Virus record (IMG/VR): IMGVR_UViG_3300032046_000001
Location: 248,001-312,000 of that record
Direction: 5' to 3' (one strand)
DNA: 64,000 bases
A program made the position numbers and the translations under genes. How positions within the stretch are numbered: position 1 is the stretch's first letter; each line of letters begins with the position of its first letter. Under the pieces are notes generated by a model, which ran no database searches, had not been told where the DNA came from, and saw nothing but the letters and a program-made list of their open reading frames with translations. Shown piece by piece: positions 1 to 64,000 of this stretch.

Positions 1-55
1 CCTTTTCAATATAGGTGTTAAATAATATAAGTGAGATTGGGGATCTCAGATAAAT

Positions 56-136
56 TGGGAGGTCATATCGGATTCGAACCGATGCCTTCGAATTCGCGCG
101 TAACCCGAAACTCTGGCCACTGAGTTTAATGACCTC
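56..136 (-). tRNA. Atypical tRNA-like gene (Arg-like; extended anticodon arm, encoded CCA)
   Basis: Reverse complement folds as GAGGTCAT/ATGACCTC acceptor, AACTC/GAGTT D-stem, ATCGG-TTCGAAT-CCGAT T-arm and 3' CCA. The anticodon arm TCGGGTT-ACGCGCG-AATTCGA is non-canonical. Confidence 0.65.
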
Positions 137-152
137 ATAAAAATTCAAATAG

Positions 153-226
153 GGTGAGGTACGAGATTCGAACTCGTATATCTGGATTCACAGTCCAGCA
201 CCTGTCTCCGTTCGGTTAACCCCACC
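153..226 (-). tRNA. tRNA-His(GTG)
   Basis: Cloverleaf with CTGGA-CTGTGAA-TCCAG anticodon arm, G-1 and C73, TTCGAAT T-loop. Confidence 0.93.
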
Positions 227-233
227 ATAAAAA

Positions 234-306
234 TGAGCTGTACTGGATTCGAACCAGTGACGACTTCATTAAAAGTGAAGTGCTCTACCAACTGAGCTAA
301 CAGCCC
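234..306 (-). tRNA. tRNA-Lys(TTT)
   Basis: GGGCTGT acceptor, GCTCAGTTGGTAGAGC D-arm, CTTCA-CTTTTAA-TGAAG anticodon arm. Confidence 0.95.
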
Positions 307-317
307 GTAATTTCAAG

Positions 318-389
318 CGACACTATGGAGAATCGAACTCCAGTTAGATGATCGACAGTCATCTGTCCTAACCACTGGACGATAGTGCC
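318..389 (-). tRNA. tRNA-Asp(GTC)
   Basis: GGCACTA acceptor, GATGA-CTGTCGA-TCATC anticodon arm, G discriminator. Confidence 0.93.
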
Positions 390-398
390 ATTTTATAA

Positions 399-482
399 TC
401 GAACTGAAGGAATCGAACCTCCATTCACCAGAAGCAAGAATGGAATTGAACCATTAATGATATGCCTATCACCATTACTCGA
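399..482 (-). ncRNA. tRNA-like element with two tandem T-arm hairpins (degenerate tRNA remnants or small structured RNA)
   Basis: Two T-arm hairpins, AATGG-TTCAATT-CCATT and GGAGG-TTCGATT-CCTTC; the ends TCGAG and TTCGA can pair; no canonical anticodon arm. Confidence 0.35.
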
Positions 483-485
483 TAA

Positions 486-559
486 CAGGTCAGAGAGGAT
501 TTGAACCCCCGATCTTCGGATTTGGAGTCCGATGTTCTACCAAATTGAACTACTGACCT
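486..559 (-). tRNA. tRNA-Trp(CCA)
   Basis: AGGTCAG acceptor, TCGGA-CTCCAAA-TCCGA anticodon arm, G discriminator. Confidence 0.95.
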
Positions 560-662
560 ATTTGAGATTTCAGAAATGATATCCAATCAATATTCCATAA
601 TTATAACCACCAATATCGACTTTTTCACTAAAAATTAAAATAACATTTGGATCGGTATCAGA

Positions 663-855
663 TTAAAATAATGGAACTATATGAAAATTAATAGGAATAC
701 CACATCCGGTACACCCTTCAATACATGAACTTTTTTCAGGCATCAGATCGAAAAATTCCAATGCCTTTCTCACTTTATGGCACTTCTCAGGGGGTTGGTA
801 CGTCAAATGTAATATATTCATTTAGTACAGTTCCTTCAACATGTAATACATCCAT
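663..855 (-). pseudogene. Frameshifted paralog of the Cys-rich protein at 1706-1960
   Basis: AGGAGG RBS, then MDVLHVEGTVLNEYITFDVPTP, stop at CCC-TGA. The +1 frame continues EKCHKVRKALEFFDLMPEKSSCIEGCTGCGIPINFHIVPLF, which aligns end to end with the 1706-1960 protein. Confidence 0.8.
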
Positions 856-870
856 TTTGATTCCTCCTAA

Positions 871-1050
871 TTAGAAATCGATTTGTAAACTTATTGTATC
901 TTTTTCAATTCCGTCATCATCTGTTTCTTCGAACACAATTTCTTCAATTTCAGTTTGACTTGCAAAACCATCATCATAAACCAAAACTTCTACATCACCA
1001 TGTTTTTTAATAATTTTTTCAATCCTATCAATTAATTCTGATGCTAACAT
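871..1050 (-). CDS. Small acidic hypothetical protein (59 aa, not in ORF track)
   Basis: Read manually: MLASELIDRIEKIIKKHGDVEVLVYDDG...QIDF, AGGGG RBS. Confidence 0.7.
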   Translation of the reverse strand: MLASELIDRIEKIIKKHGDVEVLVYDDGFASQTEIEEIVFEETDDDGIEKDTISLQIDF

Positions 1051-1071
1051 AAATACCCCTTTTTAAAAAAT

Positions 1072-1201
1072 TGGTCGCACCGTGGAGATTTGAACTCCAA
1101 TCCGAATAGCCGATCAAGCTATCCAATCCTTTGATTAAACTCTGCCCATATACAACTATGGCGGACTTTATTTAATCAGATCCCTATTAGACGACGGTGC
1201 T
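1072..1201 (-). ncRNA. Atypical 130-nt tRNA-like RNA with large hairpin insertion and encoded CCA
   Basis: GCACCG/CGGTGC acceptor, A discriminator plus CCA, TGGAG-TTCAAAT-CTCCA T-arm, GGATAGC-TTGATCG-GCTATTC arm, and an extra ~47-nt hairpin TGATTAAA...TTTAATCA (1132-1178). Confidence 0.65.
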
Positions 1202-1208
1202 AAATAAG

Positions 1209-1282
1209 TTGACGTGAAAGGACTTGAACCTTTGACCTAACGCTTATAAGGCGTTTGCTCTAACCAACTGAGCTACACGTCA
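1209..1282 (-). tRNA. tRNA-Ile(TAT)
   Basis: TGACGTG/CACGTCA acceptor, AACGC-CTTATAA-GCGTT anticodon arm, A discriminator. Confidence 0.92.
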
Positions 1283-1299
1283 AACTATGATACTAAAAA

Positions 1300-1761
1300 T
1301 TAACCACCGAATGTTTGTCTGAATATTTCCCTAAATTCATTATATGGAATCATATTTTTTCCTTGTGATCCCTGGACACAAGTCATACCACAAAATTTTG
1401 AAATTTTGAGATTTTCAGTTGAATCTACTTGAAGCGGATTCTTTTCAAACACTGTTTGAGCTAAAGTTATACAAAAATCAGTATCTCTACCAATTCCTGC
1501 ATTATATGCAGCTTGATATATGGCGTATAAATTACCACACGCCTTTTCAAACTGTTCATTTTTTTGCTGTGTCTGTTCCAATTGGTTCTGACCTTGACTT
1601 GGAACTGGTGGAGCAACCGGATAATTTCTGGTACAACCAAAGAGTAATACCATCAACACAATTGAAAAAAGTTTTGCGTATCCCCTTTTCTTTGAATAAT
1701 TTAAATTAAAATGGCTGGAGAAGATCGATATCAATATTGAATCCGCATCCAGTGCATCCAT
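1300..1761 (-). CDS. Putative lipoprotein (true start probably downstream of 1705)
   Basis: Hydrophobic stretch ending in lipobox LLFGC; the 5' part of the ORF overlaps the upstream gene. Confidence 0.6.
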   Translation of the reverse strand: MDALDADSILISIFSSHFNLNYSKKRGYAKLFSIVLMVLLFGCTRNYPVAPPVPSQGQNQLEQTQQKNEQFEKACGNLYAIYQAAYNAGIGRDTDFCITLAQTVFEKNPLQVDSTENLKISKFCGMTCVQGSQGKNMIPYNEFREIFRQTFGG

Positions 1762-1960
1762 CCGTGCAGGAGCTATTCACAGGAATGATGCTAAAGAATC
1801 CCAACGAGTCTCGTACTCGTGTACATATCGCAGGTGTAGGAACATTGAAGGTAATATGTTCGCCTGTGTCCATAGTACCTTCAACATGCAACGTTTCTTC
1901 AAATATGGAAAGATGTTTTACCTTATCTCTTTGAGATGAATTCATTATAATTTCCTCCAT
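1706..1960 (-). CDS. Small Cys-rich putative metal-binding protein
   Basis: C-x16-CTDGCTGCG motif; paralog at 663-855. Confidence 0.75.
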   Translation of the reverse strand: MEEIIMNSSQRDKVKHLSIFEETLHVEGTMDTGEHITFNVPTPAICTRVRDSLGFFSIIPVNSSCTDGCTGCGFNIDIDLLQPF

Positions 1961-1981
1961 TTAAAGTGTGATAAAAAATAG

Positions 1982-2052
1982 TGGCACTATGGAGGATCGA
2001 ACTCCAGTTGGATGATCGAAGGTCATCTGTCCTGCCATTAGACGATAGTGCC
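1982..2052 (-). tRNA. tRNA-Glu(TTC), C33 variant
   Basis: GGCACTA/TAGTGCC acceptor, GATGA-CCTTCGA-TCATC anticodon arm; body nearly identical to tRNA-Asp at 318-389. Confidence 0.85.
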
Positions 2053-2080
2053 GAATAAAAAATTTGATTGTATTACTACT

Positions 2081-2100
2081 TTCACATATTAATATATATA
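2081..2100 (-). promoter_or_regulatory. Conserved phage promoter-like motif, copy 1
   Basis: TATATATATTAATATGTGAA in an intergenic gap upstream of tRNA-Glu; recurs 8 times. Confidence 0.75.
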
Positions 2101-2201
2101 AATGTTCATCGATATCCCAAAATCAAAAAATCAACCTTCCAACACCAAATGCCCCATAATGTTTTCCAACAGGAACACATGGCATTGGATTTAAGGGATT
2201 T

Positions 2202-2606
2202 TCATATAATACCATTTCCGAGTCCTTCAACTAATTGAAAATAAAAAATCATGTATTCATCATATGACCTATGAAATATTGGTCTTATATTGTTTATTGA
2301 AAAGGGAACCGTATCCCTTTCTAAAACGTCAGTTAAACAACCACTTGTAAATTTATGTTTTCGTTTTTTATATATGATTTCTCCTGTCATCATCATACTT
2401 CTAAAAAAATTGAATTGATCATGAGTTATTGGTCCCGTACATGTTATTGTCTGTCTGGATCTACCTGAGAATAACCAGTGGAGATACTCCGAATTTCTAA
2501 TATTCGGTGCTCCAATAATAAAAAATGGTAACATTATACCTTCATACATGATATTTATAATCATTTCGGGTATTTTCATTTCTGGCATTTTAACATCCCT
2601 CATCAA
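2202..2606 (-). CDS. Hypothetical protein, paralog of 3091-3510
   Basis: Shared LPF..P.I..E..LF..I.C.GP.T.D..G..IY..R.YD pattern. Confidence 0.75.
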   Translation of the reverse strand: MMRDVKMPEMKIPEMIINIMYEGIMLPFFIIGAPNIRNSEYLHWLFSGRSRQTITCTGPITHDQFNFFRSMMMTGEIIYKKRKHKFTSGCLTDVLERDTVPFSINNIRPIFHRSYDEYMIFYFQLVEGLGNGII

Positions 2607-2617
2607 ATTAATTTTGA

Positions 2618-3076
2618 CTATTTATATCTAACAATATTGACACTTGGAAAATATTGAACGATAATGGAAAGATAAACATTCCAATTACCGCCGCCTAATG
2701 TACATCCCATTTTTTCTGGAATATAAACTTTATCAGGATCTAATTGATGTATTTCAATATGTCGTTTCAGTTTATTGAATGCATGATCAACAGCTTCATA
2801 ATTTGTTTTTCTACTATCTGTTCCAATTTTTTCTTGTCCGAAAACATTAACAACTGATAATAATTCATTGATCTTTATAACCTGAATTGATCCTAATAGA
2901 GTATAACCACCTTCTCTACACAAATCACGATATTGTTGATAAACTTCGGGATATTTATCACGTATTTGTTTCGCTAAACCAGCCCCCATAATACCGAGGC
3001 AATTAACCTGATGACAGATTAATCCCTCGGTAATAGAGAGCAAATTTCCATTCTGAACATGATATGTTATTTCCAA
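2618..3076 (-). CDS. Macrodomain protein (ADP-ribose processing, Poa1/DarG-like)
   Basis: GNLL, ICHQVNCLGIMGAGLAKQIRDKYP, IPEKMGCTLGGGNW macro motifs. Confidence 0.92.
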   Translation of the reverse strand: MEITYHVQNGNLLSITEGLICHQVNCLGIMGAGLAKQIRDKYPEVYQQYRDLCREGGYTLLGSIQVIKINELLSVVNVFGQEKIGTDSRKTNYEAVDHAFNKLKRHIEIHQLDPDKVYIPEKMGCTLGGGNWNVYLSIIVQYFPSVNIVRYK

Positions 3077-3090
3077 ATTTTTATTTCTCC

Positions 3091-3510
3091 TTAACTCTCA
3101 AAATCATTAATAGATTTAATTCTGAATAAATTTCCTTTTATTACAATTGAAAAATTAACAAAATAATCATATTTACGTGATGGTATTTTACTTATTACTG
3201 CAATATATCGTGGCAATACATCACTTTCTCCAAAACCACTTAATCGGCACTGCAACATTTTGTATGGATTATTATTGTATATCATAATACCCATAACTGG
3301 AAATGATTTTAAAATCGAACACTCATCACTTGTTAATGGTCCGTAACATCTTATTGCGCGTTCAATGTCATCACTACGTAATTTAAATAAAAATTCAATT
3401 GATTCTTCTCTGGAAATACCCGGAACACAATCGAGAACAAATGGAAGTAATTTCCCATCAATGTTAAGACAAACAAGAATATCTGATAATCTCATAATTA
3501 GTTCCTCCAT
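3091..3510 (-). CDS. Hypothetical protein, paralog of 2202-2606
   Basis: Alignment by eye with 2202-2606. Confidence 0.75.
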   Translation of the reverse strand: MEELIMRLSDILVCLNIDGKLLPFVLDCVPGISREESIEFLFKLRSDDIERAIRCYGPLTSDECSILKSFPVMGIMIYNNNPYKMLQCRLSGFGESDVLPRYIAVISKIPSRKYDYFVNFSIVIKGNLFRIKSINDFES

Positions 3511-3540
3511 AATTGAAGTTTAAAAAATTAATTATCCGTA

Positions 3541-3560
3541 TCATCTATTAATATATTTAG
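3541..3560 (-). promoter_or_regulatory. Conserved phage promoter-like motif, copy 2 (divergent)
   Basis: CTAAATATATTAATAGATGA upstream of the 3510 ORF. Confidence 0.5.
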
Positions 3561-3732
3561 TTTACCTCGTTTTTAATGATTATTTTATTATATCGTCTAA
3601 CAGCCTTATGTAATCTTCTCTTATTTTTTTTATGGGTTTTTTTATTTCTTTTTATATAATTAAAATTATCATCATAATTATGACCAAATAATTTTAATAA
3701 ATATACTTTCTCAAATTTACTCTTAGGTTTCA

Positions 3733-4143
3733 TTAATCGTCATATATTGGTGAAAATTTCTTTTTTAATTTTTCATATAATTCGAGTTCGTTTTGAAATT
3801 CTTTTTGATGTTTTTCTATTTCTTTTTGTTTTTCTTGTTCTTTTTCTAATTCAATTTCTTGTTGTCGTTCTTTAATTAATTTTTCGAGAATTTTTTCTTG
3901 TCCGAATAAAAGTTCATTATATTCAACAGAAAAATAATCTATTTCATCTTCGCCGTCATAATAATCATGACTGTACTGATAATAAGTTATTGTAATATAA
4001 TTATCTCCAAGACGAATTCGATTAAAATCAAAATTTATTTTAAAAAATTCAGAAAATTTTTTAGAAATTTCTTCAGCCATTTCATGGAATAATTTATGTA
4101 ATTTTTTGAAAGTTTCAATTTGTTCTTTTGTCATGTTTACCAA
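3733..4143 (-). CDS. Hypothetical protein with charged coiled-coil C-terminus
   Basis: ORF in operon-like array. Confidence 0.65.
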   Translation of the reverse strand: MVNMTKEQIETFKKLHKLFHEMAEEISKKFSEFFKINFDFNRIRLGDNYITITYYQYSHDYYDGEDEIDYFSVEYNELLFGQEKILEKLIKERQQEIELEKEQEKQKEIEKHQKEFQNELELYEKLKKKFSPIYDD

Positions 4144-4723
4144 AGATCACATTTCCTTTCTTCGTTTTATAACAATATCCACATTCTAAACATGTTTTTT
4201 TATTTTTTTCATATAAACATTCAAACCCATTTGCTCTTTTATCATTATTTATATATGCGATTCTAAATCCGTCGGGTGGATCAGGCATTGTTATATCAGT
4301 AGATAAAAAAATTTGGATATTATTTAATTTATTTAGAACTTTTATTTTTTCAAATAAATTTGGAATCACACACGAACGAGTGTATGTCCAAAATTTAATA
4401 CTTGATAATGATGAACAAATTTTAATCCATGAATCAATATAATCTTCACTATAAAAATCTCCAGACGTGTGAATACGTACAATTGATTCACACGTCTTAG
4501 AGATTTTATTTATAATCATATCAGAAAAATTAGTTTGATCTTTAGAATATTGAAAATTATTTTCGTATGATCGTTCACAAACTTTATATCTTTTCTGATA
4601 TTTTAAAACATAACACTCTTTTTCACACCATTTACTTCTCCCAGGACAGCTATAATAACTGGGCATACTGATATTTAATATTTTTCCTAACTTTGTATTT
4701 CCCTTACTGATACAAAAATTCAT
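4115..4723 (-). CDS. GP88-like Fe-S / radical-SAM-related phage protein
   Basis: GNTKLG, CPGRSKWCEKECY, VRIHTSGDFY, WTYTR, CLECGYC motifs. Confidence 0.8.
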   Translation of the reverse strand: MNFCISKGNTKLGKILNISMPSYYSCPGRSKWCEKECYVLKYQKRYKVCERSYENNFQYSKDQTNFSDMIINKISKTCESIVRIHTSGDFYSEDYIDSWIKICSSLSSIKFWTYTRSCVIPNLFEKIKVLNKLNNIQIFLSTDITMPDPPDGFRIAYINNDKRANGFECLYEKNKKTCLECGYCYKTKKGNVIFGKHDKRTN

Positions 4724-5212
4724 TTACGATTGTTGATTACTTTTCTCCTGTAGTATTTTAATATACTCTTGGATAATTGTGCGATAAACTAATCCATTTG
4801 GAAAGAATGGTAAAATATCAAATTCAGAATTTATCAAATTAAAATCATATTCTGTTTTGATACCATCATTATTCAATATTTTATCGAGTGCTTTTGCTGT
4901 AGCCGAACTACGACTTATACCAGCATCGCACTGACACACTATCGTGTTAACATTGTCTTTATTTTCAAAAATAAAATTCAAAATTTGTCTGGCATGATTT
5001 TCATTGAATAAAGTCAATTTATATTTTTCAATAATATCATCACCAATATCTTCTTCAACATCGCTAAATTTTAATTGTAGAATTCCTTTACAGTTTCTTC
5101 GTTTCGGAATTTTTGCGAATTCTTCCGAATTTTCTGTAATTGAAATTATAATATATGGAACATCTGCATCAAAGAATCCTATAGTCCACCTGCTTTCAAC
5201 TACCAGAATCAT
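4724..5212 (-). CDS. Predicted protein-tyrosine/dual-specificity phosphatase family protein
   Basis: IISIT, L.FSD, CDAGISRS (Cx5R P-loop), FPN. Confidence 0.88.
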   Translation of the reverse strand: MILVVESRWTIGFFDADVPYIIISITENSEEFAKIPKRRNCKGILQLKFSDVEEDIGDDIIEKYKLTLFNENHARQILNFIFENKDNVNTIVCQCDAGISRSSATAKALDKILNNDGIKTEYDFNLINSEFDILPFFPNGLVYRTIIQEYIKILQEKSNQQS

Positions 5213-5390
5213 TTTTCTTCGTCTTTAATTTATAAATACCCCAAATTGTGAAAATCAATAGGGCTGTTCCAATTGGACACTTGATTAAACCCCAAATAAA
5301 CAGAATACAAAAAACAATCAATAAAATAAAGAAATCAATAGGTTCCATTTTTCCCTCCAATTATTTAATATGAATTAATTTCTTCTTTTG

Positions 5391-5567
5391 TCATACTTTA
5401 TATAATCTCTTTTCAATTTGATATATTTCATCATAATCATGACAGTTTGGACATCCTGCATCATAAGTTTCAGCAACCATTTCTCCTTCATATTCATAAT
5501 ATATCGTTCTTGGTTCTAAATCTTCTTCATCACCAATCCAACCACATAATCGACAACTACACTTCAT
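5391..5567 (-). CDS. Small zinc-ribbon protein (58 aa, not in ORF track)
   Basis: Read manually: MKCSCRLCGWIGDEEDL...GCPNCHD. Confidence 0.6.
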   Translation of the reverse strand: MKCSCRLCGWIGDEEDLEPRTIYYEYEGEMVAETYDAGCPNCHDYDEIYQIEKRLYKV

Positions 5568-5790
5568 GTTCTTCCATTACACCTGATATGGTGTATTTAT
5601 CGAATTCGTTTATAGTGATATTTGATTCTTCCAATATTTGAAATAGTTTCATCAGATCATGATTCAATTGTTGTCTCAATAAACCATATTCATATGGAAA
5701 GACAGACATAACATATTGACTATCATGAAACTTAAAAGCCACGGTTGAATTTTTGACTCTTTCACTCATCGTCATCCTCCAATTTAGCAA
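5557..5790 (-). CDS. Hypothetical protein
   Basis: ORF in overlapping array. Confidence 0.55.
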   Translation of the reverse strand: MLNWRMTMSERVKNSTVAFKFHDSQYVMSVFPYEYGLLRQQLNHDLMKLFQILEESNITINEFDKYTISGVMEEHEV

Positions 5791-6013
5791 GTTTTTTATA
5801 AACTCTGTTCATATTATCCAGTGCTTCTTTAATATCATCTTGGTAAAGAACATATTCATCATCATCTACACTTTCAAGTAGACTTTCAATTTCTTTTATA
5901 TATTCTAAGATTCTATTACCAATCGAATAACTTGTTGAACTACTATTTGTAACCAAATCATTTTTAACTTTCAATCTGAATTGTCCTCTTATCAATCTCG
6001 ATAAGTCGTTCAC
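5762..6013 (-). CDS. Hypothetical protein with VTNSSSTSY motif
   Basis: Motif recalled from phage proteins of unknown function. Confidence 0.6.
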   Translation of the reverse strand: MNDLSRLIRGQFRLKVKNDLVTNSSSTSYSIGNRILEYIKEIESLLESVDDDEYVLYQDDIKEALDNMNRVYKKLAKLEDDDE

Positions 6014-6152
6014 GTATTTTATTAATTTTTTCTAAAATTTTTTTAATATCTGATTTTGTAACAAAATGATCATTGATTGAATTTTCAACTCTCTTAAGAT
6101 TGTCTAATAATTCATCGACGACAGACCGAAATATAATTCGCCCAAATATCAT
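5964..6152 (-). CDS. Hypothetical protein
   Basis: ORF in array. Confidence 0.5.
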   Translation of the reverse strand: MIFGRIIFRSVVDELLDNLKRVENSINDHFVTKSDIKKILEKINKIRERLIEIDKRTIQIES

Positions 6153-6153
6153 T

Positions 6154-6741
6154 CTAATCAGGTTTTCTCCTAATTATTGATCGAAAATAAATATCCCTAC
6201 CATCATAGGTGCATTGTGTTGATTGTATAACTTCAAATCGTCCCTCATATTCAAATAATCGTTTTATTCTTTGAGGAGTCGTGATATTTTGATGAGGATC
6301 ATATGTTTCATTAAACATCTCAGTTGAGATAATTATGTCATTTTTATCAAAATTAGGATCATCAACATCTTCATCAAGAATCATCTGGGATAATGATCTG
6401 AAATTAGGACACACTAAATCAATGACACCATTTGTTTCTATTGCGGTTGAAAGAAGATAGATAAAAAATCCTGTCTGATCTCTTGGAATATGTTCGAAAT
6501 ATCTGTAAATTAAAGCCCCATTGAATTTATATTTATAAGTTTTCAAAAATTCAAAAATATCATATTTTACTTCAAGAACACAATGATTAATTTCACCACT
6601 TAACCATTTCTTGTGTTGTAATTCAGCGTATTCTGGTAAATCAGCCGTGAAATAATTGCGGTCTAAATTAACAATAAATTTACCTTCAATATCAATACCC
6701 AAATCTGGTTTACCAGCACCAATATTAAGAAACGATTCCAT
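6154..6741 (-). CDS. Class I SAM-dependent methyltransferase-like protein
   Basis: FLNIGAG motif I, VNLD, YFEHI, CPN, PH. Confidence 0.7.
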   Translation of the reverse strand: MESFLNIGAGKPDLGIDIEGKFIVNLDRNYFTADLPEYAELQHKKWLSGEINHCVLEVKYDIFEFLKTYKYKFNGALIYRYFEHIPRDQTGFFIYLLSTAIETNGVIDLVCPNFRSLSQMILDEDVDDPNFDKNDIIISTEMFNETYDPHQNITTPQRIKRLFEYEGRFEVIQSTQCTYDGRDIYFRSIIRRKPD

Positions 6742-6936
6742 AAATAATATTCTCCTTTAACTAAATAACATTCCTATAAAAACAATACCCAAATAAATTA
6801 TTGCGATTACACCTATTATGGCAAGTACAATAAAAAATTTAATTAAAAATATACTAAATGCCATAAATATAATTGGAAATATAAAAAAACATATGATAAA
6901 TAATATAATAAATAATTCAAACATTGTCTATCTCTC

Positions 6937-7659
6937 CTATATAAACTCAATTACTATACTGTTAAAGAACGGTTTCAAATACTTATCAAAATATATTTCT
7001 TTATCAATATCATTACAATCTATCATCTGAATCACTGTTTCTGAAATTTTCATTCTACCATATTTTAAAAGAATTATTTCATAATATTCATTACTGATTG
7101 GAATACAAAAAATTTCTGGATCTTCATTATTGATTAACTCGTCTCTTATTCTCTGTAGTGATCTAAAAATTGACTCTTTACTAAGAAAATTTATTTTTAG
7201 TATCTTTGAATAAAAATAATTCATTTGACCATATTTATTAGCTATACCTTTAGCTGTGATTTCATTTTTATTATTGATTGCTATATAACTATTACGATCA
7301 GATGATATTATAAAATTTAGATAAATATCTCTAAGTTTTAAAGATGTTTCATGATCGAGTATTTTTACTGGAGTTAATAACAATCCATCATATTGCCTCG
7401 TTATTATATCACTGTCAACGACCTTATTTTTTAGAATAAAGTCATTGACAGTAGCCTCGGTTATTTTTCTTAAAATATTTATCAAATTGGGATACTTTTT
7501 CATTAAATTCCCTATTTGAATATTTCGTTTTATTTTGTCATTTTTATCAATATTAGAAATATCATAACCCAATGATTCGAGTATAAAATAATGACAACTT
7601 TCTATATCGTATAAATAAATATTATTTAAAAATAGTTTACATTTCTCATTTATTTTCAT
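6937..7659 (-). CDS. Small divergent family-B DNA-polymerase-like domain protein
   Basis: IYLYDIESCHY (motif A-like), RQYDGLL (motif C-like), ITAKGI, C-terminal IDKEIY..YL. Confidence 0.5.
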   Translation of the reverse strand: MKINEKCKLFLNNIYLYDIESCHYFILESLGYDISNIDKNDKIKRNIQIGNLMKKYPNLINILRKITEATVNDFILKNKVVDSDIITRQYDGLLLTPVKILDHETSLKLRDIYLNFIISSDRNSYIAINNKNEITAKGIANKYGQMNYFYSKILKINFLSKESIFRSLQRIRDELINNEDPEIFCIPISNEYYEIILLKYGRMKISETVIQMIDCNDIDKEIYFDKYLKPFFNSIVIEFI

Positions 7660-7939
7660 CTTTTATAAAATTTATTTCTAATTTATATCCAAATTGAAGG
7701 CAAATTTCAGTCATAATACTAACCACTGTATTATTAATCTCACTATTATCAAATGCGTAGTTAACATGTATCCAATCAAGACCAATTAAATCGCATAATG
7801 TCTTGTTTTCTTTGTTTAAAATTTCAATTATTTTTTCTCTGATTTGAGATAAGTTTTGAAGTTGTAGTTCTTTTCTTTTAATATACAAGGGAATTAATTC
7901 CTCTTCCATTGTTTCATCCTGTAACATTATTTCCTCCAT
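7646..7939 (-). CDS. Hypothetical protein
   Basis: ORF with GGAGG RBS. Confidence 0.6.
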   Translation of the reverse strand: MEEIMLQDETMEEELIPLYIKRKELQLQNLSQIREKIIEILNKENKTLCDLIGLDWIHVNYAFDNSEINNTVVSIMTEICLQFGYKLEINFIKDENK

Positions 7940-7946
7940 TATTTTA

Positions 7947-8819
7947 TTACATATTATCCCTTAAAATTTGTCTACCAACATGAGTTGATGTGTTTTCATT
8001 AGTTGGAAACTCACCAGTCACTAATCCAATCATAATATTGTCTATTTTAATATGATGTAAATTATCTCTGATATCTTTTTGAAGGTTTAGAAAATATTCA
8101 CACATATCTCCGTTTGTCCTCATAGTAGACCAGTTTTCAGTATTAGCGATAACCTTATATAACATCTTGACCATTTCTCTATTAGCTGATTCAGTTAATC
8201 GTTGTTCAATATTGATTGTATTTTCTTTAAATAATACTGCATTATTATTTTTAACTTTGACAATATAATATGGAATTAGATTTTGATGTGCCATTGATAT
8301 AATCAAATAATTTGATTTTCCACCATAACACTTCAAACAATAATCATTGAATATATGTACCATTCTGAATCCAGAATTATACACCGATATTTCAGAGACA
8401 GGTAAATCTAATACTGGAATCTTATCCGCATTTTTGAAAATTAATAATTCGCGCCTTTTATTACCATCTGAAAGAAATCCACCTTTGGGATGGGGAATAC
8501 TCAAAAATAAATATTCATCTGAATTAACACCTTTTACTCCAGCAGTTACAGATTTAATATCTGCTCCTTCTGGAAGTTCTGTTTTATATCTCTTCATCCA
8601 CTCACTTAATGAAGTTATGGGTATTGCGATTTTTGGTTGCCTTGTAGTAGAAACTTGATCAGTAGTTTCTGTTATACAATCTTCAACAACTGGTTCAATT
8701 TCTTGAGTTGATTTTTTACGATATTTCCTTTTAGTTGGGACTATAGCATCAATATCTTTTGGTATACCTGTAATCCCTTCGATCATTTTCAATATATCGT
8801 CATCTTTATCATCAATCAT
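7947..8819 (-). CDS. Hypothetical protein (290 aa)
   Basis: Long ORF, no recognisable motif. Confidence 0.8.
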   Translation of the reverse strand: MIDDKDDDILKMIEGITGIPKDIDAIVPTKRKYRKKSTQEIEPVVEDCITETTDQVSTTRQPKIAIPITSLSEWMKRYKTELPEGADIKSVTAGVKGVNSDEYLFLSIPHPKGGFLSDGNKRRELLIFKNADKIPVLDLPVSEISVYNSGFRMVHIFNDYCLKCYGGKSNYLIISMAHQNLIPYYIVKVKNNNAVLFKENTINIEQRLTESANREMVKMLYKVIANTENWSTMRTNGDMCEYFLNLQKDIRDNLHHIKIDNIMIGLVTGEFPTNENTSTHVGRQILRDNM

Positions 8820-8850
8820 TGAAAAAATTTATTCCTTTCATTATAAAATA

Positions 8851-8884
8851 TTTGGAAGATCCGAGTAATTTCGGATCTTCCAAA
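8851..8884 (-). terminator. Intrinsic terminator-like hairpin
   Basis: 14-bp perfect stem TTTGGAAGATCCGA/TCGGATCTTCCAAA directly after the stop at 8889. Confidence 0.75.
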
Positions 8885-8888
8885 ACAA

Positions 8889-9086
8889 TTAGAGAATACT
8901 ATGACGAGCACAATATGCTCCTTTTATTATTTTGTCACTATTTTTGGGATTATGATACGATCTAAGTCCAACAGGATCATTATGTTCTGATGGATATGGT
9001 GCTTTAAACCAAGTATAAATACCTGTTTCTAATTCCCACAGACATTGTGGGCATGTTGGTAAAACAGAATCATCTTTTCTTTTCAT
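8889..9086 (-). CDS. Small putative zinc-finger protein
   Basis: CPQC...CARH. Confidence 0.6.
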   Translation of the reverse strand: MKRKDDSVLPTCPQCLWELETGIYTWFKAPYPSEHNDPVGLRSYHNPKNSDKIIKGAYCARHSIL

Positions 9087-9310
9087 AAAATTGGATTTGC
9101 TGAAAATCTATTTTTGCCCTCGTTTACATAGCTGACTTTATACATTACGCCATTAATTGAAAATACAGTTCCTGTTGATGGTAATAATTGAGGCGGGACG
9201 TCAGCCTGTTTTGGTGCCAAAGATTCCTTAATTTCTTCAAGAGTCGCTGGTACTGTTACTACCGGAAATTCATTTCCATTTTGATCCTTAAAAATCACTT
9301 CATCAGACAT
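9083..9310 (-). CDS. Hypothetical protein
   Basis: AGGAG RBS, ATGA coupling. Confidence 0.7.
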   Translation of the reverse strand: MSDEVIFKDQNGNEFPVVTVPATLEEIKESLAPKQADVPPQLLPSTGTVFSINGVMYKVSYVNEGKNRFSANPIL

Positions 9311-9323
9311 AATTTATTCTCCT

Positions 9324-9980
9324 TTAAATATTTTGATGATATTTATCATTTAAAATTTTTCGTATACTACTTATTGCGTGTTGTTCATATTTTTCTCTAA
9401 ATAATTCAGTACGAAAAATATGTTTTTTTGGATCTAAAAGAGTTAGTAAAAAATTTATTCTGGCATTTTTACTGAATGATAATCCATATTCCTTTTCAAT
9501 ATTATCATCATATTGATTGAAAGTTTCTTCATCAGAACCTAATATTGAAAAATCAATGTCATACATATAATTATATTCAATTATTGGTTTGGTTGATGTT
9601 CCATATTTTGTTTCTAAAATTAAATCAGCAACTAAATCTGGATTTAATATCAAGTCTAACTCATATATTGATCTTACTGCTTCTATAGAACTTAATAATT
9701 CTGATTCTCCATTATAAGTAGTCATGATAAAATCATGCCAGAATATGGCGTACTCCATTTCTTCACGATTTGGAAGGGTTTGCTTGATACTATCTAATAG
9801 ATCAATACTTCTCATAATATGATCAATATTATGATAATGTCTTCTATGAGAAGTATATGCCGATATTAATTGATTTAAATATGCGGAGTGACTAAATCCA
9901 CCACCATATAACGCAACACTTTGACATAATCTTGAAAATCTTTCTCTAAATGATGATATATCCATTATGACCACCACCAA
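9324..9980 (-). CDS. HD-superfamily metal-dependent phosphohydrolase
   Basis: RHYHNIDHI, FWHD, DIDFSILG, IEKEY. Confidence 0.88.
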   Translation of the reverse strand: MVVVIMDISSFRERFSRLCQSVALYGGGFSHSAYLNQLISAYTSHRRHYHNIDHIMRSIDLLDSIKQTLPNREEMEYAIFWHDFIMTTYNGESELLSSIEAVRSIYELDLILNPDLVADLILETKYGTSTKPIIEYNYMYDIDFSILGSDEETFNQYDDNIEKEYGLSFSKNARINFLLTLLDPKKHIFRTELFREKYEQHAISSIRKILNDKYHQNI

Positions 9981-11131
9981 TATCGCTGAATTGTCTCAGC
10001 TAATTTATGAAAACATTCTCGATCAAATTCAGTATCTGATACATTTGAATTATTGAATGTGATAATATCTCCGTGACCATCTTTTTTAATTTGATCTTGT
10101 ATTCGTTTTCTAAGTTCTCCTGATGTTAATTGACTATTGATTCTTTCTTCGATTTGTTTATCAGTTAAAGATCTTGATCTTAATCTTTCATATTGTTCAC
10201 TTGGGCTTGTCTCAACCAAGATCACATTGTTATTAGATAGATAACCCAAATTAAAATCTAATATTTTATTACCGAATAAATAGGCACAATTCAGAAGAAT
10301 AATACAATCTTTATTTTTCTGTAATTTCTCTCGATAGAGCATGAATAGAGCTTCATCTACTAATTTATATAGTTTAATCAATCTTTCAGGATTAGGGAAA
10401 ACTTTCTCAGCCAGGATATGAGAATCTATCAAACACATACAATTATTATTAGAAAATATAATATCATCACCAAATTCGTCAACAATGTTTCGACGAATTT
10501 GTGTATAATATGGTTGAAATCTCTGTGTATAAATCTCATGAACAAGATTATCGAAGTCTATATTAATCATCTTTAATGAACCAGCTTCAATTATCTTTTT
10601 TGTGACGAATGACTTACCACAACCGATACCACCTACAACTCCAATAATTATTTGTCCAGAAATTTTTTTCTCAAGAGCTTGTTTGACATATAAAGGTACA
10701 AACTCATGAATGAATCCTTTGTGTTGTTCTAATACTTTAACAACAGAAGAACTCACATTTTCATACTTCTGTTCCGAAAATAAAAGTAAAGTCTCGATAT
10801 TGGGAGCTTGTGATTTACCAACTTTATATAGATTTGTTTCATACTGATAATCTTCTTGATTTCGGACACTTTTCACAATGATATCTATACCGTTTAAGAT
10901 CGCATAATCAACAAGCAACCCATCAAATGCTGATACTTCAACATTAGGTATATGAGCAACTGATTTACGGATAAGTTCCAATCTCTCATATAAATTAAAA
11001 ACATACTTCTTTGTTTCATTAATTCCAACGGCAACATGTACTTGTTCAAATAGTTTAGCTGCTCGTTCGATTGTATTTATATGACCAAAATGGATCGGGT
11101 CTCCACTCAGAGCAAACATAGCTTTTGACAT
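9965..11131 (-). CDS. coaD: Bifunctional phosphopantetheine adenylyltransferase / dephospho-CoA kinase (CoaD-CoaE fusion)
   Basis: N-half GDPIHFGH, GLLVDY, VSSSVVK (CoaD); C-half IIGVVGGIGCGKS, RLRSR...ERINSQ (CoaE). Confidence 0.9.
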   Translation of the reverse strand: MSKAMFALSGDPIHFGHINTIERAAKLFEQVHVAVGINETKKYVFNLYERLELIRKSVAHIPNVEVSAFDGLLVDYAILNGIDIIVKSVRNQEDYQYETNLYKVGKSQAPNIETLLLFSEQKYENVSSSVVKVLEQHKGFIHEFVPLYVKQALEKKISGQIIIGVVGGIGCGKSFVTKKIIEAGSLKMINIDFDNLVHEIYTQRFQPYYTQIRRNIVDEFGDDIIFSNNNCMCLIDSHILAEKVFPNPERLIKLYKLVDEALFMLYREKLQKNKDCIILLNCAYLFGNKILDFNLGYLSNNNVILVETSPSEQYERLRSRSLTDKQIEERINSQLTSGELRKRIQDQIKKDGHGDIITFNNSNVSDTEFDRECFHKLAETIQRYWWWS

Positions 11132-11141
11132 AATCGATCTC

Positions 11142-11354
11142 CTATGGTGTATCTACTTCTATTACTGTCTCATCAATACTTAATTCAACTATATAAAATA
11201 TAATATTTCTATAATTAGAATTTGGATCTTTTCTTTCATCAATAATCCATTCGTTTATCCTATTTTCATCTTCGGAAGAATAAACACAATCTCCTTGTGG
11301 TGAATTAATTCTACATTCAAATTTGATATATGTTTTTTCCATTGTTTCTCTCAT
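11142..11354 (-). CDS. Hypothetical protein, paralog of 11772-12038
   Basis: FE.R..SP.G..VY....I..W pattern shared. Confidence 0.7.
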   Translation of the reverse strand: MRETMEKTYIKFECRINSPQGDCVYSSEDENRINEWIIDERKDPNSNYRNIIFYIVELSIDETVIEVDTP

Positions 11355-11364
11355 TGTTTTTCTC

Positions 11365-11778
11365 CTATTTCTTTTTTTTCACAAAATACCGTGGCCAATT
11401 TTCATAACTTCCATTAATAACTGGTGTATTAGGAAACCATGTATTTTTATGGTTGAATTGATCTGTGAGCAAAACTGTTAATTCACCACGTTCCATTTGT
11501 TCATACCGAATGGGACAATCTTTTTTGAAGGCGTCCCAAGCGTCAATGACATTCTGTTTTTCTTTTTGTTGTGTATGTTCACCATCTTTATATGGAGCTT
11601 TGTATGTATATAAACAATAATGTTCGGTATTATCCGATACTTTGATATTTTCTTCTAATATTGGAGACCATGTATATTCTCCTACTCTTACTACAAAATA
11701 ATAATTTATATATACAAGTCCGATATGCTCCCAAGTTCTATCAATACGTGATGGATCTACTCCTTGTTTTGTTAACAT
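11365..11778 (-). CDS. Hypothetical protein
   Basis: ORF in array. Confidence 0.7.
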   Translation of the reverse strand: MLTKQGVDPSRIDRTWEHIGLVYINYYFVVRVGEYTWSPILEENIKVSDNTEHYCLYTYKAPYKDGEHTQQKEKQNVIDAWDAFKKDCPIRYEQMERGELTVLLTDQFNHKNTWFPNTPVINGSYENWPRYFVKKKK

Positions 11779-12038
11779 TTTGTTTGCCTCTTCACAATAT
11801 TCGTATATATAGGTTTTGTCTTTGTCTCCATAACCACAAAATCATGTTTACAGTATTTTCCTTCTTCTCTTTGTCTATTCATCCATCCGATTATTTCACT
11901 TAAACCAGTACCAGTATATACTCTTCTACCTTTTGGACTATCAAGTCGAATTTCAAATATCGTTCGTCCCTTATCATTTTCTATAAATTCTTCACTATAA
12001 TTCATATACAATCTTTTGTCATAATAGGTTCTTTCCAA
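11772..12038 (-). CDS. Hypothetical protein, paralog of 11142-11354
   Basis: See paralog. Confidence 0.7.
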   Translation of the reverse strand: MERTYYDKRLYMNYSEEFIENDKGRTIFEIRLDSPKGRRVYTGTGLSEIIGWMNRQREEGKYCKHDFVVMETKTKPIYTNIVKRQTKC

Positions 12039-12202
12039 TCATCATCTTGGATTGGTTTGGTATCATACCAATCCAATATAGCTCCACAGTATGGACACCA
12101 ATAAATATATGTTTCACCACCAGATGATGAATGTGGGTGTTCATGATGTTCAATTAATTCCATCTGATAATTACAAAATTTACAAATTTCATCAAAATTC
12201 AT
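12002..12202 (-). CDS. Zinc-ribbon protein
   Basis: CKFC...WCPYCG; start re-placed at MNFDEIC. Confidence 0.65.
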   Translation of the reverse strand: MNFDEICKFCNYQMELIEHHEHPHSSSGGETYIYWCPYCGAILDWYDTKPIQDDDWKEPIMTKDCI

Positions 12203-12218
12203 TTTTTCAAACCTGTTC

Positions 12219-13211
12219 CTATATAGTATTTTTATGATATTCGTAGAACTTATTATTATAATCACGACATACATCTAAACAATTATTACGACATATAGAA
12301 TCTTTATAAGTATCATGGTTTTTATACCAATTATATCTTTCTTCCATTATCTTATTTCTGATAATTGAGTGTTTCGATCCACAATGTAATATATTTCCGA
12401 TTGGTTTTCCCTTTTCTCGCATATAAATAATACATGGATAATGATATTCTCCGGCGATTGCTATATCATCTAATACCAATGGACATCGATTATAATCAGA
12501 TAAAGAAAGACCTCGTACTGGAATATTATTTATGATATTGTTATACCGATATTTTAGTATTGGATGTTTATATAATATAGACGATTCAATATAAAATGTT
12601 GGATATTGTGTCCCATTTTGCGCTGCTGGTATAATGCGTATATCATCTACATGTAAGTCATGTGCTAATCTAATTATATCTCCCAATTCGGACATATTTT
12701 GTTCAGTCAATACCACACCAACTGTTATATAAGATATCAATGATAAAAATTCAATTGTATCTATTACCTTTTTCCATTGACCTGTTTTTCCAGTCATTGT
12801 GTCACCTGTTGATGAACAACACGAATCCAGTGAAACAGAAAAATCATTCACTCCTGCGGCCATTAAATAAAAATATAATTCTTGATCATTAGACCCATTT
12901 GTTGAAATGGCAATATGTCCTATGTTATTTTGTCTCGCATATTTAATCATTTTTAACAGATCTTTATTTAAAGTTGGTTCTCCTCCTGAAAATCTGATAT
13001 TCCTGATTTTATTATTGAATATATCAAGAATACATTTAATAGAATCTATCGTAAGATCACCACATAATTTATCTTCGAGTCCACGACAATATGGACATTT
13101 AAAATTACATCTATCGGTAATTATTATTTCACATCGATTGATTATACCATCGGGAATTTTTTTTACTCTTTCTTCACACAATGTATAAAAACCTATTTCT
13201 TCAAGATTCAT
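12219..13211 (-). CDS. Radical SAM enzyme (MoaA/PqqE-like superfamily)
   Basis: CNFKCPYC, FSGGEPTL, STNG, C-terminal YPC...CRNNCLDVC auxiliary Cys. Confidence 0.92.
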   Translation of the reverse strand: MNLEEIGFYTLCEERVKKIPDGIINRCEIIITDRCNFKCPYCRGLEDKLCGDLTIDSIKCILDIFNNKIRNIRFSGGEPTLNKDLLKMIKYARQNNIGHIAISTNGSNDQELYFYLMAAGVNDFSVSLDSCCSSTGDTMTGKTGQWKKVIDTIEFLSLISYITVGVVLTEQNMSELGDIIRLAHDLHVDDIRIIPAAQNGTQYPTFYIESSILYKHPILKYRYNNIINNIPVRGLSLSDYNRCPLVLDDIAIAGEYHYPCIIYMREKGKPIGNILHCGSKHSIIRNKIMEERYNWYKNHDTYKDSICRNNCLDVCRDYNNKFYEYHKNTI

Positions 13212-13264
13212 AATTTATACTCCTTTCAATAATAAAATGTAATATATCTCCATATTTTCAAATT

Positions 13265-13591
13265 TTATTTTCTATAATTCCAATAACTTCTTTCATCTAT
13301 TAATTCAGTACATTTTTCAAACCATTCATCCACTGTATAAATTTCTGGTAAATTCAAACTAATTTTACCATAAGCACCATTATGAATTATATCAGAGGCA
13401 TAAAACGTATAACCTCCAATTTTAAAGGAATGTTTAAGATATATATTTTTTTCAAAATCATAACAAGCTCTACACTCCCGTTCTATATCACATAATAATG
13501 CCTCAGCAGATTCATACTCAGCGGGGAAAATAATTTCCCCGCCTTCATACTCACTACCATATTGATAAATAATAACGAGTCTCATCAACAA
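13265..13591 (-). CDS. Hypothetical protein
   Basis: ORF; C-terminal PEIYTVDEWF. Confidence 0.7.
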   Translation of the reverse strand: MLMRLVIIYQYGSEYEGGEIIFPAEYESAEALLCDIERECRACYDFEKNIYLKHSFKIGGYTFYASDIIHNGAYGKISLNLPEIYTVDEWFEKCTELIDERSYWNYRK

Positions 13592-15591
13592 TCACCAGAT
13601 TCGATTCGTTTCTTCATTATTTCTTTCAATTCTTGAAGCTCTCTGCTAACCCAAACCGATTGTCTCTTTGGAAATTTAAGATCTTTCCATTGAGGTTTCA
13701 ATAATGCCATTTCAGACTGATGATATATCTTAATTTCATTAGCCATCAATGGCACTGTTAATCTCACATCATTCTGTAAAGTAGGTTGTAGCATGTTATG
13801 ACGAATATCCCTTAGATCAGTATATCGTCTTCTTCCACTATTCGACCGCTCAACCATCTCTTGAGAATCAGATTTTGGTTGATCTTTTAAAGAAGTTGAA
13901 TACTCTCCTTCAGAATCACGATGTAATGATTTTTTACCAGGATCGGTCATTTTCTCTATACTACTACTAAGTTTGATGGTTGGATTACCATCAATATCAA
14001 CTAATTTATAAACAACTCCTAACGGTACAGGAACAAGTTTAGTTCCAATACCATCAGCATCATTAGCTGCTTCTTTTTCCATCATCAACATTCTAGTATC
14101 TTCATCAATATCATTAGATGTAACGATCTTTACTGCTTTAAATCCGTTATCATCCAGAATCTTTCTTACAGTTTGAGAATCCCAAATTAAATCACCGGAA
14201 TCGATACGAACTTTAAATCTCCGTAAACCGTGTTTATTTGCCGTTTTAAGGGCATCTCTTAGTCCTGTGAAGGTTCCATAGGTATCTAAAATAAATGCGG
14301 ATTTCTCCCCAAATAACGAAGCCTGGGCATCAAAACTATAGAGTTGTCTCCTGTATGCCTCAACGGAACTATGGCTTGCTGTTCCTGATAATGGAATACC
14401 ATATACTTGTCCCGCTAAAACATTAGAACTTGATGTTGCCCCAGTGATATAGAATGCTCTTGATAATTCCAATGCCGCTTCTCTACCCATTCCTCTTCGC
14501 ATATGAAAGTCTGCCCAAGGAACAGATGGATTAGCCAATGTCATTCTGGCACCATTGGTAGCACCAGCAATAACATATCCCATACATCCTAATATATAGG
14601 TTTCAATAAAATCACCGATTGCCAAAGGTGCTGTTATTTGAATTAAAGGAATATGGGGTTGAATAACAGTTCCTTCTGGAACCATTTCAACATATCCTTT
14701 AAACGATAACTCTCTTAAGTATTCATATAATATCTCTGGAAAGTTCCATTGAGATTTGATAAAATCGATATCTCTTCCAGTCATTTCAAGCTGTTGGAGA
14801 TATTCAATTACTTTTTCATTTCCCATCATTATACCGAAACTACCATTCTTTGGATTGTTTCGATAAAACATGTTAAACGTAGCGATGTCGTCTTGTTTAC
14901 CAGAATGTAAATACATCGCCATTTTCAATAGTTGATAAAAATCTGTTGACATGGCTGAGTTTAGAGGAGGTTTATCTGTAATATAAAATCTATTACCTTG
15001 AGGATCTTGAATTTCAACATAACCATTCTTCATCACTTTCAATATTTTATTACCGCTATTGACAAGTGATTCTAAAAACTTATCATTCATTAAAACAATT
15101 CCCTCCAGTTTCGTTTGAATAAGGTTGGTTGATCTACCATACCAGTATATTCGAATTTTCTTTTTCCCAAATTTAAAAGCCTCATATGGCTTTAATATAT
15201 CAATTCTTGATCGAAATCGAGAACTTGTTTTATCAAGAACGATTTTTTCTCTAACTACATTATCGCTCTTGTAATAAATTTTTGTGTTTCGATCTAATCC
15301 TAATTTTACCAGATCTTTCGAAACAGCAATAATTTTGTGACGATTCTTGTTATGAATCCTGTCATTCCACGCACAAATATTTGGTGTAGAATCACATTGT
15401 TTTTTTGTGGCATTATATGCAGTTGCATCAACAATCTTACTATTTATAATCGGAATTTCCGATTGTTTAATACTCCAAATATAAAAAGATCTAAAATGAT
15501 TTTTTGATTGAGTATCATAAATTTTTGAAGTTGTAATTACTACCGGACACAATATAATTAAAATAAATAACATCATAAATGTCTTTTTCAA
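13585..15591 (-). CDS. pncB: Nicotinate phosphoribosyltransferase with in-frame N-terminal signal/3D (peptidoglycan hydrolase-like) domain; internal start at 15090
   Basis: TDFYQL, DFHMRR, GTASHS, LDTYG, VRIDSGD, VYKLV (NAPRTase); N-terminal ATAYN...IAVSKD...LDKT...RIDI...FGKKKIRIY (3D); GGAGGG RBS before MNDKF. Confidence 0.88.
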   Translation of the reverse strand: MKKTFMMLFILIILCPVVITTSKIYDTQSKNHFRSFYIWSIKQSEIPIINSKIVDATAYNATKKQCDSTPNICAWNDRIHNKNRHKIIAVSKDLVKLGLDRNTKIYYKSDNVVREKIVLDKTSSRFRSRIDILKPYEAFKFGKKKIRIYWYGRSTNLIQTKLEGIVLMNDKFLESLVNSGNKILKVMKNGYVEIQDPQGNRFYITDKPPLNSAMSTDFYQLLKMAMYLHSGKQDDIATFNMFYRNNPKNGSFGIMMGNEKVIEYLQQLEMTGRDIDFIKSQWNFPEILYEYLRELSFKGYVEMVPEGTVIQPHIPLIQITAPLAIGDFIETYILGCMGYVIAGATNGARMTLANPSVPWADFHMRRGMGREAALELSRAFYITGATSSSNVLAGQVYGIPLSGTASHSSVEAYRRQLYSFDAQASLFGEKSAFILDTYGTFTGLRDALKTANKHGLRRFKVRIDSGDLIWDSQTVRKILDDNGFKAVKIVTSNDIDEDTRMLMMEKEAANDADGIGTKLVPVPLGVVYKLVDIDGNPTIKLSSSIEKMTDPGKKSLHRDSEGEYSTSLKDQPKSDSQEMVERSNSGRRRYTDLRDIRHNMLQPTLQNDVRLTVPLMANEIKIYHQSEMALLKPQWKDLKFPKRQSVWVSRELQELKEIMKKRIESGDC

Positions 15592-15602
15592 ATTATTATC
15601 TC

Positions 15603-15965
15603 CTATTTAATTATTCTATTTTTATTATGATCTCCTGTATGTTTAGACGTAGGTTTTTTTTCTAAATTTTCAAAAGTATTTTCTAATTTATTTTTATTTT
15701 TATGGTGAATAACTTCATCACATTTTAATTTTTCTATAAAAGTTTCATATAGTAAACGATGAACTCTCCTAGTTTTTATTATTTTATTTTGACATAAACG
15801 AGCACGAAGATATCCAGTACTACTCTTGGTTTGTTTTAATATTTTATTTTTCTTGATAGATTTAATTCTACTAAAATTACTTATTAGATATTCTGGAAAC
15901 TCTTCGATTATTTTCCAAGTTTCATTTTTTAAATCTCGTAAGTTTAAATTTTTATATATTTTCAC
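15603..15965 (-). CDS. NUMOD4-HNH homing endonuclease (short)
   Basis: ETWKII..YLISNFSRIKS, RVHRLLYETF, IHHKNKNKLEN..ENL. Confidence 0.88.
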   Translation of the reverse strand: MKIYKNLNLRDLKNETWKIIEEFPEYLISNFSRIKSIKKNKILKQTKSSTGYLRARLCQNKIIKTRRVHRLLYETFIEKLKCDEVIHHKNKNKLENTFENLEKKPTSKHTGDHNKNRIIK

Positions 15966-15992
15966 TAAAATTCCTTTTTAAAAAATTTATAA

Positions 15993-16040
15993 AAAAAATC
16001 CTCTGGATTAGGAGGGAGTAAAATATCCAGAGGATTTTTT
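15993..16040 (-). terminator. Intrinsic terminator hairpin
   Basis: AAAAAATCCTCTGGAT/ATCCAGAGGATTTTTT inverted repeat with U-tract after the SPFH gene. Confidence 0.8.
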
Positions 16041-16061
16041 CAATTAATACTGTTAAACAAA

Positions 16062-17000
16062 CTATTCTTTGGTTGGGAATGTCTGTTTGTAGAGCATTGA
16101 ACTCCCTACTATGGGACCGAAATTCTTACTGGTTAGTGCATCATAAGGTGCCAACATAAAAGTATTATTTGGACCCTTTGCCATTTCTTCGTACATCTTG
16201 TACTGTTCTAATGCTAATACAGCCGGTGTTAAGGAGGCACCGACAATGGCATTGGCTTTGGCTGTAGCTCTCGCTCTTTCTACTTGGGCTTCGCCTTCCT
16301 TAATGGCAATCTCTGTCTGTCGTTCAGCTTCTCTTGTCCGCGCTTGGGCTTCTGCGGCCTTCTGTAAATCATCAAGTTCGGCATTTTTAATAGCCGTTTT
16401 CTTGTTCTTGATCTTTTCCTCATAATCCAGGTCAGATACCTTAAGGCCGGTGGTGATTATCGGGAATCCCTTACCCTTTATTTCAGCAGCAATCTGTTTG
16501 TTTAATTCATTCTCAATGGGTCCGCGTAGATCCTGGAGATTGTCAGTATTGTATGGTGCTACAACACTTCGTGTAGTACTCCGAATGGTACTTTGTATTA
16601 CGGCCTTGTAGAAGGTGGCGAATTCAACTTTGTATATCTTGGAGTCACTTGTGGGAGTTGGTTTCACTATACTCAGAATTTTCTTAACAGACTCATCATC
16701 CCGTAGGTCAAACTGGCCAAAGTACTTCACATCCATGATTACAGGTATCTGATCTTTACAGAGGATGTGCATCGTGTCTTCATCAAACTTATTGATGGAA
16801 CCGTCGATATAAATGGTAAGATCACGGCCATATGCGTGGTAGTTGCCATCACGAATGATATTGAAGTTTCCACCAGAATCCTTGATAACAATTACTGTTG
16901 CTGGAGGCACGGTCTTACCCATACAACCGAAGATCGAAGGAAGGACACATAAAATCAAAGCCATAAATAGTACATATTTCAGAGATTGTTTCGGATTCAT
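16062..17000 (-). CDS. SPFH/band-7 (prohibitin-like) lipoprotein
   Basis: Lipobox IFGC, SPFH core, AEAQA/AKAN coiled coil ending SLTP..L. Confidence 0.88.
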   Translation of the reverse strand: MNPKQSLKYVLFMALILCVLPSIFGCMGKTVPPATVIVIKDSGGNFNIIRDGNYHAYGRDLTIYIDGSINKFDEDTMHILCKDQIPVIMDVKYFGQFDLRDDESVKKILSIVKPTPTSDSKIYKVEFATFYKAVIQSTIRSTTRSVVAPYNTDNLQDLRGPIENELNKQIAAEIKGKGFPIITTGLKVSDLDYEEKIKNKKTAIKNAELDDLQKAAEAQARTREAERQTEIAIKEGEAQVERARATAKANAIVGASLTPAVLALEQYKMYEEMAKGPNNTFMLAPYDALTSKNFGPIVGSSMLYKQTFPTKE

Positions 17001-17063
17001 ATTAATGCTCCTTATATTAGAATAACATTGTTTAAACTACCATTAATATTAAGATTCTCCCTC

Positions 17064-17498
17064 CTAAAGAGTATCTAGATACTTCTGGAACTCATCACGA
17101 GCTTTTTGATTCTTTTCTCGAATCTTGTCGTTCAGTTCCATTTCACGTTTTTCTTTCATATCCTTAATGAGTTGTTCAATTGTATTCGGATCAGATGTTT
17201 TGTGATCCTCCAATTGTTTTTGATTATATTGCTCGGATTGTGTACCAACACCGCTGTCATATGATTTCACTGTTACATCATGAAGGAATATTCTGGAAGC
17301 GATAAATATGATCGCACCAGCGGTCAGAAGTACTTTAATAACAGAATAAATAACAGCCAGGACATTATACCATGATTCATTAACTTCAAAAATGGTGAAC
17401 AATTTCTTAATTCCCCATTTCGAAGTCATAAAGATGATAATCATAAATATGACCGATGCCACAAACCAAATCAGCGGTTGAATATGAAAATTTAACAT
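17064..17498 (-). CDS. Membrane protein (2 TM plus coiled coil), probable SPFH partner
   Basis: Two hydrophobic helices; same transcription unit as SPFH. Confidence 0.75.
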   Translation of the reverse strand: MLNFHIQPLIWFVASVIFMIIIFMTSKWGIKKLFTIFEVNESWYNVLAVIYSVIKVLLTAGAIIFIASRIFLHDVTVKSYDSGVGTQSEQYNQKQLEDHKTSDPNTIEQLIKDMKEKREMELNDKIREKNQKARDEFQKYLDTL

Positions 17499-17624
17499 AA
17501 TTTGTTCTCCTCTCGAAAAAGATTTCCTGAATCACTAATGTTGTCATCATAACTCTTCAGGTGGATAGTATCATTTATACGTGCTATTCATTTAACTACT
17601 ATGAATTGTAGAGATATAAATTAC

Positions 17625-17644
17625 TTCACATATTAATATATATA
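17625..17644 (-). promoter_or_regulatory. Conserved phage promoter-like motif, copy 3
   Basis: TATATATATTAATATGTGAA, identical to copy 1. Confidence 0.78.
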
Positions 17645-17669
17645 ATAACTTCGGTTTATTTCTAAATTA

Positions 17670-18440
17670 TTACTCTATATTCTCATCCCATCGTACCAAT
17701 GCTATTGGAGCTAATGCCCTCTTATGCTCAGTAGCTTCCATAATTTTTGAAATTCTCACTTCGTCTGGTGTTGTAGGTGTCTTACCACTGAGATATATTT
17801 TTGTGAGAACATCATCAAGAACATCATAATTTCCGATATCATCCTCATCATAATGATTTGGTGTTAGATCAGCAGTTGGTCGCTTTGTCAGAATTTTTTC
17901 GGGAATTTGAATATAGTCGTGTTGAGTACAAAGTATATTATTATAATAATGTGCTAGACCATATACATCTCTTTTTAGTAATTCACCTAATAATTCGATA
18001 TCTGATGCTCCATCGCCGAATTTTGTAAAATATCCAGTCATAATTTCTGATAAATTACAAGTTCCAATAACTTTACTATTATGTTCATTGGCGTATGCAT
18101 ACAATAGACACATTCTTATCCTAGACATTATATTTTCTTTAGTTCCATTTTGCCATAAGATTCCGGTATTATAAAAGCTATCGTATATATTTCTAATGTT
18201 TATAATAGAGTATGATACACCGAATTGGTGTACTAGATCAATACCATCCTTAAGATGTTCATTTTCCCAATATGGCATAAGCATAGCATGAATCTTGTCT
18301 TTTCCAACAGCCTGAACAGTCATTGCGAGACAAAGAGATGAGTCAATTCCACCAGATACTCCGAGGATAAAACCACTAGATGTTTCTAATTCTTCTCTGA
18401 CAAAATCAACAATAATTTGATTCACTTTTTCATAATTCAT
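17670..18440 (-). CDS. nadE: NH3-dependent NAD+ synthetase
   Basis: LGVSGGIDS, NIMSRIRM, GYFTKFGDG, PTADL, TEHKR. Confidence 0.95.
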   Translation of the reverse strand: MNYEKVNQIIVDFVREELETSSGFILGVSGGIDSSLCLAMTVQAVGKDKIHAMLMPYWENEHLKDGIDLVHQFGVSYSIINIRNIYDSFYNTGILWQNGTKENIMSRIRMCLLYAYANEHNSKVIGTCNLSEIMTGYFTKFGDGASDIELLGELLKRDVYGLAHYYNNILCTQHDYIQIPEKILTKRPTADLTPNHYDEDDIGNYDVLDDVLTKIYLSGKTPTTPDEVRISKIMEATEHKRALAPIALVRWDENIE

Positions 18441-19044
18441 TTTCCATTCTCCTTTTTATTTTTGATACTGTTGAATGAACTACTCCGTGTTTATTTGCAA
18501 TCTGTCTTTGAGTTAAATCATCTTTTTCAATATCAATTTTTATATCAATATATTTTTGATTTGACAACCTGTTAAGATTATTTTCACTCATTATCTTTTT
18601 TGTTTTTTCTGAATGTTTTTTTCCTTTATTGCTTTCACTTATTTTTATTTTAGTTTCTTCTGAAAGTAATCTACCTTTTGGATTATGAAGTTTGTTATGT
18701 TCTTTTTTAGGTATCATTATTAAATTTTCTAAAATATTATTTTCTTTATTTCTATCTTTATCATGATGAACACATTCATCAGATTTTAATTTATAATCAT
18801 TAAAAGTTTCATAAACTAATATATGAATTTTTTTAGTTTTCTTGTTTCCATTTTTAGATAAATTAATTACAAAATAATCATCATTATCTTTATGTTGTTT
18901 TATTATTTTTCCACTTATTTTATCATATTTAAAACTTTTAACTCGACCCAGATTACTAACTTGATAATCACAATCATAATCTAAAATATCTTTCCAAATT
19001 TCATTATCTAAATCATTAATATCTAAATTTTCGTATATTTTCAT
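18430..19044 (-). CDS. NUMOD4-HNH-NUMOD3-HTH homing endonuclease
   Basis: YQVSNLGRVKS, IHILVYETF, VHH..N..EN..ENL, HSEKTKKIMS; start re-placed at MKIYEN. Confidence 0.9.
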   Translation of the reverse strand: MKIYENLDINDLDNEIWKDILDYDCDYQVSNLGRVKSFKYDKISGKIIKQHKDNDDYFVINLSKNGNKKTKKIHILVYETFNDYKLKSDECVHHDKDRNKENNILENLIMIPKKEHNKLHNPKGRLLSEETKIKISESNKGKKHSEKTKKIMSENNLNRLSNQKYIDIKIDIEKDDLTQRQIANKHGVVHSTVSKIKRRMENEL

Positions 19045-19063
19045 TTTAATGCTCCAAGTATCT

Positions 19064-19125
19064 GAAAGAAAATTTTTATAATATAAAAATGACATCTTTT
19101 TAAAACGTTATTTTACTTATTCTTT
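19064..19125. repeat. Bipartite dispersed repeat, copy 1
   Basis: gaaagaaaattttta (19064-19078) plus 29-nt tttttaaaacgttattttacttattcttt (19097-19125); also at 59837-59887. Confidence 0.8.
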
Positions 19126-19144
19126 CATAGATTAATATATATAG
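19124..19144 (-). promoter_or_regulatory. Conserved phage promoter-like motif, copy 4
   Basis: CTATATATATTAATCTATGAA upstream of HNH/nadE. Confidence 0.7.
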
Positions 19145-19148
19145 TTCT

Positions 19149-19742
19149 TCATGACTTTGAAAAATCTGGATTCTTACCTAAAAATAAAGACCTATTTAAT
19201 GCGTTTGGATCAATACCAGCTTTTTGACACAAACCAATAATATATATAGGATCTATTGGTAATTTATATTCTTTTAATTTTCGTCGAACGTGTCGATCAA
19301 TAGGAAATGCTGGTAATTTCAAATAATCTCTGATAAATAACCAAAGTACTTTAGTTCCTTTGGGATTTGCACCACATAAATTGAAAAATTCAACAATTGG
19401 TGTAGTCCATGAATATTTACCTTTTTCAAGCCAAATATCACATAATGTTTTAAATTCAATTTGTTTTTTATTTAACGAAGTTATCATATTGAATAACATA
19501 TCATTTTCCCATTTTAGTGGGTAGATATTTTCAAATTGACTTGGTAAAATATTTCCCAAATCTCTATTATTTAACCACTGAATAGCCCTGGTTTGAACTT
19601 TTTTTCTTCTTTCGACTTTCCAAGGACCAGCACCTATACAAATAAGAAATGCCTTATTTGATTCAGAACCTACCCATGTATGATCATAAGTAGGTTCTGA
19701 TGAATACATTTTTTTTATTTTTTCGATATCTTCACTTGACAT
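19149..19742 (-). CDS. HhH-GPD (endonuclease III/OGG-like) DNA glycosylase-like protein
   Basis: KGTKVLWLF helix-hairpin region and FPIDRHVRR catalytic-Asp motif. Confidence 0.65.
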   Translation of the reverse strand: MSSEDIEKIKKMYSSEPTYDHTWVGSESNKAFLICIGAGPWKVERRKKVQTRAIQWLNNRDLGNILPSQFENIYPLKWENDMLFNMITSLNKKQIEFKTLCDIWLEKGKYSWTTPIVEFFNLCGANPKGTKVLWLFIRDYLKLPAFPIDRHVRRKLKEYKLPIDPIYIIGLCQKAGIDPNALNRSLFLGKNPDFSKS

Positions 19743-20004
19743 GATAACCTCTATCTGATAGTTCCGTCATTGATTCAAAAAAATTATTATGATGAAATAA
19801 AATTTTTCTTCCATCACATTCAAATATTATCCAACCATTTCCTAAATTTTTTAATATTTTTGCCTCTGTTGGAATATCATACATGACAGAAAAACCACCT
19901 TCATGAACAACTTTTGATGGATCTTGTTCATATGTTTTACAGGAAATAGTTCCTAATATAATAAAAATAATTAATAAAAATTTTTTAATATTTTTGATAG
20001 TCAT
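19732..20004 (-). CDS. Putative lipoprotein
   Basis: Signal peptide with TISC lipobox. Confidence 0.65.
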   Translation of the reverse strand: MTIKNIKKFLLIIFIILGTISCKTYEQDPSKVVHEGGFSVMYDIPTEAKILKNLGNGWIIFECDGRKILFHHNNFFESMTELSDRGYHVK

Positions 20005-20143
20005 TTAGTGATGAAATTTTTCCAGTTTTCCAATCAAAAACTAAAGTATTTTCCATACGTTGACGTAGAAGTTTATCTATTTCTTCATTATGCGCCAGTT
20101 CATTTGCAAGTTTTTCCAATTTTATTTTTTCATCTTCTGTCAT

Positions 20144-20455
20144 TTACCAAGCTCCCTCACTTTTATATCCAAGATCTTCTATTGAACTCAAATCAAAACC
20201 TCGTTCATCTTCGAACATCTGTTTTAACCTGATTCCCTTATTAATACCTTCTTGTCTCAAACATGCTGATAAATATAAAATATCTTCTCTTAAGTTTTTT
20301 AATCGTTGAATTCTGTCTTCGATTGCTCTATTTACACCTATTGTTTGTTTGTAAGATCTTTGGCTGTCTAAATTATCAATTTCAACTTTTATCAATCTTG
20401 CGATTTCAAATAACTCTTCACCATCAAAAAATCGACCTATTATTTTATTATCCAT
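20144..20455 (-). CDS. Hypothetical protein
   Basis: ORF coupled to pncA. Confidence 0.65.
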   Translation of the reverse strand: MDNKIIGRFFDGEELFEIARLIKVEIDNLDSQRSYKQTIGVNRAIEDRIQRLKNLREDILYLSACLRQEGINKGIRLKQMFEDERGFDLSSIEDLGYKSEGAW

Positions 20456-21125
20456 TGAAATCTCGATTTATTAGATTAATCACACTATCTGTTCTAATAA
20501 AAAGAGCACCTGCTTTCATCATCTCAAATAAGGCATTCTGTTTGCCTTCCTCAGTGATATGATATATACAATCATCAATTACCCATACTTTCTTTCCTCG
20601 TTTAAGAAGACCAAGTACAGCAGCTAAAACACAGTACTCAGTTGCAACACCATATACAAAGAAAGTATCAATATCGAGATATTTTAAACAAAAATCAATA
20701 TTTTGATTACCACCTGGGTTCGTTTCATCCCAAAAAACATTATAGCTTTGTTTTTCAAAAGTAATTTGACATGCTGCATCTAAAAGAATTTTTAAAAGTT
20801 CTTCACTATACATATCTTCTGAATCAATATGTATTGAATACTCTGGTGTTGTTGATTCTTCAATTTTACTACAACCATTTGTATCATCTTCACAATGCAT
20901 TGGAAATGGTCCACCATTTACATCAAGTTCTATTTCCGCTTCTTTATGTGCGGTATCTCCAAAATGTCTATCACCACAACCAAGTATTTTAATATTATTT
21001 TCATAACCATATTTTGTTAATTTAGAAATATTTGGAATAATTTTTTCAGAATCTTTTATATATAATTTACCATTCTTGGTCATAAAATCAACTAACGTAT
21101 CTACATCAAAAAAAGCGCATTTCAT
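20448..21125 (-). CDS. pncA: Nicotinamidase (isochorismatase family)
   Basis: DVDTLVDF...G.L, D.H, FPMHC, FEK, GVATEYCV catalytic Cys. Confidence 0.92.
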   Translation of the reverse strand: MKCAFFDVDTLVDFMTKNGKLYIKDSEKIIPNISKLTKYGYENNIKILGCGDRHFGDTAHKEAEIELDVNGGPFPMHCEDDTNGCSKIEESTTPEYSIHIDSEDMYSEELLKILLDAACQITFEKQSYNVFWDETNPGGNQNIDFCLKYLDIDTFFVYGVATEYCVLAAVLGLLKRGKKVWVIDDCIYHITEEGKQNALFEMMKAGALFIRTDSVINLINRDFNG

Positions 21126-21400
21126 TTCTTTAGTTCCTCCAACTGTAATTTGATTCTTTCCCTGAGTTCACTTAAATATTCACCAGGATTCCAACCAAAA
21201 CCTTCAGTGATAAAACTAACATCACTGTCACTCATTCCAATACCTTGGGGTCTGTGTAATATTTCAACTAATCTGGTATATTTAGATTTATTTTTCACAA
21301 ATTTCTTAATCAATAAATCAATATCATCATCGAGCAGGACTCGATCCCTAAGTCTCAGAATCAAGTCCTGCATCTTCTCGAATTTGTTTGTGGTTTTCAT
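21122..21400 (-). CDS. Hypothetical protein
   Basis: ORF with ATGA coupling. Confidence 0.65.
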   Translation of the reverse strand: MKTTNKFEKMQDLILRLRDRVLLDDDIDLLIKKFVKNKSKYTRLVEILHRPQGIGMSDSDVSFITEGFGWNPGEYLSELRERIKLQLEELKK

Positions 21401-21407
21401 CCCATTC

Positions 21408-21590
21408 CTATGTTGTTAATAAAATATCAATAATTTTATTATTGAGTTTTTTACTCCAGATTACATCAGCAATAAATTCATTATAAGTCCAGCCATTTTT
21501 TACCAATTCACTGTTAATTTCCTCATGATTCAAATTAGGTAACTTAGACTCCAGTAATTTCATCAATTCTTTAAAACCGATCTTCTCCAT
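21408..21590 (-). CDS. Hypothetical protein
   Basis: AAGGA RBS. Confidence 0.6.
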   Translation of the reverse strand: MEKIGFKELMKLLESKLPNLNHEEINSELVKNGWTYNEFIADVIWSKKLNNKIIDILLTT

Positions 21591-21620
21591 TTTAACATCC
21601 TTTCCTGTAGGCGATTTAAT

Positions 21621-22802
21621 TTAGGCGATCATTTCTTCTGTTATATCATAGTCCTTTTCAGTGTCATCTCTTTCAACTTCAAATTGAAAATCAACCATTA
21701 AAGACTCAATAACAGATTTTAATCCTCTCGCTCCAATCCCCTTTCTGTCAGCGATTTCGGCAATTCTTCTTATAGCATTGTCAGTAAAATTTAAATTAAT
21801 ATTATCAATTTCTAATAATCTCTGATATTGTTTGATTATTGAATCAACTGGGTCTGTTAAAATACGAGCTAATTCATCAATGGATAATCTATTAAGTACC
21901 GACACTATTGGAATTCGGCCAACTAATTCAGGTATTAAACCATACTGAATAAGATCATCTTGTTCTAAATAATTTAATAAATCGATATCGCGTTCAGCTT
22001 TAGACATCTTTGTATTAAAACCAATATTATTTTTACATAGACGAGCTGAAACAATATCAGAAAGACCATTAAAGGCACCACCAAATACAAATAATATATT
22101 TGATGTATCCATTAACAATCGATCTCCATGTGGGTGTTTTCTTGCACCTGTTGGTTGAATATTCATTACTGAACCTTCAATCATTTTTAACAAACCAAAC
22201 TGAACACCTTCACCTGATACGTCTCGTGTTATCGATGTACTTGCTGAACTCTTCTTGGCTTTTTTATCAATCTCATCAATAAAAATAATTCCCTTAGATG
22301 CTCGTTCAACATCAAAATCACAAGCGAGTAATAACATTTGAATCATTGATTCAATATTATCACCCACATAACCTTCTTCGGTTAATGTTGTTGCATCAGC
22401 AATAATAAATGGAACTCTCAATATTTTTGATAATGTCTGTGCAAAAAGTGTCTTTCCAGATCCAGATGGACCTATTAAAAGAATATTACTTTTTTGGACA
22501 TTAAGGTTACATAGAATCTTTAACATATGATTATAGACACCAACAGAAATTATTTTTTTAGTTTTTTCTTGACCAATAATATATTGATCTAAAATAATTT
22601 TAATCTCTTTTGGTGTCATGATTTTTTGTTTTTTAGGCTTTGAATTTTTAATTTGATCAACTTTAAGATCCGAATTAATATTTTCAGCCGTTAATGCCAA
22701 TCTTGCTGTATCAATACAAGAATCACAGATACAAATATTCGGATCGCTCGATTCAATTATTAATTTATAATCTGTACTATGACAGAAGCTACATTCTCTC
22801 AT
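21621..22802 (-). CDS. clpX: ATP-dependent Clp protease ATPase subunit ClpX
   Basis: CSFC...CDSC zinc domain, GPSGSGKT, IFIDEIDK, TRDVSGEGVQ, RKHP loop, IGF loop, GARGL. Confidence 0.96.
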   Translation of the reverse strand: MRECSFCHSTDYKLIIESSDPNICICDSCIDTARLALTAENINSDLKVDQIKNSKPKKQKIMTPKEIKIILDQYIIGQEKTKKIISVGVYNHMLKILCNLNVQKSNILLIGPSGSGKTLFAQTLSKILRVPFIIADATTLTEEGYVGDNIESMIQMLLLACDFDVERASKGIIFIDEIDKKAKKSSASTSITRDVSGEGVQFGLLKMIEGSVMNIQPTGARKHPHGDRLLMDTSNILFVFGGAFNGLSDIVSARLCKNNIGFNTKMSKAERDIDLLNYLEQDDLIQYGLIPELVGRIPIVSVLNRLSIDELARILTDPVDSIIKQYQRLLEIDNINLNFTDNAIRRIAEIADRKGIGARGLKSVIESLMVDFQFEVERDDTEKDYDITEEMIA

Positions 22803-23470
22803 TCTTCGTAATCATCCTCAATTTCATCATATATCATATTTTCTTCTTCAAATAAATTATCACTAACAATACAATTTACTGGTGAAAGACAGTTTCTATC
22901 TCTCATTAATTCATATGGTCTTCCATTTGTTAAATATTGAAGATATCTACACCAAGTTTTATATTTATCCAATCCAAAAATTGAATTTGAATATTTCTTC
23001 TTAAACTCATCACTCACATCTCCAACACAACATGGCATTATAATTAGAAATGGTGATTTTGAATTTTTATATATTTCTATAATTCTAATTGCCAAATTCT
23101 TACAAGGATGTGATGCCATGATTATCGTATTTTCGTCAATCAAGTCTATTATATCATCATCATAAATATTTTTTTCAATATACTCAAATCGTCTGATTCT
23201 CGCATATTTTCTTCTAACTATACGTTTATCAATCGCAACAGCTTTTGACACGGGTAATGAAAAAAGAGAAAGTACGCTGGAAATTGGATTTCCAGCGCAC
23301 AATTCTACAATGTTATATTTCATTGGATTATCTAAAGTAAGTTTTCGAATTTTTTCCCGTAAAGTCATCGCTTCAGATATCTCTTTACAATATCCACTAC
23401 CAATAGGTGATAACAATCCTAATACATCAGAAGAACAACGTAACCTCAAAAACATTTCAACATATTTCAT
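22799..23470 (-). CDS. SAM-dependent methyltransferase-like protein
   Basis: IVELCAGN, AID, ASHPCKNL, MPCC. Confidence 0.75.
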   Translation of the reverse strand: MKYVEMFLRLRCSSDVLGLLSPIGSGYCKEISEAMTLREKIRKLTLDNPMKYNIVELCAGNPISSVLSLFSLPVSKAVAIDKRIVRRKYARIRRFEYIEKNIYDDDIIDLIDENTIIMASHPCKNLAIRIIEIYKNSKSPFLIIMPCCVGDVSDEFKKKYSNSIFGLDKYKTWCRYLQYLTNGRPYELMRDRNCLSPVNCIVSDNLFEEENMIYDEIEDDYEE

Positions 23471-23484
23471 TTTCTTTATTCTCC

Positions 23485-24060
23485 TTAATATATTTTCATC
23501 ATACTCTTAATTATTTCACTGTCATTCTTACTGGAAACAATAGTTGAAATATCATTTGTTCCAAATTTTTTAATTCGAATTGCCCATTCATCGATATCTG
23601 AAAATATGTCTAAATATTTATGAGTTTCATTAACTCTATCTTCAAGCGTTTGGTTTGGAATCTTATTTATATTTAAATAATCTATTAATAGACTGATTAA
23701 AAATTCAAAATTAAAATTTTGATTTTTTGATCTAACAATCAATTCATGATAAAAACCATCAGCATAAATCGACATTCCTCTATACATCTTAAATTCGTCA
23801 TCGATATGAAAATTGAAAAAACAATTGTGATAATTGTCTTTATACTTGTAACTGAAATTAATTTTCAAATAAAAATTTTTTAAATTTATTTTTTCAATTA
23901 GATCATCTGGAATAACAACAACACTTAATATTTGTCTTAACTCATTAAGATCTACTTTAGTTTCACTTAAAAATGAAACCATTGCTATTGATCCATAATT
24001 GTGATGATTATCAATAAATAATATAGACTGTTTAAATTGCTCAATTCCAAAATATGTCAT
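23485..24060 (-). CDS. Hypothetical protein coupled to RNAP beta gene
   Basis: TAATG overlap with the rpoB-like stop. Confidence 0.75.
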   Translation of the reverse strand: MTYFGIEQFKQSILFIDNHHNYGSIAMVSFLSETKVDLNELRQILSVVVIPDDLIEKINLKNFYLKINFSYKYKDNYHNCFFNFHIDDEFKMYRGMSIYADGFYHELIVRSKNQNFNFEFLISLLIDYLNINKIPNQTLEDRVNETHKYLDIFSDIDEWAIRIKKFGTNDISTIVSSKNDSEIIKSMMKIY

Positions 24061-27000
24061 TAATCTCCTTTATCGATTCCGATAACTGTTAGATATGAAT
24101 TTAATAATCGTACAGATTCACTTATCATATCATTCTCTTTATAAATTTCATTCCGTAATTTATTTCCAGAATCGATTTGATCAAACATCCATTTATTCTT
24201 AGCCTCAATTGAATCAGACTTGGTTGTCATTGATTCATTCAAATTATGAACAGAATCATGAGCAATCATACAACTAACTTCCATTTCACCAAGTCTTTGA
24301 CCACCATTATTTCTTTTACCACCAGTTGGTTGTAGTGTTTTCTTAGTATATGTTCCAATTCCTCTCGCTGATAATTTATCTTCAGCTATATGAATCATTC
24401 GAAAGAAATACAAATACCCTACAGCTAAATCATTTACAAGCGTATCACCGGCAACTGGATCATATATTGGATATTTAAATCGAGTGTTTGTATATTTCAA
24501 CGCTTTTTTACATTGCTTTATATTTATCGATTCAAATGGTGGTTGAATCAAAGAAAGATCATCAATAAATTTTTCATCAATCTTGACCATTTTTAATTGA
24601 TTTTTAAACTGGTTAAAATACCAGTTATCTTTTGTATTATCAATAATTTTAATATATTTTAATAAATATTTTTTAATGGTTGATTGTGATAAGATACCCT
24701 CCTTCAATTCTTGATATTTGAGTTTTTCTTCTTCAGATTCAAGTGAATCAATCATTTGTAATAATTCATTATCTTTTTTAATCAAACTTCGCATGTTATT
24801 TTTCAGATCCATTAATGACATTGCCAAATGAAGTTCAAATAACTGTCCGATGTTCATTCGACTTATTATTCCTAATGGATTGATGATAATATCTAATGGT
24901 CTACCATCAGGTAATTTCGGCATATCTTCAGTTTTGACAATCTTTGAAATAACACCTTTATTGCCGTGTCTATTTCCTATTTTATCGCCAACTTCGATTT
25001 TCCGAATATAATATCCTGTTAGATGAACAAAAATACCATCAAACTTCTCACCTTTAATTTTATACTTACCCTCAGATAAAAAGTTGTTTAAATTATTTTT
25101 AGCGAATTTATTATATTCACTTTTGGGTAAATATTTTCCCAAGATTTTACTTATTTTTTTCTCTTTTATTTTTTGATCAATAATTTTTTGTTCAATCCAA
25201 TCTTGAAATTCTTGAGGTACATTCTTAGTTGGATAATCATTGACATAAATATTACTTTCGAGAATACACATCTTTTTGGGAGATATTAAATTTTCATCTT
25301 CTTCAAATAACACACTGAAGTCATTGTTTTGTTGTACTTTTCGTAACATTGCATATGGTTGACCAGTATTAATCCACTCCCCAGGTTCAGGTAATGGTTT
25401 ATATTCCATAGTCCTCGCACGTTCACCATATTCGTCATACTCTTCAGGTTGTGGCTTACATGTATTCAAATTTGAAAGTATTTTATTTGATGGGATAAAG
25501 AATGAGAGATCTCGATAATGAATAGAAGATAAGATTCGTTCATCGACTAATCTTTCGGATATCACTATACCATCTTCATAATTATAACCATAGTATATAC
25601 CAATACCTGTTAATAAATTTCTACCAATACTAATATTACGATCCTTTGTAAATAATGATTCAACTAAAATATCACCTTGACGAAATCGTTCTCCCTCTTT
25701 GAAGTTCGTTTCCATCATGTCCATATTATCAGTATAAATTTTCTTGTAACCAGTTTGAATTAATTCGATTTCATCATCATCATACTTGACAATAATAAAT
25801 CCCTCATCATCGTCATGATATAATACAATTCCATCTTTTTTGGCCATCTTAAGAAAGTTTGTATATTGCGTATATAAACTCTCACATCCACTTTGAATCA
25901 ATGGTTTTTCTGGTTTTCTTAAAAGGATAGCTTGTCTCATTTGAGACGAGGCCATTTGTAATCTTGTTTGGTCGTCATGCTCTAAAAAAGGCACCATAGC
26001 AACTGGAATTGATATGGGACTTTTAGATTGAATCTCGCTTGTGAATTTCATATTATGATCTAATTTTGAAGTTGGTAGAATATTTCCGACAATTCCACAA
26101 TTATCTCTATCTGGTGTATCAACAACACAAATTCGTCCGAACATTGAATCATTGATATCACGAATATTTTCTGGAACACTCTTTCTTTCGAAACCATTCG
26201 GACCCAATAATGATATTCTTGATAATTCAGTCAATGAATCAATAGGATTTATTGAAAAATCAAATTGAATAATTTCCGATACATTACAGTTCTGTAATAT
26301 TTCGGATGAATTGATATTAAATTTTGGTTTTGAATTTTTAGTTATAATACATAGATTGAATATTGCTTTTGCCACATAACTAAAAATTAAATATTCAAAA
26401 CATCTAATTCGTTTATTTTCATAATTTAAAAAATCAAAAGGTCCATTTTGTATAGCATCAATAAAATCTTCTATAACAGAACCAGTTTTAAGAAATCTGG
26501 CTGTTATAACATCAATTTTTGGTATAAGATCTAATCCATATAATATTTCTTCACCTTTAAGTTTGGCATTATACTTAGTAAAAGTTTCACCCAACATCTT
26601 GGTATATTCGTCTTTGGTCTTATTCATATTATAATATAAATAGACTTGTTTAATTAATCGATTATAAAATGTGTCTTCTAAACCTTCAACGTTTTCCTGA
26701 CTTAAATTAAATCGTGAATTTAATACTTCTGGACCATAATAGGCCAATAATAATAATGCGAAAGGTAGTTTTTTATTAAGAAAGGTAAATATGATCGTTT
26801 TCTTTTCATAAAGTATTATAGTCTGGACATTTGATTTAAACTTAATTATAAAACTATCATCTGATTTTTTATTCAATTTTGTTATTATTGGAAAATCGGT
26901 AATTTGAAAATGAGGAATCTTTCTTTTACCATTGATAAAAATATAATTATCGTCAATGAGTTCTGGAATGTTAATACTTAGATCAACTTTTGCCTCATCT

Positions 27001-27221
27001 TTTGATAAGATAATATTTAAATTTTTCTTAAACGTTTTCTGTAACTCTTCCCCTTGAGATCGACAATCGTTTATTTCAAACTTCTCAATTTTATATCCAA
27101 TTTCTTTGACTGGTTGTAATGCCTCAAATATTTGTCCTTCAAGTTTTTCATATTCACGTTTTCTTAAAGTAAAAATATTATCAACATCATCAATTTTTAG
27201 ATTCGGATTTTCTATAATCAT
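24060..27221 (-). CDS. rpoB: Phage multi-subunit RNA polymerase beta subunit
   Basis: GRICVVDTPD..NCG, PFLEHDD..R..MASSQMRQA, GYNYEDG, GDKIGNRHGNKGV, GGQRLGEMEV. Confidence 0.96.
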   Translation of the reverse strand: MIIENPNLKIDDVDNIFTLRKREYEKLEGQIFEALQPVKEIGYKIEKFEINDCRSQGEELQKTFKKNLNIILSKDEAKVDLSINIPELIDDNYIFINGKRKIPHFQITDFPIITKLNKKSDDSFIIKFKSNVQTIILYEKKTIIFTFLNKKLPFALLLLAYYGPEVLNSRFNLSQENVEGLEDTFYNRLIKQVYLYYNMNKTKDEYTKMLGETFTKYNAKLKGEEILYGLDLIPKIDVITARFLKTGSVIEDFIDAIQNGPFDFLNYENKRIRCFEYLIFSYVAKAIFNLCIITKNSKPKFNINSSEILQNCNVSEIIQFDFSINPIDSLTELSRISLLGPNGFERKSVPENIRDINDSMFGRICVVDTPDRDNCGIVGNILPTSKLDHNMKFTSEIQSKSPISIPVAMVPFLEHDDQTRLQMASSQMRQAILLRKPEKPLIQSGCESLYTQYTNFLKMAKKDGIVLYHDDDEGFIIVKYDDDEIELIQTGYKKIYTDNMDMMETNFKEGERFRQGDILVESLFTKDRNISIGRNLLTGIGIYYGYNYEDGIVISERLVDERILSSIHYRDLSFFIPSNKILSNLNTCKPQPEEYDEYGERARTMEYKPLPEPGEWINTGQPYAMLRKVQQNNDFSVLFEEDENLISPKKMCILESNIYVNDYPTKNVPQEFQDWIEQKIIDQKIKEKKISKILGKYLPKSEYNKFAKNNLNNFLSEGKYKIKGEKFDGIFVHLTGYYIRKIEVGDKIGNRHGNKGVISKIVKTEDMPKLPDGRPLDIIINPLGIISRMNIGQLFELHLAMSLMDLKNNMRSLIKKDNELLQMIDSLESEEEKLKYQELKEGILSQSTIKKYLLKYIKIIDNTKDNWYFNQFKNQLKMVKIDEKFIDDLSLIQPPFESINIKQCKKALKYTNTRFKYPIYDPVAGDTLVNDLAVGYLYFFRMIHIAEDKLSARGIGTYTKKTLQPTGGKRNNGGQRLGEMEVSCMIAHDSVHNLNESMTTKSDSIEAKNKWMFDQIDSGNKLRNEIYKENDMISESVRLLNSYLTVIGIDKGD

Positions 27222-27488
27222 TTGTCACTTTCATTTTGTTCTGATTTTTCGGATGAATTAAATATCAATATACTCTCCCAATTTATCCTGTCTTCTGTAC
27301 AGAATTCTTCGTCGAACTTTGATGAGAAATTATCAATTATATTATTATATGCGATATTGAATTCATTATTTTTTCTTTTTTAAAACATCTTTTAATTTCA
27401 GATTTTTTAAATTATCTAATTTATTAATGTGATAATAGACTATATTATTATTAATATAGTCTTCAATTTGTCTTGTTAATTCATTCAT
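27218..27488 (-). pseudogene. Internally deleted type II restriction endonuclease remnant (PmeII-family-like), frameshifted in an A-tract
   Basis: Read manually: MNELTRQIEDYINNNIVYYHINKLDNLKNLKLKDVLK joined (other frame) to KNNEFNIAYNNIIDNFSSKFDEEFCTEDRINWESILIFNS; resembles the N- and C-termini of PmeII-type REases; ATGA overlaps at both ends. Confidence 0.6.
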
Positions 27489-28287
27489 ATAATAACTTTA
27501 AAATAATCATCAACTGTTTTAAAATATTCGTGATTGAGTTCTATTCCGATTCCATGACGATTTAACTTCGCAGCAACTTTTAACGTTGTACCACTTCCCA
27601 TAAACGGATCTAAAATATTATCATTGGGTTGTGTAAAAAGTTTTATAAACCATTCAGGAATCCATATTGGAAACACAGCACTATGATTTTTATTATTACA
27701 TTCAGTAGCACCATATAAGACATTAGTTGGATAAACCATATCTCTTTTGATCCAATTAGAGACGTTTTTTCCAAAACCACTTCCAACTTTCGATTGATCT
27801 CTAATTTTATCCGTTTCACTTAAATTTTTTAATCTTGATTGTGACCAATCACCAATTGGAATCATTACATTATCTTGAAACATGTTGAATTTTTTATCTT
27901 TATTGAATTGATAAAGATGTTCCCATGAATCACGAAATCTATTTGGCCATTTTCCAGGAAAACAGTTCTTTTTATGCCAGATGAATTCCTCAGTCCATAA
28001 CCATCCCTGTTTTCTCATAGCCAAAACAAGTTCTATTACATATGTATGTCTTTCTCCTCCAACTGCACACTCTTTTATATTTAAAATAAACGTACCTGTC
28101 GGTTTCAAGACTCTTAAAAGTTCTTGTGATATTGGAATAAACCATTCTATATATTTATCTGGATGTACACCACCGTATGTATTTTTCTCTGATTCGCATA
28201 TGGTGGAGATGTTAATATTAAGTCTATTGAATTACTATCTATTTCTTTTAATTTATCTGAACAATCACCAAGTAATAAACGTATCAA
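27485..28287 (-). CDS. N4-cytosine/N6-adenine DNA methyltransferase (beta class), one-base frameshift at 28182-28186
   Basis: Upstream frame has TTG start, LGDC, IDLILTSPPY; downstream frame has IWHK, HSAVFP, ILDPFMGSGTT; span of 803 nt is one base short of in-frame. Confidence 0.9.
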
Positions 28288-28303
28288 AACTTTTACACCT
28301 CAA

Positions 28304-31087
28304 TTATTTTATTTTCTCTCCAAGTAGGATCTTATCTATTATTCCTGAATATTGACCAACTTCAAAAAGACCTTTTATGATACTTCTTTTTGGATCTGAA
28401 AAACCAAGACTTAGAATCCATGATTCGAATGCCGGAACTTGTTGTATACTATGCCATTCTGGTTTAACATTCTCTCTATTTTCAACCAATCTCCATTTTG
28501 TATAACCACTCCACATTAATTGACTAATGACAGCTTCAATATGAATATGATGAATCTTTCCATTATTATTATAAATTTTGAATAATTTTTCTGCCATTTC
28601 ACCAGGAATTTGATTATCACTAAAATGATGAAAAGCATCACAAGCAACCGAAAGATCAGCAACAATATCATCTTGTTTTAAATCACCATCAGATTTTGCA
28701 CCTCTAATATTTGCAACACCTGACGTATGAAATGTTCTTAGAATCAATTGAGTAGACCGTTCACCTAATGTTTGTGCTGCAATAATACCAATATATTTAC
28801 TATTTAAAATCTTGTAAAGATTACCATAACATTTGTGACAAATTTTATTACTTCTACAATATATCGGTGATCTCAAAAGAATGATTTTACCAATTAGATT
28901 CTTATAATTTTCTTTTGTAATTTCAACATATTCATTATTATCATTTAAATAATAACGATATAATAACATCTCGGCTTTTTGTACAGAATCGACATTGATA
29001 GTTAAGTGATCTCTTGTTCCACAATCTTCTAAATCAAGATCCTTTTGAAGATTAACACAAGAAAAATTTAATTTTCTTGAAAGATAGCCAGATTCCCCTG
29101 TATTTAAAGCAACATCTAATAATCCTTTTCTACATCCGTATGTTGATATAAAAAATTCTTCAGGTGTTAAACCATCTAATAAACTCGATTTAACTGGTGT
29201 TGGTATAATCTCACCTTTAAAGTTCGAAATAAAACCTCTTGATAGAATAATTTGTCTTGCTTGATCCCATGTTCCTCTAGATCCAGAACTAATCATATAA
29301 GAATAGTTAAAATTTTCTTTCAAAAAGTTTTCTGTTTCCAGACTGGAAATTTTATTTAACTGGGTTACGATATTATCAGATTCATATAATTCTTTCTTAA
29401 GCGAATCATCTTTTAATTCGAATGAATCCAATGACATTGTTGGACCAAATAAGGTAGCGTATTTAAAACCGCAATTTTTAATCTGATCTAAAATTTCAGC
29501 TAGGATCGTGTAGTCATATTTTGATTTAATATCTTCTAAAATATTTAATAGTTCTTTCTTTGATATTATCTTATCAATTATAGGATAATCATTCGGTAAA
29601 CAATCATTGAATATTTTTCTACTTTCTGTAATTTTTTGACCTTTACAAACGACCATCTTTTTCAATTTTGGAAATTGATTTGAAGTTAATGCGTATATAC
29701 CAAGAATCATATCTTGAGAATGAGTAGTTGTTAATAATCCATTTGCGGGATTACTCAAATTTTTAGTTATTAAAAATTTATCATAGACTTCTTGTTTTGA
29801 TTCTTCTGATATAGGCACATATACAGCCATCTGATCACCATCAAAATCTGCATTAAAACAACCACAAACTAACGGGTGAATCTTGATTGTATTATTCCCA
29901 TGAATTCGATATACTGTTTCATTATTATCATCTTTCTTTTCGAAAATGACAGAATTATTATTATCTAATTTTATTTTGAAACCTAACATACCCAATCTGT
30001 GAAGAGAAGGTTGTCGATTAATAATACACACTTGAGGATGTTGTTCAAAATATTCTTTGACAAATTCGAATAAATAATATGATTTTGTAAGAATCGTCTG
30101 ATCTAATATTTGAATCGCACTATTAAGAAATTTAACTATTCCGCGATATGTCATTTCTTTTGCGATGTCAATTTTAAATAATTCAAGAATCATACTATAA
30201 GGTAAAATACACTCATCTAATTTCAACATTGGATCTGGTGTGATCACAGCCCTACCTGAAAAATCAATTCTCTTACCTAATATATGTCCTCTGATTAAAC
30301 CATCTTTTTCTGACATTGACGATAAAATATAACCATATAGTTCATTCACATCTTTTTGAAGTTGATGATAATATTGATAATATATTTTTTTATCATTCGC
30401 AATATCATAGTTTGTATTGGCCATAATTTCTTTTTTGGTTAATAACCTGATATAGAATCTATTTATTTTATCTACGATTTGGTTACGATTATTTTTTTCT
30501 GTGATTTTTGATGCAGGACGTAAATCAGCAGGTAAGACAATAACTTCATTAATCAATACGTTATGAATATTGTCATATATATATTTCCATTTTGGATCAT
30601 CCAACTTATATTTTGAAGTTTCATACAATAATTTTATAACAGCTCCCATTTTATCCCATCTTTCAGAATCAGATGGAATATTATTAGGATCATCTGTCAC
30701 TAAATATTTTTCACCTTTTTTATATAATATACTTCTTTCATTTGAAATTAATATATCAACCAGGGATTTAATTTTAGAACCACATAAACTGGAAATCAAA
30801 TCGTAAAAAATTGGATTCATAACTGGTAAAGGAAGTTTGATTTTTGCAAATCTTTTTCTTCTTTCACCACAATTAGTTATTTCCACACCACATATTTTAC
30901 AAACTTCACCTTCACCAGAAAGTCCATAAAAAGTTCCACATTGACATGTATAATTTTTTACTGGACCAAAAATCTGTTCAGAAAATAAACCATCTTCTGT
31001 AAATCTGCCACGATTATTAATTATTTTTGAAGTTTTGATTTCTTTCAAATCTTCACAAAAGTCATGTATATCTAAGAGTTTCGACAT
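28304..31087 (-). CDS. rpoC: Phage multi-subunit RNA polymerase beta' subunit
   Basis: GLFSEQIFGP, CQCG...CKICG, GKRIDFSGRAVI, NRQPSLHR, catalytic NADFDGDQM, GERSTQLILRTFH. Confidence 0.97.
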   Translation of the reverse strand: MSKLLDIHDFCEDLKEIKTSKIINNRGRFTEDGLFSEQIFGPVKNYTCQCGTFYGLSGEGEVCKICGVEITNCGERRKRFAKIKLPLPVMNPIFYDLISSLCGSKIKSLVDILISNERSILYKKGEKYLVTDDPNNIPSDSERWDKMGAVIKLLYETSKYKLDDPKWKYIYDNIHNVLINEVIVLPADLRPASKITEKNNRNQIVDKINRFYIRLLTKKEIMANTNYDIANDKKIYYQYYHQLQKDVNELYGYILSSMSEKDGLIRGHILGKRIDFSGRAVITPDPMLKLDECILPYSMILELFKIDIAKEMTYRGIVKFLNSAIQILDQTILTKSYYLFEFVKEYFEQHPQVCIINRQPSLHRLGMLGFKIKLDNNNSVIFEKKDDNNETVYRIHGNNTIKIHPLVCGCFNADFDGDQMAVYVPISEESKQEVYDKFLITKNLSNPANGLLTTTHSQDMILGIYALTSNQFPKLKKMVVCKGQKITESRKIFNDCLPNDYPIIDKIISKKELLNILEDIKSKYDYTILAEILDQIKNCGFKYATLFGPTMSLDSFELKDDSLKKELYESDNIVTQLNKISSLETENFLKENFNYSYMISSGSRGTWDQARQIILSRGFISNFKGEIIPTPVKSSLLDGLTPEEFFISTYGCRKGLLDVALNTGESGYLSRKLNFSCVNLQKDLDLEDCGTRDHLTINVDSVQKAEMLLYRYYLNDNNEYVEITKENYKNLIGKIILLRSPIYCRSNKICHKCYGNLYKILNSKYIGIIAAQTLGERSTQLILRTFHTSGVANIRGAKSDGDLKQDDIVADLSVACDAFHHFSDNQIPGEMAEKLFKIYNNNGKIHHIHIEAVISQLMWSGYTKWRLVENRENVKPEWHSIQQVPAFESWILSLGFSDPKRSIIKGLFEVGQYSGIIDKILLGEKIK

Positions 31088-31092
31088 TAATT

Positions 31093-31518
31093 TTATATCC
31101 CCAATTTGTGTAAATTAAAAAAATTTGATATTTTACCAATTATTGAGTTCTCTTTTTTCTCTACCTTTTTCATATATTCTTGATGATCATATGGTTCATA
31201 CTCTATATAATTAAATGGAGTGAAATAACAATTATTTAAATTATAAGTTCTGATTAAATTTTCAATTAATTTAATTAAATCATTTGATAATACTTTATAT
31301 TTGACATTAGCTGATAAACAAAATAAATCAGTATATGGATCGGCATTACAATGATCAGCATCTAATTTAATACTAATTAATTTATTTTTGCCATCTGTTA
31401 TTCTAACTGAATATTTATCAATTATATAATTTGGATCTATTTTTGTTATTCTGTAAATTTTATTATTATGAATCATTCTCTCAGGTACAAGTTTTTTTGC
31501 TATTACAAACTGTTTCAT
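31093..31518 (-). CDS. Putative ubiquitin-conjugating E2 (UBC-fold)-like protein
   Basis: HCNADPYTDLFCL resembles the E2 HPN-x7-C active site; LIENLIRTYNLNNCY resembles I..LL..PN.DSP; TAATG-coupled to the upstream ThiF-like gene. Confidence 0.55.
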   Translation of the reverse strand: MKQFVIAKKLVPERMIHNNKIYRITKIDPNYIIDKYSVRITDGKNKLISIKLDADHCNADPYTDLFCLSANVKYKVLSNDLIKLIENLIRTYNLNNCYFTPFNYIEYEPYDHQEYMKKVEKKENSIIGKISNFFNLHKLGI

Positions 31519-32411
31519 TATGCTGCACCAGACTCTGGAAGAAGATTTATAATATAATTATTTTGAGTCTGTGTAATTGAAATGATGTAATAGAGTTCAG
31601 GTTCATTTGAATTATTTATTAGATGTGACATTGTTGAAATGATATCATTAGCTGATTGAATTGAATTTTTGGGAATTTTTCTAATTGGATATTTATTAGA
31701 ATCACCAATTGTTATTAGAACATCTTTATTTCTATTCTCCTGAATTATATCAGTTACATTCTCTTCAAAATTTAATAATTTCTTAGATGCTTCATAATCT
31801 ATAATCATGTTTCTATTATTATATTTTTTCTTGATATCATTGGATACTTCATCTAAATAATCAAGAGATATTTCTTTCACTATTTGATTATCAATCATAT
31901 AATTAATAAAACCACTTTGTAGAAAAGATGTTGCTATCATTGTTGCTTTTCTTAAATCATTTTTTGATAACAGTGTTGTATATCGGCCTTCATAATTCTT
32001 ATCATATGTTATATTTTTTCTACAATCTACAACAAGATATCTGGACGTGATATACAATCTAACATCTATTTTATTTTTGCGATTATAAACAAAATCTCGA
32101 CAATCAATTATTAAATCTGAATATGGGAGTTCCGTAATTTCTTCTTCATATCTAGTTGTTAATATTTCAACATCTATATTACTTTGATCTTTTATGATAT
32201 CATGAAGAACTGTTGTTTTATATTTTCCAACATCACTCTTTCTATATATTGAATTATATGTATTCTTCATTTCAACTCTATCATAATCAACCAAGATTAA
32301 TTTTTGTAAATTATCCAGTTCGGATAATGATTGAGACAAAAAACTACCTATGGTACCAAGACCAATAACTGCTACTGTTTTTATAGAAGATTCCTCCACA
32401 ATTTTTTTCAA
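31518..32411 (-). CDS. ThiF/MoeB (E1-like) adenylation-domain protein 2
   Basis: VAVIGLGTIGS, LVDYDRVEMKN, DVGKYKT, IIDCRD; extra C-terminal domain ending LLPESGAA. Confidence 0.88.
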   Translation of the reverse strand: MKKIVEESSIKTVAVIGLGTIGSFLSQSLSELDNLQKLILVDYDRVEMKNTYNSIYRKSDVGKYKTTVLHDIIKDQSNIDVEILTTRYEEEITELPYSDLIIDCRDFVYNRKNKIDVRLYITSRYLVVDCRKNITYDKNYEGRYTTLLSKNDLRKATMIATSFLQSGFINYMIDNQIVKEISLDYLDEVSNDIKKKYNNRNMIIDYEASKKLLNFEENVTDIIQENRNKDVLITIGDSNKYPIRKIPKNSIQSANDIISTMSHLINNSNEPELYYIISITQTQNNYIINLLPESGAA

Positions 32412-32530
32412 TATCTAAAATTGGTGGGTAATTAAAGTTAAATAAAATATATTTTTAATTTGTTATTTAAATAAATTTTTTATTCCCATAAAAAAATAAA
32501 AAAATAAATTAGGATAATTATAGGATAAGG

Positions 32531-32558
32531 GAAGGGATGGAATTTCTTCCATCCCTTT
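32531..32558 (-). terminator. Hairpin downstream of the Ubl gene (terminator or stabiliser)
   Basis: GAAGGGATGGAA/TTCCATCCCTTT inverted repeat. Confidence 0.65.
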
Positions 32559-32606
32559 TTCCACTTATGTACTACACCCGGTATATCATATTATAATATT
32601 GGGTTA

Positions 32607-33161
32607 TTAACCCTTGCGATCGGCAGGCTTCGTGAACTCCAGGGTCAAATCAGTCGATGTCAAAACGTAGTCGTATGCTACCTCGGTCGTACCGTTGACC
32701 AAAGCTTTGGAACCGGCAGCGATATTGAACGCTCCACTGAGCAAATTGAATACTTCCTGGACTGCATGTCCTACGGTGTCTTCGATCTCCTGTTTGTTGG
32801 TACCGCAGGTAACGACAATCTTGGTGTTGACACAGCCGTCATTGGCATTGGTGACAGTAAACGTACCGGAAACCGCAGCAAGGGCAACCCTGGTAAAATG
32901 GGCAATGAGAAGTTCCACCAAAATAGCCTTGGGTTGTTTTCCCAGACCGGACATACCATTTTCCTCGGCCAGCGTGAGCAGATCGGTAACAGACATTGCA
33001 TTCAATTGTTCCCGGCTAAGAACCTCGGATTTCTCGACCATATCGTTCTCAATTACTTTGGCAATCATCTCGACGGTCTGTCCGTCCAATCCAGTGATCC
33101 CACGTCCAGCAGCGATTTGAAGAAGTTCGGCCTTTGACTTACCATTCAGTGCTTGATTCAT
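32607..33161 (-). CDS. Ubiquitin-like (beta-grasp) modifier with two N-terminal Rho-N/SAP-like repeats and C-terminal Gly
   Basis: Repeats LNGKSKAELLQIAAGRGITGL and LNAMSVTDLLTLAEENGMSGL; C-domain IVVTCG...VGHAV..V...L...FNI..ALVNG...YVL...TLEFTKPADRKG-COOH; lies in an E1/E2/JAB locus. Confidence 0.8.
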   Translation of the reverse strand: MNQALNGKSKAELLQIAAGRGITGLDGQTVEMIAKVIENDMVEKSEVLSREQLNAMSVTDLLTLAEENGMSGLGKQPKAILVELLIAHFTRVALAAVSGTFTVTNANDGCVNTKIVVTCGTNKQEIEDTVGHAVQEVFNLLSGAFNIAAGSKALVNGTTEVAYDYVLTSTDLTLEFTKPADRKG

Positions 33162-33334
33162 AAAAATAATTCTCCTTTTGGAAATAGATTAGGTTCACTA
33201 AGTGAATCCTTTGAGATAAAATACAGCGGCGACATTAATTATTTTTTTCTATCTCCTAAATAATTATAGCACCTCCCTTTGGATTTATCCATGAAGTTAG
33301 AGAGTTAAGACAACTCTCTCTTGATGGATTCTAT

Positions 33335-33601
33335 TTACTGAGTAAATTCCTGAAGCTTTTTCACTTTTCCCTCAATCCAATCAATACGATTCTTGGCATC
33401 CTGTTGACCAGCCTTAGCAGCCGAAATCTGATGATTTAGTTTCTGCACTTTTCGTGTCAAGGATTCAATTCGTTGTTCCTCCATTTGCGATGCCTGTTGA
33501 AGTTTCTTCTCAGCAACTGCAAACATTTTCAATGCGTTACCAAGAACTGTGGGAGCAACATTAATACCAAAATGAGATAATAAAATATAAAACCAGTCCA
33601 T
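33335..33601 (-). CDS. Small coiled-coil protein upstream of the Ubl gene
   Basis: GGAGG RBS; heptad-rich; follows promoter copy 5. Confidence 0.75.
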   Translation of the reverse strand: MDWFYILLSHFGINVAPTVLGNALKMFAVAEKKLQQASQMEEQRIESLTRKVQKLNHQISAAKAGQQDAKNRIDWIEGKVKKLQEFTQ

Positions 33602-33643
33602 TACAGACCTCCTTTACAATATTAAAAAGTACGAATTGTACCT

Positions 33644-33665
33644 TTCACATATTTATTATATATAG
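33644..33665 (-). promoter_or_regulatory. Conserved phage promoter-like motif, copy 5 (variant)
   Basis: CTATATATAATAAATATGTGAA upstream of the coiled-coil/Ubl unit. Confidence 0.6.
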
Positions 33666-33717
33666 ATATAATCGTATATACAAGAATTTAAATATTTGGG
33701 TGCTTTGTATAATTAAA

Positions 33718-34419
33718 CTATACTGGGAACTGTTTGGCTAAAACTTCACCTGTGAGAATATCGAAATCATTCTCACAGGTGGTATCGAGTTGACCAAGGA
33801 TACAGATCTTGTAAAATCGACACAACACAATCCATGCCGCTCCCATGTTTGCGAATAACAATTGTGGTTCTGCTTGATGCAATGCCTCACATCCGAGACG
33901 CTGAGGGTGTTGTCCATCACCAACGGATATCTCTTCATGGTATCTGGTAATTGACGCAGTGTAGTTTTGTCCTGCAATCCGAACGTTTGTCAAAACATCG
34001 CCGGTGTAGAATCCATTACCCCCAGAAATTAAAACTACATTTTGCAGGGTAGCAACTTTTTCTGCAATCAACGCTCTGGTATCATGATTGTCAACACACA
34101 CTAATACAATATCATCTTCTTGGATGATACTACTAATGTTGCTCTCACTGAGATATTCAGGAACCGAATGGATAGTTAAATCATACTTCTGCATGAGTTC
34201 GGTGGCTTTAATCTCGGCTTTATTACCGAAGTTATAAAAATCCTGTCTCTCCCGATTACGCTGCTCGAAGCTATCTCCGTCTACGATAGTTACCTCGAAG
34301 GTGTCAGCCTCTTCGCCTTCTGCTGGTTGCGGATGATAATAATTGAGGAATTGGCACAACGGATCAAGTAATTTAGTACCAATACCACCAGCACCTATAA
34401 CTTTAATCGACCGATTCAT
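33718..34419 (-). CDS. ThiF/E1-like ubiquitin-activating enzyme (PRTRC ThiF-like)
   Basis: VIGAGGIG, VDGDSFEQRNRERQ, NKAE, CVDNHDTR, ISGGN, candidate catalytic Cys in RLGCEA, PQLLFAN. Confidence 0.92.
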   Translation of the reverse strand: MNRSIKVIGAGGIGTKLLDPLCQFLNYYHPQPAEGEEADTFEVTIVDGDSFEQRNRERQDFYNFGNKAEIKATELMQKYDLTIHSVPEYLSESNISSIIQEDDIVLVCVDNHDTRALIAEKVATLQNVVLISGGNGFYTGDVLTNVRIAGQNYTASITRYHEEISVGDGQHPQRLGCEALHQAEPQLLFANMGAAWIVLCRFYKICILGQLDTTCENDFDILTGEVLAKQFPV

Positions 34420-35611
34420 ATGCTGAAATCTCCTCTTTTGTCATAATGATTACTCCTTCAGAGTCAATCATGTTGCCATTAGAATCATATGATAATTCAA
34501 AATCGCGGTTGTTGTTTGGTGTGTGTTCACCATAACATCCCATAGTTGTCAATAATAAGTCATCGACCAATCCACCTTCCATTGCCTGAATAGCAATATT
34601 ACGATAATGACACTTTGGACAGATGGTATAATCAATTAGTGGATAATAATCTGTATCATCACTACCATAACAATCAGGACGGGCAATTGGAGATGTTGGT
34701 GAATATTCAGGAGTTTTAGCAGGACTTGGAAGATACTTCGTTTCCGACGGAACATATGTGTTGTTTGATTGGGAAGAACATTTGATAAGTTTACCACCAA
34801 CGAATTTATATACTACATCGGGTGTATAAACCATGTTCTCATACCATTCTATGGGAACCTCAACAGCATCCATATCAACGTCTAAACTAAAATGAAATTT
34901 AGTTGCAACCGATTGCGCTGTTACATCTGTCATATTATGAGTCGATACTTTAGATGCGGCATAATCTTCCCATACAGCACCCGAAGACACATACTTGGTT
35001 TCTTCCCGACTTGTGATTGTAACATCAAGATATCTTAATATTTCCTCCTCTTTAAGTTGAAATCTATTGCCGTTAATAACAATCGCTGCCGTGACCGATG
35101 GGGTATCTGTATTTATGTGTCCAAACACAATATGAATACCATCCAACTCACCCTCACTACCTTTGTCGGTACCACTATGAAACGCCGACATTGCACCACC
35201 GTGTGAGTGTAGTGTTCCAACATACATAAAATCTTTCGGTGGACTGGAATTCTTCCAATCCGTTGACGCGCCCGAAATTTTCTGATTGGGAACATCAAAT
35301 AAATAAAACTCGGTATATGGATTATAGAAAATCCGTATACCAGCTTCAGATTTGTACGTTTCATAGATCTGTTTGAAAAACTTAAGACCTTGAGCTAACA
35401 AATCTTTGTGAATCTTCGGTATCTTCATCTCCCCAAACGGTTGTAGTTTGGGGAGATGACTGATTCCATTAACCTTAGTTAAACTTCTCAATAATTGTTG
35501 ATTCTTTAGAACAAAGTTGCCGTTACCGGCAACGATGTATAAAAGATCCTGGTCTTCAGGCAAGACATAATCCTTCGGTAATATAATAACAGGAATTTCA
35601 CCAAATTTCAT
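34403..35611 (-). CDS. JAB/JAMM (MPN+) metallo-isopeptidase, PRTRC protein A-like, with C-terminal extension
   Basis: YIVAGNG.F, KSEAG, VPNQKIS, GTLHSHGGAMSAFHSGTDKGSE, GIHIVFG; start re-placed at MKFGE. Confidence 0.9.
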   Translation of the reverse strand: MKFGEIPVIILPKDYVLPEDQDLLYIVAGNGNFVLKNQQLLRSLTKVNGISHLPKLQPFGEMKIPKIHKDLLAQGLKFFKQIYETYKSEAGIRIFYNPYTEFYLFDVPNQKISGASTDWKNSSPPKDFMYVGTLHSHGGAMSAFHSGTDKGSEGELDGIHIVFGHINTDTPSVTAAIVINGNRFQLKEEEILRYLDVTITSREETKYVSSGAVWEDYAASKVSTHNMTDVTAQSVATKFHFSLDVDMDAVEVPIEWYENMVYTPDVVYKFVGGKLIKCSSQSNNTYVPSETKYLPSPAKTPEYSPTSPIARPDCYGSDDTDYYPLIDYTICPKCHYRNIAIQAMEGGLVDDLLLTTMGCYGEHTPNNNRDFELSYDSNGNMIDSEGVIIMTKEEISAYESVD

Positions 35612-35612
35612 A

Positions 35613-38027
35613 TTAATTATCCTCACTAACATTTGGAATTGTTGATGGATAATATCCATCAGAAAACGTATGAGTATTCCCATTTACAAAATTCGGGAGA
35701 CTCTCATAAACAACATGTGAATGGTTTTTAGATAATCTGGGGTCTAAAATACCATATCTCTTAAAATCTGGATTATTCTGTGAACTTACCACAGCCTTTG
35801 AACGGAAAGATCCTGTTTTCACAAAAACAGGATCAATTAACATATACAACTTTCCGAGGTATGTGTTGTCATCATTGAAAACGAATAAATTATCACTTTT
35901 GGTACATAGATCACCTGTCTGCCAAGGAATCTTGGCCAAGTTTATTGTTTCGGGTGTTCTGGCTGATGTAACTACGTTGAAGTTATTGGTTAAATCTTCA
36001 ACAGTAATTGTCAGACCATTTCCACACAATATAAGAGGCTTTTCACCATCGACAATAAATGCGTCAATTCTGTTTATCACCTTTTTCGGAAATCCTAATA
36101 TTCCAGGATTCTTAGCTTGGATAAGACCAACTTCAATACCATTCAGAGACTTGGATGCTTTCCTAATAGATCCGATGTAAACTCTACCGTTTGATAGGTT
36201 GATATATTGAGAACTAGTTGTTTCTTCACCACATCGTAATTCAAAATTCAAATAACCATTTGATCTGGCAAATGCTGTAATCGTCCAGATTTTACCAATT
36301 GTATCAGGATTGTTCCAGTTAGGACATACAACCTCATCACCAACACTGAAATTGATATCGACATCATATGATGGTATATGTAACTTGGTACCATCATTCG
36401 TCAATATATCCTCAAGTGCTGTTTCGCGGAAGAAAGTACTGCTCCAGATATTGGATGAGTCGTTACTGGAAAAAATGCCTATGCCTTTTACAATACGAAA
36501 ATCTCGATCGGTTATAATCTGATCCAAAAATCTGAATGTTCTGGATTGAGTAATCCTTGGGTCATTTGCTTCAAAAATTGAGAAATCACCATTATAGATT
36601 GAATCTACAGAGATTCCTCGCTCATCACCATCACCACCGAAGAATATGTGGAGAATGTTGTAAGAATTATTCTGAATACGAAGCATTCTCCCGGTGAAGT
36701 AGGTCCGATATTGATTATTAAAGATCACATAATCCTTACCAGAAACCAATTCAGTATCGCCAGCCTTCACAGAATCGATTACGTCATATGTACCATCCAA
36801 TGCCAGAAAGAACTTTGAACCGATGACGAATTCAATCGTATTATCTCTGGCTAACCTAATCTTATCTACAACCTCATAGGTATTCATAGATTTGATTTTG
36901 ATTATTGTGCCTGATGATACGGTTTTACCATCAACTGTTAATGATTGTAAATAATTCGTTCTTTGAGCGGCAACATCTGTTTCCCATTGGGCTAATAAGG
37001 CTGGTGTTAACTCAACAGTAATTTTTTCATTATTGAGATTAACCAGTTCCACCTGTTTAGGTGTATTAAAATTTCCCCTAATGGTATCAATATACCAATC
37101 TGCTTCTTCATATATTAATTTGTCGCCAATACTTACGACGCTCTCAACTAACCTGAAATTTTGATATATGGTTGATCCATTACCTCCAGATAGTTGTTCG
37201 TCAAGTGGTACAACAAACACTCTCTCAAAGGTTGGAACTGTTCTAGAGACAACAAAAGTATCAATCTCCTGATACAATGTTTTATCGTGCATTATCAATG
37301 GAATGTTAAATCCGAATGTTGGTTTTTGACTAGCCATTGACCAAGCCAGAAAGGAATTCATCGGCGGTGTATTCTTGTATTTATCATGACGACAGCGATA
37401 TTCCGCTGCAAATGGTGCTGCCCAATACAGAGCAATTAATTCTTCAACAGCAGATGACAGAGTATGAGTTTGTTTTGACCATGAACGTTTGTTACCACCA
37501 AAACAAACTTCATTGCCACTACTAACATTAAATAAATTTGCATATCCCAAATAGTCGCCGGATGCTCCCAATGGATGATTTCGGAAAAATACCCGACAAT
37601 AGGGAACTTCAAATACATCCTTTTTTTCCTGAACGAAGAGAAGAAACACTATATATGGTAATTGGATTCGGAGCGAGTACGGTATTTGTTGCCCTTCCAG
37701 CAACGATTCTAGTCCTAGTGCCGCCTGTCCACTCTTCTTGGTTGTTCTTGTTTCTTCAACAAAATCCCAGTCAAACTTCAAATGTCTTGATCTTGGAGCT
37801 TCCTCAATAACCAGAACTCTTGCACCACCTGAGCATGGAATATTTAATCTACAATTCCTGGGCAAAACATGACAGTCAGATCCCAACTGACTGGTAATTC
37901 GGGCAATATAATCTGCTGTTCGTATTAATTTTTTCCTGAAGACTGGTTGGGCTTCACCATTTTCTCCAATAATGGATTCAACAAACGATGTAGTTTCTTT
38001 GTCGATTATTAACGTGGGATTTGTCAT
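35613..38027 (-). CDS. Prokaryotic E2 family D-like (PRTRC protein B-like) domain fused to ~550 aa of uncharacterised beta-rich domains
   Basis: LPYIVFL, FFRNHPL, YANLFNVSSGNEVCFG, YWAAPF..WS..S in the N-terminal ~250 aa. Confidence 0.75.
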   Translation of the reverse strand: MTNPTLIIDKETTSFVESIIGENGEAQPVFRKKLIRTADYIARITSQLGSDCHVLPRNCRLNIPCSGGARVLVIEEAPRSRHLKFDWDFVEETRTTKKSGQAALGLESLLEGQQIPYSLRIQLPYIVFLLFVQEKKDVFEVPYCRVFFRNHPLGASGDYLGYANLFNVSSGNEVCFGGNKRSWSKQTHTLSSAVEELIALYWAAPFAAEYRCRHDKYKNTPPMNSFLAWSMASQKPTFGFNIPLIMHDKTLYQEIDTFVVSRTVPTFERVFVVPLDEQLSGGNGSTIYQNFRLVESVVSIGDKLIYEEADWYIDTIRGNFNTPKQVELVNLNNEKITVELTPALLAQWETDVAAQRTNYLQSLTVDGKTVSSGTIIKIKSMNTYEVVDKIRLARDNTIEFVIGSKFFLALDGTYDVIDSVKAGDTELVSGKDYVIFNNQYRTYFTGRMLRIQNNSYNILHIFFGGDGDERGISVDSIYNGDFSIFEANDPRITQSRTFRFLDQIITDRDFRIVKGIGIFSSNDSSNIWSSTFFRETALEDILTNDGTKLHIPSYDVDINFSVGDEVVCPNWNNPDTIGKIWTITAFARSNGYLNFELRCGEETTSSQYINLSNGRVYIGSIRKASKSLNGIEVGLIQAKNPGILGFPKKVINRIDAFIVDGEKPLILCGNGLTITVEDLTNNFNVVTSARTPETINLAKIPWQTGDLCTKSDNLFVFNDDNTYLGKLYMLIDPVFVKTGSFRSKAVVSSQNNPDFKRYGILDPRLSKNHSHVVYESLPNFVNGNTHTFSDGYYPSTIPNVSEDN

Positions 38028-38056
38028 GATAACATCCTTTCCAAGTAATATAAAAT

Positions 38057-39040
38057 TTAATTTCTCTTATCTGCATGGATTAGATCATTATAATCGTATG
38101 CAGATGTCATGATACAACTCGTCCAATTACATCCCTCACAAACTTTATTTTGGTCATATTGTAAATTATTTTTCAATTCATCCAGATTCATTAAATATTC
38201 ATCAATTGTCATTGATGGTGTTTTCAATCCTCTGATTCTTAAACATAACCTAACCATACCATCTGCATCGATAACAATATTATCCAGTGATTGAACATGG
38301 CATTTGAAATTATAGGGTAAATTTTCATATAATATCTTCAAACTTTGAGGCATATGAATATTATAGTTTTTTGCCTGTTCTAATATTTCTTTCAATTCAG
38401 GTGTTTTGTGGACTATCAAGTCGCTATTTTTTTCTATTCCAGCAAAATCATAATATTTATTTTTATAAGCATCAATAAAAGATATTACACTATTGATACC
38501 ATGACCAGTTAAAAGTTCCAATGTTTTAATTAAATATTTATAATTTCTGCTATCACATGTTACTTCCGCAACAGGATCTTTTATTCTGTCTTTATATTTT
38601 AATAAACAATTCAATCCATAGAGACTTTTAAAATATCTGTCCTTATCATACTGTTCACTGAATATTATGGGGTCGATTGAAGTTGTAAAACCCATTACTT
38701 CTCCAACTTCTGAAAAAAATCGATCTAATAAATCTGTACATGTACCATTAGAAATTATCGTGTATAAAATACTGTTTTCATTACAGTATTTTATAATATC
38801 AATTAAGTCATTATGAAGTAATGGTTCACCTCCCATAAAAATATGAAAACATTCTGGATTATTAATTTTCATCAAGTCCAGTATTTTCACTATATTAATA
38901 TATTTAATTTGATACTTATTAAAATAATAAATATTTGGATATGGAGCATCGAGATAATATTTTGCAATCCTACAATACTCACAGCTTAAATTACATTGTC
39001 TATTCAAAAACCAAGTCATGACCTTTATATCTTTTATCAT
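38057..39040 (-). CDS. Radical SAM enzyme with SPASM/twitch-like C-terminus
   Basis: CNLSCEYC, MGGEPLL, ISNG, IDADGMVRLC, CEGCNWTSC. Confidence 0.92.
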   Translation of the reverse strand: MIKDIKVMTWFLNRQCNLSCEYCRIAKYYLDAPYPNIYYFNKYQIKYINIVKILDLMKINNPECFHIFMGGEPLLHNDLIDIIKYCNENSILYTIISNGTCTDLLDRFFSEVGEVMGFTTSIDPIIFSEQYDKDRYFKSLYGLNCLLKYKDRIKDPVAEVTCDSRNYKYLIKTLELLTGHGINSVISFIDAYKNKYYDFAGIEKNSDLIVHKTPELKEILEQAKNYNIHMPQSLKILYENLPYNFKCHVQSLDNIVIDADGMVRLCLRIRGLKTPSMTIDEYLMNLDELKNNLQYDQNKVCEGCNWTSCIMTSAYDYNDLIHADKRN

Positions 39041-39095
39041 TTTAACTCCAAATAAAATAAAAACATTTAATTTTTTTTAAAAAAATTAAAACATC

Positions 39096-39131
39096 AAATA
39101 AGGAGAGAGAATAAGTTCTCTCTCCTTATTT
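39096..39131 (-). terminator. Intrinsic terminator hairpin
   Basis: 16-bp stem AAATAAGGAGAGAGAA/TTCTCTCTCCTTATTT. Confidence 0.8.
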
Positions 39132-39152
39132 AGCCACCATCATCGGAACATC

Positions 39153-39419
39153 CTACTTCTTCTTAGTCTTTTCTCGTGGGAAATAGGCGGGTGATTGTAG
39201 ATAATCCTTCATCCAGTGATTTCTTTCAGCCTTCTGGAAGTTCTGATACTGATCATAATTCATGCCATAATTATGATAATACTCGGCATCCCGCTCCAAT
39301 TTGTTTTGACCACAACCAAATATAGGCATAAATAACAAAACACATACAATACATATGAAATAATTTTTCATAAATTTTCTCCTATAAAGGGAAGGAAAAT
39401 ATTTCTCCTTCCCAGTCAA
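39153..39419 (-). CDS. Putative lipoprotein (start probably at MKNYF)
   Basis: Lipobox IFGC. Confidence 0.65.
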   Translation of the reverse strand: MTGKEKYFPSLYRRKFMKNYFICIVCVLLFMPIFGCGQNKLERDAEYYHNYGMNYDQYQNFQKAERNHWMKDYLQSPAYFPREKTKKK

Positions 39420-39450
39420 TAAATCTGGTTGATGGTCTGATCAATCAGAA

Positions 39451-40446
39451 TTAAAAGGTGTATGTCAAAGCACCAATGCTCTGGTTCTGACTAAGTTGCC
39501 AATCGGCATAGTGTGTCAGTTCGAGGTCGAGATTTTTGATTCCAGTTGGTAAAGTAATCGCTACTGCATGACCATTATCGAATGGGAAATCAATATCAGC
39601 CATTATTGATTTCGAATCAATTTCTCGATAATTATAGTCAACTGTTACCTCACCTATTCCTAACTTGGCACCAGCCAACCAGGACACAACATTATCACCA
39701 ACAGTCACAGCATAATCACCGTATATAGATGATGTATCATAGCCGATTTCAGCCATTGCCTCCCTATAGGCATTCCCTTCATAGAAATCATAATATCCGA
39801 CTGCTCCAACAATATATGCCTTATCGCCGATCTGGATGCCGATCTGACCACCATTCATAACATCATTGAAATATCCACCAGTGGCAAAACACGAAAGAGT
39901 CCGGTCATCATTAACAGCGAAATAGTTGGATGCAACACCTTCTCCACGAAAGACATCAGTATCGAACAAAAGACCAGAATCACCAGGAGTCTGAAATGGT
40001 AATTCGCTTTTACCGAGATGTAATTCAAGACCTGGAAACAAATCCGGGGTAATATTCAAATTGGCAACATCAATCATGGCATCATCTTGTTGTTGATCAC
40101 CAACTTGTTGGGTTCCAGTATTAAGTCGAAAATACAAATCGGCCTGATTATCCAAAGCAATACCGAGGCCAAACCGGATGCGATAATCCTGGGAATATTC
40201 ATTGAGTTGGTGATCATACAATGTGCGATAACGGGCATCACCATCAACAAAGAATTTAGAAGGATCTGTAACGCCGGGATTTTCTCTCTCGAAAATTTCC
40301 CACTCTTCCTCAGCGGTTTCAGCATAGACGGTATCCTCAGTTCTGAGACTGGTGGTTGTACCTTCTTCATAGGTGTTGAAAGCATAGACATTGATATGAG
40401 CAAAGAGCACCAACAATAAAACAAACACGACATAATACTTTTTCAT
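39451..40446 (-). CDS. Outer-membrane beta-barrel protein (putative porin family)
   Basis: Signal peptide AYA-like cleavage, GDARYR, RIRFGLG, GKSELPF..LLFDTD, alternating beta strands, C-terminal LTYTF. Confidence 0.8.
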   Translation of the reverse strand: MKKYYVVFVLLLVLFAHINVYAFNTYEEGTTTSLRTEDTVYAETAEEEWEIFERENPGVTDPSKFFVDGDARYRTLYDHQLNEYSQDYRIRFGLGIALDNQADLYFRLNTGTQQVGDQQQDDAMIDVANLNITPDLFPGLELHLGKSELPFQTPGDSGLLFDTDVFRGEGVASNYFAVNDDRTLSCFATGGYFNDVMNGGQIGIQIGDKAYIVGAVGYYDFYEGNAYREAMAEIGYDTSSIYGDYAVTVGDNVVSWLAGAKLGIGEVTVDYNYREIDSKSIMADIDFPFDNGHAVAITLPTGIKNLDLELTHYADWQLSQNQSIGALTYTF

Positions 40447-40523
40447 AGTTTTTTCCTTTCGAGTAAAATAGATTTAACATCAATTTAAAAACTTGGTATC
40501 AAATATCAATTTTTAAATTATTT

Positions 40524-40796
40524 TCACCTCCTTTCAAAAAGATCCTCATAAATTTCATCCTCAGTATCACCAACTGGTAAATGTGGTGGACGTGATGTTG
40601 ATCGTAACTTCTGACAAACATCCTGATAAAATTTTTGTTTCCATGCTAACTCTTGATCTTCTTCGTCACGTTGACGAGACTTAACGGCTTCTGCTGTCTC
40701 ATGAATAACACCAGACAATCCCTCTTCTAATTCAAAACTTCCATCTTCGGTTATTATAATAACCATTATATTATCTCCCATACAAAATTTTGACAA
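40524..40796 (-). CDS. Hypothetical protein
   Basis: Follows promoter copy 6. Confidence 0.65.
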   Translation of the reverse strand: MSKFCMGDNIMVIIITEDGSFELEEGLSGVIHETAEAVKSRQRDEEDQELAWKQKFYQDVCQKLRSTSRPPHLPVGDTEDEIYEDLFERR

Positions 40797-40813
40797 AGAA
40801 ACGGTTTTATAAT

Positions 40814-40833
40814 ATCACATATTAATATATATA
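40814..40833 (-). promoter_or_regulatory. Conserved phage promoter-like motif, copy 6
   Basis: TATATATATTAATATGTGAT. Confidence 0.78.
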
Positions 40834-40850
40834 ATTCACTTAGGTCATAA

Positions 40851-41357
40851 TCAGAAAAATATGAATTTTTTCTTCTTTTTATCAATATTGTTGGCTATTA
40901 TATCAGAATAGATATACATGTCTTTGGCAACAATGACATCTAACTTCTTTTTGAAAATACCATCATATTTTTCATATCCAATAACAATCACATTTTTTAA
41001 CTTTACTTTGGTGAGTATATACATCACACTATTTATTCTTCGATATTTATTAAATTCCAATTTAGCATCTTTTAAATTTGTATAGCAGTGATATCCTGAT
41101 CGATAATGTCTATCAAAATTATTTTCAGGTTGATATCCAAAACCAGGAACATATGATCGTTCTTCACCACTACACAATAATATATTTTTTTCATCGTGAT
41201 ACCAACAGCCTAAATAATATTCACCATATAGATATGGAGAAGCTAATGAATGTCCATCATACCAAAAAATTTTATATCCCTCAGTTTTATCATCTGAATA
41301 ATAAGGATCGAATGATTTAGTTATTTTATAAAGACACATTCTATCAACTAATATCAA
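40851..41357 (-). CDS. Hypothetical phage protein
   Basis: GYKIF...L.SPY...Y.SGYHCY pattern recalled from phage hypotheticals. Confidence 0.7.
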   Translation of the reverse strand: MILVDRMCLYKITKSFDPYYSDDKTEGYKIFWYDGHSLASPYLYGEYYLGCWYHDEKNILLCSGEERSYVPGFGYQPENNFDRHYRSGYHCYTNLKDAKLEFNKYRRINSVMYILTKVKLKNVIVIGYEKYDGIFKKKLDVIVAKDMYIYSDIIANNIDKKKKKFIFF

Positions 41358-41685
41358 TCAAATAATTTCCAGGTATAAGACATCTATTATAGACAAGACA
41401 TTCTAATATCCATTCAGTCTTAATACCACAATAACCTGTCTCTTCTTCAATAGTATTCTCATCATTGGTTTGTAAAAAATATTTCATTTTTTCCATGAAT
41501 CTTTTAAAGGATGGTTCATCTTTTTCGGTTTTACAATCATTCCCAATATTTTCATATAATTGATATGTGTTTTTATGAAAATAATCGATATATTCCGTTA
41601 TATCAAATTTATTATTCCCAAAATCATATTTCATGATACTATCAATATCTTTATGGTGAATAATAATAACTTCTAATTCTTGCAT
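41344..41685 (-). CDS. Hypothetical protein, paralog of 41698-41955
   Basis: EVI....I.K...E.IL..L.....GNY.I shared. Confidence 0.7.
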   Translation of the reverse strand: MQELEVIIIHHKDIDSIMKYDFGNNKFDITEYIDYFHKNTYQLYENIGNDCKTEKDEPSFKRFMEKMKYFLQTNDENTIEEETGYCGIKTEWILECLVYNRCLIPGNYLIDIS

Positions 41686-41697
41686 AATTTATTCTCC

Positions 41698-41955
41698 TCA
41701 AATAATAATATAATTTCCAGCTTCAATAACTTCTTTATGACATAAATCATTTAATACTTCTTCAACACGATGTTCACATGATCCAGTCTCAATCACTTCT
41801 TTTATACATCGATCGAATATCATCTTACCATTAATATTTGGAAAATATCGTCGAAAAGTTGCGATTCTAATATTTTTGCAGTATATTGTTTTAGTAATAT
41901 TTTCTAATTCTTCCATTGTAAGTTCAATTACTTCAACTTTTCTCATCAGTAACAT
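41698..41955 (-). CDS. Hypothetical protein, paralog of 41344-41685
   Basis: See paralog. Confidence 0.65.
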   Translation of the reverse strand: MLLMRKVEVIELTMEELENITKTIYCKNIRIATFRRYFPNINGKMIFDRCIKEVIETGSCEHRVEEVLNDLCHKEVIEAGNYIII

Positions 41956-41959
41956 CCTT

Positions 41960-44158
41960 TCACAATTTTAGTTCTTCATCAGCCTCAATCTGGTCGATAT
42001 GTCGATGACTTATTAGAAACATACATTTATTTTTTGTTAAATTTTTCAATACTTTAGATACTCGATAAATATTCTCATCATCAAGTGTATCAAATATCTC
42101 ATCAAATAATAATAAATTAAATTTAATATCTTGCACACTACTTTGTAAATCACAAAGAGTCAGAATTATGGCAATATCTAAAATTCTAACTTGACCTGCT
42201 GAAAAATTTTCTCTTGAATTAGATAGTGTAACATTATCAAGTACATTCAAACTTATTTTATCACAATACTCATCAGAACTCTTTAATTTTTTCAATGTAT
42301 CAAATGTGACAATATATCTACCAAATGAAATATCATTTAAATACTGAGCAATACGTGTATTCATAAATGGAATTGATTCATCAATCAACATACTTTCAAT
42401 TCCACTTTTTGAAAACGCATCTTTCCAGAATAATAGAACATCATTCTTCTTTTTTAATTCAATATTTTTTGATTTTAAATTTTCAATTTCAGTCATTGTT
42501 TCTTTTATCTTCTTATAACATGACTTCAATCTACTATCATCATATTTTTCAGATTTTTTTAATTCAATTAATTCTTGATATTTTTTAATATCAGCTTCAG
42601 TTGATATTATTTGATCTTTCAATTCTTGAATTTTAAGAACAATACGATTCAACATATCTTTTTCTAATTCAAAATCTTTAATTTTTTCAGTTAGTTCTGA
42701 CCTTTGTTGTTTTATATCTTGAGTTTTATTTGTGACTGCTTCGTTCGCTAATTTCTGTAGTTCCTGAAGTGAATTTTTAAAATTTAAATCAAGTTCTTTT
42801 ATATCTGCTTCAAATTTTGATTTTAAATTATCTGTCTCACTTTTTATAGTAGTAAACTGACTATTTAAATCTTCTGATTTTTTCAACCATTCACTTTTTA
42901 ATTGTCCGATTTTTAAATATTGAACTTTATTCTCTTCTTCTAAATTTTTAATTTTATCTTTAAGAGATTCAATATATTGATTTAACTTTGTTTTTACATC
43001 TTGGTCAATTACCTGTTGACATGTTGGACACACAGACACAGTATTTCTAAAAATATCATTAAAAAATTTTTGTCTCTCTTCATCTAAATTTATAATAGTT
43101 TGTTTACTAAATTGAATTGAATTCTCTATGGTTTTAATTTCATTACTAACAGAAGCCTCATCTAATTTTTTATTAGATCTAATTATATTTGACTGATCAT
43201 TCAATTTTGATAACGTAGAATTATAATCATCGGTTAATTTAATCTTCTTTTGACTACGAAAACTATCCATCTCGTATTGTTTATTCTGAAGTTTTATTTT
43301 GATTTGTTCAATGATATTATTTAATTGAGAATCTAATTCTAATAATTGTCGATTATGATTGGATAATCTATCATTAACTAACTCTAATTTAATATTCACT
43401 TCATTATCATTTAATTCGGATAAATTATGTTTCAGTTCAACTCCACGACTGTTCAATCTTATAATATCATTCTCATATTCTCTGACTTTATTTTCTTTTA
43501 ACTTACCAAATTCGTCTTTTTCTTTATTTAACAATAGAATATGATTTTTCAGGTCTTCAATTATATAAGTTTTCGCTGAATTTTGATTTTCAATTCCAGT
43601 TGATTCTTTTTGAAGTAATTCTATAAGTTCAGATGATTTCTTGTTATATGTGACATAATCATCTAATTTTAATATTTTTCTGAAAATTTCTTTTTGATCA
43701 GTATCACTTAATTCAGTAAAGAAAGTTTTATTTTTCTGACCAAATAACAAAGTACTGAAAAATAATTTTTTAGGAATCAAGATTTTTTCTAATTCGGCAA
43801 CTACTTCTTGACTTCCTCTTTTATAAAGAACACCATCTCTTGTTAAATGTGCAGTATCTCCAAGTTTTGTATGACCATAATATCGTTCAGCTTTATAATG
43901 GGTATCATTAATATCAAATTCAACATAGGTATAACAATCTTTCTGGGTTCGATTATTAATGGCACTTTTTCCTCTTATACCTTTACTTGTAGCACCAAAT
44001 AACGTGAAAGGAATTGAATCAAATATTGTAGTTTTACCAATACCATTCGGACCATGAATCAAAATAAGTTTATTATTTTGAATTTCAATTTCAAATAATT
44101 CATCTCCATAACAACAAAAATTTTTAAATCCGATTTTTTTAAAATTAACTTCTTTCAT
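41960..44158 (-). CDS. sbcC: SbcC/Rad50 (gp46-like) recombination ATPase
   Basis: GPNGIGKTT, coiled coils, CPTC zinc hook, FSAGQ signature, LLFDEIFDTLD, ISH. Confidence 0.95.
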   Translation of the reverse strand: MKEVNFKKIGFKNFCCYGDELFEIEIQNNKLILIHGPNGIGKTTIFDSIPFTLFGATSKGIRGKSAINNRTQKDCYTYVEFDINDTHYKAERYYGHTKLGDTAHLTRDGVLYKRGSQEVVAELEKILIPKKLFFSTLLFGQKNKTFFTELSDTDQKEIFRKILKLDDYVTYNKKSSELIELLQKESTGIENQNSAKTYIIEDLKNHILLLNKEKDEFGKLKENKVREYENDIIRLNSRGVELKHNLSELNDNEVNIKLELVNDRLSNHNRQLLELDSQLNNIIEQIKIKLQNKQYEMDSFRSQKKIKLTDDYNSTLSKLNDQSNIIRSNKKLDEASVSNEIKTIENSIQFSKQTIINLDEERQKFFNDIFRNTVSVCPTCQQVIDQDVKTKLNQYIESLKDKIKNLEEENKVQYLKIGQLKSEWLKKSEDLNSQFTTIKSETDNLKSKFEADIKELDLNFKNSLQELQKLANEAVTNKTQDIKQQRSELTEKIKDFELEKDMLNRIVLKIQELKDQIISTEADIKKYQELIELKKSEKYDDSRLKSCYKKIKETMTEIENLKSKNIELKKKNDVLLFWKDAFSKSGIESMLIDESIPFMNTRIAQYLNDISFGRYIVTFDTLKKLKSSDEYCDKISLNVLDNVTLSNSRENFSAGQVRILDIAIILTLCDLQSSVQDIKFNLLLFDEIFDTLDDENIYRVSKVLKNLTKNKCMFLISHRHIDQIEADEELKL

Positions 44159-44699
44159 TACTCTTCCTTAATTTTTTAAAAAAATAATCTTTTATTAAAT
44201 TATTATCAATAATAGATCTTTCTTTATTTTTTTGCCATGTTATATACCAAGGACCATCTTCATCATGAGTCATATTTGATAATTGAATTCCTGTAAATTT
44301 ATCGAAAGTTTTATATATCTCATTTAAAAATGATATTTTAAACTCATCATAAATCATTGGTATGAATGGTTTTCCTCCATCATAATCAATAGCATAACGA
44401 GTAATCGGATCATTTCCAAATTCAGACACAAATTCAAAATATATTTGTGGTATTACAATACCATATGACCATGCTTCAATATGTGAATTAAATAAGATAT
44501 CATTTTTGATTGCTAAATAATATCCATAGGATAAATATAATAAATTTTTTAATTTCATAAGATCTACACCAAAACTATAAAGGTGCCAAAAATAATTAGC
44601 TATGGCTTTGACATTTAAGGAAGAATCTACAATTGGAATACAATCACACTTTTCCAAAAGGTAGATTCTCTCTTTTAAATAATTATAGTGTTTTATCAT
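44145..44699 (-). CDS. Panacea (SocA/GepA, DUF4065) antitoxin-domain protein
   Basis: AIANYF, MKLKNLLY, IEAWSYG.VIP.IY, QLSNMTH..GPW. Confidence 0.88.
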   Translation of the reverse strand: MIKHYNYLKERIYLLEKCDCIPIVDSSLNVKAIANYFWHLYSFGVDLMKLKNLLYLSYGYYLAIKNDILFNSHIEAWSYGIVIPQIYFEFVSEFGNDPITRYAIDYDGGKPFIPMIYDEFKISFLNEIYKTFDKFTGIQLSNMTHDEDGPWYITWQKNKERSIIDNNLIKDYFFKKLRKSNERS

Positions 44700-45169
44700 T
44701 TTCGTTGAAATATTATTGTTCCTCTTGATGGTCCATTTAGTATAGTTGGTAAATATGAAAAATCAAATATAATATCAGAAAACTTTTTTCGAATATCACA
44801 TTCATAATCAAGTAATTTATCCATTAATTCATCATCATATTGATTAATATCTAAATATATTTTTATTGATATTTGAGAATCATATTCATGACATTGAACA
44901 ATCTTGATGACTTTCTCAGATTTAATAAATTCAGCAATAATTTCTTGTAAAATCTCATCATCCGTTGATATTTCTTCTATTGTTATTCGAAAAGGTGCAA
45001 ATCTTAATATTTCAATGCCACATTCTTTACAACGGACTATCTCTTTTTTACCTTCTTTGAATGATAAGTAAGACGAAACAAAACACTCATGCCCATTTTG
45101 ACACAATCCAAACTCGCCATTTATTTCTTTTCTACAATCCACAATTTTCCATTGAATATTTTCTTTCAT
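44696..45169 (-). CDS. Hypothetical protein with N-terminal zinc ribbon
   Basis: CQNGH...CKEC; ATGA-coupled to the Panacea gene. Confidence 0.7.
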   Translation of the reverse strand: MKENIQWKIVDCRKEINGEFGLCQNGHECFVSSYLSFKEGKKEIVRCKECGIEILRFAPFRITIEEISTDDEILQEIIAEFIKSEKVIKIVQCHEYDSQISIKIYLDINQYDDELMDKLLDYECDIRKKFSDIIFDFSYLPTILNGPSRGTIIFQRK

Positions 45170-45483
45170 TCAATTTTATTCTCCATAGTTCCATAAATAC
45201 CGTCATAACTGTGAATATAACCATCGTATATAAAATCAAACAAAAATATGGTTTCAGCTTTTGTTATATTTTTAAGATGTATTCCATACTTTTGGAAATG
45301 ATCATCAAAAATTTTTTTTAATCTTGAATTTTTATATTTCCTGGTTTTCAAATATGACTGAATCTTTTTTGAAAATCTCTCGGCTTTTTCTAAATTATCA
45401 AAATCTCTACTACAATGAATAAAACCATTATCTCCAGCACCTGAATTATATTGATAACAGATAAAACGTACTTGATATTTCAT
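45166..45483 (-). CDS. Hypothetical protein
   Basis: ATGA-coupled ORF. Confidence 0.65.
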   Translation of the reverse strand: MKYQVRFICYQYNSGAGDNGFIHCSRDFDNLEKAERFSKKIQSYLKTRKYKNSRLKKIFDDHFQKYGIHLKNITKAETIFLFDFIYDGYIHSYDGIYGTMENKIE

Positions 45484-45713
45484 TCAATCTTCTCTAATGG
45501 ACAATTATCACTAATTATTCTACGATCTGATGTTGGTTTTTTTACTTCTTCTAAAGTGGCAATTATATCACCATTATTTTCTGGATGATGACATAAAAAT
45601 TTACTTCTATTATAATTTAAATAATTCATTTCTAAATGACAATAAGGGCACTCATCACAAAATTTTTCTATAATCAAATTAATTCTTCTTTTCATACATC
45701 CTCCAAATTCCAT
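45480..45713 (-). CDS. Small Cys-rich protein
   Basis: CDECPYC...C...CPL. Confidence 0.65.
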   Translation of the reverse strand: MEFGGCMKRRINLIIEKFCDECPYCHLEMNYLNYNRSKFLCHHPENNGDIIATLEEVKKPTSDRRIISDNCPLEKIE

Positions 45714-45855
45714 TTTGATTTTTTCATGATATCACGTATTGGATGACAATTACAATCAGGTTTATCTTTAAAATCTGATTGCCATATCCATCGCCATGTT
45801 AATAATTTACCACAGTATCCACAAAATAAATATCGTTTTAATTTATTTATTATTT

Positions 45856-46875
45856 TCATATATCATCCGTACACGCATTTATAATTTCAAAACCAATAGA
45901 TAAATAGTTATTCAGTTCACTTTCTGGAATCTCTTTTATTTCTAAATATTTCTTTAATTTTTCTTCCATTGACATATTGATTGTTAATCCACGATTTGTT
46001 ATATCTTTGATTGTTTTATCAACAACATTGAATTCATCTTTAATATCATCGGTATCTACTTTATCTTTTTTGACTATATTAATATGATGACCTTGTTCTT
46101 TTAAATACCGAGCTTCATGAATAATTTCATTTTTATTTTCACTAGTGACTTCAAATTCGTAATGTTTCTTGTATCCCTGCGTTAAAACACTTTCAATTAT
46201 ATCAATATCAGTATCGACAACCAAGAATCGTTTGTCGTCATTTTTCTCACCCCAATCCAATTGGATAAGAGATCCGACATAGTACAATCTAATATCATCT
46301 CTTATTATTTCTTGGGATTTATGATAATGGGATAATAATACTGTTCCATATTTTCCAATTAATTCTGATAATCTAATGTCAGCAATAACACTGATACCAG
46401 AATTTAATATTCCTTCATTTAAACCGAAATGTGAAACTAAGTATCTTGCAGTATTATTTTTGATGACATCAACCATTCCATATGAATATGGAATATACAT
46501 GATATCACCTATTTTGGTGGGTTTTGAAATTCGAATAACATTTGGTTCATTATCAACACATGATAAAGCCGATACTACATCTTCACCACGTCCTGAAAGG
46601 TCATGATTACCATCAATTATTGTAAATCTCAAATTTTTATATGATCTGATAAAAGATAGGAATATATTCATTGCTAAAGAATGAATAATTGATTTATTAT
46701 GAAATACATCACCAGAAATAACAATATTTTCAATATTATTATCAACAGCATAATTTGCCATTTGATATAATATCATATTGATATCGTGTAATCTCTCTGG
46801 TAAATTCGATTCATGATTTATTCTATCATTTGAATATTTACTGAGATGAATATCTCCTGTGAATAAAAATTTAAT
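45856..46875 (-). CDS. sbcD: SbcD/Mre11 (gp47-like) nuclease with probable non-canonical ATT/ATA start
   Basis: GDVFH, GNHD, SH, SHYH, YVGS; the frame extends 33 codons upstream of the ATG at 46776 and includes motif I FTGDIH. Confidence 0.93.
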   Translation of the reverse strand: MKFLFTGDIHLSKYSNDRINHESNLPERLHDINMILYQMANYAVDNNIENIVISGDVFHNKSIIHSLAMNIFLSFIRSYKNLRFTIIDGNHDLSGRGEDVVSALSCVDNEPNVIRISKPTKIGDIMYIPYSYGMVDVIKNNTARYLVSHFGLNEGILNSGISVIADIRLSELIGKYGTVLLSHYHKSQEIIRDDIRLYYVGSLIQLDWGEKNDDKRFLVVDTDIDIIESVLTQGYKKHYEFEVTSENKNEIIHEARYLKEQGHHINIVKKDKVDTDDIKDEFNVVDKTIKDITNRGLTINMSMEEKLKKYLEIKEIPESELNNYLSIGFEIINACTDDI

Positions 46876-47126
46876 TATTTATCACTCCTTTCATATTTTA
46901 AATTATCCATTATATCTAAAATTGAAATTAATTGATTATATATACAATCTCTTTCTTCTTTTTCAGAATATACTAATTTTATCGGTTGTTGATTCTTATA
47001 AAAAATAACTAAATAATATACCCAATAATAACATAATTCTTGTTGTTCTCGCTCTTCGGCATCTTTTCCGACACACAATAATTCATCATTAATATTTACT
47101 ATTGATTTTCCATCACTTATATACAA
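46875..47126 (-). CDS. Hypothetical protein
   Basis: GGAG RBS, TTG start. Confidence 0.65.
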   Translation of the reverse strand: MYISDGKSIVNINDELLCVGKDAEEREQQELCYYWVYYLVIFYKNQQPIKLVYSEKEERDCIYNQLISILDIMDNLKYERSDK

Positions 47127-47129
47127 TCT

Positions 47130-47324
47130 TTATTCTCCTATTATTTCTAAACATCTTTTACATGTCACTTTCGATTTATCTGTAGTAGATGAAATTCTCC
47201 TCGCTGTTTTACCACAAAGAGTATTAGGATCTTCTGGACGACATTTCCCTGAAACCATGTGAACCCATTGATCATAATTTTTTCTCTTCTTTGGAGCGTA
47301 CAGACTTGGCATTTTTGAAATCAT
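47130..47324 (-). CDS. Small zinc-finger protein, paralog of 47321-47533
   Basis: H...TLCG...KVTCKRCLEI. Confidence 0.7.
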   Translation of the reverse strand: MISKMPSLYAPKKRKNYDQWVHMVSGKCRPEDPNTLCGKTARRISSTTDKSKVTCKRCLEIIGE

Positions 47325-47533
47325 TCTAATTTACCATCTTGTTTTAAAATTTCAATACATCTTTCACAAGTGACTTTATCTACAATAAATGTCCTTTTAA
47401 CTTTCTTCGTTCTGTCACCACAAAGAGTTTTACACAAATAATGATCATAATGATCATATGAAGGATAGTGTATTAATTTATAATTACTGTTTTTCACAAC
47501 ATATAAGAGTTTTGTGGGAATTTTTCTTTTCAT
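47321..47533 (-). CDS. Small zinc-finger protein, paralog of 47130-47324
   Basis: H...TLCG...KVTCERCIEI. Confidence 0.7.
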   Translation of the reverse strand: MKRKIPTKLLYVVKNSNYKLIHYPSYDHYDHYLCKTLCGDRTKKVKRTFIVDKVTCERCIEILKQDGKLE

Positions 47534-48555
47534 TTACACTTTTTCACCTCATTCGGAGTCACTGCCTTGTGAAGCCAGTGATGGCGATTCTTTACATCTT
47601 CACTAAATCGTTGGGCTACAAATTTGGCAACTGAATTTTTAAATTCTCGATATGGAAAACTACTTGTAAGTCTAATGACATAACCTTCACAATCGTCATT
47701 TTCAAAATTAGAACGATATAAATTTTTAATCAAATCAGCATTAAATGGTCCGACATATACTATCGGGACAGTTTCCAGTCCGAGTAAGTAGCACCATTCA
47801 GTTGTTGTTTTCCAATCTAAACATATGTTATTCTCATCCCAAATTGAATATACCATAAAATAATTTCTCAAATTATGATAATGAATCGTATGTTTGGCAA
47901 ATAAATTTTCACCACATATTCTCCAACCATCTGGTATATCATAACAGATTTGAGAATGTAGATTCTTAATCCAAGTTCTTGATGGGTGATTACCACTATC
48001 GATAGAACGGGCATGATAATAATCTTTATAAAGACTTGATTGTTCACCATCCATCTTCACCGTTAAAACAATCTGTTTTCCAATGAAATGATCAATTGAT
48101 TGTAATCTCTTATCATCACTTGTTACCGTCTCTGACCAAGGTAAGTGATAGGTCCTTGGATATTTAATATATGGACAAAATAAATCAAGAACTGGTTCTA
48201 TAATCTTCTGAACCGATTCATCAAAGAATAATGGACCTCTTAATCGTCTTCCATTTTGAAGAATAATATTACCCCATTTATCATATCGTTCATCGGTATA
48301 AAAGTCTTCAGGTAAAACTATTTCAGTAATACCTGAAGACTCTCTTATTTGGTCACAACTTATGATTGTTTGTTCAGCTTTTATATGACAATCTCCACAT
48401 AATGATGCTCCATTATTTAAATAATAACCGCCATCATTGAATAATCTTCTTTCGATTATATGATGAGCGTCTTGAGATGGAGATTTACAAATGACGCATT
48501 GATTATTATCTCTCTTGAATACTTCGGTTCTAAAAACATCCCTTGAAAGTAACAT
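47530..48555 (-). CDS. RNA ligase with N-terminal HNH-type zinc domain
   Basis: CVIC..DAHHI...NGASLCGDCH (HNH); KYPRTYHLPWS, KMDG, GENLFAKH, EGYVIR, AKFV (RNA ligase); start re-placed at MLLSRD after AAGGAGG. Confidence 0.9.
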   Translation of the reverse strand: MLLSRDVFRTEVFKRDNNQCVICKSPSQDAHHIIERRLFNDGGYYLNNGASLCGDCHIKAEQTIISCDQIRESSGITEIVLPEDFYTDERYDKWGNIILQNGRRLRGPLFFDESVQKIIEPVLDLFCPYIKYPRTYHLPWSETVTSDDKRLQSIDHFIGKQIVLTVKMDGEQSSLYKDYYHARSIDSGNHPSRTWIKNLHSQICYDIPDGWRICGENLFAKHTIHYHNLRNYFMVYSIWDENNICLDWKTTTEWCYLLGLETVPIVYVGPFNADLIKNLYRSNFENDDCEGYVIRLTSSFPYREFKNSVAKFVAQRFSEDVKNRHHWLHKAVTPNEVKKCK

Positions 48556-48571
48556 AGAAACCTCCTTTAAT

Positions 48572-48757
48572 TTATGAAAACCATTCTTCTGCTGTTCCTT
48601 CATATTCACAAAATAAATATGATTCATCTTTTAGATAATTATTATTTTTATCAAATAATTCAACAGTTAATACTTTAGCAAAAGGACAATTTTCACAATT
48701 ATTATATTTATCACAATAATAATTTTTTTCTAATTTTTCAATCATTAAATCTCCCAA
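48572..48757 (-). CDS. Small Cys-rich hypothetical protein
   Basis: C....CENCPF...C. Confidence 0.6.
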   Translation of the reverse strand: MGDLMIEKLEKNYYCDKYNNCENCPFAKVLTVELFDKNNNYLKDESYLFCEYEGTAEEWFS

Positions 48758-48790
48758 AAAAATAAGGGAGATTTTATCTCCCTTATTTTT
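48758..48790 (-). terminator. Intrinsic terminator hairpin
   Basis: AAAAATAAGGGAGAT/ATCTCCCTTATTTTT with U-tract. Confidence 0.82.
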
Positions 48791-49490
48791 AAGCGACTAA
48801 TTCATAGTCACTGTGTGTTTTTCTTGCTGGAATAATATATCCAGGAAAATCTTCCATTGGATATGTTTTTTGCTCGAACGGATTGACTCTTACTCTCCAA
48901 TAATTTGCCTTAATGACATTATATATTGTTTGTGGAGTCACTCGACCAATATTTCCTATATGGCCAAATCTTTTTATAATTTCTCTGGCCGTTATATTGG
49001 GATTTTTATAAACTTCCTGCCTTATTAATAAAATATCGTCATTCTCCAATTTATGATTCCAATGACGAATTCCTCTTGGCCAGAAATTGATTCTCAAATT
49101 TTTATAATGGCAGTTCTTTTTATCACCATCCTCAAATTCGATAATCATTTTTGTCAATTCGGTTTGAATGATATTTTTGGTACCTTCTGCGATTCGTCGT
49201 TCTTCAACATAGCGTGGAAAATCACAATTAAATGTGTCCCAAACCAATCGTTTTACTTCAATCGTATCAGCAACACCATCTTCTGATAATCTAACAATGT
49301 CTGCATTTCCCCACGTTAATGGATATAATACTCTACCAACATATGTTGATTTTCCTGGTTTTATTCTAACGATTGTTCCATCTTCCACAACCGCATAATT
49401 TTTATAACCTTTAATACGAGATATTTTCTTATTTGGAAATTGATTTACAACACATGATGGTATACCAGTATTATCGAATAATTCACCCAT
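48789..49490 (-). CDS. Degenerate NUMOD4/HNH-HTH protein (catalytic His substituted)
   Basis: IKGYKNYAV..DG.I, VKRLVWDTF, IEFEDGDKKNCHYKNL, G.RHWNHKL, C-terminal HTH. Confidence 0.7.
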   Translation of the reverse strand: MGELFDNTGIPSCVVNQFPNKKISRIKGYKNYAVVEDGTIVRIKPGKSTYVGRVLYPLTWGNADIVRLSEDGVADTIEVKRLVWDTFNCDFPRYVEERRIAEGTKNIIQTELTKMIIEFEDGDKKNCHYKNLRINFWPRGIRHWNHKLENDDILLIRQEVYKNPNITAREIIKRFGHIGNIGRVTPQTIYNVIKANYWRVRVNPFEQKTYPMEDFPGYIIPARKTHSDYELVA

Positions 49491-49628
49491 TTTTAATTCT
49501 CCCTATTATATTTGATAGTATAGATTTTAGTATTTTTTTTAATTTATTTTGTAGATAAAATCATTGTTAAATTCAAATTCTATTTTTATTTTTAATTATT
49601 TTTGGAGAACAAAAACTAATTATTTTAT

Positions 49629-50306
49629 TTATAATTTAATATGTGACCACGATCTTCCAGTTTTTATCGCTGAAATTGTTAATTGACTAACTCCAAACAT
49701 ATCAGCTATTTCTTGTTGAGTTAATATTCCCTCTTTTAATAATAATTTTATTTGAATCACTTGTTCTTCTGTTAGTTTGTGATTTGTAGAATTTTCTCCT
49801 CTTAAAATTTTTAATTCGCCACTTTTAAATTTTTCTTTTCTACTTTCACTTATTTTCGTTATTGTTTCTTTAGAATGATGTTCTCCTTTCTTTTTTTCAC
49901 TGATTTTCTTTTTTGTTTCTTTTGATATATTTTTCATATGTAGTTTTTGATGTTCAGATTTTGACATCATCATTAAATTATCTAAATTATTATTTTCTTT
50001 CGAAATTTCTGGAAGTATATTTATAAAATCAATATGATGAACATCTTCATCTGATTTTAATTTATAATTATTATGAGTTTCAAAAACTAATCGATGAACT
50101 TGTTTAGGTTTACATTTTCCATTTTTACAAAAATCAACTCTAAAATATTCTCCACCATGTTTTTGTTGTTTTAATATTCTCTCTTTTCCAAATTTTAATG
50201 ATTTAACTCTACCTAAATTACTCACATAATAATCTGAAAAATCTTCTATAACTTTCCATATTTCATTTTCTAAATCATTAATATCTAAATTTTCATATAT
50301 TTTCAT
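49629..50306 (-). CDS. NUMOD4-HNH-NUMOD3-HTH homing endonuclease
   Basis: YYVSNLGRVKS, VHRLVFETH, VHHID..NNNLDNL, HSKETITKIS, C-terminal HTH. Confidence 0.9.
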   Translation of the reverse strand: MKIYENLDINDLENEIWKVIEDFSDYYVSNLGRVKSLKFGKERILKQQKHGGEYFRVDFCKNGKCKPKQVHRLVFETHNNYKLKSDEDVHHIDFINILPEISKENNNLDNLMMMSKSEHQKLHMKNISKETKKKISEKKKGEHHSKETITKISESRKEKFKSGELKILRGENSTNHKLTEEQVIQIKLLLKEGILTQQEIADMFGVSQLTISAIKTGRSWSHIKL

Positions 50307-51724
50307 TTTTTATTACTTTCTATTTCTTTTAAGAAACTATAAATATCATCAATTTTTTCAATTTTATCTTCTATTTTGAAATAATTTATTTCCCACTCTT
50401 TACTTTTATAAAATTGAATTCTTTTATATACAGTTTTAAAAATATCTTTATAACCAATATCTACAAGATCAAAGATGACTGGTTTTTTCTTATTTAGTGA
50501 TGTTCTTAAAATTCTACCACAAATTTGTGTGATGTTTCCTATAGGAGATGTCATTATTAATGAATCCTTTTCTGGCGCATCAATTCCGTCACGAACTTTT
50601 CCTGGAGTTGCGAAAACGACTCTTGATTTTAAATTATCGTTCTTATCAGTTTTAAAATAAGTCGCTTTATCATCACACTCAAATGATTTGAATAACTGTT
50701 CAACAAATTTGACTCTCTCAATAATAATAAAAATATTTCTATCTCTTGATTTATATAATAATTCTAGACAAATTTTATTTAATTTATCTGATTTTTTTAA
50801 TAAATTTAAATACCTGGAACGCTCGAATTTACCTCCCCAATAAACGTATTTAAAACTCTTTGTCAAACCAAAATTAAAAAATATGATATTAACCTTGGCT
50901 TTCATTATACCACTTTCGCCATCGGGTTTATATATTTTTCCGAGATGATATATCAAAATATCAGATGTACCATCATATCGTTTAGGAGTTGCTGATAATC
51001 CAAATCTACGTTTTACAGGAATATATAATGAACATTCAGAAAATTTTTTAGCTCCACTGGTTACATGTAATTCATCAGAAAAAAGTAAACCAAAGTTAGC
51101 TTTTTCTAATTCTAATATGAATTCATCTTTTCTATTTTTTAATGCCATCATAAAACTTTGAACCGTTGCGATTACTATAGATTTCGAAAAAGATTCTTTT
51201 ATTTTTGAATTTTCTAATATAGAAATATTATCTCCAATATCAGTAAATTCTCTAAACCTTTCAATCCATTGATGTGCCAGATTGGTTCTATGAAGAAGAA
51301 TTAGTGTCTTTTTTTTAATTTTTGATATAGCCATGATCGCAATGATAGTTTTTCCACTGCCAGTGTCTAATTGAATTATTCCTTCATTATTATTTAATAA
51401 ATAGTCTAAGGTTTCTTCTTGTAATTTATTTCTTGGAATGGCATTACATTGAATTTCTATATCACAACCATCGATTCTTTCATCAATAATATCACAATCA
51501 ATCAAATCTTCAATTGGATAAAGAACTGGAACATACAGATTGGTTTCATCTTCATTAAAAAATTGATTGATTTCACCTTTATTATTATGATAATTATTAA
51601 ATCTTCTGGTTAGATTTTTTTTAATTATATTACACAATTCAGAGTGATGTTTTGATATAATCAATGAATCTCTTCTAATAATTTTTATTTTATGCGACTC
51701 AGTATCTAAATTTTCATAAATCAT
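50303..51724 (-). CDS. Superfamily 2 DNA/RNA helicase (UvsW/XPB-like)
   Basis: TGSGKT, DELH, GLSATPKR.DG, GID.P, QICGRILR. Confidence 0.93.
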   Translation of the reverse strand: MIYENLDTESHKIKIIRRDSLIISKHHSELCNIIKKNLTRRFNNYHNNKGEINQFFNEDETNLYVPVLYPIEDLIDCDIIDERIDGCDIEIQCNAIPRNKLQEETLDYLLNNNEGIIQLDTGSGKTIIAIMAISKIKKKTLILLHRTNLAHQWIERFREFTDIGDNISILENSKIKESFSKSIVIATVQSFMMALKNRKDEFILELEKANFGLLFSDELHVTSGAKKFSECSLYIPVKRRFGLSATPKRYDGTSDILIYHLGKIYKPDGESGIMKAKVNIIFFNFGLTKSFKYVYWGGKFERSRYLNLLKKSDKLNKICLELLYKSRDRNIFIIIERVKFVEQLFKSFECDDKATYFKTDKNDNLKSRVVFATPGKVRDGIDAPEKDSLIMTSPIGNITQICGRILRTSLNKKKPVIFDLVDIGYKDIFKTVYKRIQFYKSKEWEINYFKIEDKIEKIDDIYSFLKEIESNKK

Positions 51725-51738
51725 TATTACCTCAAAAG

Positions 51739-52185
51739 TTAGTTTATACCGTTAATTTTTCTTATAAATTCATCTATAATATTTATTGGTGTTGATGGAT
51801 TAAAACTATGAAATTTAACATCAAAATCATAAAATCTATTTTGATATCGAGATGATAAACCATCAAAATTAATATTATTTAAATTTTGATTTATTGATAA
51901 CCCTGATAAAACAAATTCATTTTTTCGAAATTGATCCAATGTTATTATACGTTGAGTACCATCTATTACCAATTCATTACCATCACGTTGTTCATGAAAA
52001 TATAATGGCTGAATTGGGATTCTCATTAAACAACTTTCAATAAATTCACTTTGTTTTATTCTATCCCAAGTCAAATCATTATGATCAGTAATACAAATAC
52101 GTCCTTTTTCCAAACATTGTAATATATCATAGATAATTTTATGATTACTTCGAATATCAACATAAATAACATCATCAATTTTCAT
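51739..52185 (-). CDS. Stand-alone DUF262 (ParB/GmrS-like) domain protein
   Basis: W...KQSEFIESCLMRIPI, VIDGTQRI. Confidence 0.85.
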   Translation of the reverse strand: MKIDDVIYVDIRSNHKIIYDILQCLEKGRICITDHNDLTWDRIKQSEFIESCLMRIPIQPLYFHEQRDGNELVIDGTQRIITLDQFRKNEFVLSGLSINQNLNNINFDGLSSRYQNRFYDFDVKFHSFNPSTPINIIDEFIRKINGIN

Positions 52186-53169
52186 TTATTTCTCCATATT
52201 TTTATAATATTCTATAGTCTGATATAATCCTTCATTCAAATCAATATATGATGAAAAATTTAAATCTCGTATTGCAGGTAAAGTATCGGCACGACTATAA
52301 CTAACATCACCTTTTCGAGTTTCTTGATATATCGGTCTAATGTCTTTTTCAAGAATTTTATTTATGGTTTCTAAAAGTTCATTCAAAGTTACACCATCAC
52401 CACAACCAATATCTAAAATATTTCCACTAATTGGTGATTGTGTTGCAAGATAATTAGCATGTATAATATTATCAACATAAGTGAAATCTCTTACCTGATT
52501 CCCATCACCATAAATTATTGGTTGTTCATCATTTAAGATTTTATTTATAAATATTGGAATAACCGCTGAATATTGAGAATTTGGATTTTGATATTTACCA
52601 AAGACATTAAAATATCTCAGTACTGTTACTGGTATATTAAATGAGTGATGATATGAATTAACTAATAATTCACCAATACCTTTTGTAGCTGCATATGGTG
52701 ACTTACATAGTGGTGGTCTTAATGATGGTTCATCTTTAAAATTATATACTCCACCATAATAACTACTTGAACTTGCATACACAAGTTTCTTAACACTATG
52801 ATTTTCTCTTATCACCTCCAACAAATTTAAAGTTGATTTCACATTATTTTTAATCACCCATTCTGGATCATCAATGGATCGTTGAATAGACGGTATAGCG
52901 GCAAGATGAATCACATAATCTATTTTATAATGTCTAAGTAAATATCTTAAATCGGCATAATTTTCTGTCAATCTATCATGTGTTAGATTGATATTATAAA
53001 ATAAAAAATTATCATTTTCTTCTAATTTTTTTATAACTGGATGACAAATTGGAATATATGATGTCACATAATTATCAATTCCTATGACTCTATGACCTAT
53101 TCGTACTAAATCTTCACATTGATTCATTCCAATGAATCCAGCCGCGCCAGTAACTAAAAAAGTTTTCAT
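52186..53169 (-). CDS. NAD-dependent nucleotide-sugar epimerase/dehydratase
   Basis: LVTGAAGFIG, HLAA, YASSSS, YAATK, LRYFNVFG, RDFTYV. Confidence 0.95.
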   Translation of the reverse strand: MKTFLVTGAAGFIGMNQCEDLVRIGHRVIGIDNYVTSYIPICHPVIKKLEENDNFLFYNINLTHDRLTENYADLRYLLRHYKIDYVIHLAAIPSIQRSIDDPEWVIKNNVKSTLNLLEVIRENHSVKKLVYASSSSYYGGVYNFKDEPSLRPPLCKSPYAATKGIGELLVNSYHHSFNIPVTVLRYFNVFGKYQNPNSQYSAVIPIFINKILNDEQPIIYGDGNQVRDFTYVDNIIHANYLATQSPISGNILDIGCGDGVTLNELLETINKILEKDIRPIYQETRKGDVSYSRADTLPAIRDLNFSSYIDLNEGLYQTIEYYKNMEK

Positions 53170-54479
53170 TTCACAACCTCGGCATACTTATTTAATATAT
53201 ATTGATTAATATTATTCAAATTATTTTCATATTCTTTTATTTTATTTTCGATTTCTTCAATATCAACATTCAAAGTCAATAATTTATTTATTCGATATTT
53301 TGAAAATAAAAATTTAATCATTTCTTCAGATACTGAAGTCTTTTCATGAATCTCTTTTATTATTTCGTCAACAATAATTTGATTCTTACCCTTAATACAC
53401 TTTGAGAGAACTGGTCTTATTTTTAATAATGCCAGATATTCTTCTTTTAAATCATTACAATCTTTTATCTTTGAATTCAACATAACCTTCGTTATTTCAA
53501 AATAATTATTATATGATTTTAATAATAATTCATCAACAGATGTTCGTCTGACATTCCAATTTGAATCGGTCACAATTATATCAAAAGGTATAGTTCCATT
53601 GAGAAACTTATCTAACTTTTCTACAAATCGGTTAAATAATAATTCTCTATTTCTTTGTTTATTTAATTCAAATACTACTTCTGTTCCAACTTTAGCACTG
53701 GATAAATCAGAGATATCAAAATTTTCAATATCATTTTGTAATTGTTTTTTATTTTTTAATTTTTCAAATGATCCAGGCCACGATTTTAATTTAATTGTGA
53801 AATTTTGATTGTTATGAATGTAAATACCTTTAACTCTTATTTTTGATCGACCAACTGTTAATAATTTTTCTAATTCTTCATCAGATGATAATATTTCACA
53901 ATTGCTGATTGGTTTGATTATTGGTTTCTTTTTAGTCACACCCAATAAATATAATAATCTTTTATAAAGATCTTTTATCTTATAACAAGGTATAATAGTT
54001 CTATATCCGAATCCAATCCCTGATGTATATTCATTTCCCAATAAACAAAGAGGGAACATTGATGGAAAATATAAGGGTTCCTTATCTAAATCAAGAGCTT
54101 CCCACGGAACATAATTAATCAAACTGAATGTCAAATCAATCATGTGATTTGATAAACAACATTCAGTATATCTCATTGCTGCACATTTAGCTTCGGATTC
54201 ATCAGTCCCAAGTTTTGATCCCCAGTTTCCTTGACCAATTACAAATCCTTGATGTACAAGTTGTTCTAATGTTCCGTAGACACTTCCATGTGGATGATAA
54301 TGAAAAATCGTATGACCATCTATTCTTGCTGATTTTACAAATTGTTCTCTGGCAACTTGATATACCGATAGAAGTGTTCGTCTTTCGACTGGTTTTAAAC
54401 CATCTACATCTAATGGAAAACATCTATAATTACAATAGTCTCCATAATTTTTATATAATTTTAAAATAATATCATTCAA
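53166..54479 (-). CDS. gyrA: Type IIA topoisomerase subunit A (GyrA/ParC-like, no C-terminal pinwheel)
   Basis: DGLKPVERR, YHPHG, GQGNWGS, AAMRYTE catalytic Tyr, GIGFG. Confidence 0.92.
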   Translation of the reverse strand: MNDIILKLYKNYGDYCNYRCFPLDVDGLKPVERRTLLSVYQVAREQFVKSARIDGHTIFHYHPHGSVYGTLEQLVHQGFVIGQGNWGSKLGTDESEAKCAAMRYTECCLSNHMIDLTFSLINYVPWEALDLDKEPLYFPSMFPLCLLGNEYTSGIGFGYRTIIPCYKIKDLYKRLLYLLGVTKKKPIIKPISNCEILSSDEELEKLLTVGRSKIRVKGIYIHNNQNFTIKLKSWPGSFEKLKNKKQLQNDIENFDISDLSSAKVGTEVVFELNKQRNRELLFNRFVEKLDKFLNGTIPFDIIVTDSNWNVRRTSVDELLLKSYNNYFEITKVMLNSKIKDCNDLKEEYLALLKIRPVLSKCIKGKNQIIVDEIIKEIHEKTSVSEEMIKFLFSKYRINKLLTLNVDIEEIENKIKEYENNLNNINQYILNKYAEVVK

Positions 54480-56277
54480 GTGAAAAATTTCCTTCTAATA
54501 AAAGTCTCTTTGTTTCAGAGTCTAAAAGTAGTTGTATGATCTTATCAAAATTTTCATCATATGTTATTTGTACTAATTTTCTTTTTTCAGACAACGCACA
54601 AATTTCAAGTTGCCAAGGGTTAAACTCACCAATCCCTTTATATCTTGTAATTGGTAGGTTTTTCTCTCTTGCATTGTCTAATTCTTCCTTAGTCCAAAGA
54701 GGAATAAAAGTTTTACCTTTATTAATCGCAAATAATGGAGTTTGACAAATATATAAATAACCTTGTTTTACTAACTCAGGAAGAAGATATCGAATATCTG
54801 ACATCAACAAACAATTGATATGATTACCATCAGGATCTGAATCAGAACATAGTATTATCTTTGAATATCTCAATTTCGAAATATCAAAATTAGATCCAAT
54901 ACCAGTTCCCAAAGCTGATATGATTTCTTTAATTTCTTCATTTTCAAGTAACGACTTCTTCTTCTTTTTTAGATCAATAGTTGGAGGTTTGCCTTTCAAG
55001 GGCATGATCGCATGAATCTCAGAATTACGACATTGAATTAGAGAACCAGCCGCCGAATCACCCTCAACTATAAATAACTCTCCATCTCGTCTTTTACAAT
55101 CTTTTAATTTTGTGTTCTTTAATTTTTTAGGAGAATTTGATTGAACTTTCTTTGTATTAAAATTTGCTCTATATTCTTCAAATTTATTTAAAATTAATAA
55201 TAAATCATCTTGATTTTTATTAAAATAACCTTTCAATATTAATTGAAGTTTATTAAATAAGTTTTCTAAATATGATTTTCTATTAATTAATTGTCCCTTT
55301 ATTTGACCACCAAATTCTGGTTCAACTAAATATAAATCAAGATATGCTCTCAAGCCACAAAAAATATCCTGACTATCAAAATTTTTATTTAGTTTCTTTC
55401 CATAATACATAAAAATATCTTTTAATATATTTTTCAATAATTTAACATGTGTACCACCTTCTTCAACTGGAAGAAGATTGACAGATGAAATAATTTTAGG
55501 TGTTATCGCTCCATTTAGTGAATAACAAAGTTTAATACTCAATTTCTCAGTTACAGGAATATCGTTAATTATTTTTTTGTCTTTAACTTCAAAATTAATT
55601 ATATTTGTTGTTTCTTCATCTTGAAAATAACTTTTAAAATATTCATCACCAGTTATCTTGATAACTTCTTTATTATCATCAACCACCAAAGCAAAAGTTG
55701 ATTCTGGCATATGTGCGGAAGCTACTAATAATCTCTCCCTTATTCTCTCTATATTTGGTAATAAATTCTCAAATATATTTTTATCTGGTTTAAAAGTTAT
55801 TCTCGTTGAGAATGGTTGAAGATTGAAGTTAACAGAATATTTTTTAATTAAATTGAAATTATCAAATTCAAATATTGAATAAACTGAGTTTCTAATAACT
55901 TCTACTTTATAAAACTCACTTAAAGCATTAACCGCTGCTAATCCAACTCCATGTAGTCCAGAACATACTTCATATGATTTTTTAAATCCCTTAAATTTCG
56001 AACCACTATGTAACTTAGTTGAAATTGTGATAGGAATATCATCTTCAACTGGAATACCTCGGCCATTATCGACAACTGAATATAAATTATTTTTGGCATC
56101 GATTGTAACTATTATGATATTCGCATAACCAGCTAATGCCTCATCTAAGGCGTTGTCAAGAAGTTCTCCGATTAAATGTGTAGGATCTAAAGTTGAACCT
56201 ATATACATACCTGGGTTAGTACGTATCGATTCATAGTCTGTTAATGTCTTAAATGAATTTGATGAATATTCTTCCAA
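54472..56277 (-). CDS. gyrB: Type IIA topoisomerase subunit B (GyrB/ParE-like)
   Basis: PGMYIG, ELLDNALDE, DNGRGIP, GLHGVG, VEGDSAAGS, PLKGK, DSDPDG, RYKGIGE. Confidence 0.94.
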   Translation of the reverse strand: MEEYSSNSFKTLTDYESIRTNPGMYIGSTLDPTHLIGELLDNALDEALAGYANIIIVTIDAKNNLYSVVDNGRGIPVEDDIPITISTKLHSGSKFKGFKKSYEVCSGLHGVGLAAVNALSEFYKVEVIRNSVYSIFEFDNFNLIKKYSVNFNLQPFSTRITFKPDKNIFENLLPNIERIRERLLVASAHMPESTFALVVDDNKEVIKITGDEYFKSYFQDEETTNIINFEVKDKKIINDIPVTEKLSIKLCYSLNGAITPKIISSVNLLPVEEGGTHVKLLKNILKDIFMYYGKKLNKNFDSQDIFCGLRAYLDLYLVEPEFGGQIKGQLINRKSYLENLFNKLQLILKGYFNKNQDDLLLILNKFEEYRANFNTKKVQSNSPKKLKNTKLKDCKRRDGELFIVEGDSAAGSLIQCRNSEIHAIMPLKGKPPTIDLKKKKKSLLENEEIKEIISALGTGIGSNFDISKLRYSKIILCSDSDPDGNHINCLLMSDIRYLLPELVKQGYLYICQTPLFAINKGKTFIPLWTKEELDNAREKNLPITRYKGIGEFNPWQLEICALSEKRKLVQITYDENFDKIIQLLLDSETKRLLLEGNFSLE

Positions 56278-56286
56278 AATTACTCC

Positions 56287-56568
56287 TTAGTTAAAAGTTA
56301 AAATATAATAATCACGTTCTTTATATTCTAATGACCCAGGACGGAATGTGTAACTTACATTCCAACCAGTATTTTTATATAATTCACACAGTGTTGATAC
56401 GATATTATAATCAGCATCTTCTATTTTTATATTGATTCTATCATAATCTTTAATACTTTCTAAAATTTTATCAATTTTCTCTTCAAAAAAAGACACAATT
56501 TCAGATAATCGAAAACAGTATGTATATATATTTGGTTTTGATATTATTTTATCTCTTTCAAGTGCCAT
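56287..56568 (-). CDS. Hypothetical protein
   Basis: TAATG-coupled ORF. Confidence 0.65.
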   Translation of the reverse strand: MALERDKIISKPNIYTYCFRLSEIVSFFEEKIDKILESIKDYDRINIKIEDADYNIVSTLCELYKNTGWNVSYTFRPGSLEYKERDYYILTFN

Positions 56569-56828
56569 TATTTAAATAACCTCATATCATTATTACTTTC
56601 ATTATATAACCTAATTAATCTCAAAAATTCCCATTGATTTAATTCAATTTCATAACAATCGTATATTTTAGGATCTTCTAAAAATTCTTGAGTAAATGAA
56701 CAAGGATGTCCGTTTAATCTATTCAATGTTGCTATAATAGTCGCCCTATCAGTTTCATCTATTTCTTTAACTTCCTTAATCATTCCCCACAAATTTAAAG
56801 CAATCGCTTCACCTTTTGTAATTTTCAT
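56568..56828 (-). CDS. Hypothetical protein
   Basis: GAGGAG RBS. Confidence 0.65.
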   Translation of the reverse strand: MKITKGEAIALNLWGMIKEVKEIDETDRATIIATLNRLNGHPCSFTQEFLEDPKIYDCYEIELNQWEFLRLIRLYNESNNDMRLFK

Positions 56829-56849
56829 TTTTCTCCTCTAAAACGAGAT

Positions 56850-56881
56850 GACAGAGGAGGAAAATTAATCCCTCCTCTGTC
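56850..56881 (-). terminator. Hairpin (terminator-like)
   Basis: GACAGAGGAGG/CCTCCTCTGTC inverted repeat. Confidence 0.65.
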
Positions 56882-56904
56882 TTTTTCAGCGTATTATTGT
56901 TTTT

Positions 56905-57087
56905 CTAATTGACATATGATTTATAATATACTGTGATTTCATTAAGATTCTCAGTTATTGAAATTACATCATTTATATTTATTTCTTCTTCTTTAAGACA
57001 ATTATTAATTTGTTCAATAATATGATTTCTGGTAAAATGTTCATTTCTTTCAAAATGAATATAGTCAATTTTCATTTCAAAAATCAA
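56905..57087 (-). CDS. Hypothetical protein
   Basis: Short ORF before hairpin. Confidence 0.55.
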   Translation of the reverse strand: MIFEMKIDYIHFERNEHFTRNHIIEQINNCLKEEEININDVISITENLNEITVYYKSYVN

Positions 57088-57961
57088 AATTCTTCAAGAA
57101 TTCCTGTGTTTCAGCAGTAGACGCCTCACTGGTTTGTGTCTGTGTTTGTTGAGTTGATTCAGAATCGTCTTCTGAATCACCATATGACATTTGATTTGAT
57201 TTTAATGACCAATCAAATTTTTCACAAAACTGTGGAAGAGTCTTTTTCTGAATATCGATAACTTTCTTTACCATCGCTTCAGCTATTTTAGTCCCAGGAG
57301 TTAATACAAATACTTTCTTCATTCCAAACTTTGTTTTCTCTTCTCCAGTTGTTATGACCGTGACATAACGTTTGTTCTGTGCGATCATTTTTTCCAAAAC
57401 TGGATTATCAGGAAATATAGCTGGTTGTATATCTTCCTTAGAAAGATCATCTAAATATTTTGATATATTACCGTATTTAAGACCTTGCCCTCGAAGAAAA
57501 ATAAAAACTGACTTTTTGGTTCCAGTATCTTCATCTTCAATCATTACTGGAATACCCTGTTCATTTGTTAATATAAAACTAACAAGGAGTTCGCCTCTAC
57601 AACCAGAACATGAAGGAGTGGCTTCCCTATCTTTTCTATTTGATGGACAAATATTTCCTGATGTTCCTTTGAAAACTTTCTGTCCTTTCATAAATGAAAA
57701 ACATGCCGTTTTTTCTTTACCATTACTATCTTTTTCTTTTTTCACTAATATTCTTTTCACATGAGTAATTATACCATAAATCTTATTTAAATTATACTGA
57801 AAACCCCTGATTTGAAGTTTTCCAGGTATCTCTTCTTCACCAGTTTGATTTGTCCGCAATATACCACAAATATATATACTCTTAAAAAATTCTTTTTCGG
57901 GTGGAACAACCGTTGGCGGCATATACCCAGTTCCTAAAAGATCATCATAATTATCAGACAT
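57077..57961 (-). CDS. Putative single-stranded DNA-binding/recombination protein
   Basis: Beta-rich core with Cys cluster, acidic low-complexity tail ending in hydrophobic DF, replication-gene context. Confidence 0.45.
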   Translation of the reverse strand: MSDNYDDLLGTGYMPPTVVPPEKEFFKSIYICGILRTNQTGEEEIPGKLQIRGFQYNLNKIYGIITHVKRILVKKEKDSNGKEKTACFSFMKGQKVFKGTSGNICPSNRKDREATPSCSGCRGELLVSFILTNEQGIPVMIEDEDTGTKKSVFIFLRGQGLKYGNISKYLDDLSKEDIQPAIFPDNPVLEKMIAQNKRYVTVITTGEEKTKFGMKKVFVLTPGTKIAEAMVKKVIDIQKKTLPQFCEKFDWSLKSNQMSYGDSEDDSESTQQTQTQTSEASTAETQEFLKNFDF

Positions 57962-58136
57962 TTATTTATTCTCCTTTAAATATTTAATACTTTTTTTACT
58001 TCTGGATCATTAAAAAAATTTAGAAATTCTACTTTGTTTTCACATTCAATTTCTAAATCCAAATCTATTTCTTGATCATATTCTTCAGAATAATTAATTT
58101 TATGTGTTTTTATTTTTATATTAGATAATTTTATTT

Positions 58137-58748
58137 TCATTTATTTGTTATCAAACAAAATTGAACATTTTCATCTGGTACTGTCACCAGACTAAACTCA
58201 TCATTAAACCAACATTTGATCCACATTTTCAATAATTCATTTGAACTGAATTGGGCATATACTTTATTACTAAATTGGACTACTGATGGCAATTTAGTTA
58301 CAATCGTACTTATTTTTTTTATTTTATGCGATGTGAGTTGTAATTTTTCATCCGTAGGATTCTGTTGGATTAATTTTGGGTGTGGACAGTAAATGATACA
58401 CAACTTATCATCTACCATCTTGAAGATCTCGTTCATGTATAAAAATGTCTGAGTATCAATATCATAACAGACTTTATCTGTATTTAACACACGTTGAATT
58501 GATGTGTGTTTTCTACAGAGTAAATCAATACCTCTATTTTTATTATCAATACAAGCTGGACATTCTTTTTCATCTAATAAAATTTTTGATGGGATTTTAT
58601 CAAACTCGATTTGACCAACTTTATTAAAAAAAGATAATACAATGTCTCTATTTAATAGATATTTCAATATTGTAATTGGAAAAATATCTTTAGTTGGATC
58701 TGATCCTAAATTCTCTTTAATTATTTTTTCTGCTGGTATAATATTCAT
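58137..58748 (-). CDS. Hypothetical protein with zinc finger
   Basis: CPAC...LCRKH. Confidence 0.75.
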   Translation of the reverse strand: MNIIPAEKIIKENLGSDPTKDIFPITILKYLLNRDIVLSFFNKVGQIEFDKIPSKILLDEKECPACIDNKNRGIDLLCRKHTSIQRVLNTDKVCYDIDTQTFLYMNEIFKMVDDKLCIIYCPHPKLIQQNPTDEKLQLTSHKIKKISTIVTKLPSVVQFSNKVYAQFSSNELLKMWIKCWFNDEFSLVTVPDENVQFCLITNK

Positions 58749-58922
58749 TTAACCTACGTTCTCCTTTAATGATATTTCTTTTTTTTGCGTTTAGTCTGTT
58801 TTAAATATAAGTTTGAAAAAAATAAAATTAAGTTATCTTATATAAATACACCTCCAAAAATATTTAAAAAATTTGGAAAAAAATTGATTTTGAATTGATA
58901 TTTTTTCAAACATCAATTCTCT

Positions 58923-58943
58923 ATCACAAATTAATATATATAG
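58923..58943 (-). promoter_or_regulatory. Conserved phage promoter-like motif, copy 7
   Basis: CTATATATATTAATTTGTGAT. Confidence 0.75.
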
Positions 58944-58964
58944 TTGTTTTGTTTAAAACAAAAA

Positions 58965-59231
58965 CTACACCGATAAAGTAACAGGGTTATTGTAATTGTC
59001 TAAATTAATTTCAATATTCCCATTCACCATTTGATCTACAGTCAATTTGATCTTCATCTTAGCATGGGTTGGTAAAAAATTATCTGTGTATAAAACATGC
59101 ATCCCATTCTTAAATTGAAATGCGATACCATCTGGAGCTTCAGAACAAACTATAAGTTCTGATCGTTTAATTGTGAAAACATGATCACCTTTTTTTATTC
59201 TGATTTCATATTGTGGTTTTGGCTGATTCAT
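58965..59231 (-). CDS. Hypothetical protein
   Basis: GAGGAG RBS. Confidence 0.7.
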   Translation of the reverse strand: MNQPKPQYEIRIKKGDHVFTIKRSELIVCSEAPDGIAFQFKNGMHVLYTDNFLPTHAKMKIKLTVDQMVNGNIEINLDNYNNPVTLSV

Positions 59232-59820
59232 TATATCTCCTCACTAAAATTTCATTTGATACTAATCTTTTGTTCTTATAAATCATTTTTGAAACTATAT
59301 AAATTAAAATTTCATCTTCAAGTGTATTTTTTAAATTAGCAAAAATTTCGGGCAACAACTCATCATTATACAATTTAACATATTTCATTATCTCATTTTT
59401 ATTTTCGTCAATAAATTTACTCAAGACATCTAAAAGATTGACTTTAAAATTTTTAAATATTTCAACTAAAAAATTTATATTATTGAATTCTAAAAACTCA
59501 ACTAACGTATAAACATTTTGAAAATCTGGTATGTCATTGATAGAAATATTTTCTGGAAAGTCAAACTTATATACTTCTTGTATCTTATTAATTATGTGTT
59601 GACATAATATTCTCTGATTATTAATCGATTGATTTTTTACATCATCGATAAAGTTTAAGTATGTTTCTTTAAAACTTGTTTTTCCAATATTGTCTATTAT
59701 TTCATTAAATTCAAATTGAATAATCCCATCACCTACAATCTCACTTTGAATTTTTCCTTCATCGTCATCTAACAATTCAGTTGGGAGCATCGAACTCATT
59801 AAAATATCTTTATTTGTCAT
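59206..59820 (-). CDS. Hypothetical protein
   Basis: GAGGA RBS, 204 aa. Confidence 0.75.
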   Translation of the reverse strand: MTNKDILMSSMLPTELLDDDEGKIQSEIVGDGIIQFEFNEIIDNIGKTSFKETYLNFIDDVKNQSINNQRILCQHIINKIQEVYKFDFPENISINDIPDFQNVYTLVEFLEFNNINFLVEIFKNFKVNLLDVLSKFIDENKNEIMKYVKLYNDELLPEIFANLKNTLEDEILIYIVSKMIYKNKRLVSNEILVRRYNESAKTTI

Positions 59821-59836
59821 GTATTTCCTCTATTCA

Positions 59837-59887
59837 GAAAGAAAATTTTTAATGATAATTTTTAAAACGTTATTTTACTTATTCTTT
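59837..59887. repeat. Bipartite dispersed repeat, copy 2
   Basis: Same 15-nt and 29-nt blocks as 19064-19125 with a shorter spacer. Confidence 0.8.
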
Positions 59888-60439
59888 ATAATTTAATAAT
59901 TCTGTTTTGGTCATAATCGAATAAACTGGAATTTTTAATTCTTCCATAATAAGTTGTTTCGCGTTATTTTCTTCACGATCAACTAAAACAATTATAGCCA
60001 CTGGATTATAATCGTGTTGTTTTAAAACTTCATATGAATATTTTAAGGAATCGCCTGTTGTTAAAACATCATCAACAATGAGGGTATCTTTATGTACATC
60101 TTCAGATCCTATTCGTCTTCCTTCTATTAATTTTTTAGTTCCATAATCTTTTTGTTGTTTTCTTATAAATAATCCATTTCTATGTAAGTTTGTAACAACC
60201 GAACAAACGATTGGATCGGCACCAGATGTAATACCAGCCACATTTAAAAATTTAATATTATTTTCTATTACAATATAATCAATATTCCATCCGATTACAT
60301 TGGGTATTCCGGGATATAATAATAATTCTTTACAATCAATGTAAAAATCACTTTTCTTTCCTGATGATAACGTGAAATCTCCGTACTTCACAATTTTAGA
60401 AAATTCTTCTAATAACTTTTGTTTTTCATAATTCATCAT
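59879..60439 (-). CDS. pyrE: Orotate phosphoribosyltransferase
   Basis: GDFTLSSGKKSDFYID, FIRKQQKDYGT..LIEG, IVDDVLTTG, LVDR. Confidence 0.95.
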   Translation of the reverse strand: MMNYEKQKLLEEFSKIVKYGDFTLSSGKKSDFYIDCKELLLYPGIPNVIGWNIDYIVIENNIKFLNVAGITSGADPIVCSVVTNLHRNGLFIRKQQKDYGTKKLIEGRRIGSEDVHKDTLIVDDVLTTGDSLKYSYEVLKQHDYNPVAIIVLVDREENNAKQLIMEELKIPVYSIMTKTELLNYKE

Positions 60440-60485
60440 AGTTCCTCCTAAAAAAAATTATAAAAAAAATTTGAATATTTTACTA

Positions 60486-60506
60486 TTCGCTTATTAATAT
60501 ATATAG
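60486..60506 (-). promoter_or_regulatory. Conserved phage promoter-like motif, copy 8
   Basis: CTATATATATTAATAAGCGAA upstream of pyrE. Confidence 0.7.
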
Positions 60507-60520
60507 ACGAACTATGTTAT

Positions 60521-61546
60521 TCAAGAATTTGGAAATTGATTTATACTAAGATCTTTGTAATCCAATATTTTATCACTACGAAATCGAACAAATCTAGGTT
60601 GATCTATCATTATGCCTTCTTCTGTTCCTAATACGCTATATTTATTATTTTCATATTTTAATAATGGTACTTTAGCTTTTCTAGCTCTTAAATATTTTAT
60701 TTCAATAATCAAAGTTGGTGGAACCCATAACTCACCACTTTTCTTTTCAACGAAATTATTATGTGCCCATTGAAACAGTTCAATTCTTGTTCTCTGACTA
60801 AAACCAATTCCAACTTTTGATGTCATTAAGAAGTTATTACTCTTATTGAGAAACGCAAGTCGTAAATAACTTATTTGATGTTTATCCCAAGTTTTTTCAA
60901 GTTCTTTACCTATAGCGATAACAGCACAATCTACTGTTTGAACATTCTTTATTCTATAAAGTACTTTCGGTTTATCTGGATTTCTTGCAACAATCCCTTC
61001 ACCTTTACCTTCAACTACTACTTGTTGCCATAACTTTTTGAATTCGTTCAAACTACCGTAATACCATTTTGGAGAATGTATATGTTCTGTGTTAAACATT
61101 TTCTCTAATTTAGGGAACGTGTACTTCCCCCAAACTAAGGCCGAATCAAGTTCGTAGATATCTATTATAAAATGATGAATTTTACTAACATCACCAGTTT
61201 GTATAATACTTTGACTTTTATTGAATGGAAATTGTTTTCTGCCTTCCAACGCAATTAATTCACCTATTATTACAATATTTTCTATTTTTGTTTTATCAAG
61301 AAGTTCCCTATATTCTCTTAATACTGGATATTCTCGGTCTCTGTATACACCACCTTTAGTTATAAAATAAGGCATCTTATCTTTTTCATATACTAAACTA
61401 GTCAATTCTCCATCAACCTTTTGTGAAAAATAAAATTTTTCTTTTGTTGATATTAAAAATGATATAAAATCGTTATATGAATATTCAATGAAACGAACAG
61501 TTTCGCGCCAGTTTCTAGTATAGCCTAAAATAGATTTTTTTATCAT
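60521..61546 (-). CDS. ATP-dependent DNA ligase
   Basis: QKVDGE (motif I), IIGEL, EGIVAR, WVPPTLIIEI, PRFVRFRSDK. Confidence 0.88.
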   Translation of the reverse strand: MIKKSILGYTRNWRETVRFIEYSYNDFISFLISTKEKFYFSQKVDGELTSLVYEKDKMPYFITKGGVYRDREYPVLREYRELLDKTKIENIVIIGELIALEGRKQFPFNKSQSIIQTGDVSKIHHFIIDIYELDSALVWGKYTFPKLEKMFNTEHIHSPKWYYGSLNEFKKLWQQVVVEGKGEGIVARNPDKPKVLYRIKNVQTVDCAVIAIGKELEKTWDKHQISYLRLAFLNKSNNFLMTSKVGIGFSQRTRIELFQWAHNNFVEKKSGELWVPPTLIIEIKYLRARKAKVPLLKYENNKYSVLGTEEGIMIDQPRFVRFRSDKILDYKDLSINQFPNS

Positions 61547-61550
61547 TTTA

Positions 61551-62481
61551 TTATACCTTTATATAAGACCAATTTTTTCCAGTTTTTATATGTGAAATCG
61601 TCATTTGACTAACTCCAAACATTTTTGGCTATTTTTCTTTGAGATATTTTTCCTTCTTTTAATAATAATTTTATTTGAATAACTTGTTCTTCTGTTAATT
61701 TATGATTTGGTCTATTTTCACCTCTTAATTTTTCACTCACCAATTCTCTACCACAAATAAAACATCCATGATTTTGTTGAAAACTATTCCAAATAACGAA
61801 ACCATTATGTCCTTTTGGACAAATATATTCTAATTTTGTGATGCTATTTTTATATTTATTTTCTTTAGATAATAATTTATAACCTCTCCTTTCAAATTCT
61901 TTTTTAATATCTGAGAAATCTTTTTTATTTTTTTCATCTTCACATGTAGGACAACAACATCCTTGTTGAAAACTACTCCATACAATATAATTTTCGTGTC
62001 CTTCTTGACAAATATATTTTAATTTTGTTTTATTATTTTTATAATCTTTTTCTTCTGTTAATAAAATATAACCTCTTCTTTCAAATTCTTTTTTAATTTC
62101 TTGAAAGTTTTTTCTTTGTTTTTTTAGTTGTTCTTCTGAAAATTTATAACCACTTATTCCATCACCACCATCAGTCATATTAAGAAGAATTTCAAAATTT
62201 TCTTTTCTTATTTCATTAATATATTCAATTTCTTTTTTTAAAGATTCTTTTTCATTTAAATTTTCATATAATTTTATTACTATTGGTTCCAATCCAGATT
62301 TTTTGATTTTATTTATTTTATTTTTAAAATATTTATTTCTTCCCCATTTAATTTCTTTCCATCTATCTTTTTTCCCTTTTCCAACATAAAAAGGTTCATA
62401 TAAAAAACATAGATCCTTATAACAATATCTTCCAGATTTTCTTGGATCTAAATAAATATAAATATAATAATTATTCACCAT
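61551..62481 (-). CDS. GIY-YIG homing endonuclease with two Zn-ribbon repeats and C-terminal HTH (one-base frameshift at 61622-61626)
   Basis: YYIYIYLDPRK..FYVGKGK..R, LNMTDGGDG, two IKKEFERRGY.LL...C..GH..W.SFQQ..C..C repeats; removing one A restores MFGVSQMTISHIKTGKNWSYIKV. Confidence 0.88.
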
Positions 62482-63220
62482 CTCTATTTTTATTAAATTT
62501 AATCAGTCTTCCTTTATTAATTAAAAAAACAACATTATCTTCTGTTATATTATCTAGGTTAGTACTATCAACAACAACAGTTCTATCTTTATTTTCTTTT
62601 ATAATATCTGTTGATGATACGTTCATCATAGTCGCTATTCCATATTCTATATTCTCTGTGTCATTAATTAATTGACTATCGGTTTTATAAAAACTTATAT
62701 TCATCCCAGGTTTGGGTTTCATAGAAAATTTATTTTCTGATATAACTTTATTAAAAGTTTTTTGATCACATTTAATAGTCCTATATAATTTCACAAATTC
62801 TCTTTTATGAATTGATTCTCCCAATATATTTTTAATCTCCTTTTTCACTGGTGTATTTTTAACTTCAGTTGTTTCTTGATTTTTAGATTCGACAATAACT
62901 TTTCTTTCCTCACTTTTTTGTTCTTTAACTACAATTTTTAATCCGCGATCAAATTTAATATCATCTGTCCAAATCTGATAATATTGATTATCGGACGAAA
63001 TCATTTCTAAACTACACGATCCTATTTTTTCTTGTATATCTAATGGTGGAAGATCAACACTTACAGAATTATTTTCAATTATAGCTGGAAATACAAGTCG
63101 ATATGATTTATTAGGACAAGATAATATAAATCTTGTTTCTTTTATTTCATTACTATCTCCACCTTGTATATCAATATCGAATGTTAATGTCTTTCCTTTT
63201 CCTGTCTCAATTTTTATCAT
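62471..63220 (-). CDS. Hypothetical protein
   Basis: 249-aa ORF, GGGAG RBS. Confidence 0.75.
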   Translation of the reverse strand: MIKIETGKGKTLTFDIDIQGGDSNEIKETRFILSCPNKSYRLVFPAIIENNSVSVDLPPLDIQEKIGSCSLEMISSDNQYYQIWTDDIKFDRGLKIVVKEQKSEERKVIVESKNQETTEVKNTPVKKEIKNILGESIHKREFVKLYRTIKCDQKTFNKVISENKFSMKPKPGMNISFYKTDSQLINDTENIEYGIATMMNVSSTDIIKENKDRTVVVDSTNLDNITEDNVVFLINKGRLIKFNKNRDGE

Positions 63221-63235
63221 TTTAAATCTCCCACA

Positions 63236-63475
63236 TTATCTACATTTCAGAGTAATTTTAAGCGGAGATGATTGCTTATCGGTTGATTTTAAAGACAAAA
63301 CATTGATATTTAATCTCAATCTCTCACTTTCTTGATGTTGATATAATATTGCACCACCAACATGTATTTTAGGTAAAAATTTTCCCATCGTAGCCAGGGC
63401 AATACTCATTCTATTCCTCCAATATTTCATCAATAATATCTGAAAAATAATTACTCCATGTATTAGTGTCAACAA
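63236..63475 (-). CDS. Hypothetical protein (start probably at MSIALATMG)
   Basis: GGAGG before the internal ATG. Confidence 0.6.
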   Translation of the reverse strand: MLTLIHGVIIFQILLMKYWRNRMSIALATMGKFLPKIHVGGAILYQHQESERLRLNINVLSLKSTDKQSSPLKITLKCR

Positions 63476-63599
63476 ATCTGGTTTTTAAATTTTTTAAAAA
63501 ATTTTTCAATTTAATATTTTCTTGTTCAAGTTTATTAATTCTATTTTGTAATACTTTAATAAGTTCATCATCTATCATTATGACCTCACTTGTTTCCAA
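63411..63599 (-). CDS. Small coiled-coil hypothetical protein
   Basis: GAGG RBS before MIDDE. Confidence 0.55.
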   Translation of the reverse strand: METSEVIMIDDELIKVLQNRINKLEQENIKLKNFLKNLKTRFVDTNTWSNYFSDIIDEILEE

Positions 63600-64000
63600 T
63601 TTGTAAATTTACCAGGACCACTACTATCACTTTCAATAATGTATGTTGCTAATATATTATTATTAGTTCCGACTGATATTGGATTTGAATAAATTCTGAG
63701 TCGAGCTGAAATTAAATTACTATCATCATCATAACTTGGTAAATCAATAAAAATATTTTCATGAACTAAACCCAAAACACGTTTTAAGTCATTTGAAATT
63801 TCAGTACATTTTGAATCAATAATATCTAATTTAATATCCATGTTTGTTGAATCTATAAGAATCTCATCAACTTTATTATTAATTTCATTAGTTGTACTAA
63901 TTATAATATCTGATTTATTATCAATAATATCAATTTTCTCATTAAGATTAGTACAATCTGTACTAAGTATATCAATCTTATTATCGATAATATTTGTTGT
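63578..64000 (-). CDS. 3' part of a coiled-coil repeat protein (possible virion fibre), truncated by the window edge
   Basis: Frame is open to 64000 with IDNKIDI / NEKIDI / NNKVDE heptad repeats. Confidence 0.7.
   Translation of the reverse strand, partial: TTNIIDNKIDILSTDCTNLNEKIDIIDNKSDIIISTTNEINNKVDEILIDSTNMDIKLDIIDSKCTEISNDLKRVLGLVHENIFIDLPSYDDDSNLISARLRIYSNPISVGTNNNILATYIIESDSSGPGKFTNWKQVRS

Follow-up and report, generated by a model that had tools for sequence, protein, structure and literature searches.

The prokaryotic systems of ubiquitin-like conjugation that have been characterised, CBASS Cap2/Cap3, Bil and Bub, are bacterial antiphage defences. In CBASS, the residue by which Cap2 conjugates a cyclase is a C-terminal Gly or Ala, the latter in the Enterobacter cyclase, and the use of such an Ala by an E1 has been proven (PMC10097602). 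The Bub E1s are devoid of a catalytic Cys, and the sole invariant residue of their crossover loop is a Tyr, which forms a Ubl~tyrosine oxyester (PMC11601596). Outside these systems, some ThiF proteins carry an N-terminal ubiquitin-like (Ubl) domain (PMC1779556). Here we describe a pair of genes that belongs instead to the conserved core of an uncultured jumbo-phage clade. The best explanation for the two genes is that the phage encodes with them a minimal conjugation module of the ubiquitin type and produces it along with its RNA polymerase.

The window, i.e., the whole stretch of 64,000 nucleotides that was analysed, corresponds to bases 248001-312000 of an IMG/VR record of 312,420 bp with direct terminal repeats, and these repeats and this length identify a jumbo phage. 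The minus strand holds every gene of the region and all coordinates given below refer to it. The first gene of the pair (31518-32411) encodes an E1-like protein of 297 amino acids, or of 293 if the GTG at 32399 is the start codon; the second (31093..31518) encodes an E2-like (UBC-like) protein of 141 amino acids. As read in the first-pass annotation, the two genes are coupled by a TAATG stop/start overlap (31516..31520, base 31518 being shared) and the E1-like protein terminates with LLPESGAA. An overlap of 1 or 4 nt is the commonest junction between the two genes in relatives. An rpoC-like beta-prime gene follows (28304..31087; Pfam Rpb1 domains 1-5), with an ATG (31087) located 5 nt past the stop codon of the E2-like gene, one less than the 6 nt annotated previously. 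Isolated phages provided no DNA-level match to this phage, and the beta-prime protein shares at most 29% identity with anything in the phage collection. The sole isolated-phage match, a ThiF N-domain at 27% identity, came from FpV4-type Flavobacterium phages, and the family is absent from isolated phages. Among prokaryotes, a search covering 185,579 species, each represented by a single genome, returned generic ThiF matches and no member of the family, which is therefore phage-specific. Near-identical DNA is present in several sediment and soil metagenomes. In the strains represented by DNA reads both ORFs are intact: the E1-like gene bears five synonymous and three non-synonymous changes, and the change affecting the tail is synonymous.

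The order of the genes is fixed in about 65 distinct loci, a comparison that spans 30-56% protein identity: radical-SAM, a protein of ~850 residues, JAB, small E1, Rho_N-ThiS-like Ubl, E1-Ubl fusion, E2-like protein, 0-3 small ORFs, rpoC and rpoB. In these loci rpoC is thus found directly downstream of the E2-like gene or past 1-3 small ORFs, and the adjacency proposed from the window holds for them as well as for a distant locus (L079, see below). The radical-SAM gene is present in the window, and in relatives a GTP-cyclohydrolase-I-type gene belongs to the same conserved block. Upstream of the pair lies a cassette (32607..38027) encoding a Rho_N+ThiS-like Ubl that ends with KG (32607-33161) and, beside it, an 88-aa coiled coil, a canonical small E1 with the N-x-x-R-Q motif (33718-34419), a JAB protein with the H-x-H-x7-S-x2-D motif (34403-35683) and an 804-aa protein with an N-terminal E2-like N167...C175 (35613-38027). 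The GC content is 0.25 for the E1-like gene and 0.21 for the E2-like gene, compared to 0.28 for the polymerase genes and 0.37-0.49 for the upstream cassette. This difference in composition had been correctly pointed out. However, the idea built on it, that the pair, in contrast to the first cassette, is an older module of the core genome, is contradicted by the equal conservation of the upstream cassette, in the same order and in the same ~65 loci. The proteins of the cassette are most similar to those of the nearest relative, L008, as are those of the E1/E2 pair. We therefore discarded the possibility that the cassette is a recent GC-rich island. In addition, the GC content of the Ubl gene exceeds that of its neighbours by 10-20 points in every relative, which indicates that this composition is intrinsic to the gene and not the mark of a recent arrival.

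The E1-like adenylation domain covers residues ~1-190 (31842..32411), within which Pfam ThiF matches residues 12-109. It possesses a Rossmann-like adenylation fold with the GxGxxG motif (G17-L-G-T-I-G22), followed by D42-Y-D44 and G-K-Y-K65-T. An AlphaFold2 model of the protein built with 42 homologues has a mean pLDDT of 86.5, and Foldseek searches with this model retrieved UBA5, MccB, Cap2, ThiF and MoeB with E-values of about 1e-9. The model shows a complete E1 adenylation domain, the structurally nearest one being the E1 domain of CBASS Cap2. In a set of 143 distinct homologues, the counts were 137/137 for G17, G19 and G22, 140/140 for D42 and D44, 142/142 for K65, 143/143 for D103, 142/143 for R105 and D106, and 141/143 for R111. 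Residues that are near-invariant over 143 homologues are not chance features. The three motifs noted at first sight are hence present, but only the second Lys of K-x-K-T is conserved. Profile-to-MoeB alignment places K65, D103-C-R-D106 and R111 on MoeB K86, DCTD (D130) and R135, respectively. By contrast, the arginine of the N-L-x-R-Q motif is absent, as had been observed: the place of MoeB R73 is taken in the alignment by N53, within an N-S-I-Y motif, and position 53 is occupied by N in 114 of the 143 homologues, K in 9, R in 5, T in 5 and S in 4. The invariant additional residues R105 and R131 might compensate for the missing Arg, judging from the alignments. For an E1 without this canonical Arg, the adenylating activity is putative and unproven.

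No obvious catalytic Cys loop had been recognised in this protein, and the homologues agree. Cys104 is part of the D-C-x-D motif, which MoeB shares (DCTD), and therefore does not define a catalytic loop. The crossover-loop region (residues ~130-149, CRKNITYDKNYEGRYTTLLS; 31965..32024) is a loop of lower confidence that links strand 125-129 to helix 150-166. Cys130, at its start, seemed invariant in the first 42 sequences; it is found in 129 of the 143 homologues and is replaced by F, G, S, T or I in the other 14 (F in eight of them), and the lineages deprived of Cys130 retain both the tail and the E2-like gene. Cys130 was therefore rejected as the E1 catalytic residue, and no other Cys in residues 130-149 is conserved among the 143 homologues. 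The loop nevertheless contains two highly conserved positions, Y144 (141/141) and G142 (138/141). By analogy, Y144 may parallel the tyrosine of the Bub E1s, and we regard this as a lead. The prediction of a complex between two E1 copies and the E2-like protein gave a score of 0.00, which bears neither way.

The adenylation domain is followed by a helical linker (residues ~191-229; 31725..31841), which lies outside all E1 structural matches (DSSP helices 185-198, 206-209 and 215-228; pLDDT 67-69 in the blocks covering residues 191-210). Beyond the linker, residues ~230-297 (31521..31724) are modelled with pLDDT of 84-92 as a strand-strand-helix-strand-strand module (DSSP E231-235, E244-246, H254-266, E274-281 and E286-293, then the tail). 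As the order of these elements in the model is that of the β-grasp core, we presume that the module is a ubiquitin-like domain. It gave no match in Pfam or to PDB sequences, and its comparison by hhalign with the neighbouring ThiS-like Ubl yielded a probability of at most 0.1%.

The module terminates with a conserved tail, P-E-S-G-A-A-COOH (31521..31538). Counts over the 143 homologues were 131/140 for E293, 130/140 for T/S294, 135/139 for G295, 138/140 for A, S or G at position 296 and 136/140 for A297. The family consensus, E-T-G-(A/S/G)-A-COOH, is thus near-invariant and reads E-S-G-A-A in the window, and the proposed conservation of a terminal ExGAA is borne out. The protein ends exactly two residues past the Gly in the ~65 loci. 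The codons for the final Thr, Gly, Ala and Ala include all four synonyms of each residue, and the tail is equally kept whatever the distance to the next gene, from overlaps of 1, 4, 47 or 65 nt to a start 572 nt further on. These data indicate that selection acts on the peptide rather than on a translation signal, and they exclude that the tail is kept merely through the ribosome-binding site of the next gene. The tail had been suggested to be trimmed after the Gly by the neighbouring JAB; however, two conserved small residues, A/S/G then A, always follow this Gly. The upstream Ubl, which ends with K-G, bears variable extensions (none, C, N or YK), as expected for a precursor that is trimmed. 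By contrast with it, the G-A-A end looks like the mature reactive end as encoded, on the evidence of these alignments, with no trimming.

The module is encoded separately in the distant locus L079. This 141-kb contig encodes a 190-aa E1, an 84-aa protein ending with HPVTGAA, a 203-aa E2-like protein (CHPN...C), a 171-aa ORF and rpoC. The 84-aa protein aligns to the C-terminal half of the module; the E1/Ubl split falls inside the linker, at a run of six As, and the second ORF is in the +1 frame. As 8 contigs, representing at least four samples and assemblers, carry this split, an assembly error can be discarded. Although the locus has rearranged surroundings, in which SbcCD genes separate the two cassettes, E1-Ubl-E2 still lies just ahead of rpoC. 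The module is therefore a separable unit, free-standing at the place where an E1-Ubl-E2 operon would have its Ubl gene. A protein-atlas search with the 84-aa protein gave no lead (the pLDDT of its ESM Atlas model is only 0.49), nor did one with residues 212-297 of the fusion protein, and searches for further split genes of this type returned L079 alone.

These observations bear on the main rival to an E1 that activates its own C-terminal module. In canonical E1s (UBA1, UBA2 and UBA3), a C-terminal β-grasp domain recruits the E2. The module might likewise be an E2-docking or regulatory domain, the pair acting on the upstream Rho_N-ThiS-like Ubl, in which case the two E1s and two E2s of both cassettes would belong to a single pathway. 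In nearly all loci a bona fide Ubl with a K-G end is indeed encoded upstream, and the E2-like protein is devoid of the N-terminal helix of canonical E2s, so that its docking must be unusual. However, an invariant and strictly terminal tail of small residues would be purposeless for a docking domain, and the module exists as a free-standing gene in L079. Moreover, the upstream cassette already owns a canonical E1 and an E2-like protein, and a relative, L075, has kept the pair beside rpoC and has no upstream cassette at the syntenic site, in a record that is only 29% complete. Taken together, these data make the docking explanation unlikely.

The second gene encodes the candidate partner of this E1. 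A word-based search with the E2-like protein returned close relatives alone; however, the genes located downstream of the distant E1 homologues proved homologous to it, and a profile search of 1.8 billion representatives identified 278 matches at E<=1e-3, mostly of 105-125 amino acids. Three distant E2-like proteins are encoded on contigs too short for gene context. Among 61 diverse members the only invariant residues are H56, N58 and C67, which confirms that a conserved Cys is present in this gene; P57 is conserved in at least 90% of them. The H56-C-N58...F66-C67-L reading of the window was accurate for this protein (31318..31353 for H56 to C67) but is not typical, as relatives read H-P-N instead of H-C-N. 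The H-P-N...Cys pattern, with the Cys at the usual spacing, is the signature of E2 enzymes; H-P-N-x8-10-C is found in all but a few family members, and H-P-N-x6-12-C in 61 of the 63 distinct E2-like genes of the loci, one exception (L027) having a 20-residue insert between HPN and Cys. The model (pLDDT 95) comprises a five-stranded sheet, in which H-P-N follows strand 46-52, the HPN loop, Cys67 and a helix, and its top 24 structural matches are all E2/UBC proteins. Comparison of the profile with PDB sequences placed strand, HPN and Cys in the register of the Pex4p active site, with a non-significant E-value of 1.1. In Pfam, UQ_con was matched by one of the 61 members (E=0.017) and the Prok-E2 families by none. 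An hhalign comparison with the N-terminus of the upstream 804-aa protein was not significant (0.27%); the conserved cysteines of both coincide. We conclude that the 141-aa protein is quite probably a divergent minimal UBC-like E2. The structural matches, the motifs and the Pex4p register together support the annotation of the two genes as an E1-like/E2-like pair.

An E1 without a conserved catalytic Cys, with MccB, ThiF and MoeB among its closest structures, would also suit an adenylation that does not lead to conjugation. The module could be a thiocarboxylate sulfur carrier of the ThiS/MoaD/TtuB type, or the pair could make an MccB-like peptide-nucleotide, for the modification of nucleic acids or cofactors, with the Cys of the E2-like protein as a relay; the radical-SAM gene of the window and the GTP-cyclohydrolase-I-type gene of the relatives, both in the conserved block, would fit such a role. 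We consider this highly unlikely. The invariant H-P-N...Cys is a hallmark of E2 transfer that is absent from sulfur-carrier and microcin systems, and neither a rhodanese domain, nor a cysteine desulfurase, nor a PP-loop thiolase was found among the genes scanned. MccB chemistry requires a terminal Asn and not an Ala, the residue with which the tail ends here.

Variation within the family raises the question of whether the two proteins are enzymes at all. In some members the E2-like gene is duplicated in tandem and the first copy is deprived of the Cys; one Cys-less copy has a long extension. In L060, the fusion protein (tail ETGGA, Thr at residue 130) is encoded without an E2-like gene at the syntenic position, which is occupied by a coiled-coil ORF; this locus is counter-evidence to the module model. 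With the loss of the canonical Arg from the E1 and the constant place of the pair at the head of the polymerase genes, the Cys-less copies might suggest that neither protein has catalytic activity and that both, while descending from E1 and E2 folds, serve the phage RNA polymerase as structural accessory subunits. To this explanation we give very little credence. The nucleotide-binding glycines, the Mg-binding aspartates, K65, R111, H-P-N...C and the tail are near-invariant at an overall identity of 30-55%, a pattern that, among such divergent sequences, is that of active sites and not of scaffolds.

The 195-nt intergenic region upstream of the E1-like gene (32412..32606) is AT-rich and contains a 9-bp hairpin at 32530-32550, located 3' of the upstream Ubl gene, and no terminator-like site was found between 32411 and the start of rpoC. 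The hairpin and the AT-rich stretch before the E1-like gene, with no terminator before rpoC, suggest co-transcription, and the E1-like gene may lie at the head of a transcription unit. Two read runs labelled RNA were flagged as probably DNA; their content is limited to a small number of 151-nt pieces, which fall on rpoC and the upstream Ubl gene. The gene order supports the co-expression of the pair with the polymerase. However, in genomes of such broad collinearity it is no proof that the polymerase is the target: the putative functional tie between the pair and RNA polymerase is unproven, and the gene order of a single collinear clade of phages counts as weak evidence for it.

Based on these results, we lean, by a small measure, towards a mechanism in which the ubiquitin-like domain fused to the E1 is activated by that same E1 and passed on to the cysteine of the E2. 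The self-tagging raised by the first-pass annotation is thus the reading that we favour; of the interpretation given there, the identity of the pair, the tail and the adjacency to rpoC stand, whereas the older age and the trimming by JAB do not. The E1 domain, probably acting in trans within a homodimer, would adenylate the terminal Ala carboxylate of the fused module. The activated end would then be transferred to Cys67 of the E2-like protein, either directly or through Y144, as in the Bub pathways, and ligated to an amino group of the target. The E1 protein would serve as the tag in its entirety, and in phages of the L079 type the free-standing 84-aa module would do so, in much the same manner as Cap2 conjugates a whole cyclase. 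Trimming would be unnecessary, and the neighbouring JAB could reverse the linkage. There is precedent for a terminal Ala and for the conjugation of a whole enzyme in CBASS (PMC10097602), and for a Cys-less E1 with an invariant crossover-loop Tyr in Bub (PMC11601596). From gene order, the candidate target would be the phage or host transcription machinery. In its most far-reaching form, the model would describe a large jumbo-phage clade in which a self-conjugating E1 tethers itself covalently, via a mini-E2, to the phage or host transcription machinery. We judge this version to be unlikely; if true, it would represent a virus-encoded ubiquitin-style switch on RNA polymerase and, with the neighbouring E1/E2/Ubl/JAB cassette, a two-modifier system in one bacteriophage.

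In the literature searched, we found no description of this phage system, nor of an E1 fused at its C-terminus to an apparent substrate. The E1-Ubl/mini-E2 pair, kept in ~65 related phages, hence appears to be undescribed. Among known systems, CBASS Cap2/CD-NTase/Cap3 resembles it in that a whole enzyme is conjugated via a conserved C-terminal Gly or Ala and in that a JAB enzyme reverses the linkage; the tail of the phage module differs from the usual G-G ending of ubiquitin-like proteins, and Cap2 accepts substrates that end with Ala (PMC10097602). However, Cap2 is an E2-E1 fusion with a catalytic Cys in both domains and a separate cyclase as substrate, whereas the phage E1 has no conserved Cys and is fused to its presumed substrate module, the E2 being a separate protein of ~110-140 residues. 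The pair is also phage-encoded and is not located in a defence island, and the neighbouring genes revealed neither a cyclase nor an effector domain, which does not fit a type II CBASS. In Bub (6E/DUF6527), the E1 has no catalytic Cys and an invariant crossover-loop Tyr (PMC11601596), as does the phage E1 with Y144, and components are also fused (Ubl-E2). Nevertheless, the Bub E2 uses a serine, while the phage E2-like protein keeps H-P-N and an invariant Cys. In Bub, a JAB peptidase is fused to the E1 and the Ubl has to be cut from the E2, while the C-terminus of the phage module is free from the outset. Bil (BilABCD), a bacterial antiphage system to which a weak match was obtained (BilD, E=1e-3), has separate genes for Ubl, E2, JAB and E1, and is closer to the upstream cassette than to the pair.

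The ThiF-ThiS and MoeB-MoaD systems share with the phage E1 a minimal single-domain enzyme of ~190-250 residues, with D-C-x-D-x4-R, that acts on the C-terminal tail of a small protein; they have no E2, a G-G end, the Arg of N-L-x-R-Q and usually zinc-binding Cys pairs. In the known Ubl-ThiF fusion the Ubl is N-terminal and consequently has no free C-terminus, whereas the phage fusion is C-terminal. The ubiquitin-fold domain of eukaryotic E1s is likewise small, follows the adenylation domain and is partnered with an E2, but it has no conserved small-residue tail and is not encoded by a separate gene. If active, the phage pair would provide a small and tractable model for minimal E1-to-E2 transfer, and would raise the question of what the phage tags during infection. 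The pair unites traits that are spread elsewhere over different systems: a Cap2-like E1, the Cys loss and the Tyr of Bub, a eukaryote-like H-P-N...Cys E2 of ~110 residues, and an E1 fused to its apparent substrate.

Upstream of the E1-Ubl fusion, the ThiF-like protein with a presumed C-terminal ubiquitin-like module, the window bears a second complete Ubl cassette (32607-38027, minus strand), which is conserved across the clade. The Ubl of this cassette combines N-terminal Rho_N/SAP-like repeats with a ThiS-like C-domain and terminates in K-G, which in some relatives is followed by C, N or YK; in every relative, the GC content of its gene exceeds that of the neighbouring genes by 10-20 points. 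The cassette also encodes a small E1 of the canonical type, a JAB carrying H-x-H-x7-S-x2-D, and a protein of ~800 aa with an invariant E2-like N167...C175. The gene at the head of the conserved block in all relatives encodes a radical-SAM protein (38057-39040, minus strand), the N-terminal core of which matches both Pfam Radical_SAM and PADLOC prokaryotic-viperin models (E=2.6e-12); as these matches cover the generic SAM core only, a viperin-like function is no more than a possibility. The window further encodes a secreted protein whose match to Porin_5 is weak (39451-40446, minus strand), and so does the nearest relative (L008, 1-820) at a similar position.

On the side of the RNA polymerase genes, rpoC and rpoB are separated by a DNA methyltransferase gene (27485-28108, minus strand) in this phage alone, the relatives having a small ORF or nothing there. 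Downstream of rpoB, the minus strand of the window encodes a ClpX-like AAA+ unfoldase with a ClpX zinc finger (21621-22802), an isochorismatase/nicotinamidase-like protein (20448-21125), an HNH/NUMOD homing endonuclease (18430-19095) and an NAD synthase (17670-18440). The closeness of the ClpX-like unfoldase to two putative tagging systems is suggestive. Gene calls read for four relatives (L003, L005, L007 and L008) place a GTP-cyclohydrolase-I type 2 gene (PF02649; 15774-16640 in L003) after rpoB in every case, and in two of these four (L005 and L007) the next gene encodes an AP_endonuc_2 TIM barrel; neither match was found among the three ORFs directly after rpoB in the window.

In the distant relative L079, E1 and an 84-aa Ubl-like protein are encoded by separate ORFs overlapping by 32 nt (17456-17487). 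The Ubl-like ORF lies in the +1 frame across a run of six As (17466-17471), and a fused E1-Ubl gene would re-form with one base fewer. The same split is present, identically, in at least four samples.

Exceptions were also observed within both families. The related locus L060 (727-2022) has the E1-Ubl fusion, with the tail ETGGA and Thr at residue 130, and a 116-aa acidic coiled-coil ORF precedes rpoC in place of the E2-like gene. Among the E2-like proteins, P0148 is a Cys-less variant of 300 aa with a long C-terminal extension, and in P0126, P0174 and P0213 two E2-like copies are fused in tandem, the first of them without the cysteine. Such fusions are reminiscent of E2/UEV pairs.

What the first reader, a model, noticed from the sequence alone, without database searches (positions are those of the whole stretch)
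32607..33161. Ubiquitin-like tag carrying two Rho-N/SAP-like nucleic-acid-binding repeats, in its own transcription unit
Seen: two ~35-aa helix-extension-helix repeats precede the Ubl domain. The gene is visibly GC-richer than the genome, lies behind promoter copy 5 with a strong AAGGAG RBS, and is followed by a hairpin, so it can be expressed independently of E1/E2/JAB, as expected for a stoichiometric modifier. The C-terminal Gly is already exposed, so JAB would act as a deconjugase rather than a maturase. Inference: conjugation would graft a DNA/RNA-binding module onto targets, for example tethering proteins to the phage genome. That would be an unusual Ubl function.
Basis: partly seen in the sequence, partly recalled or inferred. 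Interest (0 to 1): 0.8.

Follow-up and report, generated by a model that had tools for sequence, protein, structure and literature searches.

The report
Phage ubiquitin-like tag with HeH domains
A 312-kb uncultivated phage encodes a small ubiquitin-like protein with two helix-extension-helix modules in front; it is the tag of a complete phage-borne E1/E2/peptidase set that sits next to the viral RNA polymerase genes in more than 80 related phages, and I found no description of it in the literature I could search.

Summary
The gene is real: window 32607-33161, minus strand, 184 aa. An AlphaFold model built with 52 relatives has a mean pLDDT of 82. Residues 1-45 and 48-93 each superpose on the N-terminal helix bundle of Rho (Z 7.4-8.2, rmsd 1.5 A). 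Residues 120-184 superpose on ubiquitin/MoaD, with the C-termini coinciding.

The protein ends in Lys-Gly. That ending is conserved in about 130 relatives, a third of which carry 1-5 extra residues. One relative is a head-to-tail double unit, like polyubiquitin.

In all 80 IMG/VR loci found with the family, the recognised genes lie on one strand in the same order. The order is radical SAM, E2 (Prok-E2_D fused to a large unknown domain), JAB, E1, HeH-Ubl, a second ThiF, a small HPN...Cys E2-like protein, then RNA polymerase beta' and beta.

The tag gene is the most GC3-rich gene of the block in 69 of 78 loci. The closest curated relative is the uncharacterised PRTRC cassette of plasmids; Bil models do not match.

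Nucleic-acid binding is untested, and this copy is acidic (pI 4.85). The "own transcription unit" claim is only partly borne out, and JAB is a maturase in relatives.

Verdict: a new variant of prokaryotic ubiquitin-like conjugation, with high interest.

The parts
32607..33161 (-). HeH-HeH-Ubl gene, 184 aa, ending in Lys-Gly followed by a stop
   Evidence: ORF and sequence; 7 close and 49 distant relatives; AF2 model with pLDDT 82
33027..33149 (-). HeH repeat 1 (residues about 5-45), a divergent copy with net charge -2
   Evidence: Superposes on the Rho helix bundle, Z 7.4, rmsd 1.5 A; HeH profile i-E 1.8e-5; charge
32883..33020 (-). HeH repeat 2 (residues 48-93), the canonical copy that keeps the family's conserved Lys pair (GLGKQPK)
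   Evidence: Z 8.2 to Rho 1-46; Pfam Rho_N 21.8 bits, below the 24.9 cut-off; HeH profile 2.8e-17
32610..32873 (-). Beta-grasp ubiquitin-like domain (residues 97-184) with an exposed C-terminal Gly
   Evidence: Z about 6 to ubiquitin 9-76 and to MoaD, with the C-termini aligned; ThiS Pfam hits in relatives; K183 invariant and G184 in more than 90%
33172..33177 (-). Shine-Dalgarno AAGGAG, 10 nt before the ATG
   Evidence: Read directly from the sequence
33263..33291 (-). Sigma-70-like site (TGGATA, 17 nt spacer, TGcTATAAT); a single consensus match, function unproven
32532..32557 (-). 3' hairpin with an 11-bp stem and GAAA loop; no U-tract on this strand
   Evidence: Fold dG -24.9 kcal/mol, z -5.5; relative L007 has a canonical terminator at the same place
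33335..33601 (-). 88-aa protein with a hydrophobic N-terminus and a coiled coil, inserted between E1 and the tag gene in this clade only
   Evidence: not seen in L007 or L009, and the E1-to-tag gap has a median of 19 nt across the IMG/VR loci
33642..33664 (-). One copy of the repeated phage intergenic motif (candidate phage promoter), upstream of the 88-aa ORF
   Evidence: 4 strict matches against 0.13 expected; 5 aligned copies
33718..34419 (-). E1 (ThiF-type adenylating enzyme, 233 aa) with GxGxxG, DxD, N..RQ, K and DN..R motifs and a conserved loop Cys
   Evidence: Pfam ThiF 3.9e-13; NCBIfam PRTRC_ThiF 1.3e-10; alignment
34403..35683 (-). JAB/JAMM peptidase (HxH...S..D motif) with a variable C-terminal part; the true start is probably some 20 codons downstream of 35683
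   Evidence: Prok-JAB, weak; NCBIfam PRTRC_A 2e-10 over 184 of 192 profile positions; the homologue in L001 is 404 aa
35613..38027 (-). E2 of family Prok-E2_D (residues about 1-290, invariant Cys175) fused to a domain of about 510 aa of unknown function, which is a separate ORF in L007
38057..39040 (-). Radical SAM/SPASM-like enzyme, the first gene of the conserved block
   Evidence: Pfam 1.1e-8; NCBIfam, weak; present in 64 of 80 loci
31518..32411 (-). Second ThiF-family protein (297 aa), which keeps the nucleotide-binding motifs but lacks the RQ arginine
   Evidence: Pfam ThiF 7.4e-13; PADLOC Cap2-type E1-E2 models 9e-9; alignment; found in 80 of 80 loci
31093..31518 (-). Small E2-like protein (141 aa) with an H-(P/C)-N...x8...C signature
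   Evidence: H56, N58 and C67 are invariant and P57 occurs in 76 of 78 homologues; no fold evidence

Best explanation
The gene encodes the modifier of a phage-encoded ubiquitin-like conjugation pathway.

Shown here:
- The protein is a beta-grasp with a free, conserved Lys-Gly C-terminus, preceded by two Rho-N-type helix-extension-helix modules.
- It sits in a gene block that is fixed across a large clade of uncultivated phages. The order is radical SAM, E2(Prok-E2_D)+unknown domain, JAB, E1, tag, second ThiF, HPN-Cys small protein, RNAP beta', RNAP beta.

Inferred mechanism:
- The 233-aa E1 adenylates Gly184 and takes the tag onto its loop cysteine.
- The tag then passes to Cys175 of the E2 domain. 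The fused 510-aa domain of that protein selects the target or is the target.
- JAB trims precursors in relatives that carry tails or tandem units, and it reverses conjugation.
- The second ThiF and the HPN-Cys protein provide either a second E1/E2 route or a degenerate partner subunit for the E1.
- The HeH modules do not belong to the beta-grasp core, since cellular relatives lack them. They most likely act as docking modules that place the free or conjugated tag on DNA or on a DNA- or RNA-bound complex. The fixed position beside the RNA polymerase genes makes the transcription/replication machinery the first candidate.
- The strongly raised GC3 suggests that the tag is made in much larger amounts than its enzymes.
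For: - Fold.
- Conserved KG end, with 0-5-residue tails.
- Tandem di-(HeH-Ubl) precursor in L068, and tag-plus-basic-tail fusions in L028 and P0015.
- E1 motifs and loop Cys.
- E2: Prok-E2_D hits in 12 of 28 homologues (best 4.8e-6) and an invariant Cys175; structural match with TM 0.72 by hit.
- JAB matches PRTRC_A at 2e-10.
- Same order and same strand of the recognised genes in 80 IMG/VR loci and in 5 further metagenomic loci, while RNAP beta' is only 51-57% identical and the tag has a median identity of 31%.
- Stand-alone Ubl relatives without HeH occur in cellular operons of the form E2D, JAB, E1, Ubl.
- GC3 of the tag is the highest in the block in 69 of 78 loci.
- HeH is regarded as a DNA-binding fold, and the Rho-N type is listed among nucleic-acid-binding modules: paper 10.64898/2026.10.19.760177.
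Against: - There is no biochemical or transcript evidence. The RNA-labelled runs gave only two short contigs, and those runs had been selected with this very gene.
- The HeH repeats of this copy are net acidic, and charge is not conserved in the family.
- In Rho, as far as I know, RNA is bound by the OB fold that follows the bundle rather than by the bundle itself.
- The beta1-beta2 part of the model has low confidence (pLDDT 44-68).
- Foldseek E-values are weak (0.04 or higher).
- No target is identified.
- The role of the second ThiF and the small E2-like protein rests on motifs alone.
Confidence: 0.6

Rival explanations
1. The protein is a conjugated tag, but the HeH modules are protein-protein docking or self-association modules rather than nucleic-acid binders. 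They might recruit the tag to its own E1/E2, to RNA polymerase, or build multivalent assemblies.
For: Both repeats are acidic, and charge varies from pI 4.2 to 9.9 across the family. Bacterial Ubls carry other N-terminal modules thought to mediate self-association, such as coiled coils, DUF1508 and N/G-rich tails (PMC11601603). A few relatives have a separate HeH-only ORF with an acidic tail in the same block.
Against: A Lys pair in the loop after helix 1 (GMSKxRK; GLGKQPK here) is invariant or nearly so in the single-HeH subfamily. HeH, SAP and LEM-like folds are best known as DNA binders.
Confidence: 0.25
2. The protein is a sulfur carrier of the ThiS/MoaD type. E1 would adenylate it and it would be thiocarboxylated, delivering sulfur to a pathway that involves the neighbouring radical SAM enzyme, for example modification of a nucleic acid to which the HeH modules bind.
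For: Pfam ThiS is the best beta-grasp hit among relatives. NCBIfam ranks ThiF and MoeB models high for the E1. A radical SAM gene is the first gene of the block in 64 of 80 loci. JAB peptidases also process some sulfur carriers (PMC1779556).
Against: Two E2-like proteins with invariant cysteines are fixed in the block. The end is Lys-Gly rather than Gly-Gly. No rhodanese or desulfurase was seen in the block. A tandem precursor is typical of conjugated tags.
Confidence: 0.08
3. The block is an arms-race device rather than a housekeeping part of the phage. It could be a phage-borne Bil-like exclusion system against competing phages, or a counter-defence that tags or de-tags host immunity proteins.
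For: All characterised bacterial E1/E2/JAB/Ubl operons act in phage defence (PMC10557695; 10.1101/2023.09.04.556158). The second ThiF resembles the E1 part of CBASS Cap2.
Against: No Bil model matches above noise. The position and order are invariant across phages whose RNAP beta' is only about 53% identical, which is the behaviour of a core module and not of a variable accessory island. No effector or CD-NTase was recognised in the block.
Confidence: 0.12

Closest known systems
PRTRC cassette (ParB-related, ThiF-related cassette of plasmids and ICEs; operon type 6b of Iyer et al. 2006, PMC1779556)
   Same: The JAB aligns with PRTRC protein A over almost the whole model (2e-10), the E1 with PRTRC_ThiF (1e-10 to 1e-12), and the stand-alone E2 of L007 weakly with PRTRC protein B (0.008). 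PRTRC protein C of plasmid pSMJS2 is a 69-aa protein ending ...EFREANYGDKG, the same ..EF......KG end as this tag. Both are carried by mobile elements.
   Different: All scores are far below NCBIfam cut-offs. There is no ParB-family partner and no protein E or F in the phage block. The tag has HeH modules, the E2 is fused to a 510-aa domain, and the block has an extra ThiF, an HPN-Cys protein and a radical SAM enzyme. It is linked to RNA polymerase genes. PRTRC itself has no known function.
Bil (type I and II BilABCD) and Bub ubiquitination-like operons of bacteria
   Same: A complete set of Ubl, E2, JAB and E1. Type II Bil Ubls have a conserved Gly followed by up to nine residues (PMC10557695), and some Ubls have N-terminal add-on domains (PMC11601603).
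   Different: PADLOC Bil models do not match: there is no hit for the tag, JAB or E2, and only a marginal BilD hit for the second ThiF. The gene order differs. The system is phage-encoded and core to its lineage rather than a bacterial defence island. An HeH add-on is not among the architectures listed in that survey.
Polyubiquitin and ubiquitin-fusion precursors of eukaryotes
   Same: Relative L068 encodes two full HeH-Ubl units head to tail, joined directly after the terminal Gly. L028 and P0015 carry a basic tail of about 65 aa after the Gly. This is formally like polyubiquitin and ubiquitin-ribosomal-protein fusions (own knowledge).
   Different: Each unit includes an HeH module. The end is Lys-Gly rather than Gly-Gly. 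Processing would be by a JAB metalloprotease.
N-terminal helix bundle of transcription termination factor Rho (Pfam Rho_N), and SAP/HeH/LEM-like domains
   Same: Both repeats superpose on Rho residues 1-46 at 1.5 A. 39 of 52 family members hit Pfam Rho_N (best 8e-18) and 8 hit SAP.
   Different: No OB-fold RNA-binding domain and no ATPase follow the bundle. The window protein itself scores below the Pfam cut-off. Fusion to a conjugatable beta-grasp was not found in the papers searched. In the SUMO pathway the SAP domain sits on the PIAS E3 ligase and not on the modifier (own knowledge).

Membership tests
Ubiquitin-like beta-grasp modifiers (Ub/ThiS/MoaD superfamily) | Beta-grasp fold | tested here: met
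   AF2 model residues 120-184 align to ubiquitin 9-76 and to MoaD with Z about 6. Pfam ThiS hits occur in 10 of 52 relatives, best 7e-6. The beta1-beta2 part has low confidence.
Ubiquitin-like beta-grasp modifiers (Ub/ThiS/MoaD superfamily) | Conserved C-terminal glycine, free or followed by a short removable tail | tested here: met
   K183 is invariant and G184 is present in more than 90% of 52 sequences. Of 78 IMG/VR homologues, 51 end in KG, 19 in KGC, 7 have other short tails and one does not end in KG.
Ubiquitin-like beta-grasp modifiers (Ub/ThiS/MoaD superfamily) | Cognate E1 adenylating enzyme with intact active site | tested here: met
   The adjacent ThiF-family gene has GxGxxG, DxD, N..RQ, K, DN..R and a conserved loop Cys. 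It is adjacent in 76 of 80 loci, with a median gap of 19 nt.
Ubiquitin-like beta-grasp modifiers (Ub/ThiS/MoaD superfamily) | Covalent attachment to targets | not testable with these tools
   Needs biochemistry or proteomics.
Rho_N / HeH (helix-extension-helix) domains | Fold of the Rho N-terminal helix bundle | tested here: met
   Both repeats give Z 7.4-8.2 and rmsd 1.5 A over 45-46 residues.
Rho_N / HeH (helix-extension-helix) domains | Pfam PF07498 at its gathering score | tested here: not met
   The window protein scores 21.8 bits against a cut-off of 24.9, and only for repeat 2. Relatives do match: 39 of 52 at E of 0.01 or better, best 8e-18.
Rho_N / HeH (helix-extension-helix) domains | Binding of nucleic acid | not testable with these tools
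   The indirect evidence is mixed. A conserved Lys pair is present in repeat 2, but the net charges are -2 and -1 and the pI is 4.85.
PRTRC system | Proteins A, B, C and ThiF at NCBIfam cut-offs | tested here: not met
   Protein A scores 40.6 against 101.8 and ThiF 41 against 144.75. Protein B scores 15.6 against 131 (L007 only). Protein C has no hit; hhalign against one PRTRC protein C is not significant.
PRTRC system | ParB-family partner in the cassette | tested here: not met
   None of the block's proteins hit a ParB model in Pfam or NCBIfam. The canonical cassette on pSMJS2 has one.
Bil (BilABCD) defence system | Match to BilA, BilB, BilC and BilD models | tested here: not met
   PADLOC gives no hit for the tag, JAB or E2. 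BilD scores 0.001 for the second ThiF only.
Type II CBASS (Cap2/Cap3) | E1-E2 fusion acting on a CD-NTase | tested here: not met
   The second ThiF hits only the E1 part of Cap2 models (9e-9). Here E1 and E2 are separate genes, and no CD-NTase was recognised among the block's genes.
Sulfur-carrier proteins ThiS/MoaD | Gly-Gly end and a sulfur-transfer partner, with no E2 | tested here: not met
   The end is Lys-Gly. Two E2-like proteins with invariant Cys are fixed in the block. Sulfurtransferases elsewhere in the genome were not searched for.

The most novel reading that the evidence does not exclude
A large clade of big phages runs its own ubiquitin-like signalling system as a core function. 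An abundant tag with a built-in DNA-binding-type module would be written onto transcription or replication proteins, or onto host nucleoid proteins, by a two-subunit E1 (an active ThiF plus a degenerate ThiF). Two E2s would take part, one of them carrying the eukaryote-type HPN...Cys active site. JAB would erase the mark. In effect this would be a viral, SUMO-like chromatin or transcription mark in bacteria.
Probability: 0.2. Interest if true: 0.9.

Novelty: new variant of a known kind. Interest (0 to 1): 0.74.

Why it matters
All characterised prokaryotic E1/E2/Ubl systems (CBASS Cap2/3, Bil) are bacterial weapons against phages. Here the whole machinery belongs to the phage. It has been kept in one place beside the phage RNA polymerase genes while the proteins diverged to 25-55% identity, and its tag carries an extra module of a fold known for DNA binding.

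If conjugation is shown, three things would follow:
- It would be a virus-encoded ubiquitin-like pathway in bacteria with a core rather than accessory role.
- It would give a handle on the function of the long-unexplained PRTRC cassettes of plasmids.
- It would provide a minimal, experimentally tractable model of a modifier that brings its own targeting domain.

The HPN...Cys small protein also bears on how early the canonical E2 active site arose.

Tried and rejected
- Single-sequence AF2 gave an unusable model (pLDDT 41). It was replaced by a run with a 52-sequence alignment.
- Sequence searches of the PDB with the tag, with the profile of the small E2-like protein and with the E2-fusion profile found nothing meaningful.
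- Foldseek against PDB and Swiss-Prot gave only weak E-values, 0.03 or higher. The VIA-align second look was needed.
- tblastn of the tag and two distant relatives against 50,697 GenBank phage records gave no match. No cultured phage with this system was found.
- PADLOC gave nothing for the tag, JAB or E2.
- RNA evidence: no RNA run was listed for the 5.8-kb block. Two RNA-labelled wastewater runs, chosen with this gene, held only a 163-nt and a 202-nt contig inside the gene, and the tool marks them 'probably DNA'. I treat this as uninformative.
- BLASTP between the two repeats gave no alignment.
- A 16-mer around the sigma-70-like site has no other copy in the window, so it is not a repeated promoter.
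- ESM Atlas gave no lead for the 141-aa protein and only sub-threshold leads (small beta-barrel/FCCH-like, virion proteins) for the 510-aa domain. Pfam finds nothing in that domain in 28 homologues.
- hhalign of the family profile against one PRTRC protein C was not significant. The shared KG end is a lead and not proof of homology.
- ORFs in the gap between the tag gene and the second ThiF in relatives are variable accessory genes, unrelated to the 88-aa protein or to the basic tails.
- Recent horizontal transfer as the cause of the high GC was rejected. The anomaly recurs at this one gene in distant relatives whose neighbouring E1, JAB and E2 genes have background composition (L007, L005).
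Full report
**What is there**

The finding's coordinates hold one ORF on the minus strand, 32607-33161. It is 184 aa long, starts with ATG and ends ...ADRKG followed by TAA. AAGGAG lies 10 nt before the ATG (33172-33177).

The window is a 29% GC stretch in which all genes run on the minus strand. It carries a tRNA cluster, topoisomerase II, a helicase, SbcCD, NAD-salvage genes and unsplit RNA polymerase beta and beta' genes. It belongs to IMG/VR contig IMGVR_UViG_3300032046_000001, which is 312,420 bp long. The source is therefore an uncultivated jumbo phage; the DNA runs that hold the gene come from sediment, soil, freshwater and wastewater.

**Fold**

A single-sequence AlphaFold run failed. 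With an alignment of 52 relatives (A2) the model reached a mean pLDDT of 82.

- Residues 1-45 and 48-93 each superpose on residues 1-46 of E. coli Rho, at Z 7.4-8.2 and rmsd 1.5 A.
- Residues 120-184 superpose on ubiquitin 9-76 and on MoaD at Z about 6, with the C-termini coinciding.
- Pfam gives Rho_N below its threshold for this protein (21.8 against 24.9 bits). It gives Rho_N in 39, ThiS in 10 and SAP in 8 of the 52 relatives.
- A profile of the family's HeH unit hits both repeats. BLASTP sees no similarity between them.
- Repeat 2 keeps the loop Lys pair that is almost invariant in the family. Repeat 1 has lost it.

**Family and the C-terminus**

An exhaustive phmmer search found 49 cluster representatives. 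A word-indexed search found 7 close relatives. An IMG/VR scan with a sub-alignment found 80 viral loci.

- Nearly all members are one HeH unit plus a beta-grasp. The window's clade has two HeH units.
- K183 is invariant and G184 is present in more than 90%.
- Of 78 IMG/VR homologues, 51 end in KG, 19 in KGC, 7 carry other short tails and one does not end in KG.
- P0006, a close relative, has KG followed by YNG.
- L068 encodes two complete HeH-Ubl units joined directly after the Gly. L028 and P0015 carry a basic tail of about 65 residues after the Gly.
- These precursors need a protease that cuts after the Gly. JAB is therefore a maturase in the family, even though this particular copy needs none.

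**Neighbourhood**

Pfam, NCBIfam, Atlas structure matches and alignments identify the neighbours as follows.

- 33718-34419 is a ThiF-type E1 with every adenylation motif and a conserved loop Cys.
- 34403-35683 is a JAB peptidase that aligns end to end with PRTRC protein A (2e-10).
- 35613-38027 is a Prok-E2_D domain with an invariant Cys175, fused to a domain of about 510 aa of unknown function. That domain is a separate ORF in L007.
- On the other side, 31518-32411 is a second ThiF that lacks the RQ arginine.
- 31093-31518 is a 141-aa protein in which H56, N58 and C67 are invariant and P57 is present in 76 of 78 homologues. That is the HPN...Cys signature of canonical E2 enzymes. There is no fold evidence for it.

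I built HMMs from these proteins and ran them on six-frame ORFs of the 80 IMG/VR loci. In every locus the recognised genes lie on one strand in the same order. That order is radical SAM, E2+domain, JAB, E1, HeH-Ubl, second ThiF, small E2-like protein, rpoC, rpoB. Genes are missing only where the contig ends or, in a few loci (the small E2-like protein in L063 and L092, the tag in L088 and L091), where the profile found no match. Five further metagenomic loci show the same order.

Relative to the window, RNAP beta' is 51-57% identical, E1 has a median identity of 41%, the tag 31% and the E2 fusion 25%. This is an old, core module of the lineage and not a recent island.

Stand-alone Ubl relatives without HeH (P0050, P0060) lie in cellular contigs beside ribosomal protein genes. 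P0060 sits in an E2D, JAB, E1, Ubl operon; for P0050 only the E1 and the Ubl are seen before the contig ends. The HeH module therefore looks like an addition made in phages.

**Composition and expression signals**

- The tag gene has GC 0.49 and GC3 0.535, against a GC3 of about 0.13-0.2 for its flanks.
- The same holds in distant relatives whose E1, JAB and E2 genes have background composition (L007: 0.44 against 0.17-0.21). The tag has the highest GC3 of the block in 69 of 78 IMG/VR loci.
- Recent transfer cannot explain a recurring, gene-specific anomaly of this kind. Codon selection for high expression is the simplest reading, but it is an inference.
- The repeated phage motif CTATATATATTAAT..TGAAAG has five intergenic copies. 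Its nearest copy, at 33642-33664, lies upstream of the 88-aa ORF.
- Directly upstream of the tag there is only one sigma-70-like extended -10 (33263-33271) and a weak hairpin.
- Downstream there is a strong hairpin at 32532-32557 without a U-tract on this strand. L007 has a canonical terminator at the same place.
- In relatives, E1 and the tag are a median of 19 nt apart.
- The unit probably ends after the tag. It begins at or before the 88-aa gene here, and within the E1 operon elsewhere.
- Public RNA runs gave nothing usable.

**Does it bind nucleic acid?**

This is untested. The domain-family view supports the idea: HeH domains bind DNA, and the Rho-N type is listed among nucleic-acid-binding modules (10.64898/2026.10.19.760177).

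Three points weigh against a simple charge-driven binder. Both repeats here are net acidic (-2 and -1). The protein has pI 4.85. Family pI ranges from 4.2 to 9.9. To my knowledge, Rho binds RNA through the OB fold that follows the bundle and not through the bundle itself. A protein-docking role is a serious rival.

**Comparison with what is known**

- The closest curated relative is the PRTRC cassette of plasmids and ICEs (operon type 6b in PMC1779556). Its proteins A, B and ThiF are the best NCBIfam matches, though all fall far below the cut-offs.
- Its protein C on plasmid pSMJS2 ends in ..EF......DKG like the phage tag.
- The phage block has no ParB partner. PRTRC has no known function.
- Bil models do not match.
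- Type II Bil Ubls share the 'conserved Gly plus short tail' feature. Bacterial Ubls with N-terminal coiled-coil, DUF1508 or N/G-rich add-ons have been described (PMC11601603), but HeH is not among them.
- Searches of the paper library for phage-encoded Ubl systems, for Rho_N together with ubiquitin-like, and for huge phages with ThiF returned nothing relevant.

**Verdict**

The structural observation is right, and the modifier reading is strongly supported by comparative evidence. The transcription-unit and deconjugase-only claims need correction. DNA tethering remains an attractive but untested idea. I rate this a new variant of prokaryotic ubiquitin-like conjugation, with high interest.

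Noticed in passing
window 31093-31518 (-) and 31518-32411 (-): The 141-aa protein carries an invariant H-P-N...x8...C signature, as in canonical UBC E2 enzymes, across 78 homologues; the window copy itself reads H-C-N. It always follows a second ThiF protein that keeps the nucleotide-binding motifs but lacks the RQ arginine. This pair could be a second E1/E2 route, or the second ThiF could be a degenerate partner subunit of the E1.
   Followed up: partly
L068:8001-8960 (IMGVR_UViG_3300033146_002768): A 319-aa ORF made of two complete HeH-Ubl units head to tail, joined directly after the terminal ...KPAGRKG. This is a polyubiquitin-like precursor.
   Followed up: partly
L028 (209-aa tag ORF) and protein P0015: The tag is followed, after the KG, by a basic Lys/Ala-rich tail of about 65 aa. 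The two unrelated contigs share a motif in this tail (MKE.HNR..V..KHK). This resembles ubiquitin-fusion proteins; the identity of the tail is unknown.
   Followed up: no
L070, L074, L075, L078, around 3336-3776: An extra ORF of 120-146 aa lies between the radical SAM and E2 genes. It consists of one HeH unit plus an acidic, Pro-rich tail.
   Followed up: no
window 32607-33161 and the homologous gene in 78 loci: The tag gene is the most GC3-rich gene of its block in 69 of 78 loci, with a median excess of 0.14. This holds even where all neighbours have background composition. The gene-specific, lineage-wide codon anomaly remains unexplained; high expression is a guess.
   Followed up: partly
window 33335-33601 (-): An 88-aa protein with a hydrophobic N-terminus and a coiled coil is inserted between E1 and the tag. 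It was seen only in the clade that also has the doubled HeH (window, L001, L002, L005).
   Followed up: no
window 27485-28108 and 28147-28287 (-): A DNA adenine methyltransferase appears to be split. A 46-aa ORF carrying the SPPY motif is followed, after a stop and a short gap, by a 207-aa ORF that matches the C-terminal part of CcrM-type enzymes. It lies between the rpoB and rpoC genes; in L001 the two are only about 20 nt apart.
   Followed up: no
window 39153-40446 (-): Two GC-rich genes lie inside the phage: a 331-aa protein with a signal peptide that looks like a beta-barrel protein, and an 88-aa lipoprotein-like protein. They look like host-derived morons. A homologue of similar size occupies the same position in L001 and L002.
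   Followed up: no
window 2079-2101, 19122-19144, 33642-33664, 58921-58943, about 60470-60492 (-): Five intergenic copies of CTATATATATTAAT..TGAAAG; four fit the strict pattern, against 0.13 expected by chance. This is a candidate promoter for the phage's own RNA polymerase.
   Followed up: partly
window 152-2052 (-): A cluster of seven tRNA genes: His, Lys, Asp, Leu, Trp, Ile(tat) and Glu.
   Followed up: no
window 18430-19095 vs 49629-50306, and 61609-62481: Diverged paralogous genes and repeat blocks, 76-90% identical over 60-160 nt, are shared between distant parts of the window.
   Followed up: no
L009:14122-17292: The RNA polymerase beta' gene of this relative carries an intein (Pfam Intein_splicing). 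L002 has an HNH/NUMOD4 homing endonuclease gene between the tag and the small E2-like gene.
   Followed up: no
L011:6682-10270 and L010:275-1209: Cellular contigs, with ribosomal proteins, SecY, MraZ and PBP nearby, carry relatives of the system with a 73-89-aa tag that lacks HeH. L011 has the full four-gene form (an unknown N-terminal domain fused to E2D, then JAB, E1 and Ubl); L010 shows only E1 and Ubl before the contig ends. These may be the cellular source of the phage block or a sister to it.
   Followed up: partly
L094:4496-4705 (plasmid pSMJS2, NZ_CP123446.1): The annotated PRTRC system protein C ends ...EFREANYGDKG, the same Lys-Gly end as the phage tag. This suggests that PRTRC protein C is also a conjugatable Ubl.
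   Followed up: partly

What the first reader, a model, noticed from the sequence alone, without database searches (positions are those of the whole stretch)
35613..38027. 804-aa E2-like protein with ~550 aa of unexplained repeated beta-barrel-like modules
Seen: after the E2-D-like domain come several segments with a recurring pattern (VSIGDKLIY, VSSGTIIKI, LVSGKDYVI, FSVGDEVVC, WQTGDLCT) typical of SH3/KOW-like small barrels. No RING or other E3 is visible in the locus. Inference: these modules may be the built-in substrate receptor, giving an E2-E3-like fusion that sets target specificity.
Basis: inference. Interest (0 to 1): 0.62.

Follow-up and report, generated by a model that had tools for sequence, protein, structure and literature searches.

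The report
Phage E2 enzyme with six small barrels
A giant phage carries its own ubiquitin-like tagging kit, and this 804-residue protein is its E2-type enzyme permanently fused to six small beta-barrel domains that probably hold the target or partner, an arrangement otherwise known from the human E2/E3 hybrid UBE2O.

Summary
The ORF at 35613-38027 (- strand, 804 aa) is real and lies in a complete 312-kb jumbo phage genome. Residues 1-262 are an E2-like domain of the Prok-E2_D / PRTRC-B type, with Cys175 and Asn167 invariant in 149 homologs. Residues 283-760 are six SH3/Tudor/KOW/BAH-like small barrels in an AlphaFold2 model of mean pLDDT 89.

The protein belongs to an unannotated, metagenome-only family of 335 representative clusters, almost all 800-900 aa. 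In 28 related loci it always sits in the block rSAM - E2 - JAB peptidase - ThiF E1 - Ubl - ThiF2 - p141 - RNA polymerase beta'/beta. I identified the missing ubiquitin-like protein at 32607-33161: a Rho_N domain plus a ThiS/TGS-like beta-grasp ending in Gly.

The barrels have no conserved Cys or His. They are not hypervariable: barrels 4 and 5 are more conserved than the E2 core. No known enzyme or structural protein matches them. The "built-in receptor" idea is therefore plausible, with UBE2O as precedent, but untested, and the target would have to be a conserved one. This is a new variant of a known kind.

The parts
35613..38027 (-). E2-barrel fusion protein, 804 aa (P0001); the stop codon is 35613-35615
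   Evidence: Open frame. 335 representative homologs, nearly all 800-900 aa and matching over the full length. AF2 model with mean pLDDT 89.4.
37242..38027 (-). E2-like domain, residues 1-262. It comprises an N-terminal beta-rich extension (1-88) and a UBC-like core (89-262). Candidate catalytic Cys175 is the codon at 37503-37505 and Asn167 is the codon at 37527-37529.
36960..37181 (-). Barrel 1, residues 283-356 (VSIGDKLIY hairpin)
36771..36959 (-). Barrel 2, residues 357-419 (VSSGTIIKI hairpin)
36402..36770 (-). Barrel 3 (residues 420-492, LVSGKDYVI hairpin) plus extra strands 493-542
36168..36401 (-). Barrel 4, residues 543-620 (FSVGDEVVC hairpin; W571 invariant)
35952..36167 (-). Barrel 5, residues 621-692. 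This is the most conserved segment of the protein (R622, G634, F646-P-K-K, D660, P664, L667, N670, T673, F683).
35616..35951 (-). Barrel 6 (residues 693-760, WQTGDLCT hairpin; Q703, G705, D706) and a C-terminal beta tail 761-804 (P763, R764 invariant)
34403..35611 (-). JAB/JAMM metallopeptidase-like protein, 402 aa. Its real start is the ATG at 35611, one base after the E2 stop (TAA-T-ATG), preceded by GAGGA.
   Evidence: PRTRC_A TIGR03735 E 2e-10. Prok-JAB E 0.016. The JAMM residues Glu, H-S-H, Ser and Asp are kept in 28 homologs. Start codon read.
33718..34419 (-). ThiF1, a minimal E1-like adenylating enzyme, 233 aa
   Evidence: Pfam ThiF E 3.9e-13. PRTRC_ThiF E 1.3e-10. GxGGxG, D110 and C177 are conserved in 28 homologs.
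32607..33161 (-). Ubiquitin-like protein, 184 aa: two Rho_N/HeH-like motifs plus a ThiS/TGS-like beta-grasp whose last residue is Gly (…LEFTKPADRKG)
   Evidence: In 25 distinct sequences from related loci, the ORF after ThiF1 ends in LEFxKxxGxKG, either exactly at the end or with a short tail. Pfam on 26 members: Rho_N in 19, TGS in 15 (best 1e-7), ThiS in 14 (best 7e-5), Ub-Mut7C in 9. L019 carries a head-to-tail tandem of two units.
31518..32411 (-). ThiF2, a second E1-like protein, 297 aa, with a C-terminal domain ending in a conserved …LPE[ST]G[AGS]A tail
   Evidence: Pfam ThiF E 7.4e-13. The tail is conserved in 25 of 26 homologs. Its role is unknown.
38057..39040 (-). Radical SAM/SPASM-like protein, 327 aa. 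It lies just upstream of the E2 gene in 27 of the 28 related loci, directly adjacent in the window and its closest relatives (one or two small ORFs intervene in L003); it is missing only from the cut ends of L007 and L030.
   Evidence: Pfam Radical_SAM E 1.1e-8. NCBIfam PapB, viperin and MoaA-like hits at weak E. Synteny.

Best explanation
The 804-aa protein is the E2-type conjugating enzyme of a ubiquitin-like (Ubl) tagging cassette encoded by the phage itself.

Proposed path:
1. The Ubl (32607-33161) has a Rho_N domain and a beta-grasp ending in Gly. In relatives whose Ubl has a short tail or a tandem copy, the JAB peptidase would first trim it.
2. The ThiF-type E1 (ThiF1, possibly together with ThiF2) adenylates the C-terminal Gly.
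3. The Ubl is passed as a thioester to Cys175 of the E2 domain, with Asn167 eight residues upstream playing the part of the UBC 'HPN' asparagine.
4. The Ubl is transferred directly to a target without a separate E3.

The C-terminal 520 residues are six SH3/Tudor/KOW/BAH-like small barrels. They have no catalytic residues of their own. They would act as a fixed protein-binding platform that brings the target, or the cassette's own partners, to the E2 active site. This is the same logic as the five SH3-like domains of the E2/E3 hybrid UBE2O.

The barrels are conserved, and the whole block is a syntenic core module next to the phage RNA polymerase and replication genes. The target is therefore most likely a conserved phage or host protein, not a variable one.

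Shown here: the domain identities, the conserved residues, the cassette composition and synteny, and the absence of an E3-like or any other known fold. Inferred: thioester chemistry, direct transfer, and the receptor role of the barrels.

The confidence of 0.55 is for the whole statement, with the barrels as a binding platform for a target or partner. On its own, the E2 identity within a Ubl cassette is about 0.85, and the narrower substrate-receptor reading is about 0.4.

For: Cassette:
- JAB keeps its JAMM residues, and ThiF1 keeps its ATP motif and a conserved Cys.
- The Ubl has a conserved terminal Gly, short tails in 6 of 25 distinct homolog sequences (7 of the 27 loci listed), and a polyubiquitin-like tandem in L019.
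- The Ubl hits the beta-grasp families TGS, ThiS and Ub-Mut7C.
- The E2 and JAB genes are translationally coupled.
- The gene order is identical in 28 loci even though the E2 protein is only about 25% identical.
- After removing the RNA polymerase beta' signal, distances of the E2 domain still follow those of JAB (partial r 0.54), ThiF1 (0.48) and the Ubl (0.37), but not ThiF2 (-0.04) (a weak test).

Barrels: high-confidence models. All six match only small-barrel families. No conserved Cys or His. B4-B5 are the most conserved part. The fusion is fixed in the family, and hardly any stand-alone E2 or barrel proteins were found. Precedent: UBE2O's SH3-like domains recruit substrates (PMC12818219).
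Against: - No biochemical data exist for this family or for PRTRC-type cassettes.
- P0001 itself is below the Pfam cut-off.
- Conserved barrels are equally well explained by docking of E1, JAB or the Ubl.
- The co-fold of the E2 domain with the Ubl gave no verdict.
- A ThiS-like Ubl next to ThiF and a radical SAM enzyme could serve sulfur or cofactor chemistry instead of protein tagging.
- No target is known.
Confidence: 0.55

Rival explanations
1. The barrels are an assembly scaffold rather than a target receptor. They dock the minimal E1 (ThiF1 has no ubiquitin-fold domain to recruit an E2), ThiF2, the JAB peptidase or the Ubl's Rho_N domain. The cassette would then work as one complex, and target choice would lie elsewhere, for example in the Ubl itself.
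For: ThiF1 is only 233 aa, with no extra domain. In other bacterial systems of this kind, E2 and E1 are fused in one chain (Iyer 2006, PMC1779556). B4-B5 are conserved like an obligate interface. Their residual distances correlate slightly with the Ubl (0.31) and ThiF2 (0.36).
Against: Barrels 1-3 and 6 show no residual co-variation with JAB, ThiF1 or the Ubl. Six barrels are far more than is needed to dock one partner. No complex prediction supports any pair; the only one tried, E2 domain with Ubl, gave no verdict.
Confidence: 0.25
2. The barrels bind nucleic acid or RNA polymerase, as KOW, CarD/Mfd-RID and PcrA-Tudor domains do. This would place the E2 on transcription or replication complexes, and the Rho_N-bearing Ubl would be attached there.
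For: The structural neighbours include Spt5 and NusG KOW, CarD, Mfd RID and PcrA/UvrD Tudor, all of which bind RNA polymerase. The cassette lies directly upstream of the phage RNA polymerase beta'/beta genes in all 28 loci. The Ubl carries a Rho_N/HeH motif.
Against: These hits are tied with Tudor, BAH, SH3, Hfq and ribosomal barrels at the same low Z, so they single out no function. The barrels are not basic overall: family mean net charge is -4.8 for B4 and +3.8 for B5, and the whole protein is acidic. Gene adjacency in a phage replication and transcription module is weak evidence.
Confidence: 0.15
3. The cassette is not a protein-tagging system. It would be a sulfur-carrier or small-molecule pathway, with a ThiS/MoaD-like carrier, ThiF adenylase and radical SAM enzyme. 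The E2-like Cys would act as a thio- or acyl-relay, and the barrels would bind a nucleic-acid or metabolite substrate.
For: The Ubl matches ThiS and MoaD models. There are two ThiF proteins, and a radical SAM protein with weak MoaA, NirJ and PapB similarity lies just upstream of the E2 gene in nearly every locus. JAB peptidases also process sulfur carriers such as CysO, which I know from the literature rather than from a test here.
Against: Known sulfur-carrier pathways need no E2-like protein with an invariant Cys/Asn pair. The tandem Ubl precursor and the Rho_N fusion look like a protein modifier. No sulfurtransferase or rhodanese domain was seen in the block.
Confidence: 0.12

Closest known systems
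PRTRC cassette / Iyer-Aravind class 6d operons (Ubl, JAB, E1-like, E2-like; Prok-E2_D PF14460, TIGR03735-03737)
   Same: There are separate E2-like, JAB and ThiF genes in the order B-A-ThiF. All three show weak but consistent profile similarity: PRTRC_A 2e-10, PRTRC_ThiF 1.3e-10, and Prok-E2_D/PRTRC_B in many family members. A Ubl is encoded alongside, and the element is mobile.
   Different: All scores are far below the equivalog cut-offs. The phage genome has no ParB-like protein and no PRTRC_C match; its only PRTRC_E hit is weak (E 6e-4, 17.9 bits against a cut-off of 37.95) and lies inside an unrelated 1103-aa frame. The Ubl is ThiS/TGS-like and fused to Rho_N. There is no invariant His after the catalytic Cys, which Iyer 2006 describes for class 6d. 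The E2 carries a 520-residue barrel array, and there is a second ThiF. The host element is a jumbo phage, not a plasmid or ICE.
UBE2O, the eukaryotic E2/E3 hybrid
   Same: Both have one polypeptide with a UBC-type domain plus an array of SH3-like small barrels and no RING, HECT or second catalytic Cys. In UBE2O the barrels recruit substrates towards the E2 cysteine (PMC12818219).
   Different: The domain order is reversed: here the barrels are C-terminal. There are six barrels rather than five. No UBE2O chain appeared among the structural matches shown, so this looks like an analogy and probably convergence, not membership. The substrate-binding acidic pocket was not examined here.
Bil (BilABCD) and CBASS Cap2/Cap3 bacterial Ubl-type conjugation systems
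   Same: Both use E1, E2 and a JAB peptidase together with a Ubl or Ubl-like C-terminus, and work without an E3. ThiF2 gives weak PADLOC hits to Cap2-type E1-E2 models and to BilD.
   Different: Those are host anti-phage defence systems, and their E2 is short or fused to the E1. Here the cassette is a conserved core block of the phage itself. The E2 protein gave no PADLOC hit at all.
Spt5/NusG KOW arrays and tandem Tudor/BAH readers
   Same: The fold of the individual barrels, and the tandem arrangement. Spt5 is the top Foldseek hit, E 8.7e-5. SETDB1 triple Tudor spans barrels 1-3.
   Different: TM-scores are 0.07-0.15 and rmsd is above 11 Å over several domains, so only single barrels superpose. 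There is no NGN domain. An aromatic cage was not tested.

Membership tests
UBC/E2 superfamily, Prok-E2_D (PF14460) | Profile match at or above Pfam's gathering score | tested here: inconclusive
   P0001 scores 16.1 bits, E 0.0097, against a cut-off of 25. 68 of 149 homologs match at E<=0.01, with a best E of 8e-9. The family-level link is sound, but this one sequence is sub-threshold.
UBC/E2 superfamily, Prok-E2_D (PF14460) | Invariant catalytic Cys in the loop after the four-stranded meander, with an Asn about 8 residues upstream | tested here: met
   C175 and N167 are 100% conserved in 149 sequences. They lie between strand 159-162 and helix 190-203 of the model.
UBC/E2 superfamily, Prok-E2_D (PF14460) | UBC alpha/beta fold | tested here: inconclusive
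UBC/E2 superfamily, Prok-E2_D (PF14460) | Forms a thioester with a Ubl charged by an E1 | not testable with these tools
   The co-fold of the E2 domain with the Ubl beta-grasp gave no verdict (ipSAE 0.00).
PRTRC system (TIGR03734-03742) | Proteins A, B and ThiF above the NCBIfam cut-offs | tested here: not met
   A scores 40.6 bits against 101.8, and ThiF scores 41 against 144.75. For B, P0001 has no hit, and 22 of 149 homologs hit with a best E of 1.5e-4.
PRTRC system (TIGR03734-03742) | ParB-related protein and proteins C and E in the same element | tested here: not met
   The 312-kb genome has no ParB_N (PF02195) match and no PRTRC_C match. The only PRTRC_E hit is 17.9 bits, inside an unrelated 1103-aa frame.
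Iyer-Aravind class 6d E2-like | Absolutely conserved His C-terminal to the catalytic Cys (PMC1779556) | tested here: not met
   No His after C175 is conserved. H214 is kept in 10% of sequences; Y217 is the invariant residue there.
E2/E3 hybrid of the UBE2O type | UBC domain and SH3-like barrel array in one chain, with no RING/HECT and no second catalytic Cys | tested here: met
   This is a match of architecture only.
E2/E3 hybrid of the UBE2O type | Homology to UBE2O, and barrels forming a substrate cavity that faces the E2 Cys | not tested
   No UBE2O chain appeared among the listed matches. Model coordinates and PAE were not available for measuring the geometry.
Ubiquitin-like modifier (for the partner gene 32607-33161) | Beta-grasp domain with an exposed or processable C-terminal Gly, encoded beside E1, E2 and a peptidase | tested here: met
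   The terminal …KG is conserved in all 25 distinct homolog sequences; 6 of them carry a short tail after it and one is a tandem precursor. TGS, ThiS and Ub-Mut7C hits. The fold itself was not modelled.

The most novel reading that the evidence does not exclude
A large clade of uncultured jumbo phages runs its own E3-independent ubiquitin-like conjugation pathway as a core function. A prokaryotic-type E2 has become an E2/E3 hybrid by fusion to six reader-like barrels, convergent with eukaryotic UBE2O. It attaches a Rho_N-bearing Ubl to a conserved component of the phage or host transcription or replication machinery. This would be the first virus-encoded complete Ubl cascade in a bacteriophage and a new way for phages to remodel proteins during infection.
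Probability: 0.3. Interest if true: 0.85.

Novelty: new variant of a known kind. Interest (0 to 1): 0.66.

Why it matters
Ubiquitin-like conjugation in bacteria has so far been studied as a host defence (Bil, CBASS Cap2) or left uncharacterised (PRTRC). In this case a complete set of Ubl, E1, E2 and peptidase genes is a conserved core block of a wide, uncultured jumbo phage clade, and it lies beside the phage's own RNA polymerase.

If the E2-barrel fusion really picks its targets itself, two things follow. E2/E3 hybrids would have arisen independently in phages and in eukaryotes. The system would also be a compact one, with four or five genes and no E3, in which the way small barrels direct a Ubl to a target can be dissected.

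The work also names a family of at least 335 sequence clusters that currently carries no annotation.

Tried and rejected
- **Whole-protein scans:** Pfam, PHROGs, NCBIfam and PADLOC gave no hits for the full protein.
- **Cultured phages:** tblastn against 50,697 phage records found no match, so no cultured relative is known.
- **PDB by sequence:** the profile gave only NusG at E 0.015 for barrel 2-3, and nothing for the E2 domain.
- **Foldseek:** against PDB and BFVD with the full model there were only low-TM multi-barrel hits (Spt5, DDB1, unnamed phage proteins).
- **ESM Atlas:** its own model of this protein is poor (pLDDT 0.48), so the neighbours are meaningless.
- **Recent duplication of the barrels:** rejected. 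Profile-profile comparison gives only B1-B2 at 75.7% probability over 24 columns, and all other pairs are below 30%. The repetition is at the level of fold.
- **A catalytic E3-like second site or zinc site in the barrels:** rejected, because no Cys or His is conserved.
- **A hypervariable receptor:** rejected.
- **Co-fold of E2 domain and Ubl beta-grasp:** no verdict, score 0.00. This is neither evidence for nor against binding.
- **ThiF2 C-terminal domain against Pfam:** nothing informative.
- **Prokaryotic genomes:** a scan with patterns from close homologs found no relative, so there is no host clue. Virus records have no 'relatives' search.
- **Literature:** searches for PRTRC, Prok-E2, and phage-encoded E1/E2/JAB found no functional study of this family.

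Full report
**Where the finding lies.** The window is bases 248001-312000 of a 312,420-bp virus record with direct terminal repeats, rated complete. All genes in the window run on the minus strand and GC is about 0.28. The neighbourhood is the replication, nucleotide and transcription module of a jumbo phage. It holds type II topoisomerase subunits, helicase, DNA and RNA ligases, SbcCD, full-length RNA polymerase beta and beta', NAD salvage genes and seven tRNAs.

**Check of the observation.** The ORF 35613-38027 (-) is open for 804 codons and has a ribosome-binding site.
- An AlphaFold2 model built on 93 homologs has mean pLDDT 89.4. A second model of residues 618-804 has pLDDT 91.3.
- In these models residues 283-760 form six small beta-barrels, and each quoted string is the first hairpin of one barrel.
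- Profile-profile comparison between the barrels is weak. The best pair, B1-B2, has 75.7% probability. They are therefore not recent repeats.

**The E2 domain.**
- P0001 alone scores below Pfam's cut-off for Prok-E2_D. Of 149 N-terminal domains of the family, 68 match it (best E 8e-9) and 22 match PRTRC_B.
- Cys175 and Asn167 are invariant and lie eight residues apart, as in the HPN…Cys motif of UBC enzymes. The spacing in UbcH5 is from my own knowledge.
- P56, E75, P124 and Y217 are also invariant.
- The secondary structure of 89-260 follows the UBC order.
- I take the E2 assignment as well supported at the family level. Chemistry is not shown.

**The family.**
- The word-based search found only five close homologs.
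- The exhaustive profile search found 335 representative clusters, 170 of them at E<=1e-30. Nearly all are 800-900 aa and matched end to end.
- Ten clusters that I looked up come only from metagenomes and carry no name.
- Searches with the E2 domain alone or with barrels 5-6 alone found almost no shorter proteins. One of the few is the second half of a split gene in L032.
- The fusion is therefore old and fixed.

**Context.**
- In 3 Logan/JGI contigs and 25 IMG/VR contigs the order is the same: SbcD, SbcC, …, radical SAM, E2-barrel protein, JAB-like protein, ThiF1, a 150-190-aa protein, (variable small genes), ThiF2, p141, RNA polymerase beta', beta. The E2 protein is only about 25% identical across these loci.
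- The JAB-like protein keeps the JAMM residues. ThiF1 keeps the nucleotide-binding motif and a Cys.
- The E2 stop and the JAB start are one base apart.
  - All 25 distinct homolog sequences carry …LEFxKxxGxKG. In 19 of them this Gly is the last residue.
  - Six have short tails after it.
  - In L019 two complete units are joined head to tail, like a polyubiquitin precursor.
  - Pfam assigns Rho_N to the N-terminal part, and TGS, ThiS and Ub-Mut7C, all beta-grasp families, to the C-terminal part.
- The phage genome has no ParB or PRTRC_C match and only one weak PRTRC_E hit inside an unrelated frame. All PRTRC scores are far below the cut-offs. The cassette is therefore a distant relative of the PRTRC/class 6d core, not a member.

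**What the barrels may do.**
- They contain no conserved Cys or His, so a RING-, HECT- or RBR-like activity or a zinc site is excluded.
- They are not the variable part. Identity to 84 distant homologs is 0.25 for the E2 core, 0.33 for barrel 4 and 0.38 for barrel 5, but 0.16-0.21 for barrels 1, 3 and 6. Residues 621-680 have the lowest entropy of the protein.
- Conserved polar residues cluster in barrels 5 and 6: R622, K649, D660, N670, T673, Q703, D706 and R764.
- Net charge gives no sign of a general nucleic-acid binder.
- After removing the RNA polymerase beta' signal, distances of the E2 domain still follow JAB, ThiF1 and the Ubl. Those of the barrels mostly do not. This test is weak, because the distances are saturated and not independent.
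- The one complex prediction allowed, E2 domain with Ubl beta-grasp, gave no verdict.
- The best analogue is UBE2O, whose five SH3-like domains recruit substrates to its UBC domain without an E3 (PMC12818219).

I therefore favour a binding platform that presents a conserved target, or the cassette's partners, to Cys175. I give the specific substrate-receptor reading about 0.4 and the more general statement about 0.55. The rivals are a scaffold for E1, JAB or the Ubl; binding to RNA polymerase or nucleic acid; and a sulfur-carrier pathway. All are listed with their tests.

**Novelty.** I found no paper on this family or on any function of PRTRC-type cassettes. The parts are known kinds: a Prok-E2_D-type E2, ThiF, JAB, a ThiS-like Ubl and small barrels. 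Three things are new. The first is the fixed fusion of the E2 to six barrels. The second is the Rho_N-Ubl. The third is the status of the whole cassette as a core block of a jumbo phage clade. I rate it a new variant of a known kind, with interest 0.66.

Noticed in passing
window 32607-33161 (-); L019:14338-15294: The cassette's ubiquitin-like protein has Rho_N/HeH motif(s) plus a ThiS/TGS-like beta-grasp ending in a conserved …KG. Six of the 25 distinct relatives have short tails after the Gly, and L019 encodes a head-to-tail tandem of two units, like polyubiquitin.
   Followed up: yes
window 31518-32411 (-): The second ThiF-like protein has a roughly 100-residue C-terminal domain of unknown fold. 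Its last residues are [LI][LI]PE[TS]G[AGS]A in 25 of 26 homologs, an LPXTG-like tail with Gly at -3. It might be a second processed C-terminus, an E2-recruiting domain, or half of a heterodimeric E1 with ThiF1. Pfam gave nothing.
   Followed up: partly
window 32607-38027: There is a compositional island. The E2, JAB, ThiF1, p88 and Ubl genes have GC3 of 0.30-0.54, against 0.13-0.21 in the flanking ThiF2, RNA polymerase, rSAM and SbcC genes. The same holds in L001. These five genes are also only 69-76% identical to L001/L002, where the flanks are 82-92% identical. This suggests replacement of the cassette core by a copy from a higher-GC relative.
   Followed up: partly
window 27485-28355: An N6/N4 DNA methylase gene (207 aa, PF01555, E 4e-32) sits between the RNA polymerase beta' and beta genes. 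In relatives such as L001 those two genes are adjacent, so this is probably an insertion.
   Followed up: no
window 9965-11131, 13585-15591, 17670-18440, 20448-21125: There is a set of NAD-related genes: NMNAT-like/CoaE fusion, NAPRTase-domain protein, NAD synthase and isochorismatase/nicotinamidase-like. It looks like a phage NAD+ salvage or reconstitution pathway.
   Followed up: no
window 21621-22802 (-): A ClpX-like AAA+ unfoldase with a zinc-finger N-terminus lies two small genes downstream of the RNA polymerase beta gene. No ClpP was found among the neighbours tested.
   Followed up: partly
window 152-2052 (-): A cluster of seven tRNA genes: His, Lys, Asp, Leu, Trp, Ile(tat) and Glu.
   Followed up: no
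window 39451-40446 (-): A 331-aa protein with a signal-peptide-like N-terminus and a weak porin-like hit (PF16930, E 1e-4). Its GC is raised (0.41). It lies between the rSAM and SbcC genes and is conserved only in the closest relatives.
   Followed up: no
window 44145-44699 (-): A SocA/Panacea-domain protein (antitoxin-like; PF13274, E 4e-11) lies directly upstream of SbcC. It is also present in L001.
   Followed up: no
L032:2-2133: In one JGI contig the E2-barrel gene is split into two overlapping ORFs (381+ and 335 aa). This is a frameshift or a sequencing error. The rest of the cassette is intact.
   Followed up: partly
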